In this document: one piece after another, positions 1 through 64,000 of the stretch | Layout of the letters: each line of letters starts with the position of its first letter | Numbering within the stretch: position 1 is the first letter of the stretch | Assembly (NCBI GenBank): GCA_964597575.1 | Contig: CAZQXB010000001.1 | Coordinates: 704,595 to 768,594 of the forward strand | Reading direction: 5' to 3' | Source of the DNA: an uncultured Gammaproteobacteria bacterium | GTDB taxonomy: Bacteria; Patescibacteriota; Patescibacteriia; Magasanikbacterales; UBA922 | Length of the DNA stretch: 64,000 bases | Made by a program: the position numbers and the translations under genes | Notes under the pieces: generated by a model | Told to the model about the DNA's origin: nothing | The model's input: the letters and a program-made list of their open reading frames with translations, nothing else | Database searches by the model: none

Positions 1-249
1 AAATGTGGTATGGCGATTATCCCCCACTTCTTCAATATCTTGGGCCCGAAAACATTTCTGCGAATCCGTTAAACGGCTTCCCTGCGGATGTTTTTCACCT
101 AAAAGATACGGCACCATCGGCTGCATGCCGGAACCCGTAAAAAGAGTTGTTGGGTCGTTCTCAGGCAAGAGCGACGCCGAAGGAAGAACCGCGTGGTTTT
201 GGTTTCTAAAAAAAGCCAGGTATTTCGAACGAAGTTCATTGGTAGTCAT
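1..249 (-). CDS. alaS: alanyl-tRNA synthetase, N-terminal fragment (gene continues beyond the left edge)
   Basis: The reverse-complement of 1-249 translates without stops to [53 protein letters not shown]...[18 protein letters not shown]. This matches the conserved AlaRS N-terminus (NDPTLLFTNAGM, CxRA..DLENVG..RHHTFFEM). It is missing from the ORF track because the frame is open at the window edge. Confidence 0.75.
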
Positions 250-280
250 ACATTTTTAGCGTGTATTCGAGAAAAATTGA

Positions 281-1864
281 TTAGTATTCCACCCTTCCAT
301 AACTGTAATTATTGAATTGCTTGGCCGATTCAAGATGAGTCGGCAGGATAATATTTCTCCATTCTGGTTTAAATACCCTCTTCGCTTCTTCAAGTCCTAA
401 ATGAAATTCTGGCCACTTGGCACGTTCTTGTTTCGTAATCTCCATTTGAAGCGTATTCAAGAGCCGAGCATAATTTACGCCTGGGGCATTGTACGCATAA
501 GGAGCAGTATTCGTCGTCGTTTGAATATATTCTGCAAATTTGGCTGAAGTAACCAGAGGAACCAAGGCGGGTGTAATATCGGTTGAGAGCCGGCCAAGAT
601 ATTCAAAGTCGATTTCCTTTTTCTCGCCGGTCAAAAATAAATCGATATTTCGGCGAGCAATAATATAGTCGACATTAAGGCAAACCACTAAAGTAAGAGA
701 AACAACTCCCACAACCATGGCTCCAGTCCAAAAATGCCGAAATGCCAACCGAGCAACAAGAGCGAGAATGGTCCAAACCATAACCGCAAGCATAAAGTAC
801 GCAAACCACTCACTATATAGTCGGATCACCGTGAAACCATAGGCATCCTGATAGAGATACAGGCGTTTTAAGGCTGAAGCAGCTACGACACCGACCTCAA
901 ACACGAGAAGTGCTTGGAGCACCGTAAGTACCGCGTGACGTGACGTGTCGCTGAACCAGCGGTAGACTCCGATAACAATGACCCCAGACAATGCAATGGC
1001 CGCTAAAAGTTCTCCATATCCCTTTCGGGCGTACGAAGCATAGGTAATACCTTCAGCAAACACATATTCAACCCCTGCAAAAAGATAACGGATTTGAATG
1101 AACACAAATACCGCAAAAAGAAGTGCAATGAGCCCAAGGACAACCGAAACAATCACCGCATCTCCATCCATTTTCTTTGACTCCCTTTGAGAGAGTTCGT
1201 ATTTTTCAACAAACAGGGCGTAAAAAATGCCAGCCACAGCGAGGGTGAGAAGACCGGTACGGAGCAATCTCCAAAAATCAACAAATTCTACATTAATTCC
1301 ACGCACCCAGGCGGCAAATACTTCATCGGCCTGATAGAACAATATTCCAAAAAAGAAAAGAATCGGTACCGCAATAAGTACACCAAGAGCAACCCGTTTC
1401 AAGAGTGCGTGTCGGCTTCCAGCTCCAGAAAATAAATCTCGAGAGACATCACCCCAATGATAGAGCGTACGGTCAATGCTCGCAATGAGGGGAATTCGCG
1501 AGAGTTGAAATGGGACGCGATGTGGATTCGTAACCGCGGCTGTGGCGATAAACAAAAACAGAAAAATTCCCACAAACCATGGTACGCCATAGGTTACCAT
1601 CGCATTTTGGTAAATAACGGGCGTGACTGCCATGACTAACGCGAGAATAGCAAACAAAAAAGCCCATGGTTGGCGAAACAACTTTGTGCGGATAAACAGC
1701 GCCGTACTTCCAAGAATAAAGACCAGCACAAACAAAAAGAAGCCAATCCCAACAAGCTTATCCCAAAAAAAGACGTCGTACAGAACCGCCATGACCAAAG
1801 AAAAGGCAATGAACGCCAGACGCTCTTTTTTTGAAATTTCCGGCCGTAATGAAAACAAAGACAT
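281..1864 (-). CDS. polytopic integral membrane protein of unknown function
   Basis: 527 aa ORF with about 12 hydrophobic helices. No catalytic motif was recognised. Confidence 0.55.
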   Translation of the reverse strand: MSLFSLRPEISKKERLAFIAFSLVMAVLYDVFFWDKLVGIGFFLFVLVFILGSTALFIRTKLFRQPWAFLFAILALVMAVTPVIYQNAMVTYGVPWFVGIFLFLFIATAAVTNPHRVPFQLSRIPLIASIDRTLYHWGDVSRDLFSGAGSRHALLKRVALGVLIAVPILFFFGILFYQADEVFAAWVRGINVEFVDFWRLLRTGLLTLAVAGIFYALFVEKYELSQRESKKMDGDAVIVSVVLGLIALLFAVFVFIQIRYLFAGVEYVFAEGITYASYARKGYGELLAAIALSGVIVIGVYRWFSDTSRHAVLTVLQALLVFEVGVVAASALKRLYLYQDAYGFTVIRLYSEWFAYFMLAVMVWTILALVARLAFRHFWTGAMVVGVVSLTLVVCLNVDYIIARRNIDLFLTGEKKEIDFEYLGRLSTDITPALVPLVTSAKFAEYIQTTTNTAPYAYNAPGVNYARLLNTLQMEITKQERAKWPEFHLGLEEAKRVFKPEWRNIILPTHLESAKQFNNYSYGRVEY

Positions 1865-1867
1865 AGA

Positions 1868-2983
1868 TTAAAATACTACGCTACCCCCTAAGCATACCTC
1901 GTTTTTATAAAAAACCGCAAACTGACCAGGGGTAATAGCACGCTCTGCTTTTTTGAGCCGCACCACCCACTGACCGTTCTTTTCGAGAACAGTAGCCGGT
2001 ACAAGTGCCTGACGGTGGCGAAAACGAACCGAACACTGAAGTGGAAATGATGGCTCTTCCCCCAAAATCCAGTGCGGCTGCTCAATCATCACTTCTTTTG
2101 TGTACAGCAGCGGATCATCTTCATACCCAAGCACCAGTTCGTTTGTATCACGGCGTTTTGCCACCACATAGAGCGGTTTCGGATCAACACCGGCTTCTCC
2201 TTTTGAAGAAATACCGACATGCCGTTGACCAATGGTATAAAAGGGCAGCCCGGTATGTTCCCCGAGCATTTTGCCAGAAGATGTAACCATTTTGCCCGGA
2301 GTCGGAGGAATACGCTTGGCAAGAAATTCTGCCATGGGTACCTCTCCCACAAAACAAATACCCATGCTTTCAGCTCGAAGGGCAGTTGGCAAATTGAGTT
2401 TTTTTGCGAGCGCACGAACCTGTATTTTTGTGTATCCTCCGATCGGAAAAAGAGTAGAAGCAAGCTGTGTTTGACTCAGCTGGTGAAGAAAATAGGTTTG
2501 ATCTTTCACGGAATCTTTCGCCTGAAGTAAAGAAAAACACACCTGTTTCTTTTTCCCGCTCACACTAATTTTTCGACCAACCTTTGCATAGTGCCCGGTT
2601 GCTAAAAAATCGAACCCGAGGGCTTTGGCTTTTTTTAGCCACACCCCAAACTTAATGGTCGCGTTACACATTACATCTGGATTCGGCGTACGACTGAGGG
2701 TGTATTCACGAAACATGTATTCGAGGACATTTTCTTTATACTCTTTCTCAAAATCAAGAGTAAGAAGCGGAATACCAAGGTGCGCGGCCACCCGAAGAGC
2801 ATCGCGTCGATCGGTTTTCCAAGAACATACACCGGAGAGCTCGGCTCCATCACTCCATTGCTTCATATAAGCTCCAGTCACATCATACCCTGCTTTCACT
2901 AAAAGCGCTGCCGAAACCGAAGAATCAACCCCACCGGAAAGGGCCATGAGAACTCGTGGTTTTCTGGAGTTTTTTTTCCCCAT
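1868..2983 (-). CDS. mnmA: tRNA-specific 2-thiouridylase MnmA
   Basis: PP-loop motif SGGVDSSV near the N-terminus and an MnmA-like C-terminal barrel. The start was moved to the internal Met (MGKKNSRKPRVLMALSGGVDSS) because the PP-loop normally lies within the first 20 aa. Confidence 0.88.
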   Translation of the reverse strand: MGKKNSRKPRVLMALSGGVDSSVSAALLVKAGYDVTGAYMKQWSDGAELSGVCSWKTDRRDALRVAAHLGIPLLTLDFEKEYKENVLEYMFREYTLSRTPNPDVMCNATIKFGVWLKKAKALGFDFLATGHYAKVGRKISVSGKKKQVCFSLLQAKDSVKDQTYFLHQLSQTQLASTLFPIGGYTKIQVRALAKKLNLPTALRAESMGICFVGEVPMAEFLAKRIPPTPGKMVTSSGKMLGEHTGLPFYTIGQRHVGISSKGEAGVDPKPLYVVAKRRDTNELVLGYEDDPLLYTKEVMIEQPHWILGEEPSFPLQCSVRFRHRQALVPATVLEKNGQWVVRLKKAERAITPGQFAVFYKNEVCLGGSVVF

Positions 2984-3065
2984 AGGAAAATCAAATATGG
3001 CACCGAATATACCATACAGAAAACAAAAAAGCAACCCTTACGGGCTGCTCGTTTGTTTAAACCAC

Positions 3066-3422
3066 TTACGCCTGAGCGCGTGATTTATTGCAGTTGAAGC
3101 AGTAAACTGGACGTGCGCCGCTTGGTTGGAATGGCAATTTATCGATATGCGTTCCACATTGAGCACAGTTCAAGTCTACGTCAAACATCTGGCGTTCCTG
3201 ACGAGGTGCGCTAGCTGCACGCTTATTGCGCAAACAATCGCGGCAGTAGACTGGCTTGTCGCCACTTGGCTGAAATGGAAGCTCACTGATGTGAGCGTTG
3301 CAGTCAGCGCAGTTAAGATCTACCTGCACCATTGGTCTGTCGTTTTGAAATGACATAAAACATTGGGATATGTACGAATTAATCGACCTTTCCCCGTACG
3401 ATGACTCTATACCCCCTATCAT
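3066..3422 (-). CDS. small protein with two tandem C4 zinc-ribbon repeats
   Basis: The motif CxxC-x16-18-CxxC occurs twice with the conserved core LPFQPSG-RPVYCxxC (NCADCNAHISELPFQPSGDKPVYCRDC and NCAQCGTHIDKLPFQPSGARPVYCFNC). Confidence 0.6.
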   Translation of the reverse strand: MIGGIESSYGERSINSYISQCFMSFQNDRPMVQVDLNCADCNAHISELPFQPSGDKPVYCRDCLRNKRAASAPRQERQMFDVDLNCAQCGTHIDKLPFQPSGARPVYCFNCNKSRAQA

Positions 3423-3574
3423 CTAAAAACGACGATGGTTGATACGTTTTTCACCTCACGGATAACGATAGGTACTATAGCATAAATTCCCAGTTTTGTC
3501 AACCTATTTATCTCATATATGTCAACAGCTTCCCCTCCTCACTAAAACAGACCTGTGATTTCTCTCAAAACTAA

Positions 3575-3612
3575 ACACCCCCACAAGTATGGAGGGGTGT
3601 TTGTTTTTTCTG
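3575..3612. terminator. intrinsic terminator hairpin downstream of the pilin gene
   Basis: Perfect 7-bp stem ACACCCC/GGGGTGT with a 12-nt loop, followed by TTGTTTTTTCTG on the plus strand and TTAGTTTTGAG on the minus strand. It lies immediately 3' of the minus-strand pilin stop at 3624. Confidence 0.4.
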
Positions 3613-3623
3613 CTAGCAGAAAA

Positions 3624-4076
3624 CTATGGAGTTGACGATGCTGTTAAACCTGATGGAGTAGCAACGATCGTACCTGACAAACCACTCACTTCACCTTCGA
3701 GTTCACTGGTGATGCTGTATGCTGAACCGTCAGCTGACAAATATTCGTATGTAGTGTTGTTTCCTGGATCTTCAGGAACTAACCCCATATACGCATCGGT
3801 ACAGCCTGCTGCGCCGAAACCAGACTGGTTCAAACACGCGTACTGTGCAGTACCGAGGTCGATAGCAACTGTTGAAGTTGGATAACTATTGTTATCCGTG
3901 TAAAACAATTCGAGTGCGGTTTGGATTTGCTTAATGTCGGACAAACGGCGGGCATCACGCGATTTCTCACGTGCTGAGCCAAGTGCCACTACGGCAAGCG
4001 TTGACAAAAGGCCGATAATCGCGATAACGACCAAAAGCTCAATAAGCGTAAAACCTTTTCTATTCATGATGTTCAC
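3624..4076 (-). CDS. type IV pilin / pseudopilin (prepilin-type N-terminal cleavage and methylation domain)
   Basis: N-terminus MNRKGFTLIELLVVIAIIGLLSTLAV is the class-III signal (G|FTLIELL, Glu at +5) followed by a hydrophobic helix. Size is 150 aa with an SD of AAGGGGGTG. Confidence 0.85.
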   Translation of the reverse strand: MNIMNRKGFTLIELLVVIAIIGLLSTLAVVALGSAREKSRDARRLSDIKQIQTALELFYTDNNSYPTSTVAIDLGTAQYACLNQSGFGAAGCTDAYMGLVPEDPGNNTTYEYLSADGSAYSITSELEGEVSGLSGTIVATPSGLTASSTP

Positions 4077-4086
4077 CCCCTTTCCT

Positions 4087-4106
4087 GTTCGTGGAACATG
4101 TGTTCA
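4087..4106. promoter_or_regulatory. inverted-repeat operator-like element in the pilin promoter region
   Basis: TGTTC-gtg-GAACA-tg-TGTTC lies within 30 bp upstream of the pilin start codon, between the pilin gene and the receiver gene. Confidence 0.3.
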
Positions 4107-4124
4107 TACACGATTGAATACATC

Positions 4125-4511
4125 TTAAGCGATGTTCAGTGCTTTCTTTACCTTACCAACCGTTTCGGATGGTTTAAAATGTGCCTTAATCAGATAATCC
4201 ACGGCTCCGAGCTCCAACCCTTTTTCTACGTCGTCTTTTTGCCCTAAGTTGGTAAGAAGGATCACCGGAATCGCACCAGTCTCACTGTCATTTTTCAAAT
4301 GCTTCAACACGGTGAAGCCATCCATTTTCGGCAAAAGAACATCAAGTAAAATAATATCCGGTTTTTTCTTTTTTGCATCATCGAGCCCCGCTTCCCCATT
4401 TTCTGCCACACTGACTCGAAAACCTTCCATCTCAAATTTGGTTTTGTAAATATTTGCGAGAAACGTATCATCTTCCACAAGAAGAACGTGCTTGTTAGTA
4501 GTGTCGGCCAT
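4125..4511 (-). CDS. stand-alone response-regulator receiver (CheY-like) protein
   Basis: LLVEDD...DIILLDVLLPKMDG...ILLTN...K contains the acidic pocket, the phospho-acceptor Asp and the conserved Thr/Lys. There is no output domain (128 aa). Confidence 0.8.
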   Translation of the reverse strand: MADTTNKHVLLVEDDTFLANIYKTKFEMEGFRVSVAENGEAGLDDAKKKKPDIILLDVLLPKMDGFTVLKHLKNDSETGAIPVILLTNLGQKDDVEKGLELGAVDYLIKAHFKPSETVGKVKKALNIA

Positions 4512-4535
4512 AAGAAAAAACGAGTAGTGGTTCCA

Positions 4536-5663
4536 TTATACAATGTTTCGAAGAGCAAGTCCAATCGCAACCGACATACGAGGCCCAACGGAATCAAGAA
4601 CTGGTTTTAATCCTTGCTGATACACAACACGCGCCCACGGATCTCCTACAAATACTTTGAGTGGAAATGCAGCCGCGAGCTCTAACTGAATGGCAGGTAC
4701 GAGCGCGGAACCGCCAGTCAAAATAATTTTTTCCGGTCGCTTTTCTTCGTTCCCGGTTTGACGCAAATACATATCGAAACCGTATTGCACTTCTTTAATC
4801 ATGGGTTCAATGATATGCGGAAACAATACTTCGGAAATCACCTCACTTGAAACATGTTCTAAATCATATTTCATTTCCCCAGCAGCCACAATATTAACCC
4901 CCAAGCGCTCTGCGATCATTTCATCAATCATGGCTCCTCCAATTTGGATGCTCCGGTGCGTCACGGGAAGCCCCTGATCCATAATAAAGAAATTGGTACG
5001 CTCCGCGCCCATATCAATAACGAGAACGGTTGACGTATCGCGACCAACAAGTGCCCGCTCAAGCGCAAACGCTTCAGTTTCGAGTTCTGCCAAACGAAGA
5101 CCAGCACGTTCAAAAATACTCGTATAAAAAACAATCAATTCTTTCGGTGCAGCTGTAACCAGCACACGCATATTCTTGCGCTGCTTTTCCATATCGGTTT
5201 GCGGAATAATCTGATGCACCACTTGCATTTCACTCGCTGGGCGTGGCAAAAGCTTCCCAATTTTTGCTTCTACATGCTGAACAATTTCTTTTTCCTTAAG
5301 TTCTGGAAGCGTAATAATCGTATGAAAAACATACGACACCGGTAAACTTGCTACGGCTTGGCGCGTAGTCACCTTTGCTTGCTTTACCACTTCTTGCAAA
5401 AGCTTCGCGTAATGATCAACTCGTGCATCTGTCGTTTCTAACCCTGATACCGGAGGAAGTGATGTGGTGGTAACTGGCGCACCCCGCAGCTGTTCAGGAG
5501 TTTTATCTTGTAAATTGGTAACATGAATATCGAGCGGCTCATCAATCATGCCATACGTCCAAAGTTGCGGGCGATTTTTATTTTTTCGAAGCTCAACAAT
5601 TTTAATACCATGCGCTCCGATATCCACCCCCACGAATGATTCTGTTTTTTGAAACATGGCCAT
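4536..5663 (-). CDS. pilM: type IV pilus assembly ATPase-fold protein PilM
   Basis: Actin/Hsp70-like fold motifs: VGVDIGAHGIKIV, DMGAERTNFFI, ILTGGSALVPAI. Length (375 aa) and position next to a pilin gene fit PilM. Confidence 0.8.
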   Translation of the reverse strand: MAMFQKTESFVGVDIGAHGIKIVELRKNKNRPQLWTYGMIDEPLDIHVTNLQDKTPEQLRGAPVTTTSLPPVSGLETTDARVDHYAKLLQEVVKQAKVTTRQAVASLPVSYVFHTIITLPELKEKEIVQHVEAKIGKLLPRPASEMQVVHQIIPQTDMEKQRKNMRVLVTAAPKELIVFYTSIFERAGLRLAELETEAFALERALVGRDTSTVLVIDMGAERTNFFIMDQGLPVTHRSIQIGGAMIDEMIAERLGVNIVAAGEMKYDLEHVSSEVISEVLFPHIIEPMIKEVQYGFDMYLRQTGNEEKRPEKIILTGGSALVPAIQLELAAAFPLKVFVGDPWARVVYQQGLKPVLDSVGPRMSVAIGLALRNIV

Positions 5664-5799
5664 ACAGAAAATTTCAGTTGAAAAAAGTATACCATATTAT
5701 TATAGTATGCAAAAGGTTATCGTGTGCTCAAAAACAACAACCGAGTGATAACTTGCCAAGCACCTCATTTTCTCGTACGATACGAATACTCTTTTTTCT

Positions 5800-7260
5800 A
5801 TGCTCTCCTTATATAATACGCTTTCAAGAACTGCCGAACCGTTTACCCCCCTTAAGGGAAATGATGTGGGTTTGTATACGTGTGGCCCAACCGTGTATCA
5901 CTACGCTCATTTAGGCAACCTCCGAACATATATTTTTGAAGATGTTTTGAAACGCACCTTGGTTGCTAATGGCTACACAGTAAACCATGTCATGAATATT
6001 ACTGACGTCGGTCATCTTACCGACGACGCTGATCAAGGGGAAGATAAAATGGAAAAAGGCTCACGACGAGAAGGAAAAACGGCCTGGGAAGTGGCCGACT
6101 TTTACACTGCCGCATTTTTAAAAGATATTGATGCTCTGAACATCATTCATCCGAATATTTTGTGTAAAGCGACAGACCATATCCCCGAACAAATTGCGCA
6201 AGTTCAAACTCTTATTGATAAAGGCCATACCTACGAAACAGCAGATGGTATTTATTTTGACACCACGAGCATTTCTGATTACGGAAAATTAGCTCAACTC
6301 GAAAAACAGCAACTTGAAGCGGGTGCGCGAGTCGACATGGGTGAAAAAAAGAACCCACACGATTTTGCGCTTTGGAAATTTACCGCGCCAGGTGAAAAGC
6401 GCCAAATGGAATGGGCGGCTTTTGGTCGTATGGGTTTTCCAGGCTGGCATATTGAATGTTCTGCCATGAGTATTAAATACTTAGGAGAACAGTTTGATAT
6501 TCACTGTGGTGGTATTGATCACATTCCCGTCCACCATACGAACGAAATTGCTCAGGCTGAAAGCGCAACCGGAAAAAAACCGTGGGTAAACTACTGGCTC
6601 CACGGAGAGTTCATTTTAACGAACAGTGAAAAAATGGCAAAGTCGGGCGGCAATCTTTTAACGCTCCAGTCTATTATCGACGAAGGTATTGATCCGCTCG
6701 CCTACCGATACTTTGTTCTTCAAACCCATTACAGAAAACAAGCCAATTATACCCTTGAGGCGCTCAAGGCCGCGGCGGCTGGCTACGAACGACTGGTGAA
6801 AGACATCGGACAACTCTATCACCGAAAGATGGAGAATGATTCCTTTGGAAACCGGGGGTATGCGGAAGGGAAAAAGGGGGCATCTTCTGACGAGTGGAAA
6901 AGAATGATGAAAAACCAAATCAATAACGACCTTTCAACACCGCAAATTCTTGGACTTTTGCGCGATCTCATTCGTGACGAAACATTATCGCCGGAAGAAC
7001 GAATGGATGTGATTGAGTATACCGACCAAATTCTTGGTCTTGACCTTTTGAAGAAAGCTGAGGCCTTTTCCCAAAAAAATCAGCATACAGAAAAAAATAT
7101 TGAGATCCCTCAAAAAGTAGAAAAACTTCTTCAGCAACGGGAAATCGCGCGAAAAGAAAAACACTTTGACGAAAGCGACCTCCTTCGTAAAGAAATTCAA
7201 ACTTTTGGCTTCGACGTTGAAGACACCCCTCAAGGACAGCGACTTATCCCACGCACCTAA
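5800..7260 (+). CDS. cysS: cysteinyl-tRNA synthetase
   Basis: Class I aaRS with CGPTVY..HLGN (HIGH-type) and KMAKSGGN (KMSKS) motifs, plus the CysRS Zn ligand region WHIECS. Confidence 0.9.
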
Positions 7261-7320
7261 AAAGAATCCTCGCCCAATTACGAAAATTCTGGTATACTCT
7301 CTCTATCATGTATTTTTCGT

Positions 7321-7860
7321 ATGCCAACTATCGGTAGCCCTCGCACACCAGATAAACTCCCGGAGGGGCTTCGTAAACTCGCTCCACGAGAAGTGGGTAT
7401 TCCGTCTGACCACGAAAACCCACCTCGTGTTGAACGAACAGAACAAGTTCGCGAAAAAGAAAAAACAGAAAACATCCAAAGTCCAAAAGAACAAAAGCCT
7501 GTCGAAGAAGGGCTTATTTCTCGTATTAGAAAACCAAAAGTTATTCCCCAGGTAAAACCCATCACCCGCGATGAAATTACTCGAGATGTGGAACATATTA
7601 TGTCTGAGGGCCTCACTGAGGCATTCAAGGCACTTTCTCCGATTAAGCAACAGGAATTTAAAATGAAAGGAGAAGAGACCGCTCGGGAAATTAGAAGCCT
7701 CCTTTTTTCAACAAAAGTGAAGATGAAAAAAATCTTTGAACTTATTTTTGACTGGCTGAAACTCCTTCCCGGGGTCAACAAATTCTTTCTGGAACAGGAA
7801 GCAAAAATTAAGGCTGAGCGTGTCATGCGCTTGAAAGAGCTCAAAAATTTTCGCCCTTAA
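7321..7860 (+). CDS. hypothetical Lys/Glu-rich protein, first gene of the ATPase operon
   Basis: 179 aa ORF ending 3 nt before the ATPase gene. It is a charged low-complexity protein with no recognised domain. Confidence 0.45.
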   Translation: MPTIGSPRTPDKLPEGLRKLAPREVGIPSDHENPPRVERTEQVREKEKTENIQSPKEQKPVEEGLISRIRKPKVIPQVKPITRDEITRDVEHIMSEGLTEAFKALSPIKQQEFKMKGEETAREIRSLLFSTKVKMKKIFELIFDWLKLLPGVNKFFLEQEAKIKAERVMRLKELKNFRP

Positions 7861-7863
7861 TGT

Positions 7864-10431
7864 ATGCCGCCAGAATTCCTCGGCGACGCACAACCCTATT
7901 TCAATACCAGCGCATCCGTTGATACCACACTCGTTGCGCTTCTTTTGTTTGGAGCCATTGCCGGTGTTGCCACATTTGTTTTTATCCTCCGGGGAATACT
8001 TCATGTAAAATTTCGCAAAGAAAGTAGTTTTACCCGAGTCGTTCTTCGCATTACGGTTCCAAAAGAGCGTCGCAGTGAGGGCCAAGGAAACCAAAGCCAA
8101 CAAGAAGATCGACTAGAACAAGTGCGTGAAGAAATTGGACTTACAGAAACATTCTTTGGCACGATTGCAGGGCTAAAAGCAGAACGCGGTATGGCTCCGT
8201 GGTTTCGTGGACGAAGTGATCATTTAGCCTGTGAAATGGTCGTTCACGACGGCCTCATTACCTTCTACATTGAAGTTCCCAAACGTTTTCGCACCATGAT
8301 TGAGCAGCAGATTCAGGCCCAGTACCCGCATGCCGAAATAGAACAAATGATTGACTACAACAATTTTAGCCCGAAAAGCAGTATTGTGGGCGCCTATATC
8401 GCAAGCGATGGTCCACGCGTTTCCCCGATTAAAACATATCGTAAAATTGAATCGGACCCCCTCTCATCACTTCTAAACGTCCTTGCGAAAGTGCGGGAAC
8501 CTGGAACAAGTTTGGCTGTGCAATATGTTATTCGATCGGCCAAAAAATCGTGGCGCCGTGAAGGGGTTGGCCTTATTGAAAACCTCAGAAAAGGGAAAGG
8601 ATCAAGCGGTTTGGCTGGAAACGTAGGTTCAGGCGTGGCCGGATTTGGCAGCGCCATTGTACAAAACGTAGCAGGCTCCAAAAATGATAAAAACAAATCT
8701 TCGAAAGATGAAAAGAAACACGAACTTACCCAAGCCGAACAAGAACTTATTAAAAACATCCAAGAAAAGCTTGGGAAAGGCGGGCTTGATGTGACGGTTC
8801 GCCTGCTCTCAGTAGCCGATTCTCCAGAAATTGCAAAAACAAACCTCGACAACCTTGTCTCTTCATTTAGCCAGTACAATCTCTACCAGTACGGAAATAG
8901 CTTAAAAGCAGTTATTCCCCGAAATCAAACACAACTAATTCGTGATTTTATTTATCGCACCTTTCACGAGAAGCGAGCCTTTGTCGTCAATACTGAAGAA
9001 ATGGCCGGCCTCTGGCATCTTCCTCTTCACTCAACCGAAACTCCGAACATTCGCTGGCTTGGTGCACGCAAAGCCCCTCCCCCATCCAATGTACCAACCG
9101 AAGGAATTCTTCTTGGACATGTGAACTACCGGGGAACTGACACGCCAATTCACATGAAAGATGCCGATCGTCGGCGCCATATGTATGTAATTGGGAAATC
9201 CGGCTCTGGAAAATCAGTCCTCCTCGCGAATTTAGCTATTCAAGATATTAAAAATGGACACGGCATTTGTATTATCGACCCTCACGGAGATCTAGTAGAG
9301 GATGTTTTGCAACATGTGCCAAAAGAACGGGCTGAGGATGTGATTATATTGAATCCTTCCGATGTTGAGAGGCCCATTGGGCTAAACATGCTCGAGGCGA
9401 AGACGGAAGATCAGAAAGATTTTGCCGTGGGAGAAATGATCGCCATCTTCTACAAGCTCTTTCCACCGGAAATGATTGGGCCAATGTTTGAGCACAACAT
9501 GAGAAATGTGATGCTCACCCTCATGGCGGACATCGATAACCCAGGCACGATTATCGACATCCCTCGCATGTTTACGGATGATGCTTATGTCAAAAAATAC
9601 TTGGTGAAATTGAAAGATCCTGTTGTGCGAGCCTTCTGGGAAAAAGAAATGGCCAAAACGAGTGATTTCCACAAATCTGAAATGCTTGGCTACCTTATTT
9701 CTAAAGTGGGCCGCTTCGTGGAAAACGAAATGATGCGAAACATCATGGGTCAGCAAAAGAGCGGCTTCAATTTTCGCGAAGCCATGGATAAGAAAAAAAT
9801 TCTTCTCGTCAATTTGGCGAAAGGAACTACCGGAGAAATGAACGCTAAACTCATTGGGCTTATTGTGGTAGCAAAACTTCAGATGGCAGCCATGAGCCGG
9901 GCTGATCTTCCTCAAGAAGAGAGAACTGACTTCTACCTGTATATCGACGAGTTTCAAAACTTTGTAACGGATTCGATTTCGACCATTCTCTCCGAAGCCC
10001 GCAAATACCGCCTTAATCTTATTATTGCCCATCAATATATGGGGCAGCTTATTGACGAAAAGGGCCGCGATGATATTCGGAAAGCCGTGCTTGGAAATGC
10101 GGGTACCATGGCCGCGTTCCGTGTAGGCCCTGAGGATGTAGAAATTCTTTCAAAAGAATTTGCACCAACGTTTGGCGGCTACGACCTCTTAAACGCACCA
10201 CAATTTTCTTGTTATACAAAATTGCTCATTGACAATACCGCAAGTAAGCCATTCAATATGCTTACCTATCCGTACAACCAGGGAAATAAAAAACTGGCAG
10301 AAGCGATTCGTCAGCTTTCTCGACTTACCTACGGTCGCGATCGCCGCATTGTCGAAGAAGAAATTCTTGAGCGAACCCAAATTGGGGCGGCTGAAACAAA
10401 AGCGAAAACAAGTGTTGAGTCAAGTTTATAA
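7864..10431 (+). CDS. membrane-anchored HerA/FtsK/VirD4-superfamily P-loop ATPase with a novel ~420 aa N-terminal domain
   Basis: N-terminal TM helix (LVALLLFGAIAGVATFVFIL). Walker A YVIGKSGSGKS is followed by IIDPHGDLVED (the HerA/DUF87-type DPHGE/D motif). Walker B FYLYIDEFQNF, then IIAHQY. Residues 30-420 are homologous to ORF 18913-20349 (AQYPHAEIEQMIDY vs AQYPEAEITEIEDY; EEMAGLWHLPLH..APPPSNVPTEG vs EELATIWHFPMS..EPPSDLPVEG). Confidence 0.75.
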   Translation: MPPEFLGDAQPYFNTSASVDTTLVALLLFGAIAGVATFVFILRGILHVKFRKESSFTRVVLRITVPKERRSEGQGNQSQQEDRLEQVREEIGLTETFFGTIAGLKAERGMAPWFRGRSDHLACEMVVHDGLITFYIEVPKRFRTMIEQQIQAQYPHAEIEQMIDYNNFSPKSSIVGAYIASDGPRVSPIKTYRKIESDPLSSLLNVLAKVREPGTSLAVQYVIRSAKKSWRREGVGLIENLRKGKGSSGLAGNVGSGVAGFGSAIVQNVAGSKNDKNKSSKDEKKHELTQAEQELIKNIQEKLGKGGLDVTVRLLSVADSPEIAKTNLDNLVSSFSQYNLYQYGNSLKAVIPRNQTQLIRDFIYRTFHEKRAFVVNTEEMAGLWHLPLHSTETPNIRWLGARKAPPPSNVPTEGILLGHVNYRGTDTPIHMKDADRRRHMYVIGKSGSGKSVLLANLAIQDIKNGHGICIIDPHGDLVEDVLQHVPKERAEDVIILNPSDVERPIGLNMLEAKTEDQKDFAVGEMIAIFYKLFPPEMIGPMFEHNMRNVMLTLMADIDNPGTIIDIPRMFTDDAYVKKYLVKLKDPVVRAFWEKEMAKTSDFHKSEMLGYLISKVGRFVENEMMRNIMGQQKSGFNFREAMDKKKILLVNLAKGTTGEMNAKLIGLIVVAKLQMAAMSRADLPQEERTDFYLYIDEFQNFVTDSISTILSEARKYRLNLIIAHQYMGQLIDEKGRDDIRKAVLGNAGTMAAFRVGPEDVEILSKEFAPTFGGYDLLNAPQFSCYTKLLIDNTASKPFNMLTYPYNQGNKKLAEAIRQLSRLTYGRDRRIVEEEILERTQIGAAETKAKTSVESSL

Positions 10432-10455
10432 TAATAACACCATTTTAATACACAT

Positions 10456-11082
10456 ATGAATGACCTTTCTTTTGCACACACCTCATTTGATCCTGCGGCC
10501 GAACCAGTTCCTCCGACCCCTGTTTCTCCAAGCGATAACGCCCCACTGCCCCAGACTTCACCAACAGCACCCCCAGACCTTGCCATTGTCCGCCAGATGA
10601 TTCACCGCATGAAAGACGAACTCGACGCTATGCTTCGCGTACTTCAGGGTGACTCGAGCGGATCAAAAGACTTTCGCCCTCATTTTGAAACAATTACTGC
10701 CGGATCTAACATTCAGATACAGGAAGGTGTCTTTACCGGCAACATGATGCGGGCCACCGACGGCAAAGAATACAGCATCCCCCCAAACTATGCGAGCAAA
10801 TCGAAACTGGTAGAGGGCGACCGCATGAAACTCACTATTACTCCGAGCGGTGCGTTTATTTACAAACAAATTGCTCAGATAGAACGCGATCGTGTTACAG
10901 GCGAACTGACCCTTGACCCAGGCACTGGTCAATGGCATGTGGTCGTGAATGGAAAGCCATACAAAGTATTAACCGCTTCGGTAACCTTTTATCGCGGAAA
11001 ACCAGGAGATAAAGTTTCTATTTTAGTCCCAAAAGGAGTTGAGGCTTCTTGGGGCGCAATGGAGAATGTCATTCAGGGATAG
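10456..11082 (+). CDS. hypothetical protein with Pro-rich N-terminus, last gene of the ATPase operon
   Basis: 208 aa ORF with a 25-nt gap after the ATPase gene, followed by a strong terminator. Confidence 0.45.
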   Translation: MNDLSFAHTSFDPAAEPVPPTPVSPSDNAPLPQTSPTAPPDLAIVRQMIHRMKDELDAMLRVLQGDSSGSKDFRPHFETITAGSNIQIQEGVFTGNMMRATDGKEYSIPPNYASKSKLVEGDRMKLTITPSGAFIYKQIAQIERDRVTGELTLDPGTGQWHVVVNGKPYKVLTASVTFYRGKPGDKVSILVPKGVEASWGAMENVIQG

Positions 11083-11103
11083 CATTCAATATACCTCAAA
11101 AAC

Positions 11104-11138
11104 AAAAATACCCCGGGCCTTGGGGTATTTTTGTTTTC
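11104..11138. terminator. bidirectional intrinsic terminator
   Basis: Perfect 11-bp stem AAAAATACCCC/GGGGTATTTTT with loop GGGCCTT. The A-tract and T-tract on either side serve the convergent genes 10456-11082 (+) and 11161-11433 (-). Confidence 0.6.
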
Positions 11139-11160
11139 TATCCGACTCTTGCCTTACTGT

Positions 11161-11433
11161 TTATTTTTTATCTGGGTCGGTCACATGAGTTGAAATAAGT
11201 TTTGCCATTTCAAACATGTTCACCTGTGATTTTCCTCCGAAAAGCACTTTGAGCTTTTCGTCAGCGTTAATATTACGCTTATTCTTCATATCTTGCAAAC
11301 CTTTTGCCTTGATGTATTCCCAAACCTTTTTCATTACCTGACCGCGAGACATTGGACCTGGTCCTGCAACTGCCTGTAACACTGGTGACAGGTTGAGTGG
11401 CTTAAGAAGTGCTGGGTTGGCTTTCCGTGGCAT
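11161..11433 (-). CDS. SWIB/MDM2-domain protein
   Basis: LKPLNLSPVLQAVAG...SRGQVMKKVWEYIKAKGLQDMKNKRNINADEKLKVLFG...VNMFEMAKLISTHV matches the bacterial SWIB consensus. Confidence 0.75.
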   Translation of the reverse strand: MPRKANPALLKPLNLSPVLQAVAGPGPMSRGQVMKKVWEYIKAKGLQDMKNKRNINADEKLKVLFGGKSQVNMFEMAKLISTHVTDPDKK

Positions 11434-11646
11434 ACACGATATTTAGAAAATTAAATACTACGTTGTAGTTATGCCCACACTATAACACAGGGGTCATGCG
11501 AAGGGCAATAGGTTATACACAGGGAGGAGGAGTGGTGCCAAGAAACATAAAAAACAACGAATACTTTTTCTCAAAGAAAAAAAGAAAACATCTTCCCCAT
11601 CATGAGAAAGTACTATATACTACGTTTCACTAACACGAACGAATAT

Positions 11647-13266
11647 ATGGCACTCTACCACAAGTACCGCCCTCAAACTTTTGCTGATGTTACTGGCCAA
11701 GAACACATAGTTCGAACAATCTCGAATCAAATTCGCACCAATACGCTCGGTCATGCGTATCTTTTCTCTGGACCTCGCGGGGTTGGTAAAACAACCACTG
11801 CCCGCCTCATTGCCAAAGCCGTCAATTGTGAAAAACGGTCCAAAGATATTTTCGAACCCTGCAATACCTGCACATCGTGCATCGAAATTACCGCTGGACA
11901 TGCTTTAGACGTTGTTGAAATTGATGCGGCGAGCCACACCGGTGTTGACCATGTGCGCGAACACATTATCGATAACGCTCGTTTCCGCCCTACAAAATCT
12001 CCGTTTAAAATATTTATTATCGACGAGGTCCACATGCTTTCCACCTCGGCGTTTAATGCGCTTCTAAAAACCCTAGAGGAACCGCCGGCGCATGTTGTAT
12101 TTATTTTAGCGACGACCGAACTTCAAAAAATTCCCGAAACCATTCTTTCCCGATGCCAACGATTTCAGTTCAAAAAAATGCCCTTTGACGACATGCGAAA
12201 GCATTTGCTCGATATCGCCAAGGCAGAAGATATTACAATTGACGATGAGCCGCTTCATCGCATTATTGCCAAAAGTGATGGTTCAGTACGCGATGCCATG
12301 AGCTTGCTCGACCAGCTCATCTCTTTGGGTGAAAAAAAGATTACTGAAGCGAACGCTGCTGCTATTCTCCCTCTCCATAATCTTGATACTGCGTTTCGCT
12401 TTATTGAAAAAACACTTCAAAGAAACCCGGTTGAAGCACTTCGCATACTTGATGCCGCAAGTGAAGCCGGAACATCATGGATTGATTTAGCCGACGACTG
12501 TGTCGTTATTGCGCGTCTCATGTGTATTGGCCGCGTTGGAGGGGATACAAGCCAAGTTGCCCTTCCTATTCCCAAATCCGTGGAAACATCTGCAGGGGCA
12601 CTGGGAAAAAATCTCTCCTCAAGCGAATTGATTCGTTTTATGGACATGCTCCTTTCGCGCCGGGCCGAAATTGCAAAAAGCCCTATCCCAGAACTTCCTT
12701 TTGAAATGCTCACTATTGCCTGGAGTGCCGAAGAAGAAAAAGGGCCACCTCTACCAACCACCAGCTCGATAAACGTTGCTTCGAAAAAAGTGGAACCGGA
12801 AAAAAAAGAGATTCCAGTTGTTTCAAAAAAAGTACTCGCCTCTGAAATGCCGTCACCACCCACTCCCCCTCCTGTTTCTCCTGTTCAACCAGTTGAAGAA
12901 ATAAAAAACAGTACCCCAGAAGAAACCGCGGCCCTTCCCCCACTTGATTTTGGAACGGTGCAGCTAAAATGGAAGCAATTGGTAAAGTCTCTTGAAACAC
13001 GCTCACCTTCATTGGTTTCTGTGCTTCACATGGCTCGCGTGGAAGGGGTCGAGGGAAGAACCATTACCCTTTCTGTCCCTTTTGCTTTTCACAAAGACAC
13101 GCTGGAGAGCAAAAACGGAAGACCGGCACTTGCTGCAGCCCTTCTTGAGCACTTTAATGGCCGGGCAGATCTTTCTATTCTTATCAAAGAAGAAAAAACA
13201 GACACCGCAGACCCAGATCTCGCGCATCTTGCTGCAGCATTTGGTGGAGAATTTGTATCCCCATAG
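11647..13266 (+). CDS. dnaX: DNA polymerase III subunit gamma/tau
   Basis: YRPQTFADVTGQEH, Walker A GPRGVGKTT, zinc module CxxCxxC (CNTCTSC), Walker B IFIIDEVHML, and sensor SRCQRF. The start was set at MALYHKYRPQTF. Confidence 0.9.
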   Translation: MALYHKYRPQTFADVTGQEHIVRTISNQIRTNTLGHAYLFSGPRGVGKTTTARLIAKAVNCEKRSKDIFEPCNTCTSCIEITAGHALDVVEIDAASHTGVDHVREHIIDNARFRPTKSPFKIFIIDEVHMLSTSAFNALLKTLEEPPAHVVFILATTELQKIPETILSRCQRFQFKKMPFDDMRKHLLDIAKAEDITIDDEPLHRIIAKSDGSVRDAMSLLDQLISLGEKKITEANAAAILPLHNLDTAFRFIEKTLQRNPVEALRILDAASEAGTSWIDLADDCVVIARLMCIGRVGGDTSQVALPIPKSVETSAGALGKNLSSSELIRFMDMLLSRRAEIAKSPIPELPFEMLTIAWSAEEEKGPPLPTTSSINVASKKVEPEKKEIPVVSKKVLASEMPSPPTPPPVSPVQPVEEIKNSTPEETAALPPLDFGTVQLKWKQLVKSLETRSPSLVSVLHMARVEGVEGRTITLSVPFAFHKDTLESKNGRPALAAALLEHFNGRADLSILIKEEKTDTADPDLAHLAAAFGGEFVSP

Positions 13267-13270
13267 CTCT

Positions 13271-14257
13271 ATGCGTTTATTCGCTCTTCCCCTTTTTGGC
13301 CTTTTGCTTCTCCCCTTTCCGGTTTTTGCACTCTCACCCACAGGCCCGACCACCCTAGCGGTTCCTTATGTAAGCCAGGCCCCCTATGGCGTATGGGTTG
13401 AGCCGTGGCAAAATGCGTGCGAAGAAACGACCATTGCTATGGTTGATGCATTTTATGGAAAGCGCACTCTTACTCGCGCAACAGGAACAACCGCTATCCG
13501 GCTGGCGCTTAAACTCCGTGAACACCGCCATGGAAAAAGTTTGGATGAATCTGCCGAAGTCATGAAAGATATCATTAACTCGTATTATCCATGGGAAGCT
13601 TCTGTTGTACGAAACCCAACGCTTGAGCAAATCATGGAGGAAATAAAAAATGGCCGACCAGTGATTGCGCTCACCCACGGGAAAGCACTCGGGAATCCCC
13701 GATTTCAACAAGGCGGGCCAGACTATCATACTATTGTTCTCTCTGGGTTTAACGAACCCACCAAAGAATTTATTACCCAAGAACCTGGTACATCGATTGG
13801 GCAAAATCATCGCTATTCGTTTACGACCGTCATGAATGCACTCCACGATTTTGTTCCAAATAAGAAAACTTCGACCGGCGTGCCGACGGTTTTATTCACC
13901 TCACCTCGAATAGAGGCAAGCGGAACAAGTGATGCAGACGGTGACGGACTCTCCAAACAAGATGAACTTCGGCACGGAACCGTGCTCTATTTTTCAGACA
14001 GTGATGGGGACGGGTACACTGACGGCGAAGAGGTTGTGCTCGGTTTTTTACCCAATAAAAATGAACAGGCCCTTCCGTACGGAACGCTTGTAAAAAGTAC
14101 TGATGCCCCCGCAGTATACCGTTTGGAAAATGGAAAAAAACGCCATATCGTGAGTGAGCAGGCATTTTTAGGACGCGGATGGAAATGGACACAAATCGTT
14201 CTTGTGAGCAGTAGATTTCTCGAGAACGTTCCAGTCGGCACTCCTATCACCCGGTAA
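13271..14257 (+). CDS. secreted peptidase-C39-like (C39_2 family) protein with C-terminal thrombospondin-type-3 repeats
   Basis: Signal peptide MRLFALPLFGLLLLPFPVFA. VPYVSQAPYG...NACEETTIAMVDAFYGK resembles the Peptidase_C39_2 Cys motif. The C-terminus has DADGDGLSKQDE and DSDGDGYTDGEE Ca-binding TSP3 repeats. The track ORF start at 12992 overlaps dnaX, so the ATG at 13271 was used. Confidence 0.65.
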   Translation: MRLFALPLFGLLLLPFPVFALSPTGPTTLAVPYVSQAPYGVWVEPWQNACEETTIAMVDAFYGKRTLTRATGTTAIRLALKLREHRHGKSLDESAEVMKDIINSYYPWEASVVRNPTLEQIMEEIKNGRPVIALTHGKALGNPRFQQGGPDYHTIVLSGFNEPTKEFITQEPGTSIGQNHRYSFTTVMNALHDFVPNKKTSTGVPTVLFTSPRIEASGTSDADGDGLSKQDELRHGTVLYFSDSDGDGYTDGEEVVLGFLPNKNEQALPYGTLVKSTDAPAVYRLENGKKRHIVSEQAFLGRGWKWTQIVLVSSRFLENVPVGTPITR

Positions 14258-14289
14258 ATAGGCCGTGTTACCATCTCGTTCAGAAAAAT

Positions 14290-14325
14290 AAAAAGCGATC
14301 CATTGCTGGGTCGCTTTTTACTAAT
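14290..14325 (+). terminator. intrinsic terminator after the C39-like peptidase gene
   Basis: 12-bp stem AAAAAGCGATCC/GGGTCGCTTTTT (one G-U wobble) with loop ATTGCT, followed by TTTTTACT. Confidence 0.55.
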
Positions 14326-14570
14326 CAATAAAGATCAAAGAGAGCACCTACGCCTGCTCTTCACCTGGTTTCTTTTCATCTGGTGTTGGGGCAGGGGCCG
14401 GTGCATTGTTCATGATCATAGTCCGAGTGGTTATGAATGCATGCCAACTAGTGGTAGGTGACATACATTCATCATACTCCTCAAGCAAACCCTGTCAACT
14501 ACCCACATTGACAAAGAGCGAAAAAAATGATACTTCTACATCACGTTGAAATTCAACGAGGAAGTATACG

Positions 14571-15125
14571 ATGAACGACAAAGAGGCACAAATCGAGACC
14601 ACGCTTTTCCTTGTGAGGGCGCTCCCCATGCATGGAGGAGTCCAAACGGAGGCTTACATACAGACCCGTGACAGCGCGGCTGCAGAGCGAGTGAGCGAAT
14701 ATATTGCCCACAAGCTAGGCATGGTGTCATCCACGACCGTCGGGGCTATCTACAGCTCCCAGACCCCGGGTGCGACTCTCACGGCTCTCCGCATCAAGAA
14801 GGGTCTTCTCAGCTACCGCAAGGTGAGCAGCTTCCTCCGCGTCGAGACCGTGATCCGCCAGGAAAACAGCACGGCGGACTCGAGCTCCGCGCATGGCTAC
14901 GCGATCCGGATCACCGAGCTCGTCCGGGAGAACCTCGGACAGCACATCGTCGTGGTCCTGGCCTGCGACGCGGATACTTTCGCGCAGACGGTGCGGAAGT
15001 TCTCGGGGGGTGGGGGTTCGATCCCGGAGTTGGTGCCTGGCACCGTCGTTACGCTCACGCTCCACGGAGCTGGACCTGAGTGGACGAAGACGGTCATGGA
15101 CTGCCACAGCCCCGCCAAGAGCTAG
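14571..15125 (+). CDS. hypothetical protein encoded in high-GC island 1
   Basis: 184 aa ORF with a good SD (GAGGAAG, 8 nt upstream). Local GC is about 60% against a 45% background, with GC3-biased codons. No recognised domain. Confidence 0.5.
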   Translation: MNDKEAQIETTLFLVRALPMHGGVQTEAYIQTRDSAAAERVSEYIAHKLGMVSSTTVGAIYSSQTPGATLTALRIKKGLLSYRKVSSFLRVETVIRQENSTADSSSAHGYAIRITELVRENLGQHIVVVLACDADTFAQTVRKFSGGGGSIPELVPGTVVTLTLHGAGPEWTKTVMDCHSPAKS

Positions 15126-15292
15126 CCCCTCTGACCACCCCTCCCTTCTCTTCCGGCGTCCCATCGCAGCAGACCACACGGCTCACCACCGAACGGCCTG
15201 CTGCGATCTTTTCTTTAGAGAGAAAAACTATTTCTGAACGAAGAATATACCTTGACGAACGACACCAAATTGCGTATACTCATGGCACATAA

Positions 15293-15363
15293 TCGGGGAT
15301 CGTCTAACGGTAGGACTTCAGGTTCTGGTCCTGAATATCGGGGTTCGAATCCCTGTCCCCGAA
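15293..15363 (+). tRNA. tRNA-Gln (anticodon CTG)
   Basis: Hand-folded cloverleaf. Acceptor TCGGGGA/TCCCCGA with U1-A72, a Gln identity element. D stem GTCT/GGAC. Anticodon stem TCAGG/CCTGA with loop TTCTGGT (anticodon CTG). T arm CGGGG-TTCGAAT-CCCTG. Discriminator A, no encoded CCA. Confidence 0.8.
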
Positions 15364-15370
15364 CAAAAAA

Positions 15371-15403
15371 ATATACCACCCACATGGGTGGTATATTTTT
15401 TTG
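15371..15403 (+). terminator. intrinsic terminator after tRNA-Gln
   Basis: Perfect 11-bp stem ATATACCACCC/GGGTGGTATAT with loop ACAT, followed by TTTTTTT. Confidence 0.6.
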
Positions 15404-15521
15404 ATTTGTTGGATTAGGAATTCGAACGGGGAGGGTTTGGGAACCGGGAGGTTCCCACTTTTGTTGGGGGAAGGTTGGGAAGGGGTGGAAACCCTTTCCC
15501 AGGAGGAGCTTTAGCGACAAC

Positions 15522-15537
15522 TTCGAATTCCCTGTCC
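15522..15537 (+). repeat. direct repeat copying the 3' end of tRNA-Gln (att-like footprint)
   Basis: TTCGAATTCCCTGTCC here versus TTCGAATCCCTGTCC at 15344-15358 (T-loop to acceptor 3' strand). A related inverted fragment GGAATTCGAAC is at 15417-15427. A G-rich, non-coding-looking segment lies between the copies. Confidence 0.5.
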
Positions 15538-15658
15538 AAAAAGAGAAGGCGGAAGCCAACGAGAGGCTAAGGAGAATCCCTGGATTGAAAAAAGCCTGCC
15601 CCGACGACGCTTGGTCGAAACAGACTTCTTCTCCTCAAAGGAAAAGAGTGGTGATGGA

Positions 15659-16114
15659 TCATTTCCTCTCTGACGGCGACTCTTCTCCATGATGACAGGA
15701 TGGTGCACCTCGAGAAATCCTTCGGATATGCTCAGCATGGCGACCTGGCCTATCTTGCACCCTCGAAATCGAAACCAAACCAACATCATCATCTGGGGCA
15801 CTGGTAAGATCGAATGGAAAGGTAATATGCGCACTTCCATCTCCACCACTAGGCCACTGACGCGGTATCATACCGAACGCACGAAAGACGGTTCCTCGAA
15901 CCCACACACAGGACGGGGTAGCAAAGGCATCGCCTTTTTTCCTGCCAGACCAGGCAATGAAGGCGAAAACATAGTGGATTGACTGATCGGCGGCAGCGAG
16001 CTTGAGCTCGAAGTTGGGAGCATCACGCCCAGGCTCTGGAATGGGGGCACCGGTGTGGCCCGCAAAAATCTCACGGGCACCGATGATACGGTAGGTATTT
16101 AGCGCCTGTACCAT
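15659..16114 (-). CDS. hypothetical protein encoded in high-GC island 1
   Basis: 151 aa ORF with about 58% GC. The N-terminal two thirds look like a globular beta-rich protein. The C-terminal about 40 aa are low complexity, so the true 3' end is uncertain. Confidence 0.35.
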   Translation of the reverse strand: MVQALNTYRIIGAREIFAGHTGAPIPEPGRDAPNFELKLAAADQSIHYVFAFIAWSGRKKGDAFATPSCVWVRGTVFRAFGMIPRQWPSGGDGSAHITFPFDLTSAPDDDVGLVSISRVQDRPGRHAEHIRRISRGAPSCHHGEESPSERK

Positions 16115-16216
16115 GGATCACGTCTCCTTCACCCGTATCATACTCATAACAAAAAAGATGCGTCAAATATTGCCTTTTCTTCCTTTTTCCGCTACCATTC
16201 TACTATTATCATTTCT

Positions 16217-17068
16217 ATGGCTGAACGAATCGACGGAATTGCTATTGCACACAACCTTGAAGGAGGTTTATTTCAGCGTGTCGAAGCATTAAAAAAACAA
16301 GCCATTACCCCAACCCTTGTCGTTTACCTTATTGGGAACGACAGACGATCTGAAGCCTACATTGCGAAAAAAGCTGCGGTAGCGGAGCGCGTTGGCATTA
16401 CGTTTATTCTTCGTCAATTTCCTCTTGAAACCACCACTGAAGCATTGTGCGAATATATTGAAAAAGACAATGACGATAGTGCCATTCACGCAATGATTGT
16501 TCAACTCCCGTTACCACCTCATATTGAAAAAGAAATGGTATTAAACACCGTCGCCGCAAAAAAAGATGCCGATTGTCTCACTTACGAAAACTTAGGCCGG
16601 CTCGTGAATGAAACCAATTTTCTTATTCCCCCAACTCCGGGTGCAGTACTGGCTATTTTAGAAAATCAACATGTTGATATTACAGGAAAAAATATTACTC
16701 TTGTGGGAACAGGCCAGTTGGTCGGAAAACCACTGTCGATTGTACTTATTCACACCAAAGCGAGTGTAACCACCTGCAATGAACAAACAAAAAACATTGT
16801 AGAAAAATGTCGTGAAGCTGATATTTTAGTTACCGGAGTCGGCAAACCAAACTTGATCACAAAAGACATGGTCAAACCCGGAGCTGTTGTAATTGATACC
16901 GGCACCTCATTCCTCAACGGAAAAATATCTGGCGATGTAATGTATGATGCAGTGGCAGAAGTTGCACGCGCCATTACTCCGACCCCAGGTGGGGTTGGTC
17001 CAATTACCGTCGCCAAGCTTCTTGAAAATGTTGTCATTTGTGCTGAGAGACAAACGAACAAACTCTAA
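16217..17068 (+). CDS. folD: bifunctional methylenetetrahydrofolate dehydrogenase / methenyltetrahydrofolate cyclohydrolase
   Basis: FolD-specific motifs: YxxSK region (SEAYIAKKAAVAERVGI), Rossmann GTGQLVGKPL and the C-terminal PTPGGVGPITVAKLLEN. Confidence 0.9.
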   Translation: MAERIDGIAIAHNLEGGLFQRVEALKKQAITPTLVVYLIGNDRRSEAYIAKKAAVAERVGITFILRQFPLETTTEALCEYIEKDNDDSAIHAMIVQLPLPPHIEKEMVLNTVAAKKDADCLTYENLGRLVNETNFLIPPTPGAVLAILENQHVDITGKNITLVGTGQLVGKPLSIVLIHTKASVTTCNEQTKNIVEKCREADILVTGVGKPNLITKDMVKPGAVVIDTGTSFLNGKISGDVMYDAVAEVARAITPTPGGVGPITVAKLLENVVICAERQTNKL

Positions 17069-17139
17069 ATTTGCACACCTCACCCCACTAGAGTACAGTA
17101 TCTCTAGCCCCAACTCATCCAACAAACAGGAGGAAGTGC

Positions 17140-17526
17140 ATGCACAGACGCGTGTTGGGAGTATACGGAATCGTGGTGGTGGCAATGGTAGGAGTTGGCT
17201 GCACCTATGACGGACACTATGTGGCGCCACCACAAGTGACTGCCACGTGTGCAGAAATGACAGACTCGATCTGCGAAAAGATCGACTCCTGTCTCAACCC
17301 GTTCGAAAAGCTCGTTCTCTCTGAGGATGAGTGCCTCCGAAAGGCAGAACCCATTGTCTGCACGCTTAGTTCGTCAGTGGCCTATGCTGGCGAATGCGTC
17401 CGGCAAGCAATCATCGTTCAGTGTGAACCCCTGCGGGGATTTCTCCTCGACGATGAAGCAGTCGCAACTATGACATCAACCTGCACGAGTTTCTTCACGA
17501 AAGTGAAAGCGGACGTGAAGAAATGA
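17140..17526 (+). CDS. small secreted or lipoprotein-like Cys-rich protein
   Basis: N-terminal hydrophobic segment ending in VGVGC, then 8 further Cys in 100 aa. Slightly elevated GC. Confidence 0.45.
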   Translation: MHRRVLGVYGIVVVAMVGVGCTYDGHYVAPPQVTATCAEMTDSICEKIDSCLNPFEKLVLSEDECLRKAEPIVCTLSSSVAYAGECVRQAIIVQCEPLRGFLLDDEAVATMTSTCTSFFTKVKADVKK

Positions 17527-17620
17527 GGAGACGGTAGTGCGGATTTTTTCCAAGATAGCCCACTTTGGCCCGAGCGTGCGTAAAGCACACTCGAAACCCT
17601 AGGCGCGGCTGTCTTCTTGT

Positions 17621-18610
17621 TTACGAATGATTTTCACCTACAACGAGTTGCAAATACTCTTCTAAAAGAAGATCGAGTTCAGAAATAAGTGATACACGCA
17701 TCAATTTTCCACGCAATTCTTTCATACCAGGAATAACTTCGCCCATTTTGGTTGCTTTAAAATACCACGACAAATGTTTGCGGAAAGTCGTCATCCCCTT
17801 TTCTCCATACTGAAGCACATGCAACTGCGCATGTTCGCGGATAACTCGTACCCGTTCATCTGGAGTAACAACAAATGTAGGATCAAGCGCTTCTTTAAAA
17901 AACCAAGGATTACCAAGAGCACCGCGCGCGATAAGAACTCCATCAGCTTTGGTAATATCGAGCGCTTCCTGTACCTGCTTCGCTTCATGAATATCGCCAT
18001 TTGCTAAAAGCGGTACCGGAGAAATTTTTTTTGCTTCAGCAATACGTGCCCAATCACTCTTTCCGCTATAGCTCTGTTCTTTGGTTCGACCGTGCACGGT
18101 AATAAGCTCGGCTCCGGCTTCTGCAACGACAGGAATAAATTTTTTGAAATCATCAGGATCTTTCCAGCCTAAACGAATTTTTATAGAAAGCGGTGTCGTG
18201 CCAATCGCTTGTTTTATTTCACGAATAATAGCCGCAGCACGTTCGGGTTCTTTCATAAGGGCGCACCCATTGAAGTTGCTGGTAATTTTATACACCGGGC
18301 AGCCCATGTTAATATCGATTCCCTCAGGCTTCGCATGCTCCATCACAATCGCAGCAGCGCGCGCCATGGTCAACGGATCGGAACCAAAAATCTGTTGTAC
18401 AATGGGTCGTTCAGCAGGCACAAAATCAGTCATGCCGAGGGTTTTTGCATTATTCCGAACGAGAGCCTCTGAGGAGACCATTTCGCGAAATACCACATCT
18501 GCTCCACCAATATTTCTGACCACTTGGCAAAAGGCAGAATCAGTCATATCTGCCATGGGTGACAGAGCTAAAATACGACCATTATTTTTGAGAATATCTT
18601 GGATCCACAT
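17621..18610 (-). CDS. dusB: tRNA-dihydrouridine synthase
   Basis: Dus TIM-barrel motifs: LSPMADMTDSAFCQV, IDINMGCP, catalytic-Cys region, and KIRLGW..D at the FMN site. Confidence 0.85.
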   Translation of the reverse strand: MWIQDILKNNGRILALSPMADMTDSAFCQVVRNIGGADVVFREMVSSEALVRNNAKTLGMTDFVPAERPIVQQIFGSDPLTMARAAAIVMEHAKPEGIDINMGCPVYKITSNFNGCALMKEPERAAAIIREIKQAIGTTPLSIKIRLGWKDPDDFKKFIPVVAEAGAELITVHGRTKEQSYSGKSDWARIAEAKKISPVPLLANGDIHEAKQVQEALDITKADGVLIARGALGNPWFFKEALDPTFVVTPDERVRVIREHAQLHVLQYGEKGMTTFRKHLSWYFKATKMGEVIPGMKELRGKLMRVSLISELDLLLEEYLQLVVGENHS

Positions 18611-18854
18611 ACGAGTATTACTTTGGTGAAAAAGAAGTATATCATATTTGGCTAAAATATCAAGAGAATCCTATTTTTATCTTGATAAAAATGATACCTT
18701 GAGGGTCGTAGACCCAAGCTCTCCACCCGACGATCACCGAGGCGCTCCACCCCCACCCCTACGGTGCACTAAGGAGGCGCAAGCGTAACAAGACCCCAGA
18801 AACAGAAGACTGCTCACCAGGGGTCGACAATTCTTTTCTTTTCAAGAACTTGAG

Positions 18855-18896
18855 GACAGAAAAATAAAGATCTCCCGTTATGCGAGAGATCTTTAT
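18855..18896 (-). terminator. intrinsic terminator of the 478-aa paralog gene (minus strand)
   Basis: Perfect 11-bp stem ATAAAGATCTC/GAGATCTTTAT with an 11-nt loop. On the minus strand it is followed by TTTTTCTGTCC. It begins 17 nt after the stop at 18913. Confidence 0.5.
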
Positions 18897-18912
18897 CTAT
18901 TTGATTGTCCTC

Positions 18913-20349
18913 TTAGGAATCGAGTATATGGCCGGAATCGGTCATGTACCGTCGCGGAGCAGGCTTGTCTGGTGCTGGGGTTGGCTCTACAGACTTCTTC
19001 TCTTCAACCATGACACCCTGCGGCAAAACCATACCCAGACCCTCAACTGGCAAGTCTGACGGCGGCTCGGTTTTCTTCGCCCCAGCTTTTTGTAAGAGTG
19101 GTACCCGCACGTGAGACATTGGAAAGTGCCAAATTGTGGCCAGCTCTTCAATATTCAACACAAATGATTTCAAAATTTTTCCCATGGCCCGTTCTTTATA
19201 GGCCTGCATAATTTTTCGCTTGCGTTCATTTTTTATTCTATCAGCAAACAAATATTTGGTACTGGTGAGGTATTTTGGTAAAAGTGCATTCGAGGTGGGG
19301 TTGTTAAACTGATTGATCGCCCCGATAAGCGAATTCACCCCACGCGCCGGGTTAAATATCTCTTTCCGAGCCACATAAATCATGCGAATTTTTGTTTTGT
19401 ACCCAATTTTACTAATTTTATCTTCCATGGCTTCGACCAATTTTTTCTGCCCTGGAGTAAGGTATTGCATTTTATTTTGATCACTTTTTCCCTCTTTTGC
19501 GGCCCCCTCTCCCCCACCTAAAAACTCACTTCCAACCAACTGTGGCCCAAAAACGTTTGCAGCCTGGATTGGAATATCTAAGGCTTTTCCTAAAAAACCC
19601 TGTTTTTTAGGCTTTTTCTTTTCTCCAATAAGCTTATTAATCTCCTCAATAGAATCCTTTTTCCACTCTTTATCAGGGGTCGGCTCAATCACCATCTGGT
19701 ACCACATCTGTTCGCCCGGACCAATGCGACTGAAACTTTCCAAGAATGTACCCATCGGATCTTTCACTGGCGCATCTTTATCAACCATGTGCTCGAAATC
19801 ACGGTATACCCGAAGCGGGTAGGCATCAGGCGCCACCAACTTAAACTCAGCCCCCCACATATTATATGTTTTGTCAGGGTAGTGCTCGGGAATTCCCTTG
19901 GTGTAATCTTCAATTTCCGTAATTTCAGCTTCAGGGTATTGTGCATAAAGTGCCGCCTCCATAACGTCACGGTACTGTTCTAAAACCCGCACGACAAACT
20001 GGATATACCCCTCGATACTTACAATTTCAAAACTGAACGAAAAAGGTTCAAACCCTCGCCGATACATGAGGGCGATAGCATTCCCTTCGTAAATAGAAAA
20101 AATATGAGCGAACATTTGCTCAACCGCTTTTGGTGTCTGAACATTGAGCTGCGGAACATCAATCGCAAGGTGTACCCAACGCCACTTATCAACATATTTT
20201 TTATTCTTGTAGAAAGCCAATAAAAAAAGACCGCCTTTCAAAAGTAAGGCCGCAACAAGAATCCAAGCCCCGGCAGTAAAAAGTCGCGTCAAAGCGACAA
20301 CGGGCGGAGCCGTAACCTCACGCATGACAAGAAAGAGAAACTCTTCCAT
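18913..20349 (-). CDS. membrane-anchored paralog of the N-terminal domain of the 855-aa ATPase, lacking the ATPase
   Basis: 478 aa with TM helix AGAWILVAALLLKGGLFLLAFY. It aligns along its whole length with residues about 30-420 of ORF 7864-10431, including the conserved blocks AQYPEAEITEIEDY and IWHFPM...EPPSDLPVEG. It ends where the ATPase module begins in the long protein. Confidence 0.65.
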   Translation of the reverse strand: MEEFLFLVMREVTAPPVVALTRLFTAGAWILVAALLLKGGLFLLAFYKNKKYVDKWRWVHLAIDVPQLNVQTPKAVEQMFAHIFSIYEGNAIALMYRRGFEPFSFSFEIVSIEGYIQFVVRVLEQYRDVMEAALYAQYPEAEITEIEDYTKGIPEHYPDKTYNMWGAEFKLVAPDAYPLRVYRDFEHMVDKDAPVKDPMGTFLESFSRIGPGEQMWYQMVIEPTPDKEWKKDSIEEINKLIGEKKKPKKQGFLGKALDIPIQAANVFGPQLVGSEFLGGGEGAAKEGKSDQNKMQYLTPGQKKLVEAMEDKISKIGYKTKIRMIYVARKEIFNPARGVNSLIGAINQFNNPTSNALLPKYLTSTKYLFADRIKNERKRKIMQAYKERAMGKILKSFVLNIEELATIWHFPMSHVRVPLLQKAGAKKTEPPSDLPVEGLGMVLPQGVMVEEKKSVEPTPAPDKPAPRRYMTDSGHILDS

Positions 20350-20359
20350 AGGAAGAACG

Positions 20360-20521
20360 CTATACCTCGATTAAGGTATAAATTGCCCAATAGATCACAG
20401 CAACACCAAGGCCACTCCACCACCATCCGAACTGGCCCGATTTATAACCGGCCACAAAAAAAACAATGGCAACAAGAGTTCCAACCAGTGCGATCATGTG
20501 TCGCACGGCATTTTCTGACAT
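20360..20521 (-). CDS. small 2-TM membrane protein (53 aa) between secF and the paralog gene
   Basis: MSENAVRHMIALVGTLVAIVFFVAGYKSGQFGWWWSGLGVAVIYWAIYTLIEV has two hydrophobic helices. It is below the 60-aa ORF-track cutoff. There are 8 nt between its stop and the start of the downstream gene. Confidence 0.35.
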   Translation of the reverse strand: MSENAVRHMIALVGTLVAIVFFVAGYKSGQFGWWWSGLGVAVIYWAIYTLIEV

Positions 20522-20611
20522 AAAACGGAATACAAAAAAACAATCACGATGCTATAGAACAGTATACTACACGAGAGCTGCCTTCGGCAAGGAAAAAAGA
20601 ATTCCCTTTCG

Positions 20612-21553
20612 TTATGCTCGACGACGCATTTGCCAGTTGTTGAGCGTCACAAGAAGTGGGCTCGCCAGGAAGATAGAAGAATATGCCCCGGCAAAGATAC
20701 CAACGATGAGTGTTAGAGCAAAGTTGTGGATGCTCTCACCGCCAAAAAAGAAGATCGCGAGCAAACTCAGTTCAGCGGTGAACGAGGTATTAAAGGAACG
20801 AATGACCGTCTGGTTCACACTCATTTCGACGGTATCGTCAAAATTCGCAGTTCCTCGGCGTAGGATGTTCTCACGAATTCGATCGAAAACAATGATCGTA
20901 TCGTTTACGGAATACCCAAGAATCGTCAAAAGGGCTACCACAATAGGAATGTCAATCTCGAGCCCTGCAAATCTCCCCAAAACCGACAACACCCCCATGG
21001 TGATAAGAATATTATGGATTAAAGCAATAATAGCAATTGCCCCATACTTCCACGAAGTAACAGGCTGAGATACTTTTCTGAAGGTGTAAGCAACGTAGAG
21101 AATGATACCAAGTAATACTGCGGCTGTAGCAGCTACGGCGCGATTTCGAAGTTCAACGCTAATTGCTGGACCAACCTTCTCAAAACGGTCTTCGCGAAAA
21201 GCGGCAGCCAACTCTTCTGCCCCAGTAGCACCAGTAAGCTCTGAAAGCTCATTGAGCACATTCTGGTGTTCTTCTTCAGACAAGAAGCGCATGCGCAAAA
21301 TGTACCCATTGTCGCCCGTTGTTTGAGCAACCACCTGGTCAATTCCAGCTTCACGCACCTCAGCAATCACAGCCTCTTGACTCGGACGCTCCTGTAGATA
21401 CGTAACCGCAACAAGCGATCCACCAGTGAAATCAATCCCTGGTTTTAATCCAAAGATCACGAGCACCACAATACTTGCGATCGATAAGACGCTTGAGATA
21501 AAGAATGGAATCGAACGGTATCGGACAATCTTAAACGTAAACATAGTCATCAT
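20612..21553 (-). CDS. secF: protein translocase subunit SecF
   Basis: GIDFTGGSLVAV and a six-TM RND-like C-terminus. Its start codon overlaps the secD stop. Confidence 0.85.
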   Translation of the reverse strand: MMTMFTFKIVRYRSIPFFISSVLSIASIVVLVIFGLKPGIDFTGGSLVAVTYLQERPSQEAVIAEVREAGIDQVVAQTTGDNGYILRMRFLSEEEHQNVLNELSELTGATGAEELAAAFREDRFEKVGPAISVELRNRAVAATAAVLLGIILYVAYTFRKVSQPVTSWKYGAIAIIALIHNILITMGVLSVLGRFAGLEIDIPIVVALLTILGYSVNDTIIVFDRIRENILRRGTANFDDTVEMSVNQTVIRSFNTSFTAELSLLAIFFFGGESIHNFALTLIVGIFAGAYSSIFLASPLLVTLNNWQMRRRA

Positions 21554-23598
21554 TATGATTTTCGTTTCTTCGCTCCTAAAAAGAGCCGATTACCATGTTC
21601 AGGAAACCATGGCACCATAAAACGAAGAATAACACGGGTAACGGTAATTGCGGAAAACATACTCACAAACACCCCGATAATCAGAACGAAGGCAAACCCT
21701 TTCACGAAACTAGAACCGAACCACAGAAGTACGACACAGGTAATAATCGCTGACACATTACCATCATGAATGGCGTTCCATGCTCGATCAAACCCTTCTT
21801 CAACGGCCTTAAACAACGATTTTCCACCCTGAAGTTCTTCTTTTAATCGCTCAAAGATAAGGACATTGTTATCAATCGCCATACCCATAGAAAGAATGAG
21901 ACCGGCAATACCCGATAACGTGAGGGTTACCCCAAAGAGTTTAAAGAGGGCAAGTGTAAGCACGGTGTAGAGGGCTAAACTGAGTGTCGCAATGAGACCA
22001 GGCAATCGGTATACTGCGACCATGAAAATCGCAATAAGAGTGAGCGCAGCCAAACCTGCTTTCAAACTAAGGGTAAGGGAATCAAGTCCGAGGGTCGCTC
22101 CAACCTGCTGCTGACTCACGAGCTCAACCGGTACAGGCAAGGCTCCGGCATTCAACTGTTGGGTCAACAATTTCGCTTCAGCAAAGGTAAAGCCTCCTTG
22201 AATGACGGCTCGGCCATCACTAATGACGGTTTGTACAACCGGTGCACTAATAGGGTTATTATCGAGGAAGATTCCCACTTGTTTCCCCAAATTGCGTTCC
22301 GTAATTTCACGGAAAAGGTCGCGACCTTCGTCGTTAAACTGAAGTGACACCATAACCGCACCGGTTTGCTGGTCACTCACCACTTCTGCGCGTTTAAGCT
22401 GAGAGCCAGAAAGTTTTGTTGGCTTCCAACCGTTATTTGGTGGAACAATATCGTCTTTTGTTTTGGTGGCTACAAAAACATGAGAAAGCTCATATTCTTT
22501 TTCAGGTCCTTCGCTAATCTTATAGATAACATGGTACCCGAATTCTGTTTCGACCGGTCCAATAATTTCTCCGGCTTTGGCTGCTGAAACTGCATCGTCA
22601 AAAGCTTTTACCATTTGACCTTTCGTAAAGCTACCTAAGTCACCGCCAGTTTGTGCGGCCCCAGGTTCTGTTGAGTATTTTTTCGCAAGTTCACTAAAAT
22701 TCTTCGCATTCGCTTCTTTAAAAATATCTTCGGCTTTCTTTCGCGCCTCTTCTTTCGTATACAGTGGCTCGTCACATCCCTGCGACCCTAAATAGCAGAA
22801 TAAAATATGTTTTGCCGCAATAACTGGCGCACCATCGCGTTCTCCCCCGCGCTTTAATATATGGTACCCGAGTGGTGTTTCAATAAGCGTCTGTGATGTT
22901 TGGTCGGGTTTTGCACTCTCAGCCCAGGTGTACATATTTTCATACACCGTTCGCTTATTCACAAAACCAAGATTACCAGCGAGATCCTTACTTTGCGTAT
23001 CATCGCTTAACTCTTTTGCAAGAGTTGCAAAGTCTTCCCCTTTTTTCACGCGAGCAAGAGTGGTATTCGCTTTTTTAAGCGCTTCTGCATTAAAGTCGGC
23101 CAATTGTTTTTCTTCTTCAGCAGTTAATGCACGCGCTGGCTCGTTTGATGGTTCACGAAAATCCAAAATTGGCGTTTCTCCAATCAAACGAATTGCTTGT
23201 GTAATATCTTGAACTCCAGGAAGTTCAACGAGAATACGGTACGCATCCCCTACTTTTGTAGTCTGGACATTCGACTCTGCCACACCGAACGCATTCACCC
23301 GGCGCTCAATAACACCACGCACACCCTCTACGGAATCGGCTTGGTCAGCAGCCGGAAGGCTTGTCACATTTGCCTCATATACTAACTGCGCGCCCCCTTG
23401 TAAATCGAGCCCCAAAGAGAACGATTTTGGTGGAATCCGAGGGATACCGAGCGCAATACTTCCATTGACCGCATCAATAGCTTTATTCGCATAGGCCGGA
23501 AAAATATACACGGCGCAAGCTACGATAAGCACAAAAATACCCGCAATTCCCCATCGGACCTTCGCACGAACTTCAGCTGCAGAAAGTGTTTGTTTCAT
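21553..23598 (-). CDS. secD: protein translocase subunit SecD with two inserted parvulin-type (PpiC) peptidyl-prolyl isomerase domains
   Basis: N-terminal TM, LGLDLQGGAQLVYEA (SecD P1 motif), and a C-terminal six-TM bundle. The periplasmic region holds two rotamase modules: DFATLAKELSDD...LAGNLGFVNK...ETPLGYHILK and NFSELAKKYSTEPGAAQTGGDLGSFTKGQMVKAFDDAV...GPVETEFGYHVIYK. Confidence 0.85.
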   Translation of the reverse strand: MKQTLSAAEVRAKVRWGIAGIFVLIVACAVYIFPAYANKAIDAVNGSIALGIPRIPPKSFSLGLDLQGGAQLVYEANVTSLPAADQADSVEGVRGVIERRVNAFGVAESNVQTTKVGDAYRILVELPGVQDITQAIRLIGETPILDFREPSNEPARALTAEEEKQLADFNAEALKKANTTLARVKKGEDFATLAKELSDDTQSKDLAGNLGFVNKRTVYENMYTWAESAKPDQTSQTLIETPLGYHILKRGGERDGAPVIAAKHILFCYLGSQGCDEPLYTKEEARKKAEDIFKEANAKNFSELAKKYSTEPGAAQTGGDLGSFTKGQMVKAFDDAVSAAKAGEIIGPVETEFGYHVIYKISEGPEKEYELSHVFVATKTKDDIVPPNNGWKPTKLSGSQLKRAEVVSDQQTGAVMVSLQFNDEGRDLFREITERNLGKQVGIFLDNNPISAPVVQTVISDGRAVIQGGFTFAEAKLLTQQLNAGALPVPVELVSQQQVGATLGLDSLTLSLKAGLAALTLIAIFMVAVYRLPGLIATLSLALYTVLTLALFKLFGVTLTLSGIAGLILSMGMAIDNNVLIFERLKEELQGGKSLFKAVEEGFDRAWNAIHDGNVSAIITCVVLLWFGSSFVKGFAFVLIIGVFVSMFSAITVTRVILRFMVPWFPEHGNRLFLGAKKRKS

Positions 23599-23936
23599 AA
23601 ATTCAAGAAAGTGGGCCTATTGTACGCGAATTTTGGCCTTTTCGTCAACTGCGGTTTATGCACACGATATTGACATATGGCAACGATCATGATATTCCTT
23701 ATTTTAACGATGAAACCGAAAAGCACTCACCCACCCACCGGAAAGCGAAAAAGAAAGGAGCATCGAAAAAAAACTCGACGTTACTCGAAGAATGGCCGGA
23801 AGCGCATGCGGCGATGGCTCGCTGTCATCTGCAGTGAAAGCCGTTGGTGGCGCCAAGAGGCTATCGAGACTACCAGTGGGCGTCGTCGACACGATCCGGA
23901 ATAGAGTCCGGAACGCGCTGGCCGGTATTCGTAAGA

Positions 23937-24008
23937 AATCACCCGCCAACTCGTTATCTCCCTTACCCTAGCGGTAGGAGGGAAAACGAGCGGGTGATTT
24001 TTTATTTC
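23937..24008 (+). terminator. plus-oriented intrinsic terminator closing a GC-rich structured intergenic segment
   Basis: 10-bp outer stem AATCACCCGC/GCGGGTGATT encloses a nested hairpin TCCCTTACC..GGTAGGAGGGA, followed by TTTTTATTTC. Both flanking CDS (secD, secA) are on the minus strand. Confidence 0.45.
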
Positions 24009-24016
24009 ACCCCCGG

Positions 24017-26779
24017 TTACGCCCCATGACACTTCTTAAACTTCTTTCCCGAGCCGCATGGGCACATATCATTTCGCCCCACTTTTTGTTGTGCGTCCGC
24101 TGCTCCTGCAACTGGCGGGGGTGCTGCTGTTTCTTTGGTTGCACCGCTTAGCGTTAGTGTGTCGGTCGCCATAATCGTCGGCGCAACTTGAATACCAATA
24201 TTCACCTTGAAGAATCCGTAGACGACTTCTTTCTGAATGTTTGCTAAAAGTTCATTAAACATGCGGAAAGTTTCTTTCTTATACTCAACGAGCGGATCAC
24301 GTTGACCGTAGCCACGAAGGCCGATACCGGCACGCAAATGATCAATGGAAACGAGATGATCAACCCACAAGGTATCGATCGCACGAATAAGTACTCCTGA
24401 TTCAATATCGCGCATCGTTATGTGTGCTGCTTCAGGCGAACTTGAGGCACCCTGAATTGCTTGCTCCATCTGCGTATATGTTTTTACCGCTAACCCAAAT
24501 AAAAATTCAACAATTTTTTCACGCACTTCCACGTCGCCAAGCTTTCCATCTTCACGCTTTGTAAATGCGAGAAGTGTTGCTTTTTCTTCATCACTGACCG
24601 GAAACATGGTCCGAGCGGTTTCATACACTTCCTGCATGTTCCACTCCCCGCTTTCGGTGTTGGTATGGAACCCAACCACGAGTTCAATTTCTTTTTGCAT
24701 CATGTCGAGCACCATGCCTTTACTTGGTCGCGTATCAGACACTTCTTTCACATCAAGCAGCTCTAACACCTGACGACGTTTCTTATAAATCACATCGCGG
24801 TGTTTGTTCAACACATCATCGTATTCAAGCAAATGCTTACGCGTATCAAAGTGATGCGATTCTACCTTCTTCTGCGCTGATGCCAAAATTTTTCCAAGAA
24901 TCGGCTGTTCAATCGGTAAATCTTCCGGAACATTCAAACGGGTCATCACATTTTTCATTCTGTCTCCTGCAAAAATGCGCATGAGTTCATCTTCTGTTGA
25001 AATGAAAAATTGTGTTTCCCCTGGATCCCCTTGGCGGGCACTGCGTCCACGGAGCTGATTATCGATACGACGAGACTCATGACGCTCCGTACCGAGAACA
25101 AACAACCCACCGGCACTGAGAACCTTCTCATGCTCCTCTTTATTCATGGGGGTACCACCGAGTTTAATATCTACCCCGCGCCCAGCCATGTTCGTCGCCA
25201 AAGTCACGGCTCCCGGGCGACCTGCCTGCGCAATAATCTCCCCCTCACGCTCATGATTCTTCGCATTTAAAAGTTCATGCTGAATTCCTTGGGCTTGCAA
25301 ATACATGCTGAGTTGCTCATTTTTTTCAACCGAAGCTGTACCAATAAGCACTGGCTGACCCTTCGCGCGAGTTTCTTTTACTTTTGCCACAATGGCCTTG
25401 AACTTCGCCGCTTCTGTTTTATAAATACGATCGGTTTGGTCGATTCGACGATCCGGCTTGTTGGTTGGAATAACCACGACTTCCACATTATAAATTTTTC
25501 CAAGCTCTTCAGCTTCCGTAGCCGCTGTACCTGTCATACCAGAAAGTTTCTTGTACATGCGGAACAAGTTCTGGAACGTAATCGTCGCAAGTGTCTGGCT
25601 TTCTTTTTGAATTTTTACTCCTTCTTTCGCTTCAATGGCTTGATGCAAACCTTCGCTATAACGACGACCTGGCATTTTGCGGCCGGTAAATTCGTCGATG
25701 ATAACCACTTCACCCTTATCGACGACGTATTCTTTATCGCGCTTAAAAAGAACCTCGGCCTTGAGCGCCTGTTCAATGTGGTGGACGAGGCGAATACCGC
25801 CTTCAGCGTAAATATTTTCTACCCCAAGCCAACCTTCAAATTTATGAATGCCTTCTTCCGTTAAAGAAACGCTGCGCAACTTTTCATCAACATTATAATC
25901 GGTTACCTTATCAAGCTTCCGCGCAAGATCTGCAAATTGATAATACTGTTCTGTGGCCTCCATTGAAGGAGCCGAAATAATAAGCGGGGTGCGGGCTTCA
26001 TCAATTAAAATGGAATCCACTTCGTCGACAATGGCATAATGCATTTCGTTCCCCGGGCGCATCACCATGTCGGAAACGCGCTGCACCATGTTGTCGCGCA
26101 AATAATCGAAGCCATATTCGTTGTTCGTGCCGTAAGTAATGTCACAACGATACGCTTCTTGACGAGTCGCTGGGCGTAAAAATTCGTATTCTACTTTGAA
26201 ACTCCCTAAATCGTCGCGTTCTTTATCGGCTTCACTTCCCTCAGCAACTTTCGCTGCTTCTTCCGGCGGTTTCGCAAAACCTGCATCGTACACATACGTA
26301 ACACGCTGGTTTTGAATCACCCCAACACTAAGCCCAAGGAATGCATAAATCTGCCCCATCCAAACTGCATCACGGCGTGCCAAATAATCGTTCACCGTTA
26401 CCACATGCACGCCCTTTCCCTCTAACGCATTTACATAGGTCGGAAGAGTTGCGGTCAGCGTTTTTCCTTCACCGGTTCTCATTTCTGCAATCTGCCCTTT
26501 GTGGAGCACTAAGCCACCGATAAGCTGAACATCGTAATGCCGCATCCCAGCCACACGTTTCGCCGCTTCTCGGACGGTAGCAAACGCTTCCGGTAAAATA
26601 GCATCGGTGGTTTCTCCGTTTTGAAGTCGCGCTTTAAATTCAGCGGTTTTCGCTTTGAGTGCTTCATCAGAAAGAGCAGAATAGCTCGATTCAAGCTCGT
26701 TTATTTTTTTAACAACAGGATCAAGTGTTTTCAGTACTTTTGCATTCGGATCTCCAAGTAATTTCGTAAGAAAAGACAT
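24017..26779 (-). CDS. secA: preprotein translocase ATPase SecA
   Basis: DEAD-like motor motifs (MRTGEGKTL, DEVDSILIDEARTPLII), the preprotein cross-linking and helical scaffold domains, and a C-terminal Zn finger CPCGSGKKFKKCHG. The start was set at MSFLTKLLGD. Confidence 0.9.
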   Translation of the reverse strand: MSFLTKLLGDPNAKVLKTLDPVVKKINELESSYSALSDEALKAKTAEFKARLQNGETTDAILPEAFATVREAAKRVAGMRHYDVQLIGGLVLHKGQIAEMRTGEGKTLTATLPTYVNALEGKGVHVVTVNDYLARRDAVWMGQIYAFLGLSVGVIQNQRVTYVYDAGFAKPPEEAAKVAEGSEADKERDDLGSFKVEYEFLRPATRQEAYRCDITYGTNNEYGFDYLRDNMVQRVSDMVMRPGNEMHYAIVDEVDSILIDEARTPLIISAPSMEATEQYYQFADLARKLDKVTDYNVDEKLRSVSLTEEGIHKFEGWLGVENIYAEGGIRLVHHIEQALKAEVLFKRDKEYVVDKGEVVIIDEFTGRKMPGRRYSEGLHQAIEAKEGVKIQKESQTLATITFQNLFRMYKKLSGMTGTAATEAEELGKIYNVEVVVIPTNKPDRRIDQTDRIYKTEAAKFKAIVAKVKETRAKGQPVLIGTASVEKNEQLSMYLQAQGIQHELLNAKNHEREGEIIAQAGRPGAVTLATNMAGRGVDIKLGGTPMNKEEHEKVLSAGGLFVLGTERHESRRIDNQLRGRSARQGDPGETQFFISTEDELMRIFAGDRMKNVMTRLNVPEDLPIEQPILGKILASAQKKVESHHFDTRKHLLEYDDVLNKHRDVIYKKRRQVLELLDVKEVSDTRPSKGMVLDMMQKEIELVVGFHTNTESGEWNMQEVYETARTMFPVSDEEKATLLAFTKREDGKLGDVEVREKIVEFLFGLAVKTYTQMEQAIQGASSSPEAAHITMRDIESGVLIRAIDTLWVDHLVSIDHLRAGIGLRGYGQRDPLVEYKKETFRMFNELLANIQKEVVYGFFKVNIGIQVAPTIMATDTLTLSGATKETAAPPPVAGAADAQQKVGRNDMCPCGSGKKFKKCHGA

Positions 26780-26905
26780 ACAAGTGAATAGGGATGTAAC
26801 ACGTCGGAGTGTAGCACTTCCCCTCGCTATTGGCAACCCCAAAAAATGCAAAAGGACAGATGGGGATCTGTCCGGAGAAAAGAAAACGAGGGTTCTTTAA
26901 GAGCT

Positions 26906-27307
26906 CTAGCGCATGACTTCTGTTCTGAAGTGACCATGACACCGCCTGCCGTTCGTTCTAAGACCGAGGATATACTTCCCGGGCAGAATGGGCGGCAACT
27001 CAACCGCTGCCAAGTACTTCCGCCCCTCTGTGTCCGATACGTCGACCACTGTCTGCACTCCAAGAATGGCGAGGCGATGAAAGGTTCGACGCACTGGGCC
27101 TTGTGGAATGACGAACGAATCATGAACCACAAAGCAGATTGGGGCACTAACGACGAGCACAGGATGCCGTCGAGCCTGAGCTGGAACTGTAAACTCAATA
27201 CCTACGAAGCCGTCGCTCGCCTCAATATTCTGCATGAGTGCATATCGACGGACATAGATGCCTCCAACAAACAGACCGACCACGAGGAACACGTACATGG
27301 AAATCAC
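26906..27307 (-). CDS. hypothetical small membrane-anchored protein (high-GC island 2)
   Basis: 133 aa ORF with an N-terminal TM helix (YVFLVVGLFVGGIYV). GC is about 55%. Confidence 0.35.
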   Translation of the reverse strand: MISMYVFLVVGLFVGGIYVRRYALMQNIEASDGFVGIEFTVPAQARRHPVLVVSAPICFVVHDSFVIPQGPVRRTFHRLAILGVQTVVDVSDTEGRKYLAAVELPPILPGKYILGLRTNGRRCHGHFRTEVMR

Positions 27308-27323
27308 GGTGAACTTCCTTCCA

Positions 27324-27983
27324 TCACACCTTGAATGTGATGTTGATGCCGAACTCCGTGCGAAGCAACCTGCGCAGATCGTTCGCCGTCTTCTCGCGCG
27401 CGTCGAACTTGAGCGTCTTCATGCCACACGCTCTCGCCCCAACTAGGTTTTCATCTTTGTCATCGATGAAAAGAATTTTGCTCGGATCACAGTCGGCGCG
27501 TTCGATGGCCGTAAGATATATTTCTCGCTCTGGCTTCCGATGGCCAATTTCAAACGAGAGAATACGACGATCCCGGGGGATCAAACGCAGAAGCTGCGGG
27601 ATGCACTTCTTAGCCCACTCCCAGTGAGGGGCAGTGGTGTTGGAAATGATCCCAAGAAAAGGAACGGCTTTTGCCAAATCCCCGACTGCCGACTCAATAC
27701 CAATGACTGGAGTAAACACGTCCCCCCAGCACGCGATGATATCGGAGTTTGGAAAGTTCGGCGCACCGAGAATCCGCCGCACCTCGCAGGCAAACCGCGC
27801 TCCATCCATTCCCCGCTCGAATCCATCTTCGAGCTCGCCTCCGTAGAGGAGAGAAAAAACGGTTTTGGCAGAGTGTGGATCGTTAGTCTTCCTGGCAAAC
27901 TTCTCACACGCAATCATGTGATCGAAATAAACGAGCACACGACCCAAATCGAAATATACTGCCTCAATGTTAGAAATTTTCAT
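27324..27983 (-). CDS. HAD-superfamily hydrolase (subfamily IA-like)
   Basis: Motif I AVYFDLGRVLV near the N-terminus, motif II ISNTT, motif III K, and motif IV LFIDDKDENLVGARACGM. The start was set at MKISNIE. Confidence 0.6.
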   Translation of the reverse strand: MKISNIEAVYFDLGRVLVYFDHMIACEKFARKTNDPHSAKTVFSLLYGGELEDGFERGMDGARFACEVRRILGAPNFPNSDIIACWGDVFTPVIGIESAVGDLAKAVPFLGIISNTTAPHWEWAKKCIPQLLRLIPRDRRILSFEIGHRKPEREIYLTAIERADCDPSKILFIDDKDENLVGARACGMKTLKFDAREKTANDLRRLLRTEFGINITFKV

Positions 27984-28163
27984 GAACAATCCTCTCCTTG
28001 CCCAAGGTTGGGCGCCGCACCTGCCAAAAACGACAGATGACTTTTGAGAATACTTGAGTTGCACCAAAAAGTCAAGGCAAAACTTCTTCAATTATAAAGA
28101 GCGTAGAGGGTGATCTACGCTCGGGGAAGAACTCCCGGGAATGGAACGGTATCGGCGTGGGCG

Positions 28164-28763
28164 CTAGAGGGAGATGACCTCGGCGACGCTGCCGAAGGGT
28201 CCGATTCGGACGAACCGGATGTCCGCGACCTTCATGGTGTGGGGGTGGTCGGGGTACTCGCCCCTGAAACCACGCTCATCGTGGGCCAGGGTGAGGTGCG
28301 GGCGCCACTGCCCGCTGACCAGAGGATGTCCGTACTTTTGCACGTTTTCCTGCTGTTCAGGGGTCAACTCGAGCTTCTCCTCGGCCTGTCGCCCGGTCGA
28401 GATGGTCTGGTCACGAAAGTCCGCGATGGCGAGAGCCGCATGGTGCGCCCGGAAGAGGATCCTCGTCAACCTCTCGTTCCCCCTCCACATCACATCCCAG
28501 AAGAGGAACTTTTTCCCGAACTGAGCCAGTGGGCCGAGCGGGATCTCGGTGCCGGAGGCGAGCTCATGCCGACAGTCCTCGAGAATCTCGCGCGCCCGGG
28601 TAACGGACAGCCCTACCACGGACGTGTGGTACAGGGTCAGGTGGGGCAGAGGCGTCTGGAAGCGTGCCCGGTCCGCATATTGGGTGATGAGCCTCTCCAC
28701 CTCTGCCTGGGTGGCTGGGTCAGGGCGGACGACAAAGCCGTACGCTCCACTGTATGAGTTCAT
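28164..28763 (-). CDS. 2H phosphoesterase superfamily protein (LigT / 2'-5' RNA ligase-like)
   Basis: Two H-x-T-x motifs (PHLTLYH and PHLTLAH) spaced about 100 aa apart are the hallmark of the 2H family. About 63% GC with strong GC3 bias. Confidence 0.55.
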   Translation of the reverse strand: MNSYSGAYGFVVRPDPATQAEVERLITQYADRARFQTPLPHLTLYHTSVVGLSVTRAREILEDCRHELASGTEIPLGPLAQFGKKFLFWDVMWRGNERLTRILFRAHHAALAIADFRDQTISTGRQAEEKLELTPEQQENVQKYGHPLVSGQWRPHLTLAHDERGFRGEYPDHPHTMKVADIRFVRIGPFGSVAEVISL

Positions 28764-28890
28764 CTCGTGTCCTCTTTCTGCAAGCAGGATCGCTTGCGAT
28801 TTCTAATCTCTATATACCAAAAAAAAGCTTAAAAGTCAATAATTTAGCTCTCACCCTTCCACATATTCACAAGTCAAACCCTTCTTCCTC

Positions 28891-28919
28891 TTGACAAAAT
28901 ACTAATAAAATGATAAGAT
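28891..28919 (+). promoter_or_regulatory. sigma70-type promoter for gene 29002-29706
   Basis: TTGACA, a 17-nt spacer ending in TG (extended -10), then TAAGAT. The surrounding 140 bp is AT-rich inside a GC-rich island. SD GGGAGGG lies 10 nt before the ATG at 29002. Confidence 0.45.
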
Positions 28920-29001
28920 CGCCTGTCTGTGTACGTCTTTAACCTACATTAGGAAAAGATGCGATGCGCAGAAGGACAAGGCCCTAGGGAGGGCAACGAC
29001 A

Positions 29002-29706
29002 ATGAACAACAACCAGACCAACAAGACCGCCGTGCTGGTGCACGGCATGTTCCTCCAGGCCAAAGGCTGGGAGGAGAACGTCTGGGGCAACACCCAGACC
29101 GGCAAGCTCGGGCGCCTGCCCACGGCCGTGCTCATGTTCGAGAAGTACAGCGCGACCACCATGATCTTCGGCACCGGTGCCAGCATGGAGGGGGACGAGA
29201 AGGAGTCCCAGTTCACGTACCGGACGCTCATGGAGCGGTTCAACGACCTGCGCAACTTCAAGCAGTTCGAGGGCATCGACCTCGTGGCGCTGCGCGAGCG
29301 GATCTCGGCGGGCCGGGTGATCGACACCGAGACGCAGAACACCCTGCAGGAGGTGCAGGCCGCGGCGCGGGCCTGCAACGAGCGCGGGAACACCGACCTG
29401 ATCCAGGTCTCGTCCCCGAGCCACCTCCCCCGCTGCATCCGCGATGGGGTGAAGGCGCTCCAGGCGGCGGAGTTCGCCGGCAAGAAGCCGACGCTCCTCG
29501 CCACCGCGAGCGAGGTCTACTACAGCGGCGCGACCGACGACGACACGCTCATCGTCGAGTACCCCCACCGGGCCGACAGCCCGGCCGAGTACTACGCCCT
29601 GCACGCGGTGCTGAAGCGGCTCATGCCCGCGTTCTACCCCGCCAAGGTCACGGCCGAGGTGCGGAACCGCATCATCGCCGGCATCGACAAGGTCCTCCAG
29701 GGCTGA
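29002..29706 (+). CDS. hypothetical protein, possibly DUF218/YdcF-like (extreme high-GC gene)
   Basis: 234 aa. This is the only frame with normal amino-acid composition; the overlapping long frames are Arg/Gly/Pro-rich artefacts. GC3 is near 95%. There is weak resemblance to YdcF/DUF218 (VLVHGM..., MIFGTGAS, VSSPSHLPRC). Confidence 0.5.
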   Translation: MNNNQTNKTAVLVHGMFLQAKGWEENVWGNTQTGKLGRLPTAVLMFEKYSATTMIFGTGASMEGDEKESQFTYRTLMERFNDLRNFKQFEGIDLVALRERISAGRVIDTETQNTLQEVQAAARACNERGNTDLIQVSSPSHLPRCIRDGVKALQAAEFAGKKPTLLATASEVYYSGATDDDTLIVEYPHRADSPAEYYALHAVLKRLMPAFYPAKVTAEVRNRIIAGIDKVLQG

Positions 29707-29942
29707 TCGCACCTGCCCGCAACCTCTTCCCGTTCTCTACTATCGAGAGCGACGTGAGGTCCCACCTACCGGGCATTCGCCCACCGTCCCTCCATCGACC
29801 ACGTCGGTGCGAGGGACTCTTTTTTTACAAAAAGTATCCACCGAGGTGGATTTTTTGATATTGACAAATACGCGAAAATGTGGTATATTACCTTGCTTCT
29901 GTGATTGAAGATAACCTATTTAACCGTCCTAGGAGGGACATC

Positions 29943-30407
29943 ATGGAAGACGTAGCGTACCAACTTGTCGGCATCTTCACTGGGCTATTCAAGGAGCCGA
30001 TAATCTTGATCATCATCCTTGGGCCCGCACTTGTGATCGCGACCTACTACATCATCGAGGCGATGAGTGGGGAAGACCTCCCGACCAACCACATGATACC
30101 TCGTGTGGGAGGAAAGAAGGGGGCGGGCACGTCTGACGACAACGGGAATCCTGATCACGACCTGTATGCCTCCGACCGCCCCGGAGGGGGACCCGACCAC
30201 GTCGGTGCCATGATCGCCAGTGTCCATGCTGCTGAAGCCGCCGAACAGAGTGGCGATGGCGATGGAAACAACGAAGGCGGCGCGCTCATGCCGCTGTTCG
30301 ACATGTACAACGAGCGCAACGCAGATGGAACACGCGCCTTTGACCTCGACACCGACGGCGACGGCATCCCGAACGCGGTCGACGATCGGCCGAACGATCC
30401 GTTCTAG
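29943..30407 (+). CDS. small membrane-anchored protein with a C-terminal TSP3-like Ca-binding repeat
   Basis: Start set at MEDVAYQLVG. TM helix IILIIILGPALVIATYYII. C-terminal DLDTDGDGIPNAVDDRPNDPF. Confidence 0.4.
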   Translation: MEDVAYQLVGIFTGLFKEPIILIIILGPALVIATYYIIEAMSGEDLPTNHMIPRVGGKKGAGTSDDNGNPDHDLYASDRPGGGPDHVGAMIASVHAAEAAEQSGDGDGNNEGGALMPLFDMYNERNADGTRAFDLDTDGDGIPNAVDDRPNDPF

Positions 30408-30412
30408 AAAAA

Positions 30413-30455
30413 CCCCCGCATAACCACAGTGTTATGACGGGGGTGCATTTATTTT
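30413..30455. terminator. bidirectional intrinsic terminator
   Basis: Stem CCCCCGCATAAC/GTTATGACGGGGG (one mismatch) followed by TGCATTTATTTTAG. It sits between convergent genes ending at 30407 (+) and 30466 (-). Confidence 0.55.
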
Positions 30456-30465
30456 AGAAATCTTT

Positions 30466-30819
30466 TTATTCTTCTGGAATATATTCTTTGGTATCGCGAA
30501 TCGCTTCTTTATCTTTCGCACGCATCTTTTCTTTCATTTTTTCGAGTTCCAACTTTAACTGACCATGCACCATGTCAATCGCAGCATATAAGTCACCCGC
30601 ATCTTTTTCGACACGCACTAAATCATGATGTGGTACCTGCAGGTTAACCTCAGCATAAAAAATTTCCCCTTTGTGGTGATGCCCGCTTCGAAGCCCCACA
30701 TCAATGTCGGCCGAAATAATATGATCAAAAAACTTTTCAAGCGATTGTACTTTTTCTTCCGCGTATACCTTAATTGCCTCCGTAAGTTCCATGCCCGTAC
30801 CACGAATGGTCGTATTCAT
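30466..30819 (-). CDS. hpf: ribosome hibernation promoting factor / RaiA family
   Basis: MNTTIRGTGMELTEAIKVYAEEKV...HHHKGEIFYAEVNLQVPHHDLV is the YfiA/HPF fold signature. Start set at MNTTIRG. Confidence 0.8.
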   Translation of the reverse strand: MNTTIRGTGMELTEAIKVYAEEKVQSLEKFFDHIISADIDVGLRSGHHHKGEIFYAEVNLQVPHHDLVRVEKDAGDLYAAIDMVHGQLKLELEKMKEKMRAKDKEAIRDTKEYIPEE

Positions 30820-30823
30820 ACAA

Positions 30824-31774
30824 TTAAATAATTTGGACCTCTTCAACGAGGGTAACTCCAAAGGTATCGTACACGTTCTGCTTTACCTTATCAATGAGTA
30901 TTAAAATTTCTTCAGCCGTAGCCCCGCCTGAATTTAAAATAAAATTTCCGTGCTTTTCACTCACAATAGCTTTTCCTTCTGTCATCCCTTTGGCTCCCGA
31001 TTTTTCAATAAGCCAACCCGCTGACACCAGCCCCTTTTCTTTAAATTCCGGTAAAAGTTCTGGGGCACCTTCTGGAATTTTCGTGCATTCTTCTACAGAA
31101 ACATTTTTGAAAATACACCCGGTCGAAAATCCTTGCGGCTGCGTTCGAATCCGAAACGCCACATAGTCCAAAGCCTTCTTGCGGGCATCACTATTCGAAC
31201 CCGATTGAAGTGCGAGTGTTACCCGAAGAACAACAGCAGACGATGTTTTGAATACGCTATGACGATAATGAAAATCGCAAGCACTTTTTTCATACTGAAC
31301 GACTTCTCCACGATCATACACCATCACACTTTCAACCGACCCGCTCATTTCACTCCCGACCGCTCCGGCATTTCCCCGCACCGCCCCACCAATCGTCCCA
31401 GGAACCCCGACCCCCCACTCAAAACCGGTTAGGCCTGCCTTTATACTCTCATCGGCCACCGCTGCAGTAACACAACCCGCGTCAGCGTACACTTTTGTGC
31501 CTTCAATCGTTATCGCCTGTGCGGCAATTTTGAGAGCCACACCAGAAAAACCAGCATCTCGAACAAGCATATTACTTCCCCCACCGAGAAGAAAAAAAGG
31601 GATACCCTCAGCTTCTAGGTATTGAAGTGCTTCGACTGCTTTTTCCACGGTGGTAACCACAAGAAGAACATCAACCGGACCACCAATTTTAAAGGTAGTG
31701 TACTTTGCGAGAGGTTCGTTCACGCGAACCTTCCCAAAGGTTTTTAGTATGGCGACTTGATCGAGTGAAATCAT
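30824..31774 (-). CDS. murB: UDP-N-acetylenolpyruvoylglucosamine reductase
   Basis: FAD-binding TTFKIGGP...LLGGGSNML, catalytic Ser region, and C-terminal MurB domain. Confidence 0.9.
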   Translation of the reverse strand: MISLDQVAILKTFGKVRVNEPLAKYTTFKIGGPVDVLLVVTTVEKAVEALQYLEAEGIPFFLLGGGSNMLVRDAGFSGVALKIAAQAITIEGTKVYADAGCVTAAVADESIKAGLTGFEWGVGVPGTIGGAVRGNAGAVGSEMSGSVESVMVYDRGEVVQYEKSACDFHYRHSVFKTSSAVVLRVTLALQSGSNSDARKKALDYVAFRIRTQPQGFSTGCIFKNVSVEECTKIPEGAPELLPEFKEKGLVSAGWLIEKSGAKGMTEGKAIVSEKHGNFILNSGGATAEEILILIDKVKQNVYDTFGVTLVEEVQII

Positions 31775-31799
31775 AGAAAAGATATGCTTGCCTTATCGT

Positions 31800-33047
31800 A
31801 TGGTTGTCAGTATACTATTCTCTACTATGCTTGGCGAAATTCTACCCAAAAACCCCGTAGCTTACATCACCCGCGACCTTGAGCGGGCACTTGGGATTCC
31901 CAAAACAAACGGGTTCTTCATTATGACAAATGAAACCCCTTTTGTGAAGAGAGCACGCCAAGAACGTTCCGATATTCACACCATACCAAGTGGGACTCTT
32001 TTAGATACTCATGAAATTCTGGCTCACCACCAAACACAGGAATTTTTGAACACAAATGGTATTCGGCATATTATTGTTTTCAAAACAACCACTGCTATTG
32101 AACGAATCGCAAAGGAACAGGGGTTAACTGTTTTAAACCCGCCAGCTGCACTTGCCAATTCCATTGAAGAAAAAATTACTCAGCTTTCCCTCTTACCGGA
32201 AATTCGAGATCTCTTTCTCCCATTTCAAGTCTCCCTTCTTAAGGAGGTCGCTTTTCAAGGCACTCCTTTTGTTTTGCAATTCAACCATTCTCATACCGGA
32301 AGTGGAACAAAATATATTGATTCTGAAAAAACCTTACAGGAACTTCAAACTCAATTTCCCGATCGTCCGGTTCGCACGGCACCGTTTATTCGTGGTCCTC
32401 TGTTCACCAATAATACGGTTGTGACGAAAGAAAAAATTCTCACGGGAAATATCAACTATCAAATCACTGGTCTTGCCCCATTTACCCATAATCGCTTTGC
32501 CACAATTGGAAACGACTGGGCTCTGCCATACACCCTTCTCACAAACGAACAAAAAAAGAACTATGAAAACATTGCCGTGCGGGTCGGTGAAGTTCTTCAA
32601 GCACTCGGCTGGCGCGGGCTATTTGGCATTGATGTCCTCTTCGACGAAACCACAAACAAATTTTGGCTTCTCGAAATCAACGCCCGCCAACCTGCTTCAG
32701 CAACGTATGAATCACACCTCCAAAAGAAGGCGGGGCCGGGCATGACCACAATGGAGGCCCACCTCTTGGCACTTCTTAATACATCAGTTGAGGGCCCGCT
32801 TCAATCTATTTTAGGCGGGGCTCAAATTACCCAAAAAATTGTAGGAAAAATACCTCATTCTGAAATACAAGAAAAAATAGAGAAAGAATTAGAATCACAG
32901 GGCTACGCTGTCACCCCCTACTCGAACACAGAGCGAGAGCAAGATTGGTTACGCATACAGCACGATGACGGCGGGTTTATGCAAATGCATAACACACTGA
33001 ACGCCCAAGCCAACAAATTAAAAACAACTCTTGAAGCGATTTTATGA
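31800..33047 (+). CDS. ATP-grasp superfamily ligase of unknown specificity
   Basis: The C-terminal half carries the ATP-grasp core GWRGLFGIDVLFDETTNKFWLLEINARQPAS (Mg/ATP-binding E-x-N). Start chosen at the first ATG (MVVSILF); the track ORF begins at a TTG 12 nt upstream. Confidence 0.65.
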   Translation: MVVSILFSTMLGEILPKNPVAYITRDLERALGIPKTNGFFIMTNETPFVKRARQERSDIHTIPSGTLLDTHEILAHHQTQEFLNTNGIRHIIVFKTTTAIERIAKEQGLTVLNPPAALANSIEEKITQLSLLPEIRDLFLPFQVSLLKEVAFQGTPFVLQFNHSHTGSGTKYIDSEKTLQELQTQFPDRPVRTAPFIRGPLFTNNTVVTKEKILTGNINYQITGLAPFTHNRFATIGNDWALPYTLLTNEQKKNYENIAVRVGEVLQALGWRGLFGIDVLFDETTNKFWLLEINARQPASATYESHLQKKAGPGMTTMEAHLLALLNTSVEGPLQSILGGAQITQKIVGKIPHSEIQEKIEKELESQGYAVTPYSNTEREQDWLRIQHDDGGFMQMHNTLNAQANKLKTTLEAIL

Positions 33048-33814
33048 GCACTCTTCACGAAGAAACAAAACAAATGATTCGCGCGTATGCCAATTTGGCC
33101 ATTGGTCAAGTACATGTTCGCACTCCCTACATGAATAATCGCCGTCTTGGGCTTCGGGGAGCGCTTGGAGTTCTTGTAGGCAAAGGAACGCCTACTGAAA
33201 TTGAAGAAGAGGTCGTCATCATGGCACTGAAAGAGCATATAAACTTGAATGACCTCACTCCAGAACTTGCCACACGTTTTTTAATTGATCACAAACTGGG
33301 CGTTGACTGCTCGGGATACGCATTTCATCTTTTGGAAACAGAACTCTACGCACGTCATAAAAAAAAGCTCTCGCACGTCATCCATTTACCACTCATTAAA
33401 AATCCGTTTCGAAGAATTTTTGCCAAAATGCAATGCGTGAAAAATGTAGGCGTACGAACACTTGCACACGCTAAAAATAGTGCCCCTGTCCTTCTCAAAA
33501 ACATTCAGGCGGGAGACATGATTGTAGCACTTCAGATTAAGAAAGATCCGGCACGCCACCACCTTCTTCTTGTAACCGACGTCGTCGCTGACAACTATAT
33601 TACTGAAATCCGCTATACCCACAGCCCAGAATGGACCATCGGGGGCCAATATGGCCACGGGGTCCGAAGTGGCCTTATTCGAGTTACGAACCTCGAAAAA
33701 CCACTCTTAGCTCAAATTTGGGAAGAAGGCGGTATGACTGTCGAAGAAAATGGCACCTATCTTGAATACGCTTCGGCTGAAACCATCGATATCCGCAGGT
33801 TAAACTGCCTCTAA
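33044..33814 (+). CDS. putative papain-fold Cys peptidase/amidase (NlpC/P60- or CHAP-like)
   Basis: GVDCSGYAFHLL matches the NlpC/P60 catalytic-Cys motif (DCSG), with downstream His candidates (HHLLLV, HSPEW). The ATGA overlaps the ATP-grasp stop, suggesting translational coupling. Confidence 0.45.
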   Translation: MSTLHEETKQMIRAYANLAIGQVHVRTPYMNNRRLGLRGALGVLVGKGTPTEIEEEVVIMALKEHINLNDLTPELATRFLIDHKLGVDCSGYAFHLLETELYARHKKKLSHVIHLPLIKNPFRRIFAKMQCVKNVGVRTLAHAKNSAPVLLKNIQAGDMIVALQIKKDPARHHLLLVTDVVADNYITEIRYTHSPEWTIGGQYGHGVRSGLIRVTNLEKPLLAQIWEEGGMTVEENGTYLEYASAETIDIRRLNCL

Positions 33815-33884
33815 CCCTTACCCTGGCCATTTCGCATAAATAGTTGTAAAAACTGCTCTTTTTTGATAGGCTTCTTCTAGGTCT

Positions 33885-35015
33885 ATGATTATCCCTCTCG
33901 AGAGCATTGAACTGCTTCGAACAATTTTTGTGTACGCCCTCCTCTCGGGGGTTGTTGCGTTTGCTTGGGCACCGCTTCTCATAAAGCTCCTCTATAAGTA
34001 CAACATTACCCGAAATAACCCCTACGATGCGACGCTCGCCATTGAAGCGCGAAAATCAAAAGCAGGGGTACCGATCATGGGAGGACTCCTTATTATTGTA
34101 ACGGTTGCCCTCGTAACTGTTTTTTTTAACTGGGAAAGAAAATTTACCTGGATGCCTATTTCGGTCATGCTTCTCTCCGCACTCCTTGGTGGAGTTGATG
34201 ACCTTCTGAACATATTCGGGGAACGGCGAAGAAACAGAAAACTCTCGCACATTATCCGACTGATCCGTGTTCACAAAGACTGGAAAGAGCGCGCCTGGCT
34301 CACCCTCACCCTTCCTTGGGCAATATTTAAACGCGCCAGCCTTTGGCTTGGGTCAAACCCGGGTCGAGGGCTCCATGTACACGAACGCCTCATTCTCCAA
34401 TTTACGGCTGGAGCTATTACCGCCTGGTGGATTTTTTTTAAACTTGCAGAAAGCTGGCGCACCATTCACATTCCTTTTGACGGATACATCAATATTGGTT
34501 TTTGGATCATTCCCCTTATTATCTTTTTCGTTGTCGCTACCGCTAATGCCGTCAACTTTTCTGACGGCATGGATGGACTCGTGGGAGGGTCTCTTCTCAT
34601 TACGTTTTCCGCACTTACCCTACTTGCCTGGATTGAAGGGTATTCCTCGATTGCATATATGAACGCAACGACGGTTGGCGCGCTCATTGCCTATACCTAT
34701 TTCAATATCAAACCAGCACGCTTCCAAATGGGTGATGTAGGGTCGCTTGGGCTTGGGGCACTGCTCGCGGTAAATACGATGGTTATGAACCACATGATTC
34801 TTCTTCCACTGTTTGGTTTTATTTTTTATATTGAACTGGGAAGCGTTCTTATTCAGGTGTTTGGTCGCCACATTCTTGCACGTCGTATTTTCCGCATGGC
34901 GCCGATTCACCACCATTTTGAACTCCGCGGTTGGAGCGAAGAAAAAGTGGTCATGCGTTTTTGGGTCATCCACGCCGCCTTTGTTCTCCTCGGCATGTGG
35001 ATTGCCCTCTACTAG
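33885..35015 (+). CDS. mraY: phospho-N-acetylmuramoyl-pentapeptide transferase
   Basis: NAVNFSDGMDGL, DVGSLGLGA and PIHHHFE motifs with 10 TM helices. Confidence 0.9.
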   Translation: MIIPLESIELLRTIFVYALLSGVVAFAWAPLLIKLLYKYNITRNNPYDATLAIEARKSKAGVPIMGGLLIIVTVALVTVFFNWERKFTWMPISVMLLSALLGGVDDLLNIFGERRRNRKLSHIIRLIRVHKDWKERAWLTLTLPWAIFKRASLWLGSNPGRGLHVHERLILQFTAGAITAWWIFFKLAESWRTIHIPFDGYINIGFWIIPLIIFFVVATANAVNFSDGMDGLVGGSLLITFSALTLLAWIEGYSSIAYMNATTVGALIAYTYFNIKPARFQMGDVGSLGLGALLAVNTMVMNHMILLPLFGFIFYIELGSVLIQVFGRHILARRIFRMAPIHHHFELRGWSEEKVVMRFWVIHAAFVLLGMWIALY

Positions 35016-35019
35016 ACGT

Positions 35020-35664
35020 ATGTATCTTTCCTGGGGTGAAAAAAACGTCGACACCGCAAACCTGGCAGATATAAACACAGCCTATGCTTCTGGGTATGTC
35101 GCAACTCGTGTTGAACGGGGCACGTTCCAACAAACACGAAGTCTCCGTATTGATTTAAGCGTATTTGAGCTCTCAAGCGAGAACCGCCGAGTGCTGAAAA
35201 AAACCGAAGCGCTGACAATGGAAACACTTCCTCTCCCCCTCTCCGACTACCACTGGTCTATTGGTAAACTTGGAAAAGATTTTTATAGCGAAAAGTTTGG
35301 TGACGGCACGTTTAGTGCAAATAAAATAAAAGAGCTTCTGACCGATAAAGAAAAAAGTAATTTTAATCGCGTGCTTCGTTTTTCTTTAGACGGGAGAGTT
35401 GTCGGTTACACCATTTGTTTAGAAACGAACGAGATGGTCCATTACTCATACCCTTTTTACGATCTTTCTCTACAAGTACCGAACCTGGGCCTTGGCATGA
35501 TGCTCCGAGCCATTGCACGTGCGAAGGAGACAGGGAAAAAATATATTTATTTAGGCTCATTCCAACGCCCAACAGATACTTACAAACTTCAATTCGAGGG
35601 ATTAGAATGGTTTGACGGGAAGGAGTGGCAAAAGGATCCTTCACCTCTCAAACAACTTGTTTAA
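35020..35664 (+). CDS. ATE/Bpt-family (arginyl/leucyl-tRNA-protein transferase-like) aminoacyl-tRNA-dependent transferase
   Basis: The C-terminal block LGLGMMLRAIARAKETGKKYIYLGSFQRPTDTYKLQFEGLEW matches the ATE_C consensus (LG...L..I..AK..G..Y.YLGY.I.....M.YK..F.P.E). Starts 5 nt after the mraY stop. Confidence 0.5.
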   Translation: MYLSWGEKNVDTANLADINTAYASGYVATRVERGTFQQTRSLRIDLSVFELSSENRRVLKKTEALTMETLPLPLSDYHWSIGKLGKDFYSEKFGDGTFSANKIKELLTDKEKSNFNRVLRFSLDGRVVGYTICLETNEMVHYSYPFYDLSLQVPNLGLGMMLRAIARAKETGKKYIYLGSFQRPTDTYKLQFEGLEWFDGKEWQKDPSPLKQLV

Positions 35665-35668
35665 AAAT

Positions 35669-36355
35669 ATGCCGCAAACGAATGCTTGGGAAAAAGAATA
35701 TAAAAATAGTCAACTTTTGCATTTTCATCCAGAACCACAAAAGGATACGCTTCGTTTTTTAAAATATCTTAAAAAAGAACACGATTTTCGCCTAGACGGA
35801 AAAACGGTCCTTGATCTGGGATCTGGCACCGGCCGAAACGCAAATCACATGGCGAGCCTTGGTGCCGCTGCAACTGGCATTGAAATCTCACCAACAGCGA
35901 TTCTTATTGCAGAAGAAGCGGCACGAGAAAAAGGAGTGCGAGTAAAATATATTCGTCAAAGCATGGGGGAATCGTACCCTTTTCCTGATGCGTCATTTGA
36001 TCTCATCATCGATGTCGTGTCCTCAAACTCCCTCACCGAAAAAGAACGCGGAACCTATCTCGAAGAAGCAAGCCGAGTACTCAAACCCGGAGGCTTCATG
36101 TTTGTAAAAGCTTTAGCACTCGATGGAGACAAAAATGCCAAAACACTTCTTCAAGATTCCCCTGGACCAGAAAAAGATACCTATATTATGAAAGAGCTTG
36201 GATTGACTGAGCGTGTATTTCGTCGTGAAGACCTATTATCACTCTACGGGAAATACTTTACCGTTCTCGACCTTGAAAAAAAGGAGAGCTATCCGTGCAT
36301 GAATGGAAAAAGTTATAAACGACAATTTTGGCTTCTTGCCTTACAAAAGACGTAG
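35669..36355 (+). CDS. class I SAM-dependent methyltransferase
   Basis: Motif I VLDLGSGTGRN and post-I acidic residue. 229 aa. Starts 5 nt after the previous stop. Confidence 0.7.
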   Translation: MPQTNAWEKEYKNSQLLHFHPEPQKDTLRFLKYLKKEHDFRLDGKTVLDLGSGTGRNANHMASLGAAATGIEISPTAILIAEEAAREKGVRVKYIRQSMGESYPFPDASFDLIIDVVSSNSLTEKERGTYLEEASRVLKPGGFMFVKALALDGDKNAKTLLQDSPGPEKDTYIMKELGLTERVFRREDLLSLYGKYFTVLDLEKKESYPCMNGKSYKRQFWLLALQKT

Positions 36356-36382
36356 GCCTTCCAAAAGCACCTTTCCTATCCT

Positions 36383-37807
36383 GTGATGAAATCTATGAAA
36401 CACATTCACTTTATTGGTATCTGTGGAGTAGCGATGAGCGCACTTGCCATTGCTTTTCATAAAAAAGGATACCGTGTTACTGGTAGCGATGTTGGGTTTT
36501 ACCCTCCAATTTCAACACACCTCGAAAAACAAGGGGTGAGCTACTATGCAGGCTGGCATCCAGAAAAAGTCTTAGCTGAATTTGTATCCAAAAACTCAAA
36601 CGACGAATACCTCGTGATTGTGGGAAACGTAGCAAGCTCGAACAATCCAGAATGGCTCTTTGTAAAAGAAAACGGCATTCCCTATCTTTCTTATCCAGAA
36701 GCCGTAGCAACATTTTTTGTCCGCGAACACTCTATCGTGGCAGCCGGAACATACGGGAAAACTACCTCAACCACACTTTTGACTTGGATTTTAGCTCAAG
36801 CGGGTTTTGACCCTAGTTACATGTTTGGCGGCCTCACCATCGACCCCACGGACGCAGCAGCTATTACTGAAAGCTCTTGGAGCATTCTTGAAGGCGACGA
36901 ATATAAATCGAGCCGCTTTGATCTTCGGCCAAAATTTAGCCATTACAAACCCACGCACCTTCTTCTTACCGGCATGTCTTGGGATCATGTAGACGTCTAC
37001 CCTACAGAAGAATCGTATGTTGAAGCATTTACTACTCTTATAGCAGGAATGCCAAAACAAGGGCTCATTGTAGCGAATCAAGACGATTCCCGGGTAGAAT
37101 CCTTAACAAAAACATTTACCGGAACACGAATCACCTATGGTATGGGCCCTGAAGCCAATGTTCGCTACAGCAGTATAGAGCAAAAAAAATCAGGACTTAC
37201 TTTTACCATTACTGCAGACGAAAAAGAATGGGTAGTAACCAGCCCCATGCTTGGAGCTTACCAAGCAGCAAATATTACCGGGTGCTTTGCTCTGGCTCGT
37301 GCCATTGGCATTTCTCCAGAAAAAATAATCGCAAGCATCGCCTCTTTCAGTGGTATTAAGCGCCGGCTTGAAAAACGCCTCGCTGACCCAGTAACCATTT
37401 TTGACGATATCGCACACTCACCTGCCAAAGCAGCCTCTGTTCTCCAAACGCTCCGCGAACTTACGAGCGGAAAATTGATTGCTGTTTTTGAACCAAACAG
37501 TGGAAACCGGGAAGAGAGTGCCAAACCCCTCTATACCCATGCGTTTGACCACGCAGACGAGGTTATCATTCCCCGGCTTACCAACATCAAAATTGACCTT
37601 ACCAAAAAAGAACGCCCTATGGATGGCGAGACCCTCACTGAAGTAATTGCACAAACGCACAAGAATGTTCATCACATTGACGACGACGAACAACTTGTTA
37701 CCCACCTCAAAAAAACCGCCAGACCGAACGACTGCATTGTGTTTCTCGGTTCCCACGGTTTCCGCGGAATGATTGAACAGACGGTTGAACTATTCGCGAA
37801 AAATTGA
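36383..37807 (+). CDS. UDP-N-acetylmuramate ligase of the MurC/Mpl family (Mpl-like signature)
   Basis: HFIGICGVAMSALA and TGSDVGFYPPIST resemble Mpl (YPPMS). Also has the Mur-ligase P-loop GTYGKTTST and a C-terminal domain. Confidence 0.85.
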   Translation: MMKSMKHIHFIGICGVAMSALAIAFHKKGYRVTGSDVGFYPPISTHLEKQGVSYYAGWHPEKVLAEFVSKNSNDEYLVIVGNVASSNNPEWLFVKENGIPYLSYPEAVATFFVREHSIVAAGTYGKTTSTTLLTWILAQAGFDPSYMFGGLTIDPTDAAAITESSWSILEGDEYKSSRFDLRPKFSHYKPTHLLLTGMSWDHVDVYPTEESYVEAFTTLIAGMPKQGLIVANQDDSRVESLTKTFTGTRITYGMGPEANVRYSSIEQKKSGLTFTITADEKEWVVTSPMLGAYQAANITGCFALARAIGISPEKIIASIASFSGIKRRLEKRLADPVTIFDDIAHSPAKAASVLQTLRELTSGKLIAVFEPNSGNREESAKPLYTHAFDHADEVIIPRLTNIKIDLTKKERPMDGETLTEVIAQTHKNVHHIDDDEQLVTHLKKTARPNDCIVFLGSHGFRGMIEQTVELFAKN

Positions 37808-37811
37808 AGAA

Positions 37812-37976
37812 CCTACTTCCCCTCATCAGTCACCTCAACGACAGCGTTTTTGTCATTCATCTCAAGGACAAGCAAAGAAATGCCGCACATGGGGCATTCC
37901 ACAACTTGATCTTTTGCGAAGGTGTGATACGATGAGGTATCAATAGAATTTTTACATTCTGGGCAGATAAAATGCA
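37812..37976 (-). CDS. LysW-like / zinc-ribbon small protein (54 aa)
   Basis: MHFICPECKNSID...VVECPMCGISLLVLEMNDKNAVVEVTDEGK has two CPxC pairs and an acidic tail. Below the ORF-track length cutoff. Convergent with the ligase gene. Confidence 0.35.
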
Positions 37977-38037
37977 TATGGGTATGTGAAGAGAATACCC
38001 ATAGTATACAGAAGCCAGCCCAAATATTTCAAGAGCT

Positions 38038-38925
38038 ATGAAGACCCCGCAAATTACCTACCCTTTGCTTGCCGCCGCCCTTGGCGTTTCTGAGGTTATT
38101 TTAAAACGGGAAGATCTTCACCCCTACGGCTCTCACAAAGGAAGATCTATCCCGCTCATGATGAAACACTATGTCAAAGAAGGATGGCAGTCTTTTTCTC
38201 TTTCTTCATCAGGAAATGCAGCCCTGGCCGCAATTCATACTCTTCTTCAGCACAATAAGAATAACCCCGGAAAAGAAATTACCCTCAACATTTATGTTGG
38301 CGAACACATTGACAGCGGAAAATTAAAACGTCTTTCCGAGGCAAGCGAAAATAACACTCGTATTGCTATTCTTCAAGACGCGCGCCCAAAGCAGCGGGCA
38401 TTTCAAGATGAGGCAGAAAAAAAAGCCAAGAATCTTCGCCAATCAACCGATGATTTAGCGCTTGTAGGCTATCATACTTTAGCCGATGAACTTCAAAAAA
38501 TTGAACATCTGAGCGATATTTTCATACCCACGTCCTCCGGCACCACCGCCCAAGGCCTCCTTGAAGCTTTTATCTCTCGAGAAAAACCGATACGCATTCA
38601 CATTGTGCAGACAACCGCTTGTTTTCCTTTAGCGGAAACATTTGTTCAGGAACTTCCTACAAAAACAGAGACATCCTTGGCAGGCGCTATTGTTGATCAC
38701 GTGGCCAACCGGAAACAAGCACTCACCTCTCTCCTTCAAACCCACCAAGGAAGTGGTTGGATAATCGCAGATGAGGAAATCTCTACAGCTCTTACCCTCG
38801 TCAAACAAACATGCAACCTTTCTCTTTCGGCAAATGGTGTTCTCGGCGTGGCTGGGCTTCAAAAAATGAGAAAGCAAGGCCTTCATGTTGAAGGAGCAGC
38901 AGTGTGTATCGTTACTGGACAGTAA
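38038..38925 (+). CDS. fold-type II PLP-dependent enzyme (PALP / tryptophan-synthase-beta-like family)
   Basis: LKREDLHPYGSHKGRS (Schiff-base Lys) and SSSGNAALAAI (the S-G-N motif). 295 aa. Confidence 0.6.
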   Translation: MKTPQITYPLLAAALGVSEVILKREDLHPYGSHKGRSIPLMMKHYVKEGWQSFSLSSSGNAALAAIHTLLQHNKNNPGKEITLNIYVGEHIDSGKLKRLSEASENNTRIAILQDARPKQRAFQDEAEKKAKNLRQSTDDLALVGYHTLADELQKIEHLSDIFIPTSSGTTAQGLLEAFISREKPIRIHIVQTTACFPLAETFVQELPTKTETSLAGAIVDHVANRKQALTSLLQTHQGSGWIIADEEISTALTLVKQTCNLSLSANGVLGVAGLQKMRKQGLHVEGAAVCIVTGQ

Positions 38926-38945
38926 GGAAAAGACGGGGAAGAACC

Positions 38946-41900
38946 TTACTCTTTCTCTAAAGAAACATCTTCGGCAATAAACGAAGCACCTTCTGCTTTT
39001 GCCTTATCCGAGATGCTTGAAAGCTCTTTTGCCACATACCCTGTCCGTGTAAAATGGAGCGTGTACGTATTATTTCCCACCAAAAAGGCATACTGGCCTT
39101 TTTTATTTGTCACAAAAGTATCAACGAGCTTATTGTACTCAGACGCAAACAGACGGACGACGGTGCCAGGAAGTGCCTGTTTTGTTTCTCCATCAAATAC
39201 CTGACCCCAGTGTCGAGGTTTCTTTGGTACTAAAAATTTCGTAAAGAGGATATACGCAAAAAGCTGGAGAAAACCAAACAGAACAGCCACCCAAGTAAAG
39301 GTCACAAGCAAACTTGCAGCAAGGATAAAAAATCCAGACAATGCTACACCATGCTGAACCACACGAAGACGACGTTGCCTCAAAATTCTCTCCGGTGTTT
39401 TCTGCTCTACCCCAACAGGATCAAGGGCAATCGGGTAGCCTAAACCCACACTTCCATCCTCAACCACAATAAGTTCCCCATGATAGACGTCTGCAAACTG
39501 ACCATCATTCACTAAGTCTAGTGGAATAATTTTTGTCGGTTCAAAACCACTCTTTCCAACCTCAATGCGGTATTCCCCGGGTTCAGCTAAAAAGACATAC
39601 CGACCCTGCACATCAGTGACACGAGTTTGAACAATTTTATTGGTGGTATTGTTAATCAAGCGAACTACGGCCAAATCAATCGGTGCTTTCGACAAACTGT
39701 GGTACACCACGCCCCATTCTTTTTGTTTGGTACGCCCAAGAAGAAGAAAAGGCTGAAGAAAAACATAGTAGAACAGCGGCACGCCGGTTCCGGCAAAGGC
39801 CGGAGCTAAGGCAAGAACAGGAAGAACACCAACCGTTGGCACGACAATCGTTTTGGTGACTGCTTCTACCTCAGGATCCTCGGCCCAAGCGCGAGCACCA
39901 CTTAATAAATCAAGAAGAGCCTGACGTGCAGCTTCAAATGCACTGAGTTGCTCTTGAGAAGCATTCGCTTCTGTTCCCCCAACTTCATTACCACCTTCTC
40001 CGCCAGGCCCTGCAAGGCGTATCCGATACGTGATCGATGGATTAAGAACATTGTTCGTTACCGTAAACACTCCTGCATCGACTGCGTTTTTTCCTGATTC
40101 TTGAAGCGCAAGTCGATACGTACCATTTGGCACCATAAAGACATAACTTCCATCACTTGCGGTAGTTACGGGATTCATCTGTCCATACGCAGTTCCGTCC
40201 CAGAGCTCGGTCGTATCACCTCCACCAATTCCAGCAGTATAGAGCATAACTTGTATACCCGCTACTGGGGCCAAACGTTCTTCGTCATATACGATTCCGC
40301 GAGGTAAACTTTCAATAACCACTTGATGAACATCGGTTACGTCTCGATAATACGTAATAAGCTCTCCCGGATATTGTGCTGGCTCACCGAGTGGGATGTC
40401 GGCTTCATACGAACCAGAATCTAAATCAAAAGCCAAAGGATACGTCGATTCGTTGAACTTCAGTTCGATCAGATACACTCCCTGTTCAGCCAAGCCTTCT
40501 CCATTCACATTCACAGAAAGAGAATCCCCTGCCACACCCGCAATTCGAATAAGTTCAGTGTCTTTTGTAACTTGTACTGGCGCAACACCAACACTTCCCC
40601 CTGTCCGCTTTGTAGTAAGAGTAAAATCAACCACCGTTGAAGTTGCAGCTACAGGTTCTGTTGGAGCTGGAGCACATTGAGCACCTGTGCGACCACCGAT
40701 AATCTTTCCATCCCCTACCGCAAGGTGGGAATTTGGCCAAAGAAGAAAATTATTTTCTTCTACCCCATTTTTAAGTAAACGAAAGCGAATTTGGTGTTTC
40801 CACAGGGCCTCGAGGTAAAGCATTTCAATTTTCACCCTTTCCTCCACACACTCTTTGACTACCTCAACGACAACATCATTATAATCTTTATCAATATCAT
40901 TTGAATCTTCAAACAAAATACGTTGAATATCCGTTGCATAATCAACAACTCGCACATTTGGCCCTCCCATATGCCGTTCGGTTCCATCAGGGTTCACAAT
41001 ATACATGTCATACGACATGGTGTTGCAATCAAACGCACACATATTGCCCGAAACAGGAGTGAACACAGCCGGAGCAGTTGACGACACGCGCACGGCTTGT
41101 GGAGGCGGAGACGGTGGTCTTGCTGGAGGCACGACCGGTGGGCGTGCCGGAGGTGGTGATACAGGGTTTGGTGTCGCAGGCGGAGGCGTTACTGGAGGGT
41201 TTAGGGTAGGTTCTGGCACTGGCTCTGGTTGTACAGGAGGCGCCACTTGAGGCGGCGGCACTGGTGCGACCGAAGCAGCGCTTCCGCATCCGTTTACCGT
41301 ATCAAGCCGCACGTCAGCGGTAAGATGCGGACTCATCCTTCCTCGCCCATTCTGAAATTTTACATGAAGGGTGTATATTCCATCACTTGTCGAAGGCAGC
41401 TGCCACGAAACAACCTCTACCTCACCTTTCATAGAACGCCATACACCCACAAACGGATAGGTATTTTCAAGCAAGTAAGAAACAGCTTCTCCAGATCGGA
41501 GAGTTACGTTCACAAAAGGTGAAGTTACACAGGCGGGCGCTTCAATAGTACCCCCAATTTCACCACCGAAATAGATAAATGAACCACCCGGGGATGGAGA
41601 AGGAGTCGGGCTTGGACTCGGCGAAGGTGAAGGACTCGGTGACGGAGCAGGTGGTGGGGGCGGCGGAGGTGGGGGTGGGGTTGGAGGAATATCACTAATG
41701 AGTGCAGAAGCCGACGCTGTATTATTTATTGACGTGATATCAGCCCCACTATCGAAAATGGTTGCTGTATTTTCCAATGATCCAGTAAAACTCCCCAGTG
41801 CGGTAACAGCAAACACTACCCCACCACTTCCACTTACAGCAACAGTACCAATGGTTGTTGTACACGTTGTTCCCGCTACCGCCTCATTCGAACAGCTCCA

Positions 41901-43442
41901 TGTTCCGGTACTTGAAGCACTTGAAAATACACCACCCACCGGTACAGTGGTTGAAATATATACACCACTTGCAGAAGCGTCACCAATATTGGAGTAATCA
42001 AAAGAAAAAAGTACGGTAGAACTTGAATATGTTGACGTTGGACTTTCGGTATTGGTCAAAGCAAGGTCAGGTGCTGTCGCACTTGGGGTACCAGTAAACC
42101 CAAAATCCATGGAGGTGAACACCATTCTACTGTTTGACGGATAGGGAACAATACTTGTAACGAGAGAATTCAAATGAGCTCCCGTACCCGTCGCAGTCCC
42201 ATCAGAATCGAGAAAATTATCAAAAGAGGCGCTCTGATCATCCCCAACATTAGGAGTAGTGGTCGACAATCCCGCCAAAGCACTCTGATCAAGAGGAATA
42301 ACTAGATAATAGCCACTATGCTGTTGCAGCGTCGTCGATACGTTCAAACTAGCATTAGTACCGAATGTGTATATCCCATCGGCAGTAGTAGTCGCCTGCC
42401 CTAAAAGGGATGTTAATTCGCCTGCATATAAACGCACCACAACCCCACCAATACCCGGCTCTCCAGCATCTTGAAACCCATCACTATCAAGGTCATTCCA
42501 AATACGATCACCAATTTGGGGAATATGTGCCCCGGAATAGGCCATAAACGCAAAATTAATACCAGAGGCTGGACTTTCGACGAACGTAACATTTGGGTAT
42601 GAACTCCCTACAGCATATCCAAGATAACGTGTAGATGATGAAAAGTTAAACGTTTGCAAGCGCACATCAGTTCCATCTGCCACATCAATACCATATTGCC
42701 CAGAACTATTTGTTCTACACGCATCAATAAGTGTGTTTGAAGAGTCATACACTTCGACGACAACACCCTGCGCACCCGTCTCCCCACCATCAAAAACACC
42801 GTCAGCGTCAGCATCAGTAAAAGCTGTACCAGTAATATCTGTCCCGGTACACTCAGGTGGCGGAGTAAAAGGAATATTATTATTATCAATTCGAGGAGAA
42901 GAAGATGCGTTCAAATCAAAAGTAAGATAATAAGGATTCGCTGCACACCCCCCAGGAATTACACCCCCTGGCGGTGAGGCACCGATATTAATTGTACTTT
43001 GAGAGGTACTAGCAAACGGCCCCGCTTGCGGTAAACACGTGGTACTGAGTGTATACCCCGGAGGAGGAGTTATATTCATCGTATACACACCCGGAACCAT
43101 GGGTGTACCCGTAGCAAGCCAGGTATAGAATCCATGATTGGGTAGATAGCGATCGTCATAAATTAGGGTTCCAAAAAGTCCTGTATTATAGGCAAAATAC
43201 GTGGCACCGCCAGGCGGAGCCGAAATAGTGAGGTAGCCACCGTACAGAGGATAATGACCATTGGATTCGTCGTAAAAATATCCACTCGGGTCTATCGGGT
43301 CTTTTTCCTTATTCAAAAGATATGACTCTTCATCTTTCTGGTGAGGAATAAGAGGTATTGCAGCAAAGACGAAAATAAAAAACAAAGCAAAAAATAAAAA
43401 CTTCTGCTTCCCTCCCTGTGTTAAATGCATCAAAAATTTCAC
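38946..43442 (-). CDS. giant (1498 aa) cell-surface adhesin-like protein
   Basis: N-terminal signal anchor. Repeated Cna-B/SdrD-B/CarboxypepD_reg-like beta-sandwich signatures (NSSGQYGIDVADGT, DGIYTFGT, DGSYVFMVPNGTYRL, QGRYVFLAEPGEYRI, KGQYAFLVGNNTYTL). DUF11-like region. Long PPPPPPPPPPAPSPSPSPSPSPSP and PxPP linkers. Hydrophobic helices near the C-terminus. Confidence 0.7.
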   Translation of the reverse strand: MKFLMHLTQGGKQKFLFFALFFIFVFAAIPLIPHQKDEESYLLNKEKDPIDPSGYFYDESNGHYPLYGGYLTISAPPGGATYFAYNTGLFGTLIYDDRYLPNHGFYTWLATGTPMVPGVYTMNITPPPGYTLSTTCLPQAGPFASTSQSTINIGASPPGGVIPGGCAANPYYLTFDLNASSSPRIDNNNIPFTPPPECTGTDITGTAFTDADADGVFDGGETGAQGVVVEVYDSSNTLIDACRTNSSGQYGIDVADGTDVRLQTFNFSSSTRYLGYAVGSSYPNVTFVESPASGINFAFMAYSGAHIPQIGDRIWNDLDSDGFQDAGEPGIGGVVVRLYAGELTSLLGQATTTADGIYTFGTNASLNVSTTLQQHSGYYLVIPLDQSALAGLSTTTPNVGDDQSASFDNFLDSDGTATGTGAHLNSLVTSIVPYPSNSRMVFTSMDFGFTGTPSATAPDLALTNTESPTSTYSSSTVLFSFDYSNIGDASASGVYISTTVPVGGVFSSASSTGTWSCSNEAVAGTTCTTTIGTVAVSGSGGVVFAVTALGSFTGSLENTATIFDSGADITSINNTASASALISDIPPTPPPPPPPPPPAPSPSPSPSPSPSPTPSPSPGGSFIYFGGEIGGTIEAPACVTSPFVNVTLRSGEAVSYLLENTYPFVGVWRSMKGEVEVVSWQLPSTSDGIYTLHVKFQNGRGRMSPHLTADVRLDTVNGCGSAASVAPVPPPQVAPPVQPEPVPEPTLNPPVTPPPATPNPVSPPPARPPVVPPARPPSPPPQAVRVSSTAPAVFTPVSGNMCAFDCNTMSYDMYIVNPDGTERHMGGPNVRVVDYATDIQRILFEDSNDIDKDYNDVVVEVVKECVEERVKIEMLYLEALWKHQIRFRLLKNGVEENNFLLWPNSHLAVGDGKIIGGRTGAQCAPAPTEPVAATSTVVDFTLTTKRTGGSVGVAPVQVTKDTELIRIAGVAGDSLSVNVNGEGLAEQGVYLIELKFNESTYPLAFDLDSGSYEADIPLGEPAQYPGELITYYRDVTDVHQVVIESLPRGIVYDEERLAPVAGIQVMLYTAGIGGGDTTELWDGTAYGQMNPVTTASDGSYVFMVPNGTYRLALQESGKNAVDAGVFTVTNNVLNPSITYRIRLAGPGGEGGNEVGGTEANASQEQLSAFEAARQALLDLLSGARAWAEDPEVEAVTKTIVVPTVGVLPVLALAPAFAGTGVPLFYYVFLQPFLLLGRTKQKEWGVVYHSLSKAPIDLAVVRLINNTTNKIVQTRVTDVQGRYVFLAEPGEYRIEVGKSGFEPTKIIPLDLVNDGQFADVYHGELIVVEDGSVGLGYPIALDPVGVEQKTPERILRQRRLRVVQHGVALSGFFILAASLLVTFTWVAVLFGFLQLFAYILFTKFLVPKKPRHWGQVFDGETKQALPGTVVRLFASEYNKLVDTFVTNKKGQYAFLVGNNTYTLHFTRTGYVAKELSSISDKAKAEGASFIAEDVSLEKE
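41590..41700 (-). repeat. coding low-complexity repeat (Pro/Ser-Pro) inside the adhesin gene
   Basis: (GGN)n on the plus strand encodes PPTPPPPPPPPPPAPSPSPSPSPSPSPTPSPSP. Likely length-polymorphic. Confidence 0.5.
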
Positions 43443-43518
43443 AAAAACAATCAGGGTATTTGAAAGGGACTATACCACACCCAACCTCATTTACCAATAG
43501 ACCTGTGCACAACCATTT

Positions 43519-44220
43519 CTACTTCACCGCCAAAATAAAGATATTCTCACCGAGTTCGACAGATGACTCCTCACCTTTATTGATAAAATAATTTTTTTCT
43601 ACGGTAAAGTGTGCTTCCAAAAGGAGAGTTTGTAATTCCGAAAGAGAAAAACCGTAATAAATGCGCTCACCAAGCGACTCCCCTGACCCAATTTTCCACG
43701 GAACACTCATATTCTTCCCATCCGGAAGTCGCACAAATGAGCCGGTAGCCACCTTACCCTTTACCCAGTCATTCTCTAAATTCCAGTTAAGCATAATAAG
43801 TTTTCCTCCGGGTTTCAGCACACGCCATATTTCTTTCAACGCTTGTTTTTGTTTTTCAGGAGTCGGCAAATGATGAAAAGAGGCAATTGCATATACTGCA
43901 TCAAAAGATGCGTCCCTATACGGCAAATGGGTCATCTCCCCCACATCGAAAGATATATCAGGAAATTTCTCTCGTGCCAAAGCAATGAGTTTTTCACTCT
44001 GATCAATACCCGTGTAATCGATGAGCACCCCCTCAAACAATTGAAATAACCGCCCGTTGCCACACCCAACATCAAGCACGCGATCCCCTGTTTGAAGAAA
44101 ATTATAAAAAAAAGGCGCTTTCAGATCTTCCCACAAATACGCACGCGTACCGGAAAAGAGATCGGCCACTCTATCGTAGACGTTCTTGTTTTGTTCAATA
44201 ATCTGTTCAGCATGATCCAT
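43519..44220 (-). CDS. class I SAM-dependent methyltransferase
   Basis: VLDVGCGNGRL (motif I) and LKPGGKLIM (motif III). Confidence 0.75.
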   Translation of the reverse strand: MDHAEQIIEQNKNVYDRVADLFSGTRAYLWEDLKAPFFYNFLQTGDRVLDVGCGNGRLFQLFEGVLIDYTGIDQSEKLIALAREKFPDISFDVGEMTHLPYRDASFDAVYAIASFHHLPTPEKQKQALKEIWRVLKPGGKLIMLNWNLENDWVKGKVATGSFVRLPDGKNMSVPWKIGSGESLGERIYYGFSLSELQTLLLEAHFTVEKNYFINKGEESSVELGENIFILAVK

Positions 44221-44279
44221 ATGTATTCGCTAAGTGAGGTAGGTTAAAGTATACTTAATCTACTCTTGAATCTCAATAT

Positions 44280-45062
44280 ATGTCGTTGATCGTTTGTATT
44301 ACAGGGGCAAGTCGTGGCATTGGTCGAGCTATCTCTTATGAATACGCGAGAAAAGGCGCAGAACTTATTCTTGCCAGTCGTGGAAGTGAAGAACTGAGCG
44401 ACTTGAAGACTGAGTTAGAAAAAGTAGGCGCTACCAATGTACACGCGGTTCCTTGTGATTTCTCAAAAGATGGGGCGAAGATACTTATCGAGTATGTCAT
44501 GAAGAAAAACATCGTACCTGACATAGCTATCCTGAACGCTGGTCTTGGGTCATACGGACCATTTATTACCATTCCGCAAGAGAAGAATGATGAAATGATT
44601 GCGGTAAATATTACGGCTCTTACTGAATTGGCCCGATCATTTGGCGAAACCATGCATGCACGTGGTTCTGGTCAAATTCTTTTAACTGCATCAACAGCAG
44701 CATTTCAAGCTGGGCCCCTTATGGCCACATATTTTGCAACTAAGGCTTATGTGTTATCGCTTGGACTTGCGCTACGCGAGGAATTCGCATTACACGGTAT
44801 TCAAGTATCTGTTCTTTGCCCAGGGCCAACCCAAACCAATTTCAGTGCTGTAGCCCATACGGAAAGCATCAGTGTTTTTGACACCAAACGAACCGATAGC
44901 GCTGAACATGTAGCACGTGTCGCAGTGGAAGGATTACAGAACAATAAGGCAATTATTATTCCCGGAATAAAAAATGCCTTTATTGTATTTTTGACCGGAT
45001 TTGTCCCAAAAACTTTGGCTGCGCGAATCGTGTTTCACCTCTTCATGAAAAAGAAAGAGTAA
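44280..45062 (+). CDS. short-chain dehydrogenase/reductase (SDR)
   Basis: ITGASRGIGRAI (TGxxxGxG), NAG, and catalytic Y..K (YFATKAY). Confidence 0.85.
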   Translation: MSLIVCITGASRGIGRAISYEYARKGAELILASRGSEELSDLKTELEKVGATNVHAVPCDFSKDGAKILIEYVMKKNIVPDIAILNAGLGSYGPFITIPQEKNDEMIAVNITALTELARSFGETMHARGSGQILLTASTAAFQAGPLMATYFATKAYVLSLGLALREEFALHGIQVSVLCPGPTQTNFSAVAHTESISVFDTKRTDSAEHVARVAVEGLQNNKAIIIPGIKNAFIVFLTGFVPKTLAARIVFHLFMKKKE

Positions 45063-45076
45063 AAATCATTTTTATC

Positions 45077-45520
45077 TTAAACAATCTTTTTCAAATCACC
45101 GCGAATGACAGTCGGTCTCATTGCCAAATACTCTTCTCTTGAATTCATCTCCGGAATATCATGTAAAAAGAAAATCTTTTTTTCCAAATAAAACGCTAAG
45201 CCAACTTCTAAAAACGTATTTGGTCCAATGTAATTTGGAATATCATTTTTATCATAATTCAACACAAGAATCGCATCTGACCACGCCACCTTATCAAAAT
45301 GCCACCTGATGGCCTCCGCCTTTCGCTCCCAAATCCAACCAGCATCTATGTTTGAGGCCTTGCGTTTAGCGTAATACTCTTTCACCGGAATCATAACTCC
45401 GTTTTCATCTTTTACCTCATACGGAGGAAGTTTCACTTCATGCCCGAGGACTTCAAGTTCTTTTTTCGCCTCATCCATTTCTGCATGAAAGGCAATGCTG
45501 CCGCAAATAGTAATTTTCAT
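45077..45520 (-). CDS. hypothetical protein, possibly nucleoside 2-deoxyribosyltransferase-like fold
   Basis: MKITICGSI... N-terminus and DAILVLNYD...IGPNTFLEVGLAFYLEKKIFFL resemble the Ndt-like Rossmann pattern. Weak. Confidence 0.35.
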   Translation of the reverse strand: MKITICGSIAFHAEMDEAKKELEVLGHEVKLPPYEVKDENGVMIPVKEYYAKRKASNIDAGWIWERKAEAIRWHFDKVAWSDAILVLNYDKNDIPNYIGPNTFLEVGLAFYLEKKIFFLHDIPEMNSREEYLAMRPTVIRGDLKKIV

Positions 45521-45537
45521 ATTATATAATATTTTTT

Positions 45538-45927
45538 CTATCTTCTTCCTCCCCTTGGACTATTCGGTGGCATATAGTGACCGGTCTCGTTTTTTCCGGG
45601 TGTAAATCCAACAGTGGGGGCAGCATCAAGATGGACCTTCCGAACCAAAGTTAGAGTAGGCGTATCAATCATTGCCCCACTCACTTTATCCCAAATTTTC
45701 GCTCTTGCAGTTCCCACAATATACCCACGCTCTGTATTTGCCCTACGAATCAAGATCTTTCCTTCTTCATCAGATGGTAGAATTTCCCAATCGCCTTCTT
45801 TCTTACACCCTAAAGTATGTACCACAAACTGCTCAACCACTGCGGCTGACACGCCAAACTTCTCTTCTAGTCTTGCAGCGAGCGTCTCGAAAGAAAATGC
45901 TTCGACTGGCTGTGGTTCATGTTCCAT
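45538..45927 (-). CDS. hypothetical protein
   Basis: 129 aa ORF in the same minus-strand run as 45077-45520 and 45943-46251. No recognised motif. Confidence 0.35.
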   Translation of the reverse strand: MEHEPQPVEAFSFETLAARLEEKFGVSAAVVEQFVVHTLGCKKEGDWEILPSDEEGKILIRRANTERGYIVGTARAKIWDKVSGAMIDTPTLTLVRKVHLDAAPTVGFTPGKNETGHYMPPNSPRGGRR

Positions 45928-45942
45928 AAAAATAATAAATTT

Positions 45943-46251
45943 TTAATTTCTCACTTCGTACTCTTTTATTTTTTTGCGGCACCATTCCCCAATTTCAAGC
46001 GCATGTGAAATTCCCTGCATATACATTCCATCTACCAAAGAAACCTTTTGGCCGTGTTTGTTTATGGCTTCTCCACCTCTTTTTAACCGAAGGTATACAT
46101 TCCCTTTCTTATCATCACCCGTTACTTGTATATCTCCAGAAAAATCACCCCACGGTACGGAAAACGAATGCCAACTCAGTATATCGCATTTTCTTGAAAA
46201 GAACATGGGGCCAGTACTATTCCTTAAGGGAAGGGGTAATTCCCCTTGCAA
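45943..46251 (-). CDS. hypothetical protein
   Basis: 102 aa ORF, first gene of a three-gene minus-strand run. Confidence 0.3.
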   Translation of the reverse strand: MQGELPLPLRNSTGPMFFSRKCDILSWHSFSVPWGDFSGDIQVTGDDKKGNVYLRLKRGGEAINKHGQKVSLVDGMYMQGISHALEIGEWCRKKIKEYEVRN

Positions 46252-46288
46252 ATAGAGGAAAAAAATACTACATTAAGCCCATTCGTTT

Positions 46289-47959
46289 ATGGAAAATACC
46301 TCTCAAATTCTTCTTACCGAACTCCTTCTTACCCTTCCAAACACGAAGGAGGAATTTGACGCACGCCGTACCAAAATTGCCGCGAAGATGAAAATGCGAC
46401 AACCAGGCAACCGGGAACTTCTTTTTACTTATCAAAAACTCCTCAAAGAGAAAAAAATCGCCAAAAGTGAGTTGTTCGAAAAACTCCTCCGAAAGGCAGA
46501 CGTGCGCAATGTTTCAGGAATCGCCGTTATTACTTCCCTCGTTAAACCATACACCTGCCCAGGAAAGTGCGTTTACTGCCCGACGGAAGTCCGCATGCCA
46601 AAAAGCTATATTGCCTCGGAACCCGCTGCTGCTCGGGCTCTCCGTTTAGATTTTTCCCCCTACGAGCAGATGCGTCGTCGCATTGAATCGCTTGAAATGA
46701 ATGGGCATCACGTGGATAAAATTGAATATATTATTAAGGGTGGTACATGGAACGCCTACCCGATTAAATACCAATACTGGTTCATGCTCGAATCATTTCG
46801 AGCAGCTAATGAAACCGGGGGGCGGGCACGCAAAAATACCGTTCTTCTCAAAGAAACCTCTCCCCTTTCCGACCTAGAAAAGGCTCTCGCAAAAGAACAG
46901 AAGAAAAATGAGACGGCAAAACACCGATTGATCGGGGTCACTTTGGAAACTCGACCCGACGCTATCTCTCCGAAATCAATTCTCCATATGCGCCGGCAAG
47001 GGTGCACCAGGGTCGAACTTGGGCTTCAAGCCCCAGATGACAAAATTTTAGAACTCATTCGTCGCGGGCATACCGTTGACGAATTTCGCAGTGCCCTCAA
47101 ACTTCTTCGTGATGCTGGGTTTAAGGTCGACCTTCACTTCATGCCGGATTTACCTGGTACCACTCCTGAACATGATGTGGAAATGTATAAGCTACTTTTT
47201 TCTGACGAAGGGCTGAAGCCTGACATGGTCAAAATATATCCGAACACTGTGATTCCTTCGGCAGAACTGTACCAATGGTTTCTCGATGGCCGCTTTACGC
47301 CCTACGGAGATAAAGCGTTGTTTGAAGCGCTCATTCAGATGAAAGAAGCAACACCACGTTACTGCCGTATTTCACGACTTATTCGCGATATTCCGGCCAC
47401 CGAAATCAAAGGCGGAAATTCCATTACCAACTTACGTGAAATGCTTGAGACAGAAATGAAAAAAAGAAGCCTTACGTGCCACTGCTTGCGATGCCGTGAA
47501 ATTGGACGTGTTCTCACGAAACACCCTAAAGAAGCTGAACGACTGGTGGCAGAAAAACCACAGTTTTTTGCTGAATCATACGAAACGACAGGTGGCACAG
47601 AATACTTTCTCACTTTTGAAGATAGTGAACGCAAAGCGGTCTACGCGTTTTTACGATTACGAATTCCTGAAAAAGATTTGGATAATAAAAAAATGCTCTA
47701 TACCCTCATTCCAGAAATTAAAGATGTGGCGTTTGTGCGCGAACTCCACACGTATGGCAACTTGGTAAAAATTGGAGCACAGACAGAAGGTGCGAGCCAA
47801 CACAAAGGGTTAGGGAAAGCACTCTTGGTTGAAGCAGAAAAAATCTCAAAAGAACATGGCTTTAAAAAAGTAGCGGTTATTTCTGGCGTAGGCGTCCGCG
47901 GCTACTATCGCAAATGGGGATATAAAAAACAAGGAACGTATATGGTGAAAAAAATATAG
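46289..47959 (+). CDS. elp3: Elp3-like radical-SAM / GNAT acetyltransferase (tRNA wobble-uridine carboxymethylation family)
   Basis: SGIAVITSLVKPYTCPGKCVYCP (radical-SAM Cys triad, as in Elp3 SGIAVVAVM..CPHGKC.YCP), a radical SAM core, and a C-terminal GNAT motif HKGLGKAL. 556 aa. Confidence 0.75.
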   Translation: MENTSQILLTELLLTLPNTKEEFDARRTKIAAKMKMRQPGNRELLFTYQKLLKEKKIAKSELFEKLLRKADVRNVSGIAVITSLVKPYTCPGKCVYCPTEVRMPKSYIASEPAAARALRLDFSPYEQMRRRIESLEMNGHHVDKIEYIIKGGTWNAYPIKYQYWFMLESFRAANETGGRARKNTVLLKETSPLSDLEKALAKEQKKNETAKHRLIGVTLETRPDAISPKSILHMRRQGCTRVELGLQAPDDKILELIRRGHTVDEFRSALKLLRDAGFKVDLHFMPDLPGTTPEHDVEMYKLLFSDEGLKPDMVKIYPNTVIPSAELYQWFLDGRFTPYGDKALFEALIQMKEATPRYCRISRLIRDIPATEIKGGNSITNLREMLETEMKKRSLTCHCLRCREIGRVLTKHPKEAERLVAEKPQFFAESYETTGGTEYFLTFEDSERKAVYAFLRLRIPEKDLDNKKMLYTLIPEIKDVAFVRELHTYGNLVKIGAQTEGASQHKGLGKALLVEAEKISKEHGFKKVAVISGVGVRGYYRKWGYKKQGTYMVKKI

Positions 47960-48059
47960 CCATGCTAGGATACGGACATACTTCATTATCTACAGATATA
48001 TGGTGTAACATGTCTCTTGAGCGCGTACTTTCTAAATTACTCTAGAGATTTTTTTATTT

Positions 48060-49304
48060 ATGATGAACCGTACTCCTCTTTCCTCATTTGATATCGATGT
48101 CGCCAACGCCCTGAAAAAAGAACTGGATCGTGAAGAATCTGGGCTTGAACTTATCCCTTCAGAAAATTTTGTCTCCCCTGCCGTACTTGAGGCACTTGGC
48201 AGTGTGGCCACCAACAAATACGCCGAAGGTTTACCCGGCAAGCGTTACTATGGTGGCTGCGAAAATATCGACGTAATTGAACAGCTCGCCATTGATCGTG
48301 CCAAAGAATTATTCGGAGCAGAACACGTAAACGTGCAACCACTCTCTGGCGCCCCAGCAAATTTGGCTGCCTATTTTGCCTTACTCCAACCAGGAGATAC
48401 CATTCTTGGCATGGACCTCTCTCACGGTGGGCATTTAACGCACGGCCACCCGGTAACCGTCATGGCAAAAATTTTTAATTTCATTCGCTATAAAACAAAC
48501 GCGGAGGGAAAAATTGATCTCGACAATTTGCGCGAAATGGCGAAAACCCACAAACCTAAAATGATCTTAGTGGGATATAGTGCATACTCTCGTGAAATTG
48601 ATTATGCGGCCATAAAAGCGATTGCCGACGAAGTTGGCGCACTCACCATGGCAGACATTGCCCACATTGCTGGCCTCATTGCGGGAAAGCAAATGAATAA
48701 CCCCGTTCCCCTTTTCGACATTGTAACCACAACCACCCATAAGACCCTTCGTGGACCTCGTGGTGGCATGATTATGTGCAAAAAGATCCATGCGGCAGCA
48801 GTCAATAAAACCATCTTCCCAGGGCTCCAGGGTGGCCCACACGAAAATGTGATTGCAGCAAAAGCTGTGGCCTTTAAAGAAGCACTTTTGCCATCGTTTC
48901 AAGAATACGCGAAACAAATTAAATTAAACGCTAAAATACTGGAAGAAGAATTGAGAAACCGCGATTACCGATTAATGTTTGAGGGTACCGACAACCACCT
49001 CCTTCTTGTCGACGTTACACCGAAAGGAATTACCGGTGCCATTGCTCAAGAAACGCTCGATAAAGCAGGTATCACCTTAAATAAAAACATGATTCCGGAT
49101 GACCCTCGCCCACCACTTGATCCTTCAGGGATTCGCTTGGGTACGCCAGCCATTACCACCCGCGGCATGAAAGAGGCTGAGATGCGTCTTGTTGCAGACC
49201 TTATTGACCGCGCGCTCATGAATCACAGCAATGAAACCATGCTTCGAGACATTAAAAATGAAGTGAAGAGCCTTACAAGCAAATTCCCTCTCTATGCAGT
49301 CTAG
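48060..49304 (+). CDS. glyA: serine hydroxymethyltransferase
   Basis: SENF.S, PLP-Lys region TTTTHKTLRGPRGG, and SHGGHLTHG. Confidence 0.9.
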   Translation: MMNRTPLSSFDIDVANALKKELDREESGLELIPSENFVSPAVLEALGSVATNKYAEGLPGKRYYGGCENIDVIEQLAIDRAKELFGAEHVNVQPLSGAPANLAAYFALLQPGDTILGMDLSHGGHLTHGHPVTVMAKIFNFIRYKTNAEGKIDLDNLREMAKTHKPKMILVGYSAYSREIDYAAIKAIADEVGALTMADIAHIAGLIAGKQMNNPVPLFDIVTTTTHKTLRGPRGGMIMCKKIHAAAVNKTIFPGLQGGPHENVIAAKAVAFKEALLPSFQEYAKQIKLNAKILEEELRNRDYRLMFEGTDNHLLLVDVTPKGITGAIAQETLDKAGITLNKNMIPDDPRPPLDPSGIRLGTPAITTRGMKEAEMRLVADLIDRALMNHSNETMLRDIKNEVKSLTSKFPLYAV

Positions 49305-49734
49305 TGGGCAAGAGAAAATTTTTCAGACTGAGGCGCAAATGATGGATTTCGGGCAAGAATTCTCTTCAACTCTTCGGGGGGGAGATATTGTAACTCTTCA
49401 TGGCGAACTTGGGGCAGGAAAAACAACGCTCACAAAAGGTATTCTTCAAGGTATGGGCGTGAAAGAAATTCTTGGAAGCCCTACGTTCACCCTTATGAAC
49501 GTATATGGTGTACCAGCACCGAAAAATGAAATTTCGACTGTTATCCATATCGATGCCTACCGCACAGAAAGTGAAGCGGAATTTCTTGATATCGGTATTG
49601 AAGACTACTTAGGAAAAGAAGATACCGTTTGTATTATTGAGTGGCCGGAAAAAATTTCTGGATTACTTAAGAATAAAAAAATAACACCCCTTTATCTGAC
49701 CCATATTCCCGAGGGGCGTAAAGTATCTTTCTAA
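49294..49734 (+). CDS. tsaE: tRNA threonylcarbamoyladenosine biosynthesis ATPase TsaE
   Basis: Walker A GELGAGKTTL, small YjeE-like size. 11-nt overlap with glyA. Confidence 0.8.
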   Translation: MQSSGQEKIFQTEAQMMDFGQEFSSTLRGGDIVTLHGELGAGKTTLTKGILQGMGVKEILGSPTFTLMNVYGVPAPKNEISTVIHIDAYRTESEAEFLDIGIEDYLGKEDTVCIIEWPEKISGLLKNKKITPLYLTHIPEGRKVSF

Positions 49735-49779
49735 AAAAATTCTCACACAGAACAAAAGAACCCCACAAGCGGGTTCTTT

Positions 49780-50916
49780 TTAGTACTGACGATGCCAGAG
49801 TCGATACAGCCAATACGCAATAAATTCTTGAATACGCATGAGCCATCCCCGTTTCGCCCATTCCTCGGGTAAGAGTTGTCGCGATTCTTCAAGCCACTGA
49901 TCAAGCGTACCTCGGAGTGCCTGAACAGCTTTTTTATCGTGCACCACAGCGTTCGCCTCATAGTTATCATAGAAGCTCGTAGGGTCGATATTACTTGAAC
50001 CGACCATGGCCCACTCATCATCGACTAAGACCCCTTTTCCATGCATCATACGGTTCACCACATGCACGTTCACGCCGAGTTTATGCATAAGTGACATCCA
50101 CCCATATGCTGCGTATGTGGCAATGCGTACATCTGTGCGCCAAGGCATAAGCAAGTCCACCCGTACCCCACGTTTCCGTGCGGCCCAAAGTGCCTGAAGA
50201 AATTTCTTGTCGGGAAAATAATATGGAGTAAACAAGGTTACACTTGTCTTGGCATTCCCCAGTGCTTTCGTATACTGCTCTCGTGCATTTGATTTTTTAT
50301 CATGCGCGTCATCGTACACAAATTCAATATCCTTACCATTTTTTTTCCAAGGTTCTTTTGCCGTGGCAGTGAGTAAATGTTTCACGGCTTTTTTTGGCCC
50401 GCCACAAATATGATACATTTTTGCAAAAGTACGCAGAAGCGACCGCACAGCTTTTCCCTCAATTCGCAGTTGCACATCTAACCAATCTCCCATGTGCTGC
50501 TGGATATTCACGCCGCCAATAAACCCAATTTTTTCATCAACAATAAGCACTTTGCGATGCGTTCGAGAAATCATCATGCGCCAAATACCGCGATAACGCT
50601 TTTTCCGTTCTTGAAAAACGCGCACATCAACCCCAGCGGCTCGAAGTGAATTAATTCGTGTTCGCGACAAGGAAAAACTGCCGAGCCCATCGATAATAAG
50701 CTTAACGTCTACACCTGCTTTTGCTTTCTCGGTAATAAGGTCAAAAAAACGACCACCGGCTTCGTCGTCAACAAAAATATACAGCTCCCAATATACCGAT
50801 TGCTTTGCACCCTGAATTGCCTCGTACATGGCATCCCAAGCAAGCTGTGAAGTAGAATAAATATTAACACGAGACGGAGACATATCGGGGTTACTGATCT
50901 TCAAAGTAGTGTACAC
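49780..50916 (-). CDS. cls: phospholipase D-family cardiolipin synthase
   Basis: Two HKD motifs: HRKVLIVD and HGKGVLVDDEWAMVGSSN. Confidence 0.85.
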   Translation of the reverse strand: MYTTLKISNPDMSPSRVNIYSTSQLAWDAMYEAIQGAKQSVYWELYIFVDDEAGGRFFDLITEKAKAGVDVKLIIDGLGSFSLSRTRINSLRAAGVDVRVFQERKKRYRGIWRMMISRTHRKVLIVDEKIGFIGGVNIQQHMGDWLDVQLRIEGKAVRSLLRTFAKMYHICGGPKKAVKHLLTATAKEPWKKNGKDIEFVYDDAHDKKSNAREQYTKALGNAKTSVTLFTPYYFPDKKFLQALWAARKRGVRVDLLMPWRTDVRIATYAAYGWMSLMHKLGVNVHVVNRMMHGKGVLVDDEWAMVGSSNIDPTSFYDNYEANAVVHDKKAVQALRGTLDQWLEESRQLLPEEWAKRGWLMRIQEFIAYWLYRLWHRQY

Positions 50917-52114
50917 CTAAAAGTTCTTCCGGCATATAGGTTTGATCAACGGGTTCCTTAAAATCTGGATTGTACTTATACTCTTTCCCGTACCCAATTT
51001 CTTTCATAAATTTCGTCGGCGCGTTACGCAAATGAAGAGGCACCCCGACATGGGAAGTTCGTCGTGCATCGTCTGCAGCTTTTTTATAAGCCGTATAGAG
51101 TGCATTTGATTTTTTTGATTTCGCACAGTACACCACAGCTTGCGCTAAATGTACGGCACATTCTGGCATCCCCAACTTGTGACAAGCATCGTATGCCGCA
51201 TTCGCCTGAATGAGCGCCTCACTATTTGCCATACCAATATCTTCACTCGCAAACCGAACCACTCGACGTGCGATATAGAGCGGATCTGCCCCACCCTCAA
51301 GCATGCGTGCCAACCAATACAGCGAAGCGGTCGGGTCAGAACCGCGCATTGATTTATGAAGTGCTGAAATAGCATTGTAAAATTCTTCACCGCGTTTATC
51401 AAAAACCACATGCACGCGTTGCATCGCTTCTTTCGCAAGAGAAACGCTCACTTCTTTTTTGTGCATCTTTTTCGCGAGCGTTACGGCCAGATCAAGAGTA
51501 TTTAGTGCGGCCCGAGCATCACCCCCGGATGCTTCTGAAATAAATGAAAGCGTATCCGGAGGCACCACCACGGATTCATTACCCAAACCATTCTCGGTAT
51601 CTTTCAGTGCCCGCTCAAGCACCGCTTGAATGTGCTCTGGTAATAATGATTCTAAGATAAACACTCTGGTGCGTGATAAAAGCGCTCCAATAATTTCAAA
51701 AGAAGGATTTTCGGTGGTAGCACCAATAAGCGTAACCACTCCTCGTTCCACATGCGGCAAAAGAGCATCTTGCTGCGCTTTATTCCAGCGGTGAATTTCA
51801 TCAACAAACAAAAGGGTTTTTTGCCCCTCAAGCGATCGTTCTTTGGCTTCAAGAATTACTTTATTTAAATCGGCCTTACCACTCGTCACCCCAGAAAGAG
51901 CAACAAAAACAGCATTACTTTGTCGTGCGATAATTTCGGCAAGCGTCGTTTTTCCGACCCCCGGAGGACCCCAAAAAACAAGCGAAGGCACTTCCCCGCC
52001 GAGGATAAGCTCACGAAGCATTTTTCCCTCTCCCACAATAGCAAGCTGACCCACGAATTCATCGAGGGTTTTTGGTCGCATGCGATTGGCTAATGGAGCT
52101 ATTGGGCTTGGCAT
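50891..52114 (-). CDS. rarA: replication-associated recombination protein A (AAA+ ATPase)
   Basis: WGPPGVGKTTLA, LFVDEIHRWNK, and the MgsA C-terminal tetramerisation region. Confidence 0.85.
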   Translation of the reverse strand: MPSPIAPLANRMRPKTLDEFVGQLAIVGEGKMLRELILGGEVPSLVFWGPPGVGKTTLAEIIARQSNAVFVALSGVTSGKADLNKVILEAKERSLEGQKTLLFVDEIHRWNKAQQDALLPHVERGVVTLIGATTENPSFEIIGALLSRTRVFILESLLPEHIQAVLERALKDTENGLGNESVVVPPDTLSFISEASGGDARAALNTLDLAVTLAKKMHKKEVSVSLAKEAMQRVHVVFDKRGEEFYNAISALHKSMRGSDPTASLYWLARMLEGGADPLYIARRVVRFASEDIGMANSEALIQANAAYDACHKLGMPECAVHLAQAVVYCAKSKKSNALYTAYKKAADDARRTSHVGVPLHLRNAPTKFMKEIGYGKEYKYNPDFKEPVDQTYMPEELLGVHYFEDQ

Positions 52115-52169
52115 AAAACAGAGGTACTCTCTATCTTAGACAAGCCGCTCCGAGAAGTAAAGACTCGGC

Positions 52170-52868
52170 TTACGGATGAATGACCGTCCCTTTAAACCGC
52201 TCTCCCAGAAGTGCTTTTTCCACCTCTACAATATTTGTTCCCCGAAGAATTCCGACGGTTAGTTTCAACTTTGTGGCGTGCTTTGTGGCGATTGGATCAA
52301 ACGGGGCACTATACCCCGCTACCCACGCCCCCTCTGGGCTCATCGCCTGATACTCTTTCCACGTCATCTGGTCGAGCGCTTGAGCGTCGGTAGCATGCTG
52401 CGGATCTTTATCAAACACATAATCAATGTTTGAAAGATTATACAGATGCGATACGCCATATGTTTTAGCGAAAAGAACTGCCCCGGTATCTGTAGAAAAC
52501 CCTGGCTTCCAGCCGCCTGCCACAATAATTGGGGCTTTAGTTCGCACTTTCTTTCGAGGATCACGCAATACTTCTTTGTGAGCAGCCTCACCAAATAAAA
52601 CTCGAATAAATTCTGCGTTAAGGAGAGTGGCGTGAATACCGACCAAATCAAGATCATTATTATCATTTTCACCGAGTGAACGAAGCGCACCTTGATACGC
52701 CCGAGCTGTCCCTCCGCCACCAACAACCAAAATAAACCGACCACCCTCTTTTACTCGTCGTAAAATGAGATCACGAAATGCTTGCAAAAACGGAACATCA
52801 AACCCATCTTTCGGAATAACGATTGATCCCCCAAGAGAGAGTACGGTATACATCGGGTGTGGCGACAT
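52170..52868 (-). CDS. pyrH: amino-acid-kinase family protein, probable (archaeal-type) UMP kinase
   Basis: LSLGGSIV N-terminal motif, VVGGGGTAR, and AGGWKPGFSTD. Confidence 0.55.
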   Translation of the reverse strand: MSPHPMYTVLSLGGSIVIPKDGFDVPFLQAFRDLILRRVKEGGRFILVVGGGGTARAYQGALRSLGENDNNDLDLVGIHATLLNAEFIRVLFGEAAHKEVLRDPRKKVRTKAPIIVAGGWKPGFSTDTGAVLFAKTYGVSHLYNLSNIDYVFDKDPQHATDAQALDQMTWKEYQAMSPEGAWVAGYSAPFDPIATKHATKLKLTVGILRGTNIVEVEKALLGERFKGTVIHP

Positions 52869-53051
52869 AGAAAAATAAAAAGTTAGTCAGACGAAGATTT
52901 TGGCCAAAAATGCTGTCCTCGTTTTTTGAGTTTACTAAACGCTTCTTTTTTAAATTGTTCCGGCTTATTTGCGAGCCATCGACTTGGTGTCCGATAGGCT
53001 GTCTTTCCCTTTCCTTTCTGCACTCGGCTTGAGGAATAGTTTTTCATACAC

Positions 53052-53393
53052 TTAGTTGTCCCGCTGCCATGAACTGAGAATTCCGTTAACTAACGCCATA
53101 AGAAGCGCTCCGAAAATGGCCGCCCAGAAGCCAACAACTTCGAATCCTTCTAAAATACTGCCGGCAAACCAAAACAAAAATCCGTTTAAGATAAAAGTAA
53201 AAAGGCCCAAAGTTAAAATATTTACCGGCAAGGTAAGCACAAGAAGAATAGGACGAATAACCGCATTAATAACCCCTAAAATAAGTGCAGCGATAAGAGC
53301 TGCCCCAAACCCTGCCACCTCAACATTTGGAAGAATATACGCGATTGCGAGTAAGGCGAATGCGTTTACAACCCAACGAATAATGAGAGCCAT
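53052..53393 (-). CDS. DUF360 / phage-holin-4_2 family small membrane protein
   Basis: Four TM helices; GVINAVIRPILLVLTLPVNILTLGLFTFILNGF matches the YvlD/DUF360 pattern. Confidence 0.55.
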   Translation of the reverse strand: MALIIRWVVNAFALLAIAYILPNVEVAGFGAALIAALILGVINAVIRPILLVLTLPVNILTLGLFTFILNGFLFWFAGSILEGFEVVGFWAAIFGALLMALVNGILSSWQRDN

Positions 53394-53436
53394 ACGATAC
53401 AGTACATTAAGAATGAATAGTTGGTGTGGAGATATA

Positions 53437-54318
53437 TTACCCCCTTTTTAGTACTATAACCCCATTACCCTCTTCTATCAAGCCGTCACGAAGTAACCCT
53501 TCAAGAATACTATTCATCTTCTCTTTTGAACGATCGGGAAAAGCCAAGAGCACATTTTTTCGTGAAACTTTTTTTGACACACGAAGTGTTTCAATAATAC
53601 GCCCGCGCACATACCGATTCGAATCAAGGAACCGAACCGTGGGTTTTTTCAGCACTCTTTTCTTCTTCTGAACTTTGAATGCCGCTTTGCAAAGAGTGTT
53701 CAGCGGACAGGTGCCACACAGGGGCGCCTTTGCGGTACATTGGAGTGATCCAAAATCCATGAGCGCTTGGTTCCAATCGTACGCTCTCTTTTTCGGAAGA
53801 ATTTCTTCGGCCACCGTAAGAAGCACCTCATCAGACACTACTTTATTTGCTCCAAAAAAGACCCGGGAATAAAAACGACGGTGATTCGTATCCATCATGG
53901 GAATAGGTTTTTGAAAGGCGAACGAAAGAATGGCTCGAGCAGTGTAATCGCCCACTCCGGGCAGGGTCTTTAATGTTTCTTTGTCTTCAGGAAATACCCC
54001 CTTAAAATCGTTTAGCACTGTCTCAGCTGTTCGTTTTAAAAAAAGCGCTCTCCTGTTATACCCTAACCCTTGCCAAGCCATAATAACCCTAGCGGGTGTT
54101 GCTTCAGCAAGTTTTTTTACTGTTGGAAATGACGCAAGAAAAGCGAGATACTTTGGAATGACCCGATCAACCTGGGTTTGCTGGAGCATCACCTCGGAAA
54201 CAAGAATATGGTACGCATCGTGCGTGAGGCGCCATGGCAAATGAGTTCGGGCATGTTTTTTATACCAACTCAATATGTTCCTCCGAATAGCGCTCCTCTT
54301 TTTTATTTCCTGAACCAT
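53437..54318 (-). CDS. mutY: A/G-specific adenine glycosylase MutY-family (HhH-GPD + 4Fe-4S), short form
   Basis: SEVMLQQTQV, W.GLGYNRRA, LPGVGDYTARAIL, and cluster CTAKAPLCGTCPLNTLC. At 293 aa it lacks the NUDIX-like C-terminal domain. Confidence 0.7.
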   Translation of the reverse strand: MVQEIKKRSAIRRNILSWYKKHARTHLPWRLTHDAYHILVSEVMLQQTQVDRVIPKYLAFLASFPTVKKLAEATPARVIMAWQGLGYNRRALFLKRTAETVLNDFKGVFPEDKETLKTLPGVGDYTARAILSFAFQKPIPMMDTNHRRFYSRVFFGANKVVSDEVLLTVAEEILPKKRAYDWNQALMDFGSLQCTAKAPLCGTCPLNTLCKAAFKVQKKKRVLKKPTVRFLDSNRYVRGRIIETLRVSKKVSRKNVLLAFPDRSKEKMNSILEGLLRDGLIEEGNGVIVLKRG

Positions 54319-54323
54319 ATATG

Positions 54324-55097
54324 CTAGGTCCCAACCGTTCTTTTTTTCGGCGTAGTGCCTGTAACTCGGACCGGCACACCTTCATCAAGATAAGTAAACA
54401 AAATCTTTGCGTCAGGCTCACGCATATTAATACACCCATGCGAGTGCGTTTTCAAACCAAAATCATTATGCCAATACGCCGCATGAATATAATAGCCGCC
54501 AGTCTTAAACTCCATATTCCATTTTACATTCTTCAAGTCATATCCGACGCCAACATATCGCTTACTTGGTATTTTCTTTCCGATACTGAATACTCCGTCT
54601 GGTGTTGGCGTATTCGGATTTCCAGTGGAAACCGGAAATTCATAGAGGGCTTGGCCGCCGGCTACATACTGCATCATCTGCGTACTTCGATTAACCAAAA
54701 GTTCACGCGAGATGCGTGCTTGAGGTGAACCATCATTTGGACTATACCCCTCCATGAGTTCGACGTAATCCGTATGTCCGTCATTATCGGAATCTTTTCC
54801 ATGCATGTTTGTTCCAAACTGTACTTCTTGTGCATCAAACAGGCCGTCACCATCGGAATCTACGGTCGACAAAAGAACGTTTGCCCCATGATTCGGAGAA
54901 AAACCTTCCCCCACCTCTGTTCCATCAAAAAACCCATCACCGTCGGTGTCGCTATTCAATGCATTGGTCCCATACACCTTCTCCAAAATATCAGAGAGGC
55001 CGTCACCGTCCGTATCAACCTCTTCAGAAAATACCAAAGAAGGGCAGAGAGTAACCGCCACAAGCAAGCCAAGAAAAAAGGTGAGGCGTCTTTTCAT
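54324..55097 (-). CDS. L,D-transpeptidase (YkuD) with N-terminal thrombospondin-type-3 repeats
   Basis: Signal peptide, five DxDxDGxxD repeats (DTDGDGLSD, DTDGDGFFD, DSDGDGLFD, DSDNDGHTD), and catalytic H..SHGCINM. Confidence 0.8.
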   Translation of the reverse strand: MKRRLTFFLGLLVAVTLCPSLVFSEEVDTDGDGLSDILEKVYGTNALNSDTDGDGFFDGTEVGEGFSPNHGANVLLSTVDSDGDGLFDAQEVQFGTNMHGKDSDNDGHTDYVELMEGYSPNDGSPQARISRELLVNRSTQMMQYVAGGQALYEFPVSTGNPNTPTPDGVFSIGKKIPSKRYVGVGYDLKNVKWNMEFKTGGYYIHAAYWHNDFGLKTHSHGCINMREPDAKILFTYLDEGVPVRVTGTTPKKRTVGT

Positions 55098-55100
55098 ATA

Positions 55101-55994
55101 CTACTTACGCGACTGAACACGAAGACCATTTTTATCAATTGTTACCATAATATCACCTTGGGTGTCGGTACGCCAGATCATGCTTTTAAACCGATCGAGT
55201 CGACGAAGCACCCGGGGTGAAGGGTGCCCATAGGTATTTTCGACACCAGAAGAAATAATACTATGCTTCGGCTGTACCGCTTTCATAAAAAGATCGCTTG
55301 TTGAGCCCGGGCTCCCATGATGCCCGACTTTAAGTACGTCAGCCCGAAGTGAAGAGGAGGCGGTTCTCAATAAATACTTCTCGAGCTCATCTTCGGCGTC
55401 CCCCGTCATAAGAATCCTATGATCAGAGGCCGTCAGACGAAATACAATGGAACCATTATTCGAGCCCGTATCTTTGGTAAACGAGGGAACCCTGTTATCT
55501 GCCGCAAGGGCATGATTCGGGTACAGCCATTCAAACCCTACCCCAAACATCTGTTCTGTACCTGTGGCCAGGCGTATGGTGTGCAACGCCCCCTCACTTT
55601 TTATTCTTGATAAAAAATATTGCCATACCGGATCATTTGTTTTCGTGTCTCCATTCGTCATAACCGCATGAACAACAAATTTATTCAAAACATCCGTACA
55701 CCCTCCGTAGTGATCAAGGTCCGGATGCGTTACCAAAAGAAGGTCAATTTCTCGGTCAAAATACTGTTTCGCGCGCCCTAAAGCCTCAAGTACTTTGGCG
55801 TCTTTGCCACAATCGACGAGCATGTTTTTACCACCTTCAAAGGTGAAGTAGGTACTGTCTCCTTGGCCAATATCTAAAAACACCGCTCGCACTTCTCCAC
55901 TTCCTACAAGGGGAAATCGCTTTTTCTCGAACCAATACCAACTAAGCACCAAAGCGAGAAGGATAAGGGAAACAATGATCCAATTCTTTTTCAT
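55101..55994 (-). CDS. comEC: ComEC C-terminal metallo-beta-lactamase domain protein (separate ORF)
   Basis: LDIGQGDS...LVDCG and KVGHHGS motifs of the ComEC MBL domain, with an N-terminal TM. The start overlaps the upstream ORF by 4 nt. Confidence 0.75.
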   Translation of the reverse strand: MKKNWIIVSLILLALVLSWYWFEKKRFPLVGSGEVRAVFLDIGQGDSTYFTFEGGKNMLVDCGKDAKVLEALGRAKQYFDREIDLLLVTHPDLDHYGGCTDVLNKFVVHAVMTNGDTKTNDPVWQYFLSRIKSEGALHTIRLATGTEQMFGVGFEWLYPNHALAADNRVPSFTKDTGSNNGSIVFRLTASDHRILMTGDAEDELEKYLLRTASSSLRADVLKVGHHGSPGSTSDLFMKAVQPKHSIISSGVENTYGHPSPRVLRRLDRFKSMIWRTDTQGDIMVTIDKNGLRVQSRK

Positions 55995-57496
55995 AGTCTA
56001 TTTTTCTCTTTCTTTTTTAGAAGAAAAAACCACACAAGGACACCGTAACCTATAGCCGGCATGAATATTGGAACGCTCAACTCAACACTCGCATAAGGAA
56101 TGTGAGCAAAAAAGGTAACAACCGCAACCGTTATTTTCATAACCGCATACGAAATAAATCCGAGAAAAAGCCCGAGCGATGGAGAGAAGATACTTAAAAA
56201 AACGGCAAAGGCACTCAGCCCCATAATAAGAGGTACGAGGGGTCCGACGAGCGCATTTACAATCGGTGCCACAAGCGATGTTGTTCCAAATTGGTATAAC
56301 CCATAGGGCAAAGTCCACAAAATCGCAGAAAGCGTTACCCCGAATATTTCTTGGAGTTTTAATTTATCTGGAACAAAAGAAAGTTTTTCCTTCATCCACG
56401 GAGTAGCGTAGATAATTCCAATGGTGGCCAAAAAAGAAAGGATAAACCCGGGGTCATAGAGAAGCATGTGCGGCCGGAAAAAAACCATTGTCGCGGCTGT
56501 TGCCCCAAGCACGTTTTTCATCGCCCTCCCTCGCCCGAGCCACTCTGACAAAAAAACAATTCCCGCCATAATGCCAGCACGAACAACTGAGGCTGAGGCT
56601 CCTGTAAAAATCACAAAGCAAAGAACCCCAAGAGCCACGATAATAAGGGCTCTCGGACGACGAATCCGAAACCTAAAACAACACGATAAAATTGCACCCG
56701 CGAGAATCACAATATTTTGCCCGGAAACCGCAACTAAATGAGTGATACCAGTTTGGCGAAACATAGGGTCTAAACTTCCAAGCCCCCCGCGATAACCGTA
56801 TAAAAGTCCTGCTACGAATCCAGCGTATGGCTCGGGCCAAATAAAAGCGATTTTCTTGGCCACAAACTCTTTTACCTGAAAAAGATACCGAAATACTCCC
56901 CCTCCTCGTTTCGTATCAAGAACAGTAATCTGTGGCCAGGTGCAGGTTACGAAAATATCTTGACTGGCGAGATACAAATCGTATCGAAACCCTTCTTCTG
57001 ATTGCGGTTTCTTGAGTGTACAGTGGACCGACAGATGCTCCCCGTAGGCATGTGGCGGATACGGGAAAGTGGTAAATTGTACATTTCCATGCACGGGAAC
57101 CGTTTTTTTATTATACGTAATCCGTGCTCCGCCCAGCGTATACCTCGTATAGGAAATACGTTTATCCGGTTCTTTGTTTAGCACCCCAGTTATGGTCACT
57201 TCTTTTGAAAGATATGACACAATATGGGTTTGATCACTCATGTCCGGAGTTGCTCCGAGAACACGAAGAACGGCTAGAAGAATAATCCAACACACGAGAA
57301 GAATGAAACGATGCAGCCGATTATTCCAAAAGAAAAAAAGTAAAATTCCCGAACCCCACCACAGTGCATAGAGGGAATTCCAAGAAAACTTTGGACCAAG
57401 AAGCGCCACTGCGGTCGCCACAAGAAAAACAAGACAACACGCAAAAAACGTGTTGCCTTTAGAATGCATTATGTTGTGTAGCCACCGTCCCTCCAT
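55991..57496 (-). CDS. comEC: ComEC/Rec2 membrane channel portion (DUF4131 + competence domain)
   Basis: TGITHLVAVSGQNIVILAGAI competence-domain signature and about 10 TM helices. Confidence 0.8.
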   Translation of the reverse strand: MEGRWLHNIMHSKGNTFFACCLVFLVATAVALLGPKFSWNSLYALWWGSGILLFFFWNNRLHRFILLVCWIILLAVLRVLGATPDMSDQTHIVSYLSKEVTITGVLNKEPDKRISYTRYTLGGARITYNKKTVPVHGNVQFTTFPYPPHAYGEHLSVHCTLKKPQSEEGFRYDLYLASQDIFVTCTWPQITVLDTKRGGGVFRYLFQVKEFVAKKIAFIWPEPYAGFVAGLLYGYRGGLGSLDPMFRQTGITHLVAVSGQNIVILAGAILSCCFRFRIRRPRALIIVALGVLCFVIFTGASASVVRAGIMAGIVFLSEWLGRGRAMKNVLGATAATMVFFRPHMLLYDPGFILSFLATIGIIYATPWMKEKLSFVPDKLKLQEIFGVTLSAILWTLPYGLYQFGTTSLVAPIVNALVGPLVPLIMGLSAFAVFLSIFSPSLGLFLGFISYAVMKITVAVVTFFAHIPYASVELSVPIFMPAIGYGVLVWFFLLKKKEKNRL

Positions 57497-57508
57497 ACGG
57501 CGTGAATT

Positions 57509-60052
57509 CTACATCACGATACTTACCAGCTTTCCTTTAATATAAATGACTTTTTTCGGAGTATTTCCTTGAAGATACCCTTGCACTTTTTCTTCTTTAA
57601 GAGCACTAGCGGTCGCCTCTTCTTCAGAAACATCTGCCGGAAGTTCAATAGTGTGACGAAGTTTCCCATTAATCTGAATAGCGATCGTAACCGTATTCGC
57701 CACCAATTTTTTCGGGTCAAATGATGGCCAAGCACTAAGAGCAACACTCCCCGCCCCACCAAGCACTTGCCACAATTCTTCTGCGATGTGTGGCGCAAGT
57801 GGTGACACGGCTTTTACAATCATCTCGTATTGCGCCTTGCCTACCTGTTTTTGTTTCGTCGCTTCGTTTACCCAAATGGTTATTTGAGACACCGCTGTAT
57901 TAAAGCGCATCGCATCAATATCTTCGCCCACTTTTTTCACGGTTTCGTGTGTCACCTGCTCAAGCGATTCTACCGATTCTTTTGCGACCACATCTTGCAG
58001 CTTCCACAAGCGCTCTAACATGCGGCGAATACCAATAAGCCCGTTGGTGTCCCACTCCACAGCCTGGTCAAATGGCCCCATGAATAAAATATAGGCACGA
58101 AGGGCATCTGCCCCAAACTGTTCAACCATTTCATCCGGGTTCACCACATTGCCCTTACTTTTACTCATCTTCTCTCCGCCTTTGGCTAAAATCATTCCAT
58201 GCGATGTGCGGCGTTTGTATGGCTCCCGTGTAGGAACAACCCCAATATCAAACAAAAACTGATTCCAAAATCGGGAATAGAGTAAGTGAAGCACCGTGTG
58301 TTCCATGCCTCCGTTATACCAATCCACCGGAGCCCAATACTTTAACGCTTCTTTTGAAGCGAGCGCTGAATCATTTTTGGGATCCATGTAGCGAAGGAAA
58401 TACCAACTTGACCCTGCCCAGTTTGGCATGGTATCGGTTTCACGACGAGCAGCTCCGCCACAATGAGGGCAAGTGGTATTCACCCACTCGGTCATAGCCG
58501 CAAGCGGTGATTCCCCAGTATCTGTTGGTTGATATTTTTCTACTTCAGGCAACGTAAGAGGAAGATCAGAGTCGTCAAGAGCAATCCAGCCAGGATTTAT
58601 TTCTTCGCCTTTATTTTGAAATTGCTTTTTTTCAGCACAAGACGCACAGAACACCAGTGGGATGGGTTCACCCCAATACCGTTGACGGGAAAAAACCCAA
58701 TCACGTAACTTATAATTGACCTTATATTTTCCGATGCTTTTTTCTTCAAGCCATGTAATCATTTTTTTCTGTGCCTCAATAACCTCAAGATCATTGAGGA
58801 ATTCGGAGTTAGCGCATATACCGTCTCCTTCATAGCACATACCCGTACCATCACTCACACCTTTCATTCTACTTTCAATTTGACTGATGTTTTCCTTGTT
58901 ATATTTAATTATAACTGGCTTTCCATCAGCACCGAGGTGGTAAAATTCAAGGGGAAAAACAACGTATTTGATGGGCAAATTAAATTTCTTTGCAAACTCA
59001 AAATCACGCTCATCGTGCGCGGGCACCGCCATAATGGCACCAGTTCCCACATCCCCCATCACATAGTTCGTAATCCACACGGGAATTTCTTCATTCGTTA
59101 CCGGATGAAGTGCTGTGATTCCAGCGGGTACGCCTGTTTTTTCAGGCTCTGCCTCGCGAGCACTCACCCGTTCAGCAAGAGCTTTTTCCACATATTGTTT
59201 TACGTCATCGTCTGCTTTCCAGCCTACATCAAGCCATTTTTTCGCAAGCTCTGGCGCAACAGCTAAAAAGGTTACGCCAAAAAGAGTATCCGGGCGTGTA
59301 GTAAAAACAGTAACCGTATGTTTTTCATCCTGCCCCGGAACCCGAAGGGTAAAAACAATTTCTGCACCCTCACTTTTACCAATCCAATTTTCCTGCTGCA
59401 CCTTGGCTCGCTCAATATAATCAACATCTTTCAAACCCTCGACAAGTGAATCAGCATATTTCGTAATACCGAGCATCCACTGTTCTTTGTCGCGCTTTTC
59501 AACAGGCGTGCCGCAGCGTTCACAACCGCCATTCACCACTTCTTCATTCGCTAATCCAATTTTATCCTTAGGGCACCAATTAATGGGCTGATTCTTTTTA
59601 TACGCCAACCCGTGTTTAAACAGTTGCAGAAAAATCCATTGCGTCCACTTATAATATGTGGGGTCAGTGGTATCAACGGTACGAGACCAATCAAACCCAA
59701 AACCAAGCGACTTCAGCTGCCTCGTAAAGGTGGCAATATTTTCAGCCGTTACGTCAGCCGGTGCGCGACCTGTTTTAATCGCAAAATTTTCTGTTGGGAG
59801 ACCAAACGCATCAAACCCAATCGGAAACAGCGCATTGTACCCCTCCATACGTTTTTTGCGCGTAATCACATCCATGGCCGTGTAGGATCGTGGATGCCCT
59901 ACATGAAGCCCGGCGCCCGATGGGTAAGGAAACTCAATTAAGCCATAAAATTTTGGCTTTTTGGAATTCGTATCAACTTCAAATGTTTTTTCCTTTTCCC
60001 AAAATGCCTGCCATTTTGGTTCAATATCTTTCGGGTTATAGGCCTGAGTCAT
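57509..60052 (-). CDS. leuS: leucyl-tRNA synthetase
   Basis: HVGHPRSY (HIGH), KMSKSKGN, and CP1 editing domain. Confidence 0.9.
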   Translation of the reverse strand: MTQAYNPKDIEPKWQAFWEKEKTFEVDTNSKKPKFYGLIEFPYPSGAGLHVGHPRSYTAMDVITRKKRMEGYNALFPIGFDAFGLPTENFAIKTGRAPADVTAENIATFTRQLKSLGFGFDWSRTVDTTDPTYYKWTQWIFLQLFKHGLAYKKNQPINWCPKDKIGLANEEVVNGGCERCGTPVEKRDKEQWMLGITKYADSLVEGLKDVDYIERAKVQQENWIGKSEGAEIVFTLRVPGQDEKHTVTVFTTRPDTLFGVTFLAVAPELAKKWLDVGWKADDDVKQYVEKALAERVSAREAEPEKTGVPAGITALHPVTNEEIPVWITNYVMGDVGTGAIMAVPAHDERDFEFAKKFNLPIKYVVFPLEFYHLGADGKPVIIKYNKENISQIESRMKGVSDGTGMCYEGDGICANSEFLNDLEVIEAQKKMITWLEEKSIGKYKVNYKLRDWVFSRQRYWGEPIPLVFCASCAEKKQFQNKGEEINPGWIALDDSDLPLTLPEVEKYQPTDTGESPLAAMTEWVNTTCPHCGGAARRETDTMPNWAGSSWYFLRYMDPKNDSALASKEALKYWAPVDWYNGGMEHTVLHLLYSRFWNQFLFDIGVVPTREPYKRRTSHGMILAKGGEKMSKSKGNVVNPDEMVEQFGADALRAYILFMGPFDQAVEWDTNGLIGIRRMLERLWKLQDVVAKESVESLEQVTHETVKKVGEDIDAMRFNTAVSQITIWVNEATKQKQVGKAQYEMIVKAVSPLAPHIAEELWQVLGGAGSVALSAWPSFDPKKLVANTVTIAIQINGKLRHTIELPADVSEEEATASALKEEKVQGYLQGNTPKKVIYIKGKLVSIVM

Positions 60053-60098
60053 AGAGAGGTAAAAGTCTCCCTTATCCTACGCAACAATGCCCAAAAAA

Positions 60099-60521
60099 TC
60101 AAGCGGCAGAGCTCTTTTTTGACTTCCTTGCAAGGAGAGAGACCGTAATGGTGGCCCCAATGGTTCCATACACTAAGTCAGCCATGGTGTCGGCCACTGT
60201 CCCCTGAAATGACACTCGGGTAAGGATCGTTACGGCATACTCATACCATTCCCAAAAAACAGCCACGGATAAAGTTATGAGCACAATAAGACCTGCTTCA
60301 AGCGCAAACGAGCGAATGGAGAGAAACTTTTTCTTTTTTGCAGCTTGGAGAAGGTAGTACACCGACATGGCTATACTTACCCCGCCTAACACATGCATCG
60401 GCACATCAAACGAAGGGAAGTACGAGTACACATCAAAGAGAAGAATCGTTGCTATCTGAAAGAGGTACACGAGACCCGGAAAAAACAAAGCATGGATGAA
60501 CATTCGCGCCCAAAAGGTCAT
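60099..60521 (-). CDS. small polytopic membrane protein (VanZ-like?)
   Basis: 140 aa with four hydrophobic helices. Confidence 0.4.
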   Translation of the reverse strand: MTFWARMFIHALFFPGLVYLFQIATILLFDVYSYFPSFDVPMHVLGGVSIAMSVYYLLQAAKKKKFLSIRSFALEAGLIVLITLSVAVFWEWYEYAVTILTRVSFQGTVADTMADLVYGTIGATITVSLLARKSKKSSAA

Positions 60522-60529
60522 AGAGTATG

Positions 60530-61594
60530 TTAACGACGAGGTGTCGGATTTTTTGGAGCACTTCCCATGTTTTTATACACATCATTGCGGCGAGATCGAC
60601 GAATAAGAATCCAAGCAATAATGAATACCACGAGGGCAACAGGTAAGTACACCACCGCCCAAATGAGTGCATCACCAATTGATTTTCCCACTCCGAGCAA
60701 ACTACGAAGAGCATCTTTAAAGGCTACGGCTGGCTTCCACTCATCACCCTCATCAACAACGGGAACATTTTCTGGCTTGGTCGTAAGGTTTACGGTGATC
60801 GTTGATTTTGCTGAAGACTGTTGCAAATATTTTGTACGACCTTCCAAACGATCAATTTGGGAACGAACATTGCCGAGTTCACGTTGCACCTCAAGTACAT
60901 CCTGAATTTTCTCAGCCCGTTTCATAATTTCCAAATACTGCGCTTCCGTCGCACGGTAATTTTTTAACTGTGCCTGAATATCCACATACTCTTCCGTAAC
61001 GTCTTGGGCATTCACCTGTTGGCTTTCCACTTCGCCAACTTGTTTTAGTGCGCTTAACGATTCTTCGAACTTATCACTTGGTACTCGCACGGTTACTGAG
61101 CCCACAAAACTTACCACTTCTCGTGCCTGGTACATGTAATTATTTTTGCTCACATTCCGATTTACCTCTTCGCCCCCACGAGTTTTTATTAAACCTACAA
61201 TGTCATCAATCGCTTTCGGTACATCCGCAACGGCAAGCGACATGTAGCCGGTTTTAATAATGAGTGGTTGATCAGGAATAAATTCTTCCCCACCACCAGT
61301 TTGGAAACCAGGAGGAGGAGTTGGCGCAGGCACAATTGGGCGACCAATCATTGCTTTTGAATCCATGGCGACCCCCATATACGCAGAGTCCCCGCCCATC
61401 ATAGCAGCTTCAGCTGCCATAGGGGGCACTGCCTGAGGTGCCATTTCTGGGGCACCTGCATTCCGCATCGAAAGAGAATATCCGCCACTCGACCCTGTCG
61501 TTTGCGACATTGCATTATAAAAAGATAAACCTGCCGCGAATCCAACCACGACGATAAGAACGACTGCCCCGAGTATAATATCTTTGCGTTGCAT
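60530..61594 (-). CDS. DUF4349-like membrane-anchored coiled-coil protein
   Basis: N-terminal TM, Ala/Met-rich low complexity, a central coiled coil (QAQLKNYRATEAQYLEIMKRAEKIQDVLEVQRELGNVRSQIDRLEGRTKYLQ) and a C-terminal TM. This architecture fits DUF4349. Confidence 0.45.
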   Translation of the reverse strand: MQRKDIILGAVVLIVVVGFAAGLSFYNAMSQTTGSSGGYSLSMRNAGAPEMAPQAVPPMAAEAAMMGGDSAYMGVAMDSKAMIGRPIVPAPTPPPGFQTGGGEEFIPDQPLIIKTGYMSLAVADVPKAIDDIVGLIKTRGGEEVNRNVSKNNYMYQAREVVSFVGSVTVRVPSDKFEESLSALKQVGEVESQQVNAQDVTEEYVDIQAQLKNYRATEAQYLEIMKRAEKIQDVLEVQRELGNVRSQIDRLEGRTKYLQQSSAKSTITVNLTTKPENVPVVDEGDEWKPAVAFKDALRSLLGVGKSIGDALIWAVVYLPVALVVFIIAWILIRRSRRNDVYKNMGSAPKNPTPRR

Positions 61595-61693
61595 AAATAA
61601 AGAAGAAAAGAAGAAGAATGAATATAGTATAGCGTAAAAATGAACAAAAAGAAACCACCGGTTTTAACCGATGGTTTCTTGTGAAGAACACTT

Positions 61694-62020
61694 TTACGCC
61701 GCGTTTTTATCGAGAACTTCTTTAATCTTTTCTTTAGAAACACCACCAACGACTTTATCAACAACTTGGCCGTTTTTGAATACCAAGAATGTTGGAATGC
61801 TCATGACTTGGTATTTTCCTGCGACTTCTTGGTTTTCATCTACGTTCAATTTCCCAATGATGATTTTTGAAGCATCGTATTCTTTCGCAAGTTCTTCGAT
61901 AATCGGGCCCATTTGCTGACATGGCCCACACCATGGTGCCCAAAAATCCACAAATACAGGAACTTTTGATTCAAGAACTTCCTTTTGGAAGGTTGCGTCA
62001 GTAAAATGAAGATCTGCCAT
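61694..62020 (-). CDS. trxA: thioredoxin
   Basis: WAPWCGPC active site. 108 aa from MADLHFTD. Confidence 0.85.
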   Translation of the reverse strand: MADLHFTDATFQKEVLESKVPVFVDFWAPWCGPCQQMGPIIEELAKEYDASKIIIGKLNVDENQEVAGKYQVMSIPTFLVFKNGQVVDKVVGGVSKEKIKEVLDKNAA

Positions 62021-62100
62021 ATACGTTGATATAAAAATGAATGCTGACGTACTATACCACACCTTTCTCGTGAAAGAAAAATAAACGACGTGACTCACAA

Positions 62101-62460
62101 TTACGAAAGGTTCTCGGATGTCTTTCGATACTTTTCTTCCTCAACTCGAATTGCGGCGTCCTTTTTTTCTGTTAAACGGGCAATGTCTTCGTTATACCGA
62201 TCAAAAAATACTGCTTCAGTTTCTTTTGTTATTTCTTCTGGAAGAAGCTTACCGCGCAGAGTAGCTACATTTTCCTGAAGTTCTCTTTGTAGACGATCCG
62301 CTTCGCGCCTAAACAATTCTTCAATTTCGACTACCTCCTTTTGGAGAGCCCCTTCCGTTTCCGCGCTTTCCGCTTGTCGAGGGATAGTAGGAACCTCTCC
62401 TTCAATCGCTTCTCCGCGAAAAACAGGAACTTCCTCCATATTTCGTGCTTCTGGCCCCAT
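62101..62460 (-). CDS. hypothetical Glu-rich coiled-coil protein downstream of infB
   Basis: 119 aa. Not RbfA-like. Confidence 0.35.
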   Translation of the reverse strand: MGPEARNMEEVPVFRGEAIEGEVPTIPRQAESAETEGALQKEVVEIEELFRREADRLQRELQENVATLRGKLLPEEITKETEAVFFDRYNEDIARLTEKKDAAIRVEEEKYRKTSENLS

Positions 62461-62479
62461 ACGTTAAAATGTTTAAGGT

Positions 62480-64000
62480 TTATTGAAAGATAATCTTTCG
62501 TGCTTTTGATTCCTCACTATAACATTCTAGCACATCACCGACCTCAATTTTAACCTTTCCTTCAAAACGAATACCACACTCGCTTCCAGCCGGAACTTCC
62601 TTTTTCTGATCCGCACCAATTTGGCAAGAAACAATCTTTCCCATCCCGACAATTTCTTTGTTGCGCTTTACCCGAGCCAAGGTGTCTTTTTTAATCTTCC
62701 CGTCTTCCACGCGGCCACCCACAGTCATGGCAGTCTTATCAGTACGGAAAATAGCCATGATCTTCAAAATACCGAGTTCCGTAACAATCTTTTCTTGGTC
62801 AAGAAGTTTTTCAAGTTCCACTTTGACCCAGTTAATAAGGTCATAAATGACGTCGTAGCGAGTAAACGCTACATTGTTATCGCGCATCATTTCCTCGGCG
62901 TTTCCCATAGGGTTTACCTTAAACCCGATCACGGTCGCATTTCCGGCCATGGCCTTCTTCACATCATCATCGTTAATGTTACCCAAACCTTTTCCAACCA
63001 CTTTCACGCCAACTTCATCGTGACGAATTTTATCAAGAGAACCAACGATGGCTTCAAGTGACCCAAGTACATCGGCCTTCACAACGATATTTAAGGTCTT
63101 CTTTTTATTTTCATCATCTTCTGAGCTCGACTGTGCAACAACGGTCTGTTCAGCACCAGTTTGGCGGTTTCGTTTTTCCTTAAAGTCAATCATTTTCGCC
63201 CCTTCTGCACGTGATACATCTAAAATATCTCCCACTTCTGGCGCTACTTTAAAACCAATAATCTGTACTGGAACACTTGGACCAGCGGCATCAATATCTT
63301 TTCCACGATGATCTTTCATGGCGCGAACTTTCCCGTAAATTTCTCCATTCACAACCAACTGATCACCCTTATGAAGGGTTCCAGCCTGAACCAACACGGT
63401 CGCTACCGGGCCAGTTCCTTTATCAACCCGAGAATCAATAATAGTTCCAACTGCAGCAATACCAGCGTCAGCTCGAATATTTTCTTCACGCACGTCAGCG
63501 ACGAGTAAAAGGACATCGAGTAATTTATCAATATTCAATTTTTCTTTGGCAGAAATTTCAACACAAGGAACGTCGCCGCCCCATTCTTCTAAAAGAATGT
63601 TCCGGCTAGCGAGCTCACTTTTCACGCGTGCCACATCAGCAGTTGGTTTATCAACCTTGTTAATCGCAACCACAAATGGCAGCTGCGCCGCACGAATAAT
63701 CTGAATTACCTCTTCTGTTTGAGGTTTGACACCGTCGTCTGCGGCCACCACCAAAATCGCGATATCGGCTACTTTTGCCCCTCGACTCCGCATGACTGTA
63801 AAAGCTTCGTGCCCAGGGGTATCGATAAAGGTAAGAGCACGTTCTACTTTTGTTTTTGGATCTTTCCAAATGGTTTGATACGCCCCAATATGTTGAGTAA
63901 TACCACCTGATTCTGTCGCCACGATATTCGTTTCACGAATGGTATCGAGTAATTTCGTTTTTCCATGGTCAACGTGACCCATCACAACGACGACCGGTGA
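62480..64000 (-). CDS. infB: translation initiation factor IF-2 (C-terminal ~500 aa; N-terminus beyond the right edge)
   Basis: G-domain [26 protein letters not shown], and the C-terminal beta-barrels. The frame stays open past 64000. Confidence 0.9.

Follow-up and report, generated by a model that had tools for sequence, protein, structure and literature searches.

How polypeptides are handed over from SecYEG to folding factors is an open problem. In E. coli, SurA is a binding partner of the SecYEG-SecDF-YidC holo-translocon, and in AlphaFold models both SurA parvulins lie on the P1 head of SecDF (Troman et al. 2023, PMC9987972); this contact is so far based on low-resolution EM and AlphaFold models. 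PpiD/YfgM associates with SecYEG in the same species (PMC9643414). In M. pneumoniae, PrsA-like PPIase lipoproteins form a cap over the Sec translocon with its SecDF and can be cross-linked to SecD, and this dome was described by its authors as unique to Mycoplasmas (bioRxiv 10.1101/2025.04.25.650208, 10.1101/2024.09.05.611430). It is so far the only high-confidence coupling of SecDF to a PPIase. SecD itself is known from solved SecD/SecDF structures of T. thermophilus (3AQP/5YHF), D. radiodurans (5XAM/5XAN/5XAP) and E. coli (5MG3), none of which has an enzyme domain in P1.

A first-pass annotation of a 64-kb stretch of DNA (64,000 nucleotides, hereafter the window) from a Magasanikbacteria-like Patescibacteria (CPR) bacterium described a SecD protein with two parvulin modules. 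The motifs on which this description was built are indeed present in one ORF (LDLQGGAQL, ELAKKYSTEPGAAQTGGDLGSFTKGQMVKAFDDAV...FGYHVIYK and LGYHILK). The features of the locus discussed below are as follows.

23619..23648, minus strand: promoter-like site TTGACG-N18-TACAAT (10 of 12 consensus matches), 21 nt 5' of the secD ATG
21553..23598, minus strand: secD, 681 aa, a single intact ORF with the parvulin insert (ORF list; TIGR01129)
23491..23553, minus strand: TM1, approximately residues 16-36, the N-terminal anchor that puts P1 outside the cytoplasm (hydrophobic WGIAGIFVLIVACAVYIFPAY)
23143..23424, minus strand: N-terminal part of the P1 base, residues 59-152, with the GG motif LDLQGGAQL, SecD_1st and the hinge strand ILDFRE at 145-150 (PF21760, PF07549)
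22834..23130, minus strand: parvulin 1 (putative outer domain), residues 157-255, helix 1 to strand 4 without the N-terminal strand 1 (PF00639)
22501..22833, minus strand: parvulin 2 (putative inner domain, canonical order), residues 256-366, predicted to be a catalytically competent PPIase (PF13616)
22465..22500, minus strand: putative return strand, residues 367-378, EYELSHVFVAT (AF2 strands, co-variation of positions 246 and 373)
22129..22419, minus strand: P1 head, an intact beta-sheet subdomain, residues 394-490 (PF22599)
21604..22128, minus strand: RND-type bundle of TM2-TM6, residues 491-665, including D576 (PF02355 at 491-661)
20612..21553, minus strand: secF, 313 aa, adjoining secD with a 1-nt overlap, or a 2-nt gap with an alternative start (TIGR00966)

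The protein belongs to the SecD family, scoring 370.7 bits against the NCBIfam secD profile TIGR01129 (cutoff 244.4). Pfam domains follow one another in the order SecD_1st (92-150), two Rotamase/Rotamase_3 stretches (E 2.4e-43 and 1.2e-40 when the whole protein is scanned), SecDF_P1_head (394-489) and SecD_SecF_C (491-661), and the SecD-core domains each exceed their own cutoffs (PF21760 57.1, PF22599 91.2 and PF02355 57.7 bits). The identical 681-aa protein is also found in NCBI on a 913,817-bp contig. Its partner SecF scores 261.9 bits against TIGR00966 (cutoff 160), and the adjacency of secD and secF is repeated in the loci of relatives (L001-L003 and L081-L083). The gene order secD-secF-small ORF-DUF8128, the last encoding a membrane protein downstream, is likewise conserved among relatives. 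No second parvulin, beside those of this SecD, was found within the window.

Upstream of secD, the promoter-like site lies in the sole part of the secA-secD spacer that is kept in close relatives (86-90% identity, L082 and L083), and secA is not upstream of secD in L083. We considered whether the spacer is a structured RNA or an arrest-peptide leader. This idea is unsupported: conservation is confined to the last ~60 nt, which form the promoter-like region, an Rfam scan of the spacer gave no credible match, and folding it yields z-scores near -3 for either strand.

The topology, assigned by homology to the T. thermophilus SecDF structure 3AQP, is that of SecD: TM1, a large P1 domain and a five-helix bundle with an Asp in TM4, a layout seen both in the AF2 helices and in the order of Pfam domains. 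The hydrophobic stretch of TM1 lies within an AF2 helix spanning residues 7-32. The C-terminal bundle comprises TM2-TM6, and the six-TM C-terminal bundle initially described must be corrected, TM1 being N-terminal. Within the P1 base, PF07549 matches residues 60-76 and PF21760 residues 92-150, and residues 59-159 align to residues 32-126 of 3AQP. The overall match to 3AQP has an E-value of 5e-73, and canonical SecD/SecDF structures are the best Foldseek matches of the SecD model. TM1, P1 base, head and TM2-6 are common to this protein and the canonical structures; SecF is separate, and the TM4 Asp is kept. In the 3AQP alignment, D576 stands opposite T. thermophilus D340 (GMAIDNNVLIFERLKEE vs GAAVDGNVLSFERIKEE), and it is invariant in our alignment of relatives (A1). 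D340 is said to have been found essential by Tsukazaki et al. in 2011. The SecD core, consisting of the P1 base, the P1 head, the TM bundle with its proton-pathway Asp and the partner SecF, is intact. Therefore, the protein should still act as a proton-driven accessory that captures and pulls polypeptides from SecYEG.

Compared with T. thermophilus SecDF, ~220 residues occupy the place of a ~20-residue segment (~127-146) that leads from the hinge strand to the head sheet. This double-parvulin module is inserted between P1 base and P1 head, directly after the hinge strand. The first-pass annotation had the modules embedded in the periplasmic head; they do lie within P1, but at the junction of base and head, on the N-terminal edge of the head and not inside its sheet. 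We also considered that the parvulins might replace the head, and reject this because nothing is missing from the head sheet and the substitution is limited to the short post-hinge segment. PF22599 scores 91.2 bits over profile positions 19-114 of 114, residues 382-659 align in one stretch to residues 147-423 of T. thermophilus SecDF, and within that stretch residues 382-497, the head segment, correspond as well to 113-226 of the isolated P1 domain (3AQO). The P1 head is decorated by the parvulins, which settles a question that the first reading of the sequence had left between replacement and decoration.

Each module qualifies as a parvulin-type PPIase domain when scanned alone, exceeding the Pfam gathering score. 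Parvulin 1 yields 63.7 bits with PF00639 (cutoff 21.7; profile positions 10-94 of 97), and parvulin 2 yields 98.6 bits with PF13616 (cutoff 22.5) and 84.0 bits with PF00639. These strong profile scores, together with in-frame SecD flanks, bear out as architecture the proposal that a parvulin folding-catalyst module is fused into SecD. The best PDB sequence matches of parvulin 1 are archaeal and PrsA parvulins (E 6e-7), and that of parvulin 2 is SurA (E 6.4e-20), with the best stretch in the SurA P2 parvulin domain. The AF2 model of parvulin 2 shows the canonical fold order, a four-stranded sheet with four helices that runs strand 1, helices 1-3, strand 2, helix 4, strands 3-4. By Foldseek, it superposes on Pin1 4TNS_B with a TMt of 0.83 and an rmsd of 2.5 A over 119 columns, and TMt values against Pin1 and PrsA PPIase domains range from 0.81 to 0.84 (0.84 for PrsA 2JZV).

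The active site of Pin1 is formed by H59, C113, S111/S154 and H157. Parvulin 2 carries a comparable set, namely a His dyad, an acidic residue and Ser, its key residues being H264, C268/C275, S309, E311, L321, M329, F333 and H356. The residues S309, E311 and H356 correspond to the PrsA catalytic residues S152, D154 and H199 (bioRxiv 10.1101/2024.09.05.611430), and E311 lies opposite an Asp in the alignment with SurA P2. Among 120 orthologues, H264 and F333 are conserved in all and S309 and H356 in 119 each; position 311 is always D or E (D in 98, E in the present protein). The H264/H356 pair is retained in 31 of 35 diverse representatives, and two of the four exceptions have lost both His residues. 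From this residue pattern, parvulin 2 is most likely an enzyme that would catalyse prolyl cis/trans isomerisation and bind unfolded chains, with a predicted hydrophobic proline pocket made of Leu321, Met329 and Phe333. Cys268 and Cys275 are both present in 120/120 orthologues; across the 35 diverse representatives they co-vary perfectly (both Cys in 14, neither in 21, a single Cys never). They probably form a disulfide, which would fit an extracytoplasmic location.

Parvulin 1 is different in character. The present protein retains H246, H373, S198 and D200, but position 246 is N in 84 of the 120 orthologues, GGDLG is changed to NGGY, and the His dyad is degenerate in 34 of the 35 representatives. 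The early impression that the upstream copy is the more degenerate one is thus upheld, with the dyad positions being N/R in 82/120. Parvulin 1 does not follow the canonical strand order, as it is without an N-terminal strand 1 and appears circularly permuted. We infer that the return strand (367-378) supplies the missing strand 1 and that H373 is the dyad partner of H246. Together, residues 157-255 and the return strand are predicted to form what is probably a scaffold or holdase surface.

The insert-only AF2 model (pLDDT 92.6, pTM 0.74) depicts a rigid, rod-like pair of parvulins joined by a beta-ribbon. Uninterrupted 24-residue strands at 244-267 and 354-377 appear in both this model and the full-length one, whose low pTM of 0.38 limits how far the module can be placed with respect to the P1 head and the exit of SecY. 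Positions 246 and 373 co-vary in the 120 orthologues, being N/R in 82, and H/H in six of the seven sequences with H246. As independent support for nesting, the H/H co-variation was down-weighted because these six sequences may form one clade, and the argument rests instead on the pairing of positions 264 and 356 across diverse representatives. In SecDs with a single parvulin, the homologous strand (ASHILF) comes after strand 4, which shows the permutation directly. The models and the coupled conservation suggest that an active parvulin 2 may be nested inside a circularly permuted outer parvulin 1. An arrangement of two permuted domains lying side by side would also agree with the homologous strand 4-loop-strand 1 hairpin of SecDs that have a single parvulin. 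A parvulin nested in a permuted, degenerate parvulin would be a wiring seen in no solved parvulin.

The architecture is not confined to this genome. All 120 closest homologues share it (57-76% identical, 672-716 aa; NCBI, JGI, ENA and Logan assemblies), and one or more parvulins occur at the same SecD site in 68 of the best 150 cluster representatives, in four or more architecture classes. Related SecDs vary in carrying one, two or more elaborate parvulin inserts. Fusions are found in Magasanik-, Uhr-, Falkow-, Komeili-, Buchanan-, Moran- and Peregrinibacteria/Peribacterales. The survey of related SecDs suggested at the outset thus recovered the insertion well beyond the starting protein. A survey of GTDB genomes with the generic parvulin motif [EK][TS][EQV]FG[YFW]H[IV]I recovered the fusion at 4 of 80 loci (L001-L004); the other 76 were ordinary parvulins from many phyla, and this search adds little taxonomic breadth for the fusion. 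A profile search with the parvulin-plus-head alignment returned only proteins of at most 454 aa, many of them multi-parvulin, and yielded lineage names of fusion fragments. In NCBI, annotation conceals the fusion, as full-length copies go under 'SecD', while fragments at contig ends can appear as 'peptidylprolyl isomerase, partial'. The judgement that this is not a standard SecD architecture holds against the SecDs of T. thermophilus, D. radiodurans and E. coli, but a parvulin-bearing SecD is the norm in several CPR lineages. In the searchable literature, outside which many subscription papers lie, neither a fusion of SecD with parvulins nor a parvulin with circular permutation turned up; the design is undescribed there yet widespread.

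Our preferred reading, to which we assign a probability of roughly 70%, is that this is a genuine CPR SecD with an intact core, whose double-parvulin insert would provide the exit of the translocon with a tethered foldase or chaperone in cis. P1 carries a rigid double-parvulin module at the entry to its substrate-binding head. Since the module would ride on or next to the moving head, nascent secreted chains could meet a foldase or chaperone in cis on leaving the channel. The sequences and models show the architecture, how widely it is conserved, which residues are retained and the predicted folds; that the module works as an enzyme or chaperone, that its parvulins are nested and that it is coupled to the moving head are putative. 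A bolder version of this reading is a 'pull-and-fold' machine, in which an active nested parvulin sits on the P1 head and PMF-driven swings are coupled to chain capture, isomerisation and release. Such a machine might replace free PrsA/PpiD/SurA-type chaperones in these reduced genomes, in line with the first-pass suggestion that the fusion would suit an organism with few chaperones, and as a natural Rosetta-stone fusion it would confirm the still hypothetical contact of tandem parvulins with the P1 head that is proposed for E. coli SurA; we regard this version as less likely than not.

Chaperones at the translocon may have parvulin domains devoid of catalytic activity (PpiD, SurA P1), and in vivo a chaperone can often do its work without PPIase activity. 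A non-catalytic holdase or structural extension has to be weighed, which would give the P1 head a larger polypeptide-binding surface or a longer reach, such as across the monoderm CPR wall zone, and in which prolyl isomerisation would have no physiological part. Such a role would agree with the loss of the His dyad and GGDLG from parvulin 1 in most relatives, with the rod-like, ribbon-joined model and with the PpiD and SurA P1 parvulins being inactive yet functional. It would also agree with the distant lineages, in which parvulin 1 is barely recognisable, non-parvulin material is added at the site and inserts reach 340-470 aa. However, the catalytic set of parvulin 2 is near-invariant in the orthologues and mostly survives in the diverged representatives, and the single-parvulin SecDs also retain H/H plus Asp. 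Such constraint on catalytic residues is not expected of a mere spacer, and we consider this alternative unlikely.

Less probable still is a role in docking or regulation that has nothing to do with substrate folding, in which the module would recruit a partner, such as the downstream DUF8128 protein or cell-wall machinery, or gate movement of the P1 head. The conserved gene order hints at an extra partner and an insertion at the hinge could influence head swinging, but nothing ties DUF8128 to parvulins, and the conserved residues coincide exactly with the substrate and catalytic pocket of parvulins and mark no novel surface. Finally, an artefact, whether from chimeric assembly or from a frameshift that merges secD with a separate prsA-like gene, can be rejected, because the parvulins are bounded by SecD sequence on either side within a single frame, the identical protein comes from independent data sets, and hundreds of same-length orthologues, including all 120 closest homologues, have the same layout; nothing was found in its favour beyond the 'partial' label on some contig-end fragments.

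The favoured foldase or chaperone role in cis invites comparison with systems that work in trans. The module would take over what PrsA does in monoderms, what PpiD/YfgM and SurA do at the translocon of E. coli, and what the PrsA-like lipoproteins of the dome do on SecDF in Mycoplasma. Being an in-frame fusion that is ancient and widely distributed in another radiation with reduced genomes, it offers independent evolutionary evidence that the SecD head and parvulins share substrate and place. It also offers a compact single-polypeptide system for the study of translocation-coupled folding, adds a trait to the poorly understood envelope biology of CPR bacteria, and may reveal a nested, circularly permuted parvulin topology.

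Like this SecD, SurA has two tandem parvulins, one degenerate and one active, and a proposed contact with the P1 head at the SecYEG exit. The fusion is not a member of the SurA family: it scores 68.2 bits with PRK10770, far below the cutoff of 394, only SurA residues 192-379 (both parvulins) align, and the geometry between the parvulins differs (rmsd 13-16 A). SurA is soluble, has an N/C chaperone core that is absent from the fusion and serves outer-membrane proteins, whereas the link to SecD is covalent here; an outer membrane is not known from CPR bacteria. PrsA (B. subtilis 4WO7, S. aureus 2JZV) resembles the module as an extracytoplasmic, membrane-tethered parvulin that acts on Sec substrates, with the same S-x-D...H pattern and fold. 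PrsA profiles (PRK03095, PRK03002, PRK00059 and others) give 71-96 bits against cutoffs of 303-361, and only in the parvulin parts. Membership in that family is rejected on these scores and because the N-terminus is SecD TM1 and a lipobox is absent; the fusion also has no NC dimerisation/chaperone domain, and its tether is SecD itself.

PpiD/YfgM-SecYEG (PDB 8ZHT) similarly places a membrane-anchored, parvulin-containing chaperone at the translocon exit. PpiD, however, does not belong to SecD but binds SecY as a protein of its own, which crosses the membrane once and combines an inactive parvulin with large chaperone domains, and the structural match is weak (TMq 0.28). The Mycoplasma dome (Mdp/Mpn444, 436 and 489 with SecDF) also belongs to a genome-reduced bacterium with no outer membrane, couples parvulin-type PPIases to SecDF and has parvulin domains that are discontinuous in sequence. 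It is a non-covalent assembly of very large cage lipoproteins, whereas the SecD fusion is a compact module in cis. The SecD-parvulin protein most likely achieves through a covalent link the kind of association seen in SurA-SecDF, PpiD-SecYEG and the Mycoplasma dome.

The secD gene is a single unbroken open reading frame (ORF) encoding 681 amino acids, and it lies between two further Sec genes:

24017 to 26851, secA, before secD and separated from it by a 418-nt spacer
21553 to 23598, minus strand, secD
20612 to 21553, minus strand, secF, 313 amino acids, directly after secD

SecD scores 370.7 bits with the NCBIfam equivalog TIGR01129 (cutoff 244.4), and SecF scores 261.9 bits with TIGR00966 (cutoff 160). 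The Pfam matches within SecD are arranged as follows, in residue numbers of the protein:

92 to 150, SecD_1st
two stretches, Rotamase/Rotamase_3 (whole-protein E-values 2.4e-43 and 1.2e-40)
394 to 489, SecDF_P1_head
491 to 661, SecD_SecF_C

A first-pass annotation had claimed that two parvulin-type PPIase domains are embedded in this SecD, the upstream one being more degenerate. When scanned in isolation, module 1 (residues 157–255) matches PF00639 with 63.7 bits and module 2 (256–366) matches PF13616 with 98.6 bits, each above the Pfam gathering threshold, and the motifs cited in that annotation are all found in the ORF. Judged by these profiles, the protein is a SecD member holding two members of the parvulin superfamily. 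Membership in the PrsA or SurA families was rejected, as HMM scores are far under the cutoffs and the protein lacks the chaperone core domains.

Alignment to Thermus thermophilus SecDF (3AQP) pairs residues 59–159 with 32–126 and residues 382–659 with 147–423, and these two blocks imply that the double parvulin replaces only a short segment after the hinge strand. The insertion site is the entrance to the P1 head, following the hinge strand ILDFRE (145–150; VLEFRIV in Thermus). As to whether the parvulins replace or decorate the head, a point raised by the first-pass annotation, the P1 head sheet (394–490) and the transmembrane bundle are both intact, and the alignment indicates that the parvulins decorate the P1 head/hinge. 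Residue D576, which aligns with Thermus D340, is invariant in the alignment of relatives. In a full-length AF2 model the parvulins are confidently predicted (pLDDT 86–93), but the pTM is only 0.38, so the position that it gives the module next to the head and the membrane is tentative at best. Foldseek ranks SecDF structures first, then SurA, then isolated parvulin domains.

Conservation increases from module 1 (0.61) through module 2 (0.71) to the SecD core (about 0.80). Among 120 orthologues, parvulin 2 keeps a full parvulin active site: H264 (120/120), S309 (119/120), H356 (119/120), L321 (117/120), M329 (108/120) and F333 (120/120), with an acidic residue at position 311 in every sequence (D in 98, E in 22). 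The present protein carries E311, which faces the Asp of the SurA P2 parvulin domain in the alignment. The catalytic residues match S152, D154 and H199 of PrsA and S111, C113 and H157 of Pin1 (bioRxiv 10.1101/2024.09.05.611430). In a diverse set of 35 representatives with pairwise identity below 50%, positions 264 and 356 are both His in 31, and both residues are lost in two of the four exceptions. Parvulin 1 keeps S198 and D200, its second His is N in 84 of the 120 orthologues, and GGDLG is replaced by NGGY[LMI]G; this protein has His at both dyad positions (H246 and H373), which is a minority state. Two cysteines, C268 and C275 (window 22774–22797), lie in the loop that follows the first strand of parvulin 2 and are invariant in the 120 orthologues. 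The diverse set has both in 14 sequences, neither in 21 and one alone in none. This both-or-neither pattern is the signature of a disulfide, which likely stabilises the loop and fits an extracytoplasmic location. To our knowledge, no characterised parvulin has a Cys pair of this kind.

The P1 head of SecDF takes hold of preproteins as they emerge, and the proton motive force drives its swing from one conformation to another. SurA binds the SecYEG-SecDF-YidC holo-translocon, and in all AlphaFold models its two parvulin domains sit on the SecDF P1 head (PMC9987972). PpiD/YfgM associates with SecYEG (PMC9643414), and the Sec translocon of Mycoplasma pneumoniae is covered by a dome of PrsA-like PPIase lipoproteins, which cross-link to SecD (bioRxiv 10.1101/2025.04.25.650208, 10.1101/2024.09.05.611430). 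Because parvulin chaperones already gather there in trans and the CPR gene makes this link covalent, the best-supported reading, to which we assign a probability of roughly 0.7, is that the insert would serve as an in-cis foldase/chaperone at the translocon exit. Catalysis and substrate binding would fall to parvulin 2, and parvulin 1 would provide a scaffold or holdase surface. The main rival, that the insert is purely a non-catalytic holdase or spacer, is unlikely given the deep conservation of catalytic residues. A reduced chaperone repertoire, the rationale offered by the first-pass annotation, may plausibly lie behind the fusion; a scan of the 64-kb window found no parvulin besides the SecD insert.

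As to the wiring of the insert, the Pfam match of module 1 starts at profile position 10, with the N-terminal strand 1 missing. In SecDs with one parvulin (P0128, P0136, P0137, P0141, P0148, P0157 and locus L003 5521–7233, e.g. from Candidatus Moranbacteria), helix 1 directly follows the hinge strand, and a segment that resembles strand 1 and carries the dyad His is placed behind strand 4, from where the chain enters the P1 head without interruption ('...FGYHIIKK-loop-EISASHILFKT...'). These proteins keep the H/H dyad and the Asp, and a circularly permuted parvulin can be read straight from their sequences. An AF2 model of the two-parvulin insert by itself, built on 107 sequences, is confident (pLDDT 92.6, pTM 0.74) and contains two unbroken 24-residue strands, 244–267 and 354–377, implying a long antiparallel ribbon. 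In this model, strand 4 of module 1 would continue as strand 1 of module 2, and strand 4 of module 2 as a return strand (368–377) completing the module 1 sheet. This nested arrangement is supported by the full-length superposition of canonical-order parvulins on the model (Pin1 TMt 0.83) and by the behaviour of the dyads, with 264/356 a single constrained pair and 246/373 degenerating jointly. It is also possible that two permuted domains lie next to each other and that a strand 4-strand 1 hairpin closes each of them, as it does in single-parvulin SecDs. Among solved structures none has the two domains arranged in this way (TMq at most 0.38); SurA superposes on the insert model at 13–16 Å rmsd.

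The 120 best homologues (57–76% identity, 672–716 amino acids; from NCBI, JGI, ENA and Logan) all have identical SecD and Rotamase Pfam content, and the named ones are entered as 'protein translocase subunit SecD' from Candidatus Magasanikbacteria or the Patescibacteria group. Shared gene content of this kind, and the recovery of the identical protein from NCBI (on a contig of 913,817 bp) and independently from a Logan assembly, led us to reject an artefact. The homologue names point to a Magasanikbacteria-like CPR bacterium as the probable origin of the window. An exhaustive HMMER search across 1.84 billion cluster representatives yielded 13,408 matches at E ≤ 1e-10, of which the best 150 were parsed with HMMs built from this family. 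Of these 150, 68 have one or more parvulins at this site of SecD, in these classes:

about 560–625 amino acids, SecD with one parvulin
about 655–705 amino acids, SecD with two parvulins
about 1,015–1,100 amino acids, fused SecDF with parvulin(s)
inserts of 340–470 amino acids, larger still

Named examples come from Peribacterales/Peregrinibacteria, Moranbacteria (one parvulin, L003), Uhr-, Komeili-, Falkow- and Buchananbacteria and the Parcubacteria group. When only the SecD core is put into a crude neighbour-joining tree, the insert-bearing proteins mostly group together, which is compatible with, and only suggestive of, one old acquisition followed by elaboration. Databases call the whole protein simply SecD, and contig-end fragments are named 'peptidylprolyl isomerase, partial' (P0314, P0317, P0320, P0359). 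Magasanikbacteria-type SecDs also occur in MAGs labelled Gammaproteobacteria (locus L001) or Kapabacteria (protein P0064), probably through mis-binning or mislabelling.

The secA-secD spacer (23599–24016) is GC-rich, with a long imperfect palindrome at about 23940–24005, right after the secA stop. On either strand it is predicted to fold more strongly than shuffled sequence (z -3.0 and -3.5); no credible Rfam match was found in it. Only its last ~60 nt are conserved in close relatives, and a scanner finds there a promoter-like site that secD has to itself. This site and the two ORFs on the far side of secF have these positions:

23648 to 23619, promoter-like site TTGACG-N18-TACAAT, before secD
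18913 to 20349, minus strand, DUF8128 membrane protein, 478 amino acids, immediately downstream of secF
within 20350 to 20611, small ORF of 45–53 amino acids, before the DUF8128 gene

An arrest-peptide leader in the spacer is supported by nothing, the 81-amino-acid upstream ORF (23704–23949) showing no sign of conservation. The 478-amino-acid protein had no match in our Pfam scan and has a precomputed DUF8128 label (PF26449). It shares 46% and 39% identity with the ORFs that follow secF in loci L001 and L002, and the order secD-secF-small ORF-DUF8128 is kept in L081, L082 and L083; it could be an extra partner of this SecDF. The surroundings are a housekeeping context typical of a small genome:

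11602 to 13266, DnaX
15293 to 15363, plus strand, a single tRNA, the only Rfam match at gathering threshold in the 64-kb window
16217 to 17068, FolD
17621 to 18610, Dus
30824 to 31774, MurB

A GC-rich island at ~28100–29900 (59% versus ~45% elsewhere), with ORFs open on both strands, may be horizontally acquired. Its minus-strand ORF 28164–28763 has two H-x-T-x motifs (HLTLYH and HLTLAH) and looks like a 2H phosphoesterase/LigT-type protein. The plus-strand ORF 29002–29706 is likely the other gene; plus-strand ORF 28959–29858, the sole island ORF run against Pfam, had no match.

Full-text searches of the literature turned up neither a SecD-parvulin fusion nor a permuted parvulin. By its sequence, the protein is put together from known domains and its function is predictable; it represents a structurally novel Rosetta-stone fusion relevant to an open question. 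Whereas SurA, PpiD/YfgM and the Mycoplasma dome bring parvulins to the translocon in trans, CPR SecD has them joined covalently in cis.

Follow-up and report, generated by a model that had tools for sequence, protein, structure and literature searches.

The amelioration model that Lawrence and Ochman reportedly put forward in 1997 concerns horizontally acquired genes, and islets of such genes are short accessory blocks of deviant composition that are patchily distributed among relatives and lie between core genes. For bacterial GC-biased gene conversion (gBGC), Lassalle et al. (2015, PMC4450053) describe a higher GC3 of recombining genes across many bacteria, owing chiefly to non-optimal codons ending in G or C. 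The locus analyzed here, within a 64,000-nucleotide stretch of DNA (the window) from an ABY1/Magasanikbacteria-like Patescibacterium with a tiny genome, is likewise a short accessory block between two core genes, hpf and secA. We read it, with a probability of about 0.6, as an accessory islet that is old and restricted to one clade, with a GC3 excess maintained by a gene-specific force, and not as a recent import into this strain.

The GC content over positions 26837-30480 was 0.566, with flanks of 0.463 and 0.450, and exceeded that of all 265 segments of 3644 bp taken elsewhere (mean 0.455, sd 0.015, maximum 0.506), which bears out the jump after the secA promoter and the return to background before hpf reported in a preliminary description of this DNA. 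Most of the excess was held by the third codon positions of the ORFs: the five islet genes had GC3 values of 0.57-0.98 (z = 4.8 to 18) against a background of 0.417 (sd 0.032, 29 genes), with strong differences between adjacent genes (0.98, 0.82, and 0.60), and their codon pattern was compositional, all G/C-ending, without tRNA adaptation. The islet spacers were AT-rich (GC 0.34-0.41; 0.340 in the core at 28790-28930), and secA and hpf kept background composition up to the islet border. Additionally, small GC3-rich genes of the same build were identified at 14571-15125 and 17140-17526 of the window and at 8845-9411 and 10702-11088 of the sister contig L086, and none in two more distant relatives; these genes form a scattered clade-wide pattern.

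The borders first proposed lay within about 20 bp of the limits of DNA homology to the other sister contig, L001 (homology breaks off at window position 26836 and resumes at 30481). On the left, the border was formed by the secA promoter (TTGCCA-17-TACACT with TG; 26808-26836, reverse strand), which is kept in all relatives, and on the right by a bidirectional terminator common to the convergent hpf (30408-30456), read from sequence. Neither flanking att-like repeats nor integrase or transposase domains in the islet were found, in line with the earlier statement that it carries no mobility gene. All the promoters and terminators described at first were found again, and each islet gene came with a sigma70-type promoter close to consensus, a leader, and a terminator of its own.

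The gene encoding the 2H phosphoesterase (28164-28763, reverse strand, GC3 0.815) was preceded by a promoter read from sequence (TTGACT-17-TATATA with TG ahead; 28811-28839, reverse), of which the -35 box, the spacing, and TGnTATAxA were kept in the related contigs L081 and L082, and by a 5′UTR hairpin (GCAAGC-loop-GCTTGC; 28779-28798, reverse) directly upstream of the ribosome-binding site, with a stem kept and a loop variable among the window, L081, and L082. The protein passed the Pfam gathering score (PF13563, 32.7 against a cut-off of 27), and the twin HLTL motifs noted before were confirmed as H41-L-T-L and H156-L-T-L, both histidines and the second threonine being invariant or nearly so across the family. 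The mean pLDDT of its AlphaFold model was 94.4, and dN/dS values of 0.12-0.25 indicated purifying selection on islet genes, including this one. The 2H-HAD spacer (28047-28122, reverse) contained a terminator-like hairpin (28099-28122) and a promoter-like TTGACT-17-TATTCT (28047-28075) and was 87% identical to L081. It was followed by a gene for a YihX-like HAD-IA (variant 3) phosphatase (27324-27983, reverse, GC3 0.595), with the motifs FDLGRV, SNTT, RKPE, and FIDDKDEN, whose identity was also borne out by a score above the Pfam gathering threshold; the exact protein was present in a public collection (P0001). Next came ORF133 (26906-27307, reverse, GC3 0.567), with the SD-like GGAAGGAAG upstream; its small hypothetical product would have a membrane helix at the N terminus and had no match in family searches. 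ORF133 is probably a coding gene, found only in the window lineage and absent between HAD and secA in L082 and the related contig L085. The intrinsic terminator GGACAGATCCCCATCTGTCC with its T-run (26854-26873, reverse) closed this transcription unit; it had a homologue 3′ of HAD in L082/L085 and was absent in L001.

On the opposite strand, the promoter TTGACA-17-TAAGAT with TG (28891-28919, forward; -35 box kept in L081 and L082) served a gene for a cytosolic DUF218/YdcF-like protein of 234 aa (29002-29706, forward). Its GC3, put at about 95% before, was measured at 0.983, with 3 of the 234 codons ending in A or T; GC1 and GC2 were near background, and its amino acids were of the mid-GC type (GARP/FYMINK 1.12; background range 0.79-1.21). 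The conserved leader of about 82 nt (28920-29001, forward), predicted to form a long hairpin and a small hairpin holding the SD GGGAGGG, had no match in Rfam and was 91% identical to L081, where the presence of the gene is read from the leader and eight codons, with the same start, MNDKKNEK, and every codon ending in G or C. After the gene, two tandem terminator hairpins (29786-29826 and 29836-29851, forward) were read from sequence. The promoter TTGACA-17-TATATT with TG (29861-29889, forward) was followed by a small gene (29943-30407, forward, GC3 0.723) whose 154-aa product has a membrane helix at its N terminus, then a linker rich in G, A, and D, and DTDGDGIPNAVDDRPNDP at its C terminus. 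The TSP3 repeat proposed for this motif was seen by eye and had no Pfam match. L001/L086 had a counterpart by position, of 136 aa and ending in TDGTDGDGRPD, in the same orientation and without BLASTP similarity to the window protein; given this counterpart and the homologous promoter in L001, the small gene does not belong to a strain-specific insert.

The 2H-HAD pair was present on three metagenomic contigs of related Patescibacteria (L081, L082, and L085), with the same promoters, 5′UTR hairpin, and terminator as in the window. These contigs came from three further data sets (Logan SRR19238494, ENA ERZ27309396, and ENA ERZ28655916), and the comparison set as a whole comprised five contigs, four of them short metagenomic ones of 1.1-2.3 kb and the fifth 13 kb long. 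L082/L085 had the order 2H (59% identity, L082), HAD (61%, P0088), and secA, the pair lying directly upstream of secA; the closer relative L081 had the DUF218 start, 2H (73%), and the HAD start. These best matches thus came from relatives with the same raised GC3 and the same regulatory DNA ahead of the genes, contrary to the acquisition proposed at first. The adjacency of 2H and HAD was kept in three of three lineages (window, L081, L082/L085), so the pairing first noted was real, and members of the 2H family outside the clade showed no linkage to a HAD gene. The non-coding DNA was also homologous across relatives, namely the islet terminator with the secA promoter, both divergent promoters, and the 2H UTR hairpin, which would point to vertical descent. 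The sister lineage L001/L086 had no 2H, HAD, or DUF218-like gene, and the hpf-secA locus is therefore best seen as a hotspot of gain and loss.

For 2H, dS was 0.70 between the window and L081 and 2.7 between the window and L082; it was 2.7 for HAD and 2.1-3.8 for secA. The GC3 of 2H was 0.82, 0.77, and 0.73 in the three lineages and that of HAD 0.60 and 0.75 in two, next to 0.41-0.48 in the adjoining secA. Since lineages at dS 0.7 to more than 2 keep a high GC3, the composition has persisted for a long time without decay. A neutral decay model would bring 2H to a GC3 of 0.49-0.59 at one substitution per site per lineage and, over the time since L081 split off, the DUF218-like gene to at most 0.87, compared with the observed 0.983 (P <= 4e-11). 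The polarised synonymous changes in 2H, a small sample of 19 with a saturated outgroup, comprised 9 GC>AT and 10 AT>GC, compared with about 85% GC>AT predicted from background rates (P ~2e-4). As relatives carry the islet at the same site with the same odd composition, it is best regarded as an old, maintained anomaly; that it is common to the relatives and old is very likely, and active maintenance of its GC3 is reasonably probable. The islet would predate the split of the window, L081, and L082/L085 lineages, and L001/L086 probably lost the genes. A GC excess at compositional equilibrium would call for a directional, gene-specific force keeping G/C-ending codons, the candidates being selection that acts on mRNA or synonymous sites, and biased repair or conversion. 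We know of no mechanism by which individual genes of a bacterium with 46% GC would keep a GC3 close to 98%. The islet is likely to have come from a foreign source in the past. The 2H amino acids, shifted somewhat toward the GC type (GARP/FYMINK 1.69), are as a GC-rich origin would give and count against our reading.

Repeated replacement of ORFs from a GC-rich pool (a host or an unsampled mobile element), with native promoters and leaders left in place, would account for the change of composition at ORF edges, the gain and loss at this locus, and, between the window and L081, the better conservation of leaders (87-91%) than of adjoining coding DNA (74-77%). In L082, another gene, with GC3 0.95, occupies the slot downstream of the homologous divergent promoter; ORFs can therefore be swapped, which gives scope for repeated imports, and Patescibacteria exchange genes often, mostly with each other (PMC12455944). 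We nevertheless consider it unlikely: the unconstrained promoter spacer beside the DUF218 leader, at 68% identity, is as diverged as the ORFs, which are therefore not unusually diverged, and this reading would need many recombination events precisely limited to ORFs. Moreover, no copy of the 2H, HAD, or DUF218-like gene in a GC-rich context was seen anywhere in the searches, which gave three short contigs as the close relatives; in the two that extend into a core gene (L082/L085), the islet genes border a mid-GC secA, and the DUF218-like amino acids are not of the GC-rich type.

Frequent homologous exchange that lifts local GC through gBGC agrees with the compositional codon pattern and with the differing hpf-secA gene content of L001 and L085, two contigs that share 95% identity in the N-terminal region of secA (241 aa). 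It should, however, raise the spacers and the flanking recombination arms too, which lie at 0.34-0.41 and at background, and it fits poorly with the strong GC3 differences between adjacent genes, so that we hold it improbable.

A recent import from a high-GC, actinobacterial-type and possibly host donor, its composition undecayed, was the original interpretation; the compositional outlier of accessory genes that it rested on is real, but neither its recency nor its donor held up. The 3 A/T-ending codons of the DUF218-like gene would, if neutral, correspond to about 1% synonymous divergence since import, its 3′UTR is also GC-rich (0.58), its best homologues fall outside Patescibacteria, and the sister lineage lacks three of the genes. 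This reading is highly improbable, being largely refuted by the relatives: genes and regulatory DNA are common to lineages at dS 0.7 to >2, with the secA junction in L082/L085, and L081 shares the leader and has a diverged start with codons all G/C-ending. The balanced 2H changes show no decay, and the DUF218-like amino acids are mid-GC. No donor was found, the best matches beyond the clade being 39% (2H, in an exhaustive HMMER search of 1.84 billion representatives), 35% (HAD), and 41% (DUF218); 5.8 billion clusters and 1.84 billion representatives contained no homologue above 41% outside the clade, and the window DUF218-like protein formed an isolated long branch in the tree. The labelled next-best homologues (35-41% identity) belonged to Planctomycetota, Gemmatimonadota, Calditrichaeota, and marine eukaryotes, the top one of the last being a dinoflagellate, and none was labelled actinobacterial. 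An assembly or binning artefact joining in GC-rich reads of another organism, raised solely by the sharp composition change and with no supporting evidence found, is practically dismissed by the same mosaic of GC-rich ORFs and AT-rich conserved promoters in three further data sets, by the joins to mid-GC secA in L082/L085, and by homologous regulatory DNA across the junctions.

In the old, maintained islet that we favor, the core would be the 2H gene followed by the YihX-like HAD gene, facing a divergently promoted slot, here taken by the DUF218/YdcF-like gene, with the small membrane/TSP3-like gene adjoining hpf. The 2H enzyme would open a cyclic phosphodiester to a monoester (a 2′,3′-cyclic nucleotide or RNA end, or a sugar 1,2-cyclic phosphate such as Appr>p), and the HAD phosphatase would then strip the phosphate, leaving a salvageable nucleoside or sugar; we propose this two-step dephosphorylation only tentatively.

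When compared to known systems, the 2H protein shares two HxT motifs and the fold of the LigT/ThpR-type enzymes E. coli LigT (5LDM), T. thermophilus TT0787 (1IUH), and Deinococcus CPDase (5H7E), all three being Foldseek matches (probability 1.0, TM 0.55-0.66), and 2′,3′-cyclic phosphodiesterase chemistry is therefore expected by analogy. It differs in its identity of just 10-16%, insignificant profile matches to the solved chains (E 0.1 or more), an extra helical insert at residues 117-145, and its place in a separate, small family (132 representative clusters). The HAD protein aligns over its full length with YihX (alpha-D-glucose-1-phosphate phosphatase, HAD-IA; PDB 2B0C, 8PNO) and the Bacteroides HAD 4DCC, with motif I with Gly at +2 (FDLGxV), SNT, RKPE, and the DD motif intact. 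Its 40 bits against the equivalog cut-off of 295 reject it as a YihX orthologue, and unlike YihX it is fixed beside a 2H enzyme. The DUF218 assignment made at first, which points to the YdcF-ElyC-SanA family, stands as a weak match (21.6, below the Pfam threshold of 27.6) with a VSSPSHxxR signature read by eye; most homologues carry PF02698, and YdcF (3CA8) is among the top fold matches, but TM is only 0.36, the protein has no membrane anchor, and it falls in a separate subfamily that also includes proteins of Planctomycetota, groundwater MAGs, and marine eukaryotes. Compared with bacterial gBGC (PMC4450053), the GC3 rise is likewise gene-specific but apparently gene-sharp, with AT-rich spacers between, and 0.98 against 0.42 seems in our judgement far larger than the effects of gBGC in bacteria, of which PMC4450053 describes the direction. 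In contrast to usual acquired-gene islets, which are AT-richer than the genome, this one is GC-richer, has no integrase, tRNA, or repeats, and confines its deviation to the ORFs, its regulatory DNA being native-like and conserved; and whereas the amelioration model implies decay to host composition, the islet keeps its own in lineages at saturated synonymous divergence.

The segment between hpf and secA (window positions 26837–30480) has a GC content of 0.566, compared with 0.463 and 0.450 in its flanks, 0.461 in the window as a whole, and a mean of 0.455 (sd 0.015, maximum 0.506) in 265 other windows of the same size, which bears out its earlier description as a compositional outlier. The excess GC resides in the third codon positions. 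GC at these positions (GC3) was 0.567 in ORF133 (26906–27307, minus strand), 0.595 in the HAD phosphatase gene (27324–27983, minus strand), 0.815 in the 2H phosphoesterase gene (28164–28763, minus strand), 0.983 in the DUF218-like gene (29002–29706, plus strand), and 0.723 in the gene encoding a 154-aa transmembrane, TSP3-like protein (29943–30407, plus strand), with z values of 4.8 to 18 against 29 background genes (0.417 ± 0.032). Only 3 of the 234 codons of the DUF218-like gene end in A or T, and its GC1 and GC2 are 0.609 and 0.421 (background 0.564 and 0.385). The GARP/FYMINK amino-acid ratio of its product is 1.12, within the background range of 0.79–1.21; in genomes above 70% GC, long-resident proteins show ratios that clearly exceed 2. 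Intergenic spacers inside the islet are AT-rich (28790–28930, GC 0.340; 29836–29942, GC 0.393), and the core genes on either side keep background composition right to the border.

The secA, murB, and HAD proteins of the window are exact members of a public collection, all on a single 913,817-bp NCBI contig. The closest secA relatives are uncultured Patescibacteria, among them the sister-lineage contig L001 (83% identity), followed by Magasanikbacteria-like MAGs (64%) and Uhrbacteria and Falkowbacteria (51–54%). DNA homology between the window and L001 ends at 26836 and restarts at 30481, and these breaks nearly coincide with the island borders drawn in the preliminary description. In L001 and the near-identical 13-kb contig L086, the hpf–secA gap measures only 657 bp and contains a single gene, GC-rich and encoding a small membrane protein, that matches window 29943–30407 in position and orientation and has a homologous promoter. 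Given this gap content, the 2H, HAD, and DUF218-like genes are absent from the sister lineage, and the slot for a small membrane gene is ancestral. BLASTP between the small membrane proteins of the window and of L001/L086 detected no similarity; both end in a DGDG motif. ORF133 was found in no relative.

A search with the 2H protein against 5.8 billion clusters returned only two hits, both metagenomic, at 73% and 59% identity. In the short contigs L082 and L085, from related Patescibacteria, a divergent gene (GC3 0.95) is followed by an AT-rich spacer, 2H (0.73), HAD (0.75), and secA (0.41–0.48), while a third such contig, L081, carries the start of a DUF218-like gene, the spacer, 2H (GC3 0.77), and the start of HAD. 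The eight codons available for the L081 DUF218-like gene (ATG AAC GAC AAG AAG AAC GAG AAG) all end in G or C, and their amino acids differ from those of the window protein. Behind the homologous divergent promoter, L082 carries a different gene (3–236, minus strand; a 78-aa fragment, GC3 0.95) with no Pfam match, which makes this position a variable slot that seems to accept different GC3-extreme genes. The 2H–HAD adjacency is kept in every lineage having both genes. No synteny upstream of secA was detected in L002 and L003, contigs of more distant relatives. A metagenome scan with the 2H alignment found nothing, and one with the conserved secA-promoter 19-mer found only one L001-like contig and two chance matches. 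The comparative basis, four short contigs and one 13-kb contig, is thin but consistent. The proposal of a strain-specific island fails on L081 and L082/L085, which carry 2H–HAD behind the same regulatory DNA, L082/L085 reaching the secA junction. L001/L086 lack the 2H, HAD, and DUF218-like genes, as a recent gain would have it, but the 2H–HAD pair and its raised GC3 recur in L081 and L082/L085. The hpf–secA locus is thus a gain/loss hotspot holding an old accessory islet of this clade.

The homology among these lineages extends to the non-coding DNA. The TTGACA-17-TAAGAT promoter with TG reported earlier was located at 28891–28919, as the divergent promoter of the DUF218-like gene; TTGACT-17-TATATA (28811–28839, minus strand) serves 2H and is conserved in relatives, and both divergent promoters are homologous in the window, L081, and L082. 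A second site, TTGACA-17-TATATT with TG (29861–29889), is better than the one at 28891–28919. Directly before the 2H ribosome-binding site, these three sequences also share a 5′UTR hairpin, GCAAGC-loop-GCTTGC (window 28779–28798), with a variable loop. Across the 2H–HAD spacer, which contains a hairpin and a promoter-like site, the window and L081 match at 87% identity. The window, L082, and L085, but not L001, also have in common the terminator GGACAGAT..ATCTGTCC with the secA promoter after it. The 82-nt leader of the DUF218-like gene (28920–29001) is 91% identical to that of L081, the adjacent promoter spacer only 68%, and its predicted fold comprises a long hairpin and a small hairpin holding the ribosome-binding site; it may be a regulatory RNA. 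Rfam gave no match for this leader, the two sequences gave no covariation, and no known RNA family was found in the islet leaders. Separately, an exact 15-nt direct repeat, CGACCACGTCGGTGC, has one copy at 29796–29810, part of the terminator hairpin that follows the DUF218-like gene, and the other at 30194–30208, within the 154-aa gene; by a rough estimate, about 0.01 such repeats would be expected by chance in 4.3 kb.

Regarding the encoded proteins, Pfam and NCBIfam bore out the 2H and HAD assignments. The 2H protein scores 32.7 bits against PF13563 (cut-off 27) and carries the motifs H41-L-T-L and H156-L-T-L; across 60 family members H41 never varies, and conservation of H156 and T158 reaches at least 90%. 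Its predicted model (pLDDT 94.4) has the bilobed alpha+beta fold of the superfamily, and its top Foldseek matches are all 2H enzymes, the best being LigT/ThpR-type 2′,3′-cyclic phosphodiesterases. A DUF1045 or phosphonate-metabolism identity was rejected as a weak local resemblance, the TIGR03223 score being 26.1 bits (cut-off 248.95) over residues 106–160 only, with no phn genes nearby. The HAD protein has intact motifs I (FDLGRV), II (SNTT), III (RKPE), and IV (FIDDKDEN), and its scores against TIGR01509 (46.4, cut-off 29.4) and PF13419 (27.9, cut-off 23.8) place it, judging by sequence, in subfamily IA variant 3. It aligns end to end with the alpha-D-glucose-1-phosphatase YihX and Bacteroides 4DCC, including the FDLGxV motif I; equivalence to YihX was rejected (NF006991, 40.1 bits against a cut-off of 295), leaving it YihX-like in architecture only. 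The simplest chemistry we infer for the pair is two-step removal of a cyclic phosphate, in which ring opening by the 2H enzyme would yield a monoester, from which the HAD enzyme would then release phosphate. Candidate substrates are 2′,3′-cNMP, RNA>p, and sugar 1,2-cyclic phosphates, for example Appr>p; the last are suggested by the YihX-like preference for anomeric phosphates. Such chemistry would fit the salvage of nucleosides or sugars by an organism whose biosynthesis is minimal, and the conserved pair is a candidate salvage step, yielding a free nucleoside or sugar from a cyclic phosphate, for organisms dependent on scavenged nucleotides.

Of the homologues of the DUF218-like protein at E below 1e-14, most carry PF02698, but the window protein scores 21.6 bits (cut-off 27.6) over residues 95–147 only, and its fold resembles YdcF only weakly (E 0.011, TM 0.36); it is DUF218-like and not a proven DUF218 member. 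The prediction is of a Rossmann-like enzyme located in the cytosol, in which His, Ser, Arg, Asp, and Glu residues are conserved. Both ORF133 and the 154-aa protein are small and anchored in the membrane; in the latter, a single TSP3-like motif, DTDGDGIPNAVDDRPNDP, was recognized by eye, with no Pfam match (PF02412 repeat) at E ≤ 0.1.

The preliminary description had proposed recent import from a high-GC donor and had named Actinobacteria or another high-GC phylum as the place to look. Homologue searches for the DUF218-like, 2H, and HAD proteins, including an exhaustive HMMER search for 2H, revealed no close donor: the best matches outside the clade share 35–41% identity, none of them labelled actinobacterial, and the relatives have these genes too, under shared regulatory DNA. 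With 132 representative clusters, the 2H family is a small one; its next-best member is 39% identical, and its distant members lie on contigs of GC 0.42–0.61 with no HAD neighbours. For HAD, a clade orthologue at 61% is followed by a drop to 35% or less. The DUF218-like protein reaches 39–41% identity with a Planctomycetota MAG, groundwater MAGs, and marine eukaryotes (a dinoflagellate and MMETSP transcripts), and in a neighbour-joining tree it stands alone on a long isolated branch. Sampled homologues have GC3 of 0.53–0.73, and an algal or dinoflagellate donor, suggested by Yihiella and MMETSP matches, was rejected on a representative transcript with GC3 of only 0.73 and 41% identity. A foreign origin of the islet before the clade diversified is likely; nothing points to Actinobacteria or to a host as the source. 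The observation of a GC-rich islet is confirmed, and the evidence does not support its recent acquisition from a high-GC donor.

The age of the islet was gauged from synonymous divergence (Nei–Gojobori). For 2H, dS is 0.70 between the window and L081 and 2.7 between the window and L082, the latter value being the same for HAD. Over the first 241 codons of secA, dS is 2.1 for the window and L085, 3.8 for the window and L001, and 1.7 for L085 and L001, whose proteins are 95% identical. Full-length 2H and HAD have dN/dS of 0.12–0.25 and are therefore functional genes under purifying selection. The unconstrained promoter spacer at 68% identity corresponds to a Jukes–Cantor distance of 0.41 between the window and L081; being equally diverged, it led us to reject a faster evolution of the ORFs than of non-coding DNA. 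From these distances, synonymous turnover since the shared islet has been substantial (L081) or complete (L082/L085).

Against this age, the composition has not decayed. Under a two-state model whose equilibrium is the background value of 0.417, 2H would have fallen to a GC3 of 0.49–0.59 after one substitution per site per lineage, compared with the observed 0.73–0.82, and the DUF218-like gene, starting at 1.0, would have reached 0.70–0.87 since the L081 split, compared with 0.983. The model probability of three or fewer A/T-ending codons in this gene is at most 4e-11. A neutral-clock reading would make the gene's age only about 0.01 substitutions per site, which is at odds with its occurrence in L081 after the same leader. 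Synonymous third-position changes in 2H, polarised with L082 as the outgroup (n = 19), comprise five GC>AT and five AT>GC in the window lineage and four and five, respectively, in the L081 lineage, where background rates predict a GC>AT share of about 85% (P about 2e-4). The test is conservative because a GC-rich outgroup would inflate GC>AT. The balance implies that 2H has its own equilibrium near a GC3 of 0.8, with secA (0.43) not even 1.5 kb away. We favour, with a probability of roughly 0.65, the reading that extreme GC3 is maintained in single genes of a mid-GC genome. If so, a gene-specific directional force acts on synonymous sites in a bacterium, contrary to the expectation that foreign genes drift toward host-genome composition; we know of no established mechanism for long-term extreme GC3 in single genes of such a genome.

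The alternative that fares best is repeated replacement, limited to the ORFs, from an unsampled GC-rich pool. It is weakened, since searches of public collections, including the sources of the relatives' contigs, returned no GC-rich copy of any islet gene. Processes acting on the whole region, for example biased gene conversion or local mutational bias, are disfavoured because the spacers are AT-rich and the neighbouring core genes hold background composition to the border. Ordinary translational selection is unlikely, as the islet's preferred codons are purely compositional, G/C-ending ones (AAG, GAG, GGC/GGG, CGC/CGG) and window genes that are typically well expressed (hpf, thioredoxin, IF-2, secA) have GC3 of only 0.36–0.43. 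Under maintained GC3, candidate forces would be a transcription- or repair-linked AT>GC bias limited to these units, or selection on the mRNA or codon choice of the islet genes; G/C-ending codons or a GC-rich mRNA might, for instance, be favoured by stress- or host-dependent codon-biased translation or by nuclease avoidance.

Genes of similar composition occur elsewhere in the clade, at least two of them in the window. An orphan gene at 14571–15125 (GC3 0.79; no family match) adjoins tRNA-Gln (15293–15364) and is built like the islet genes, region 14500–15215 having a TTGACA-17-TGaTACTTC promoter, the UTR hairpin cgttgaaattcaacg, a Shine–Dalgarno sequence, and its own terminator. A Cys-rich, lipoprotein-like gene of 128 aa at 17140–17526 (GC3 0.58) has an orthologue in L086 (10702–11088) with 60% identity and GC3 0.70, and the synonymous divergence of the two lineages at secA is saturated. 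L002 and L003 have no GC3-rich small genes in 22 kb each. With such genes in the window and L086 and none in L002/L003, the phenomenon seems to belong to this genus-level clade and its lineage-specific, fast-evolving genes. The broader statement, that small lineage-specific genes with their own promoters are held at GC3 0.6–0.98 past synonymous saturation while other genes sit at 0.42, is one we offer tentatively, at slightly below even odds. Between two core genes, L086 also carries an extra 188-aa gene (8845–9411, GC3 0.70) in place of a mere 300-bp spacer in the window (18610–18913), another GC3-rich gain or loss. Elsewhere in the window, a 420-bp stretch between secA and the next gene (within 23600–24050) has a raised GC of 0.49–0.53, and no tRNA, Rfam match, or convincing ORF was found in it; a 1498-aa ORF (38946–43442, GC2 0.48, with a GC-rich kilobase at 41001–42000 of 0.523) probably encodes a low-complexity surface protein.

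Base composition is a common clock and flag for recent gene transfer. That logic would mislead here: it would put the divergence of the most extreme gene since import at about 1%, yet the islet is older than speciation events across which synonymous sites range from diverged to saturated (dS 0.7 to above 2). The case also bears on the calling of "host-derived" genes in epibiotic ultra-small bacteria. If GC3 maintenance is confirmed, the islet would offer a tractable natural case for the forces holding synonymous sites off the genomic equilibrium, with two to five genes, known promoters, and several lineages.

Regarding mobility, domain searches of the islet agreed with the earlier claim that neither integrase nor transposase is present, no tRNA lies within 11 kb, and no flanking repeats surround it. 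A defence or phage origin was rejected, with no PADLOC hits and a generic HAD family as the sole PHROG match. The islet thus differs from a classical integrative genomic island, whose integrase or transposase, tRNA target, and direct repeats are all missing here, and shares with it a deviant composition and a patchy distribution, including absence from L001/L086.

Follow-up and report, generated by a model that had tools for sequence, protein, structure and literature searches.

The systems closest to the locus described here are transferases that use aminoacyl-tRNA and several systems built around a ligase. Members of the Fem family (FemX of Weissella viridescens, S. aureus FemXAB and pneumococcal MurM/MurN) are genetically associated with peptidoglycan synthesis, and Fem enzymes proper consist of two GNAT domains. 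In transferases of the ATE1/Bpt type, a Tyr-Lys pair stabilises the tetrahedral intermediate, and in ATE1 a Ser/Glu pair binds arginine. The YK motif of ATE1 contains the catalytic Lys that is also found in FemX, and the ATE_N domain of ATE1 forms the pocket for the acidic N-terminus (PMC9351520).

Among the ligase systems, the D-aspartate ligase Asl, which serves the Enterococcus/Lactococcus cross-bridge, is an ATP-grasp enzyme encoded with cell-wall genes; it is not known to be paired with or fused to an NlpC/P60 hydrolase or a NUDIX domain. Glutathionylspermidine synthetase/amidase (GspSA) belongs to thiol/polyamine metabolism. In LysW/LysX systems, a small zinc-ribbon carrier with the signature C-terminus EDWGE is accompanied by a RimK/LysX-type ATP-grasp ligase, an amide hydrolase, a kinase, a reductase and an aminotransferase, and the gamma-glutamyl amide bonds of these systems are of the type cut by NlpC/P60 DL-endopeptidases. 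Peptidoglycan recycling combines YkfC/MpaA-type peptidases with the ligase Mpl.

The locus lies in a window of 64,000 nucleotides (the whole stretch of DNA analysed) from an uncultured, ultra-small CPR/Patescibacteria bacterium of the Magasanikbacteria type. Its features are as follows.

30824..31774, minus strand: murB (UDP-N-acetylmuramate dehydrogenase), transcribed away from the cassette; NF010480, PF02873, PF01565
31800..33047, plus strand: ATP-grasp carboxylate-amine ligase, 415 aa; NCBIfam PRK06524-like
33044..33814, plus strand: ORF2, cytoplasmic NlpC/P60-fold cysteine amidase/peptidase with an extra N-terminal domain of ~85 aa
33885..35015, plus strand: mraY (phospho-MurNAc-pentapeptide translocase); PF00953, TIGR00445
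35020..35664, plus strand: ATE_C-only aminoacyl-tRNA transferase-like protein, 214 aa; ATE_C
35669..36355, plus strand: class-I SAM-dependent methyltransferase, accessory; PF13649, PF08241
36383..37807, plus strand: MurC-type Mur ligase (UDP-MurNAc:amino acid/peptide ligase); three Mur ligase domains
37813..37977, minus strand: LysW-like zinc-ribbon protein, 54 aa; PF21344, just below cut-off
38038..38925, plus strand: ThrC/threonine-dehydratase-like PLP enzyme (fold type II), divergent from the LysW-like gene; PF00291

The six-gene plus-strand run divergent from murB that a preliminary description of this DNA had reported is present in full, with its coordinates confirmed, and the protein lengths match the source gene calls (ATP-grasp 415, ORF2 256, mraY 376, ATE-like 214 and methyltransferase 228 aa); the operon structure is established. 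The ATGA coupling of the ATP-grasp gene and ORF2 was located at 33044-33047, where the ATG of ORF2 overlaps the ATP-grasp TGA; the ATE-like gene is separated from each neighbour by 4 nt (35016-35019 and 35665-35668), not by 5 nt as first described. A scan for promoter and terminator consensus sequences found nothing exceeding shuffled controls.

The identities of the mur genes are likewise established. MurB matches NF010480 at 267 bits (cut-off 259), and also PF02873 and PF01565; MraY matches PF00953 at 99 bits and TIGR00445 at 184.9 bits, slightly under the cut-off of 192. The Mur ligase has all three domains complete and scores 260 bits with TIGR01082 (murC) and 244 with TIGR01081 (mpl), both under the cut-offs. 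Its best solved relative is 3hn7 (169 bits), a Psychrobacter Mpl, with MurC structures next. For its orthologue in the cluster of another CPR locus, L095, the murC score is likewise 260 and the mpl score 220, and the enzyme looks like the housekeeping MurC of the lineage. The earlier assignments of a MurC/Mpl-type ligase and of a SAM methyltransferase (matching PF13649 and PF08241) are both supported by profile matches.

Gene order was surveyed in 80 species-level Magasanikbacteria-type genomes, with denominators that vary by neighbour. The gene directly upstream of the ATE-like gene is mraY in 71/72 loci, murC lies downstream within 3 kb in 60/61, and the ATP-grasp gene and ORF2 lie upstream in 41/47; because this linkage recurs across the genomes surveyed, the arrangement is non-random. 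The position of murB is the same in 51 related loci, and the link between the transferase and cell-wall operons recurs in hundreds of related genomes. The methyltransferase, which had been counted as a cassette member, occupies this position in only ~6/80 loci (L004, L007, L018, L021, L058 and L068) and is accessory, outside the conserved cluster. Conversely, two conserved partners that travel with ORF2-like genes, the LysW-like protein and the ThrC-like PLP enzyme, had been overlooked. The locus is best explained as a core peptidoglycan-precursor operon (murB, mraY ... murC) with lineage-conserved accessory enzymes built in, and the genes once read as inserted are better seen as standing members of the peptidoglycan clusters of these lineages.

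The ATE-like protein matches ATE_C above the Pfam gathering score, and Bpt-type NCBIfam models match it at E 3e-16, so the ATE/Bpt-like assignment withstood profile search; the Bpt equivalog scores are all far under their cut-offs (59.6 vs 170). Its structural neighbours are nearly all aminoacyl-tRNA transferases, the best being human ATE1 (206/214 residues aligned), and a segment of the form R-x-x-x-x-F-x-x-S-x-x-RR is common to it and ATE1/Bpt. Y188-K189 is invariant across the whole ATE-like family and aligns to the YK motif of human ATE1, the motif holding the catalytic Lys that the Fem family shares (PMC9351520). The arginine-pocket residues S273/E277 of ATE1 align to M160/A164, the replacement of the arginine-binding Glu by Ala coming from a weak profile alignment (E 0.44). 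The ATE_N domain with its Cys4 zinc finger, present in ATE1/Bpt, is absent in all 58 family members checked. Whereas Fem enzymes have two GNAT domains, in some cases plus a coiled coil, this protein has a single GNAT core of ~215 aa, gives no match to the FemAB Pfam model (PF02388) and is closer to ATE1/Bpt in sequence and structure; its activity on peptidoglycan precursors is putative. Unlike ATE1/Bpt genes, its gene stands in mur operons, not beside Clp/ClpS-type genes. The 214-aa protein is a minimal member of the ATE1/Bpt branch, with the GNAT catalytic core and Tyr-Lys pair kept and the zinc-finger ATE_N lost.

The ATP-grasp assignment is also supported, with a best NCBIfam match that is PRK06524-like (E 9e-19) and with PF02655 carried by homologues. 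The Mg/ATP-site residues D278, E292 and N294 are invariant, and Ddl, YheCD and archaeal Ddl-like models match it weakly. The fold of ORF2 is that of NlpC/P60 enzymes, and its Cys/His is invariant. The two genes, translationally coupled here, are fused in some genomes, and other natural fusions join the ATP-grasp to NUDIX; NUDIX domains fused to it or encoded beside murC hint at a nucleotide-linked substrate. Relative to GspSA, the domain order is reversed and the gene context is that of peptidoglycan. The likeness to Asl is one of enzyme class and gene context: both are ATP-grasp ligases encoded with cell-wall genes, and D-amino-acid supply genes (alanine racemase, PLP enzyme) are near in related contexts, as the racemase is for Asl.

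The preliminary description had allowed that homologous cassettes might never be linked to mur genes elsewhere. Homologous genes are so linked in Magasanikbacteria and, rearranged, in another CPR group, where the ATE-like gene is placed between murE and murC in a cluster with overlapping start and stop codons: ftsI - murE-like - ATE_C - murC - murB - murA - murF-like - mraY - ORF2-like - LysW-like - PALP. Two ORF2-like paralogues occur within this group's cluster. A further order, in L087, is murC - ATE_C - PgeF-like. Among the immediate neighbours of wider-family members (n=113) are 24 alanine racemases and 22 Mur ligases, and PurD-like ATP-grasp ligases are adjacent or one gene off in ~20 loci. 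Association with mur genes is not universal in the family, since one relative adjoins a class IIb aminoacyl-tRNA synthetase at a site lacking neighbouring mur genes and another is fused to PPDK-type domains.

We consider it moderately probable that an ATE/Bpt-derived enzyme does a Fem-like job on peptidoglycan peptides here, together with an ATP-grasp/NlpC-P60 make-and-break pair. The ATE-like protein would no longer tag proteins for degradation; it would use aminoacyl-tRNA to attach a non-basic amino acid to a free amine on a peptidoglycan peptide. Candidate acceptors are UDP-MurNAc-peptide, lipid I/II, and peptides or amino acids en route into them, and the role would be a Fem-like one that another branch of the superfamily has arrived at. 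On substrates of this class, the ATP-grasp/NlpC-P60 pair would form and break an amide or isopeptide linkage. In the preferred model, the ATP-grasp acts like D-aspartate ligase and joins an amino acid to the amine on the side chain of residue 3 (that the added amino acid is D-configured and acidic is a guess); the added residue would create an acidic N-terminus of the type recognised by ATE/Bpt enzymes, which the ATE-like enzyme would extend, and the NlpC/P60 enzyme would edit or reverse the isopeptide. Substrate class, donor, acceptor and step order are what we infer, and the original idea of a stem-peptide substituent being installed or trimmed is plausible from gene context.

A carrier-protein pathway is an unlikely alternative. 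The LysW-like protein would serve as amino-group carrier or acceptor through its C-terminus, with the ATP-grasp in LysX-like loading or extension, the tethered group being modified by the ThrC-like PLP enzyme and perhaps also by the ATE-like transferase, and the NlpC/P60 enzyme acting like LysK on a gamma-glutamyl or Glu-Lys bond, as its family's specificity would allow; the non-standard amino acid or short peptide released would finally be joined to UDP-MurNAc(-peptide) by the Mur ligase. Like LysW, the ~54-aa protein is a zinc ribbon matching the LysW globular domain (PF21344, 26.4 vs cut-off 27) with a conserved, acidic, Lys-containing tail, which reads ...(V/I/A/L)(D/E)EGK in 61/61 Magasanikbacteria loci with a recovered ORF (DEGK 60, EEGK 1); counterparts ending ...EEK or ...EEKG adjoin PALP in other CPR clusters. 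The LysW-like and PALP genes are a divergent pair in Magasanikbacteria (median spacing 78 nt), and PALP homologues terminate the peptidoglycan clusters in L084 and L095. The tight trio ORF2-like - LysW-like(-) - PALP of other CPR bacteria suits a carrier pathway no less than it suits direct precursor editing. As in LysW systems, an ATP-grasp ligase and an amide hydrolase are in the neighbourhood, and the ATP-grasp is fused to ORF2-like proteins in places. However, the EDWGE end is absent, the ATP-grasp falls outside the RimK/LysX type (TIGR00768 E 0.025) and was not found in other CPR loci, and kinase, reductase and aminotransferase partners (LysZ, LysY, LysJ-type genes) were not seen in the flanks; the partner is instead the PLP enzyme (PF00291, 98 bits; threonine synthase models match sub-threshold). 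Such enzymes require a free alpha-amine. An amino-group tether would block it, and no bypass is required because the L095 cluster contains MurC, MurE-like and MurF-like ligases.

Slightly less credence goes to conventional functions performed by non-orthologous enzymes, that is, precursor supply and salvage with no new substituent. The ATP-grasp would be a divergent D-Ala-D-Ala (or D-Ala-D-X) ligase, ORF2 a cytoplasmic recycling peptidase of YkfC or LD-carboxypeptidase type, and the Mur ligase would double as a recycling ligase like Mpl. In keeping with this, ddl often adjoins murB/murC; the next NCBIfam matches after PRK06524 are TIGR01205 and an archaeal Ddl-like model (both E 0.0014), and the best Pfam match is ATPgrasp_YheCD, then Dala_Dala_lig_C. 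ORF2 has among its structural neighbours YkfC-like 3h41 and gamma-D-Glu-diamino-acid endopeptidases, the murC and mpl scores of the ligase are nearly equal and its best solved relative is 3hn7; a cytoplasmic NlpC/P60 enzyme beside a MurC/Mpl-ambiguous ligase resembles recycling; on higher-GC contigs, ATE-like genes adjoin alanine racemase and ATP-grasp ligases. But Ddl models give only 15-18 bits against cut-offs of ~245, the L095 orthologue favours murC by 40 bits, the ligase here resembles housekeeping MurC, and the flanks showed no recycling genes of the LdcA, AmpG or NagZ type. Nor does this reading account for the ATE-like gene, for the fusions of ATP-grasp and peptidase or for those with NUDIX. 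It is very improbable that the ATE-like protein is instead a genuine Bpt-type N-degron transferase, placing Leu or another residue on N-terminal Asp/Glu of proteins and riding as a passenger in cell-wall operons: its ATE_C and Bpt-type matches, the ATE1 structural match and the JGI annotation of homologues as arginyl- or leucyl-tRNA-protein transferase agree with this, but the equivalog shortfall and the family-wide loss of the pocket-forming ATE_N (PMC9351520) do not, and translational coupling inside mur clusters of two CPR groups, in different orders, is unusual for passengers. The linkage of an ATE1/Bpt relative and a ligase/peptidase pair to mur operons points to a still undescribed peptide chemistry of the cell wall.

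The clustering of genes around mraY and murC claimed in the preliminary description was confirmed, and the gene calls of the source gave the same lengths. The stop codon of the ATP-grasp ligase gene overlaps the start codon of the next gene, ORF2, as ATGA. The gene for the ATE-like protein, a 214-aa relative of ATE1 and Bpt, lies 4 nt from mraY on one side and 4 nt from a methyltransferase gene on the other, where gaps of 5 nt had been reported.

Genes of the cluster in the window
30824-31774, minus strand: murB
31800-33047, plus strand: ATP-grasp ligase
33044-33814, plus strand: ORF2, with a predicted NlpC/P60 fold
33885-35015, plus strand: mraY
35020-35664, plus strand: ATE-like gene
35669-36355, plus strand: class-I SAM methyltransferase
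36383-37807, plus strand: MurC-type ligase
37813-37977, minus strand: 54-codon zinc-ribbon (LysW-like) gene
38038-38925, plus strand: PLP enzyme of fold type II (PALP), similar to ThrC, SbnA and threonine dehydratase

A scan for consensus promoters and terminators performed no better than shuffled controls, and no paralogues of the cassette genes were found elsewhere in the window or in its flanks. The window, with a G+C content of ~45%, is part of a 913,817-bp contig and carries genes typical of Patescibacteria/CPR (SecD fused to PPIase domains, SecA, ComEC, an L,D-transpeptidase and PilM). Within its periplasmic region the SecD/SecF-type translocase subunit (21553-23598, minus strand) carries an insertion of two PPIase domains of the PpiC type, and the L,D-transpeptidase (54324-55097, minus strand) is of the YkuD type with bacterial TSP3 repeats, which bears on the cross-link type of the organism. 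A predicted 1,498-aa surface protein with Pro-rich linkers (PPPPP, SPSP) and C-terminal transmembrane segments is encoded at 38946-43442 on the minus strand, and a 57%-identical homologue occupies the same position in a related locus (L004). A segment at 28000-30000 has a higher G+C content (59%, compared with ~45% in the rest of the window), and numerous ORFs overlap there on both strands; it includes genes resembling 2'-5' RNA ligase and, weakly, DUF218, and may be foreign DNA.

Close relatives of the ATE-like protein (~215 aa) number at least 1,928; most have no source name, and the named ones are labelled Patescibacteria or Magasanikbacteria. With one genome scanned per GTDB species, 349 carriers came to light, and the best 80 of these were analysed. 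Informatively titled records among these 80 were Magasanikbacteria-type or other Patescibacteria; many of the records for loci L004-L083 are titled ‘uncultured Gammaproteobacteria bacterium’, which we read as placeholder or wrong taxonomy labels. The recurrent gene order was hpf and murB on the minus strand, followed by ATP-grasp, ORF2, mraY, ATE and murC and then by the LysW-like gene (minus strand) and PALP, with variable inserts before mraY, after ATE and after murC. Within the best 80 of the 349 genomes, mraY was directly 5’ of the ATE-like gene in 71 of 72 loci, murC lay no more than 3 kb 3’ of it in 60 of 61, and ATP-grasp plus ORF2 were found upstream in 41 of 47. The gene assignments made earlier were largely right, except that the methyltransferase was rejected as a cassette member, since it was found at its position in only ~6 loci. 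Other occasional inserts encode DUF2238 and a NUDIX hydrolase. A NUDIX gene (~185 aa, with a perfect Nudix box) lies between murC and the LysW-like gene in 23 Magasanikbacteria loci; elsewhere NUDIX hydrolases are encoded between ATP-grasp and ORF2 or fused to ATP-grasp (examples are at 3288-4955 in L002 and 4666-5085 in L003); the cluster in the window has none. The fusions hint at UDP-linked substrates. The cassette had been described as ‘inserted’ in a mraY-murC operon. We instead favor the conservative reading that this is the lineage’s own peptidoglycan-precursor operon, native rather than a foreign insertion, with extra conserved enzymes.

The ATE-like protein has two Pfam matches only, PF04377 (ATE_C, the GNAT domain; 32.5 bits, cut-off 25) and PF13480 (Acetyltransf_6). 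ATE_C was also matched by 51 of 58 members of the wider family. In ATE1, the ATE_N domain bears a Cys4 zinc site beside the pocket that receives the acidic N-terminus (PMC9351520). This domain (PF04376) was absent from the window protein and from all 58 relatives, and the family alignments contained no conserved Cys. The residues Y188-K189, which align to the ‘YK’ of human ATE1, were invariant in both family alignments (A2 and A4). This Lys corresponds to the catalytic one that KlAte1 (K304) and FemX (K305) share and that is essential in KlAte1 (PMC9351520). Arginine is an unlikely donor for the ATE-like protein, because the arginine-pocket residues S273 and E277 of KlAte1 align, albeit weakly, to M160 and A164. 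NCBIfam models for Bpt and arginyltransferases matched far under their cut-offs (the best Bpt model at 59.6 bits vs 170). Searches of the PDB with phmmer and profiles gave nothing useful before the wide family profile was used, which gave a weak match to ATE1. An AlphaFold model built from 31 homologues had a pLDDT of 94.9.

Only 569 relatives of the ATE-like protein turned up when 1.84 billion representatives were searched exhaustively with a profile, and a metagenome scan added 80 further loci. A second-tier representative, P0350 (263 aa, ~33% identical), whose accessions we take to be CPR (UniRef name ‘Candidatus’), is encoded in a division and cell-wall cluster with the order rsmH, ftsL-like, ftsI, murA, murE, ORF2-like (minus strand), murE-like, ATE_C, murC-like and ORF2-like, and further on NUDIX (minus strand) and PALP; the ATE_C gene overlaps its neighbors at start and stop codons. 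The low-GC loci of this other CPR group have the recurrent order ftsI, murE-like, ATE_C, murC, murB, murA, murF-like, mraY, ORF2-like, LysW-like (minus strand) and ThrC-like PALP. In this group the MurE-like ligase encoded directly 5’ of ATE_C has no N-terminal domain (405-431 aa) and still scored above the MurE cut-off; L084 also encodes a full-length MurE. Cytoplasmic NlpC/P60 proteins similar to ORF2 are standing members of the group’s peptidoglycan clusters. On higher-GC contigs (mean 56% G+C) an alanine racemase gene is followed by ATE_C in 24 loci (L116-L167), often with a PurD-like ATP-grasp gene just upstream, which is directly adjacent in 5 loci. Kinship of this PurD-like protein to the ATP-grasp ligase of the window was considered and rejected, as none was detectable beyond the shared fold. 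Three further contexts were each seen once: murC, ATE_C and a PgeF-like gene (L087, where an adjoining 54-aa gene is not LysW-like), a class IIb aminoacyl-tRNA synthetase directly after ATE_C, and ATE_C fused to PPDK_N and PEP-utilizer domains in an 809-aa protein. Judged from predicted gene functions, the common denominator of these contexts is amino-acid ligation for the cell-wall peptide, represented by Mur and ATP-grasp ligases and by the supply of D-alanine.

Features of the related loci
L084, 4903-5697 (minus strand) and 9103-9807 (plus strand), and L095, 14606-15463: ORF2-like, those of L084 being paralogues in one cluster (hhalign probability 100%, E 5e-42)
L084, 5739-7004, and L095, 6787-8004: N-terminally short MurE-like ligase
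L084, 11491-11643; L095, 15460-15633; L101, 15558-15734; L108, 16106-16264 (all minus strand): LysW-like counterparts
L084, 11446-12555, and L095, 15697-16641: PALP
L120, 634-3757, and L155, 4086-7266: examples of the module of PurD-like ATP-grasp, alanine racemase and ATE_C
L088, 7001-9430: PPDK-fused ATE_C relative
L086, 6240-8568: ATE_C relative adjoining the synthetase

The ATP-grasp protein matched NF005096 (E 9e-19). Its Pfam matches were under cut-off in the window protein itself, and its homologues carry PF02655. Residues D278, E292 and N294, which bind Mg/ATP and include the E-x-N motif, were invariant among the homologues, and a profile search of the PDB returned generic ATP-grasp matches only. 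By these sequence criteria it is a bona fide ATP-grasp enzyme outside every characterised subfamily.

ORF2 had no sequence match in Pfam (including PF00877), NCBIfam or the PDB. Precomputed PF00877 matches were found for its homologue P0144 and for an ATP-grasp-ORF2 fusion protein, P0222, one each. Its fold is papain-like alpha+beta, as in the NlpC/P60 (C40) cysteine peptidases. Among 40 homologues, C89 (in the motif G-V-D-C-S-G), S90 and H173 were invariant and H193 was present in at least 90%. The ORF2 profile gave few and weak PDB matches, all of them NlpC/P60 proteins aligned at the catalytic Cys, with the D-C-S-G motif in register with Spr, MepS and LytE. Read by eye, the translation showed no hydrophobic signal sequence at its N-terminus. 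Some ATP-grasp proteins of ~675 aa are fusions with ORF2 as their C-terminal half, and ORF2 is therefore cytoplasmic.

The protein encoded between the MurC-type ligase and PALP genes matched PF21344, the LysW zinc-ribbon globular domain, at 26.4 bits (cut-off 27), and its homologues have precomputed matches. Its C-terminus, ...(V/I/A/L)(D/E)EGK, was found in all 61 Magasanikbacteria ORFs recovered, 60 of which end in DEGK; the tails in the other CPR group are ...EEEK, ...VEEK and ...EEKG. The LysW-like gene is always divergent from that of the ThrC-like PLP enzyme, and in the other CPR group it adjoins the ORF2-like gene. PALP closes the peptidoglycan clusters of both CPR groups, with 29-35% identity between them, and might be the source of a D-amino acid or of a non-standard one.

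Taken with gene context, the best-supported reading is that the ATE-like protein has a Fem-like function, with aminoacyl-tRNA as the probable donor of a non-basic amino acid and a free amine on a stem-peptide precursor as the probable acceptor, since the enzyme class is established, the catalytic residues are intact and the gene is translationally coupled to mur genes. This coupling is found in two CPR groups whose gene orders differ. The preliminary description had proposed modification of the stem peptide or an envelope polymer, which is a reasonable hypothesis. The Fem enzymes (FemXAB and MurM) have two GNAT lobes and PF02388, whereas the ATE-like protein consists of one 214-aa core without PF02388; what they would have in common is the link to peptidoglycan precursor synthesis, which for the ATE-like protein is drawn from gene context alone. 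A rival explanation is that it is a true N-degron enzyme with no cell-wall role. Its fold agrees overall with those of ATE1/Bpt transferases; it has no zinc-binding ATE_N domain, and its neighbors are mur genes. Another holds that non-orthologous enzymes do ordinary Ddl and recycling jobs here. The Ddl models matched the ATP-grasp ligase at only ~15-18 bits, with cut-offs near 245 (TIGR01205 at 17.7 vs 245.65). The MurC-type ligase has all three Mur ligase domains (PF01225, the N-terminal UDP-binding domain, PF08245 and PF02875), and scored 260.2 bits with the murC model (cut-off 335.1) and 244.4 with mpl (cut-off 388.7); its top PDB match was 3hn7, and the L095 orthologue scored 260 bits for murC vs 220 for mpl. 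We downgraded the idea that it is an Mpl fed by pre-made peptides, as genes of the MurC, MurE-like and MurF-like kinds all occur in the other CPR cluster.

A third rival centers on the LysW-like protein, whose fold and acidic, Lys-containing C-terminus suggest a carrier or acceptor protein. Its genes are linked to those for NlpC/P60 proteins and PLP enzymes and, in Magasanikbacteria, for ATP-grasp, and on this basis one can envisage that CPR bacteria build or alter part of the peptidoglycan peptide along a route that other bacteria are not known to use. The ATP-grasp enzyme, PALP and the ATE-derived transferase would act on the LysW-like carrier, whose Glu/Lys tail resembles a stem peptide, by loading, extending or modifying it, and the cytoplasmic NlpC/P60 protein would release the product for the Mur ligases. 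The LysW signature tail, of the EDWGE type, was not found in the LysW-like proteins, nor were partner genes for LysX, LysZ, LysY, LysJ or LysK in the flanks. We consider this route improbable; if true, it would amount to a branch of cell-wall precursor synthesis that is templated by a protein and depends on tRNA.

Within the Fem-like reading, a scheme can be drawn by analogy. ATE/Bpt enzymes recognise a residue at the N-terminus that has a carboxylate close by, the enterococcal D-aspartate ligase adds an amino acid to the position-3 side-chain amine, and NlpC/P60 relatives cleave gamma-D-Glu isopeptides. Given that recognition by ATE/Bpt enzymes, the ATP-grasp ligase might, in the manner of D-aspartate ligase, first couple an amino acid (possibly acidic and of D configuration) to the side-chain amine of position 3, the ATE-like enzyme would then extend the added residue, and the NlpC/P60 partner would edit or reverse the bond. 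This scheme is attractive but unproven.

Our literature searches returned no prior description of the cluster or of the ATE_C-only family. To our knowledge, tRNA-dependent additions to peptidoglycan are made only by Fem-type enzymes, and ATE1/Bpt enzymes act only as taggers of protein N-termini. We regard the cluster as a candidate for tRNA-dependent addition of amino acids in cell-wall synthesis, for which CPR bacteria would use an enzyme derived from ATE/Bpt, together with unusual partners. The candidate genes (ATE-like, ATP-grasp, ORF2, LysW-like and PALP) are few, and their products small and soluble, so direct testing is possible in vitro or in a heterologous host, and they may yield lineage-specific targets or markers. 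A zinc-finger-less ATE/Bpt branch in CPR mur operons, if true, would broaden the known enzymology of ATE proteins and would point to an unrecognised cell-wall peptide chemistry in a very large uncultivated bacterial radiation.
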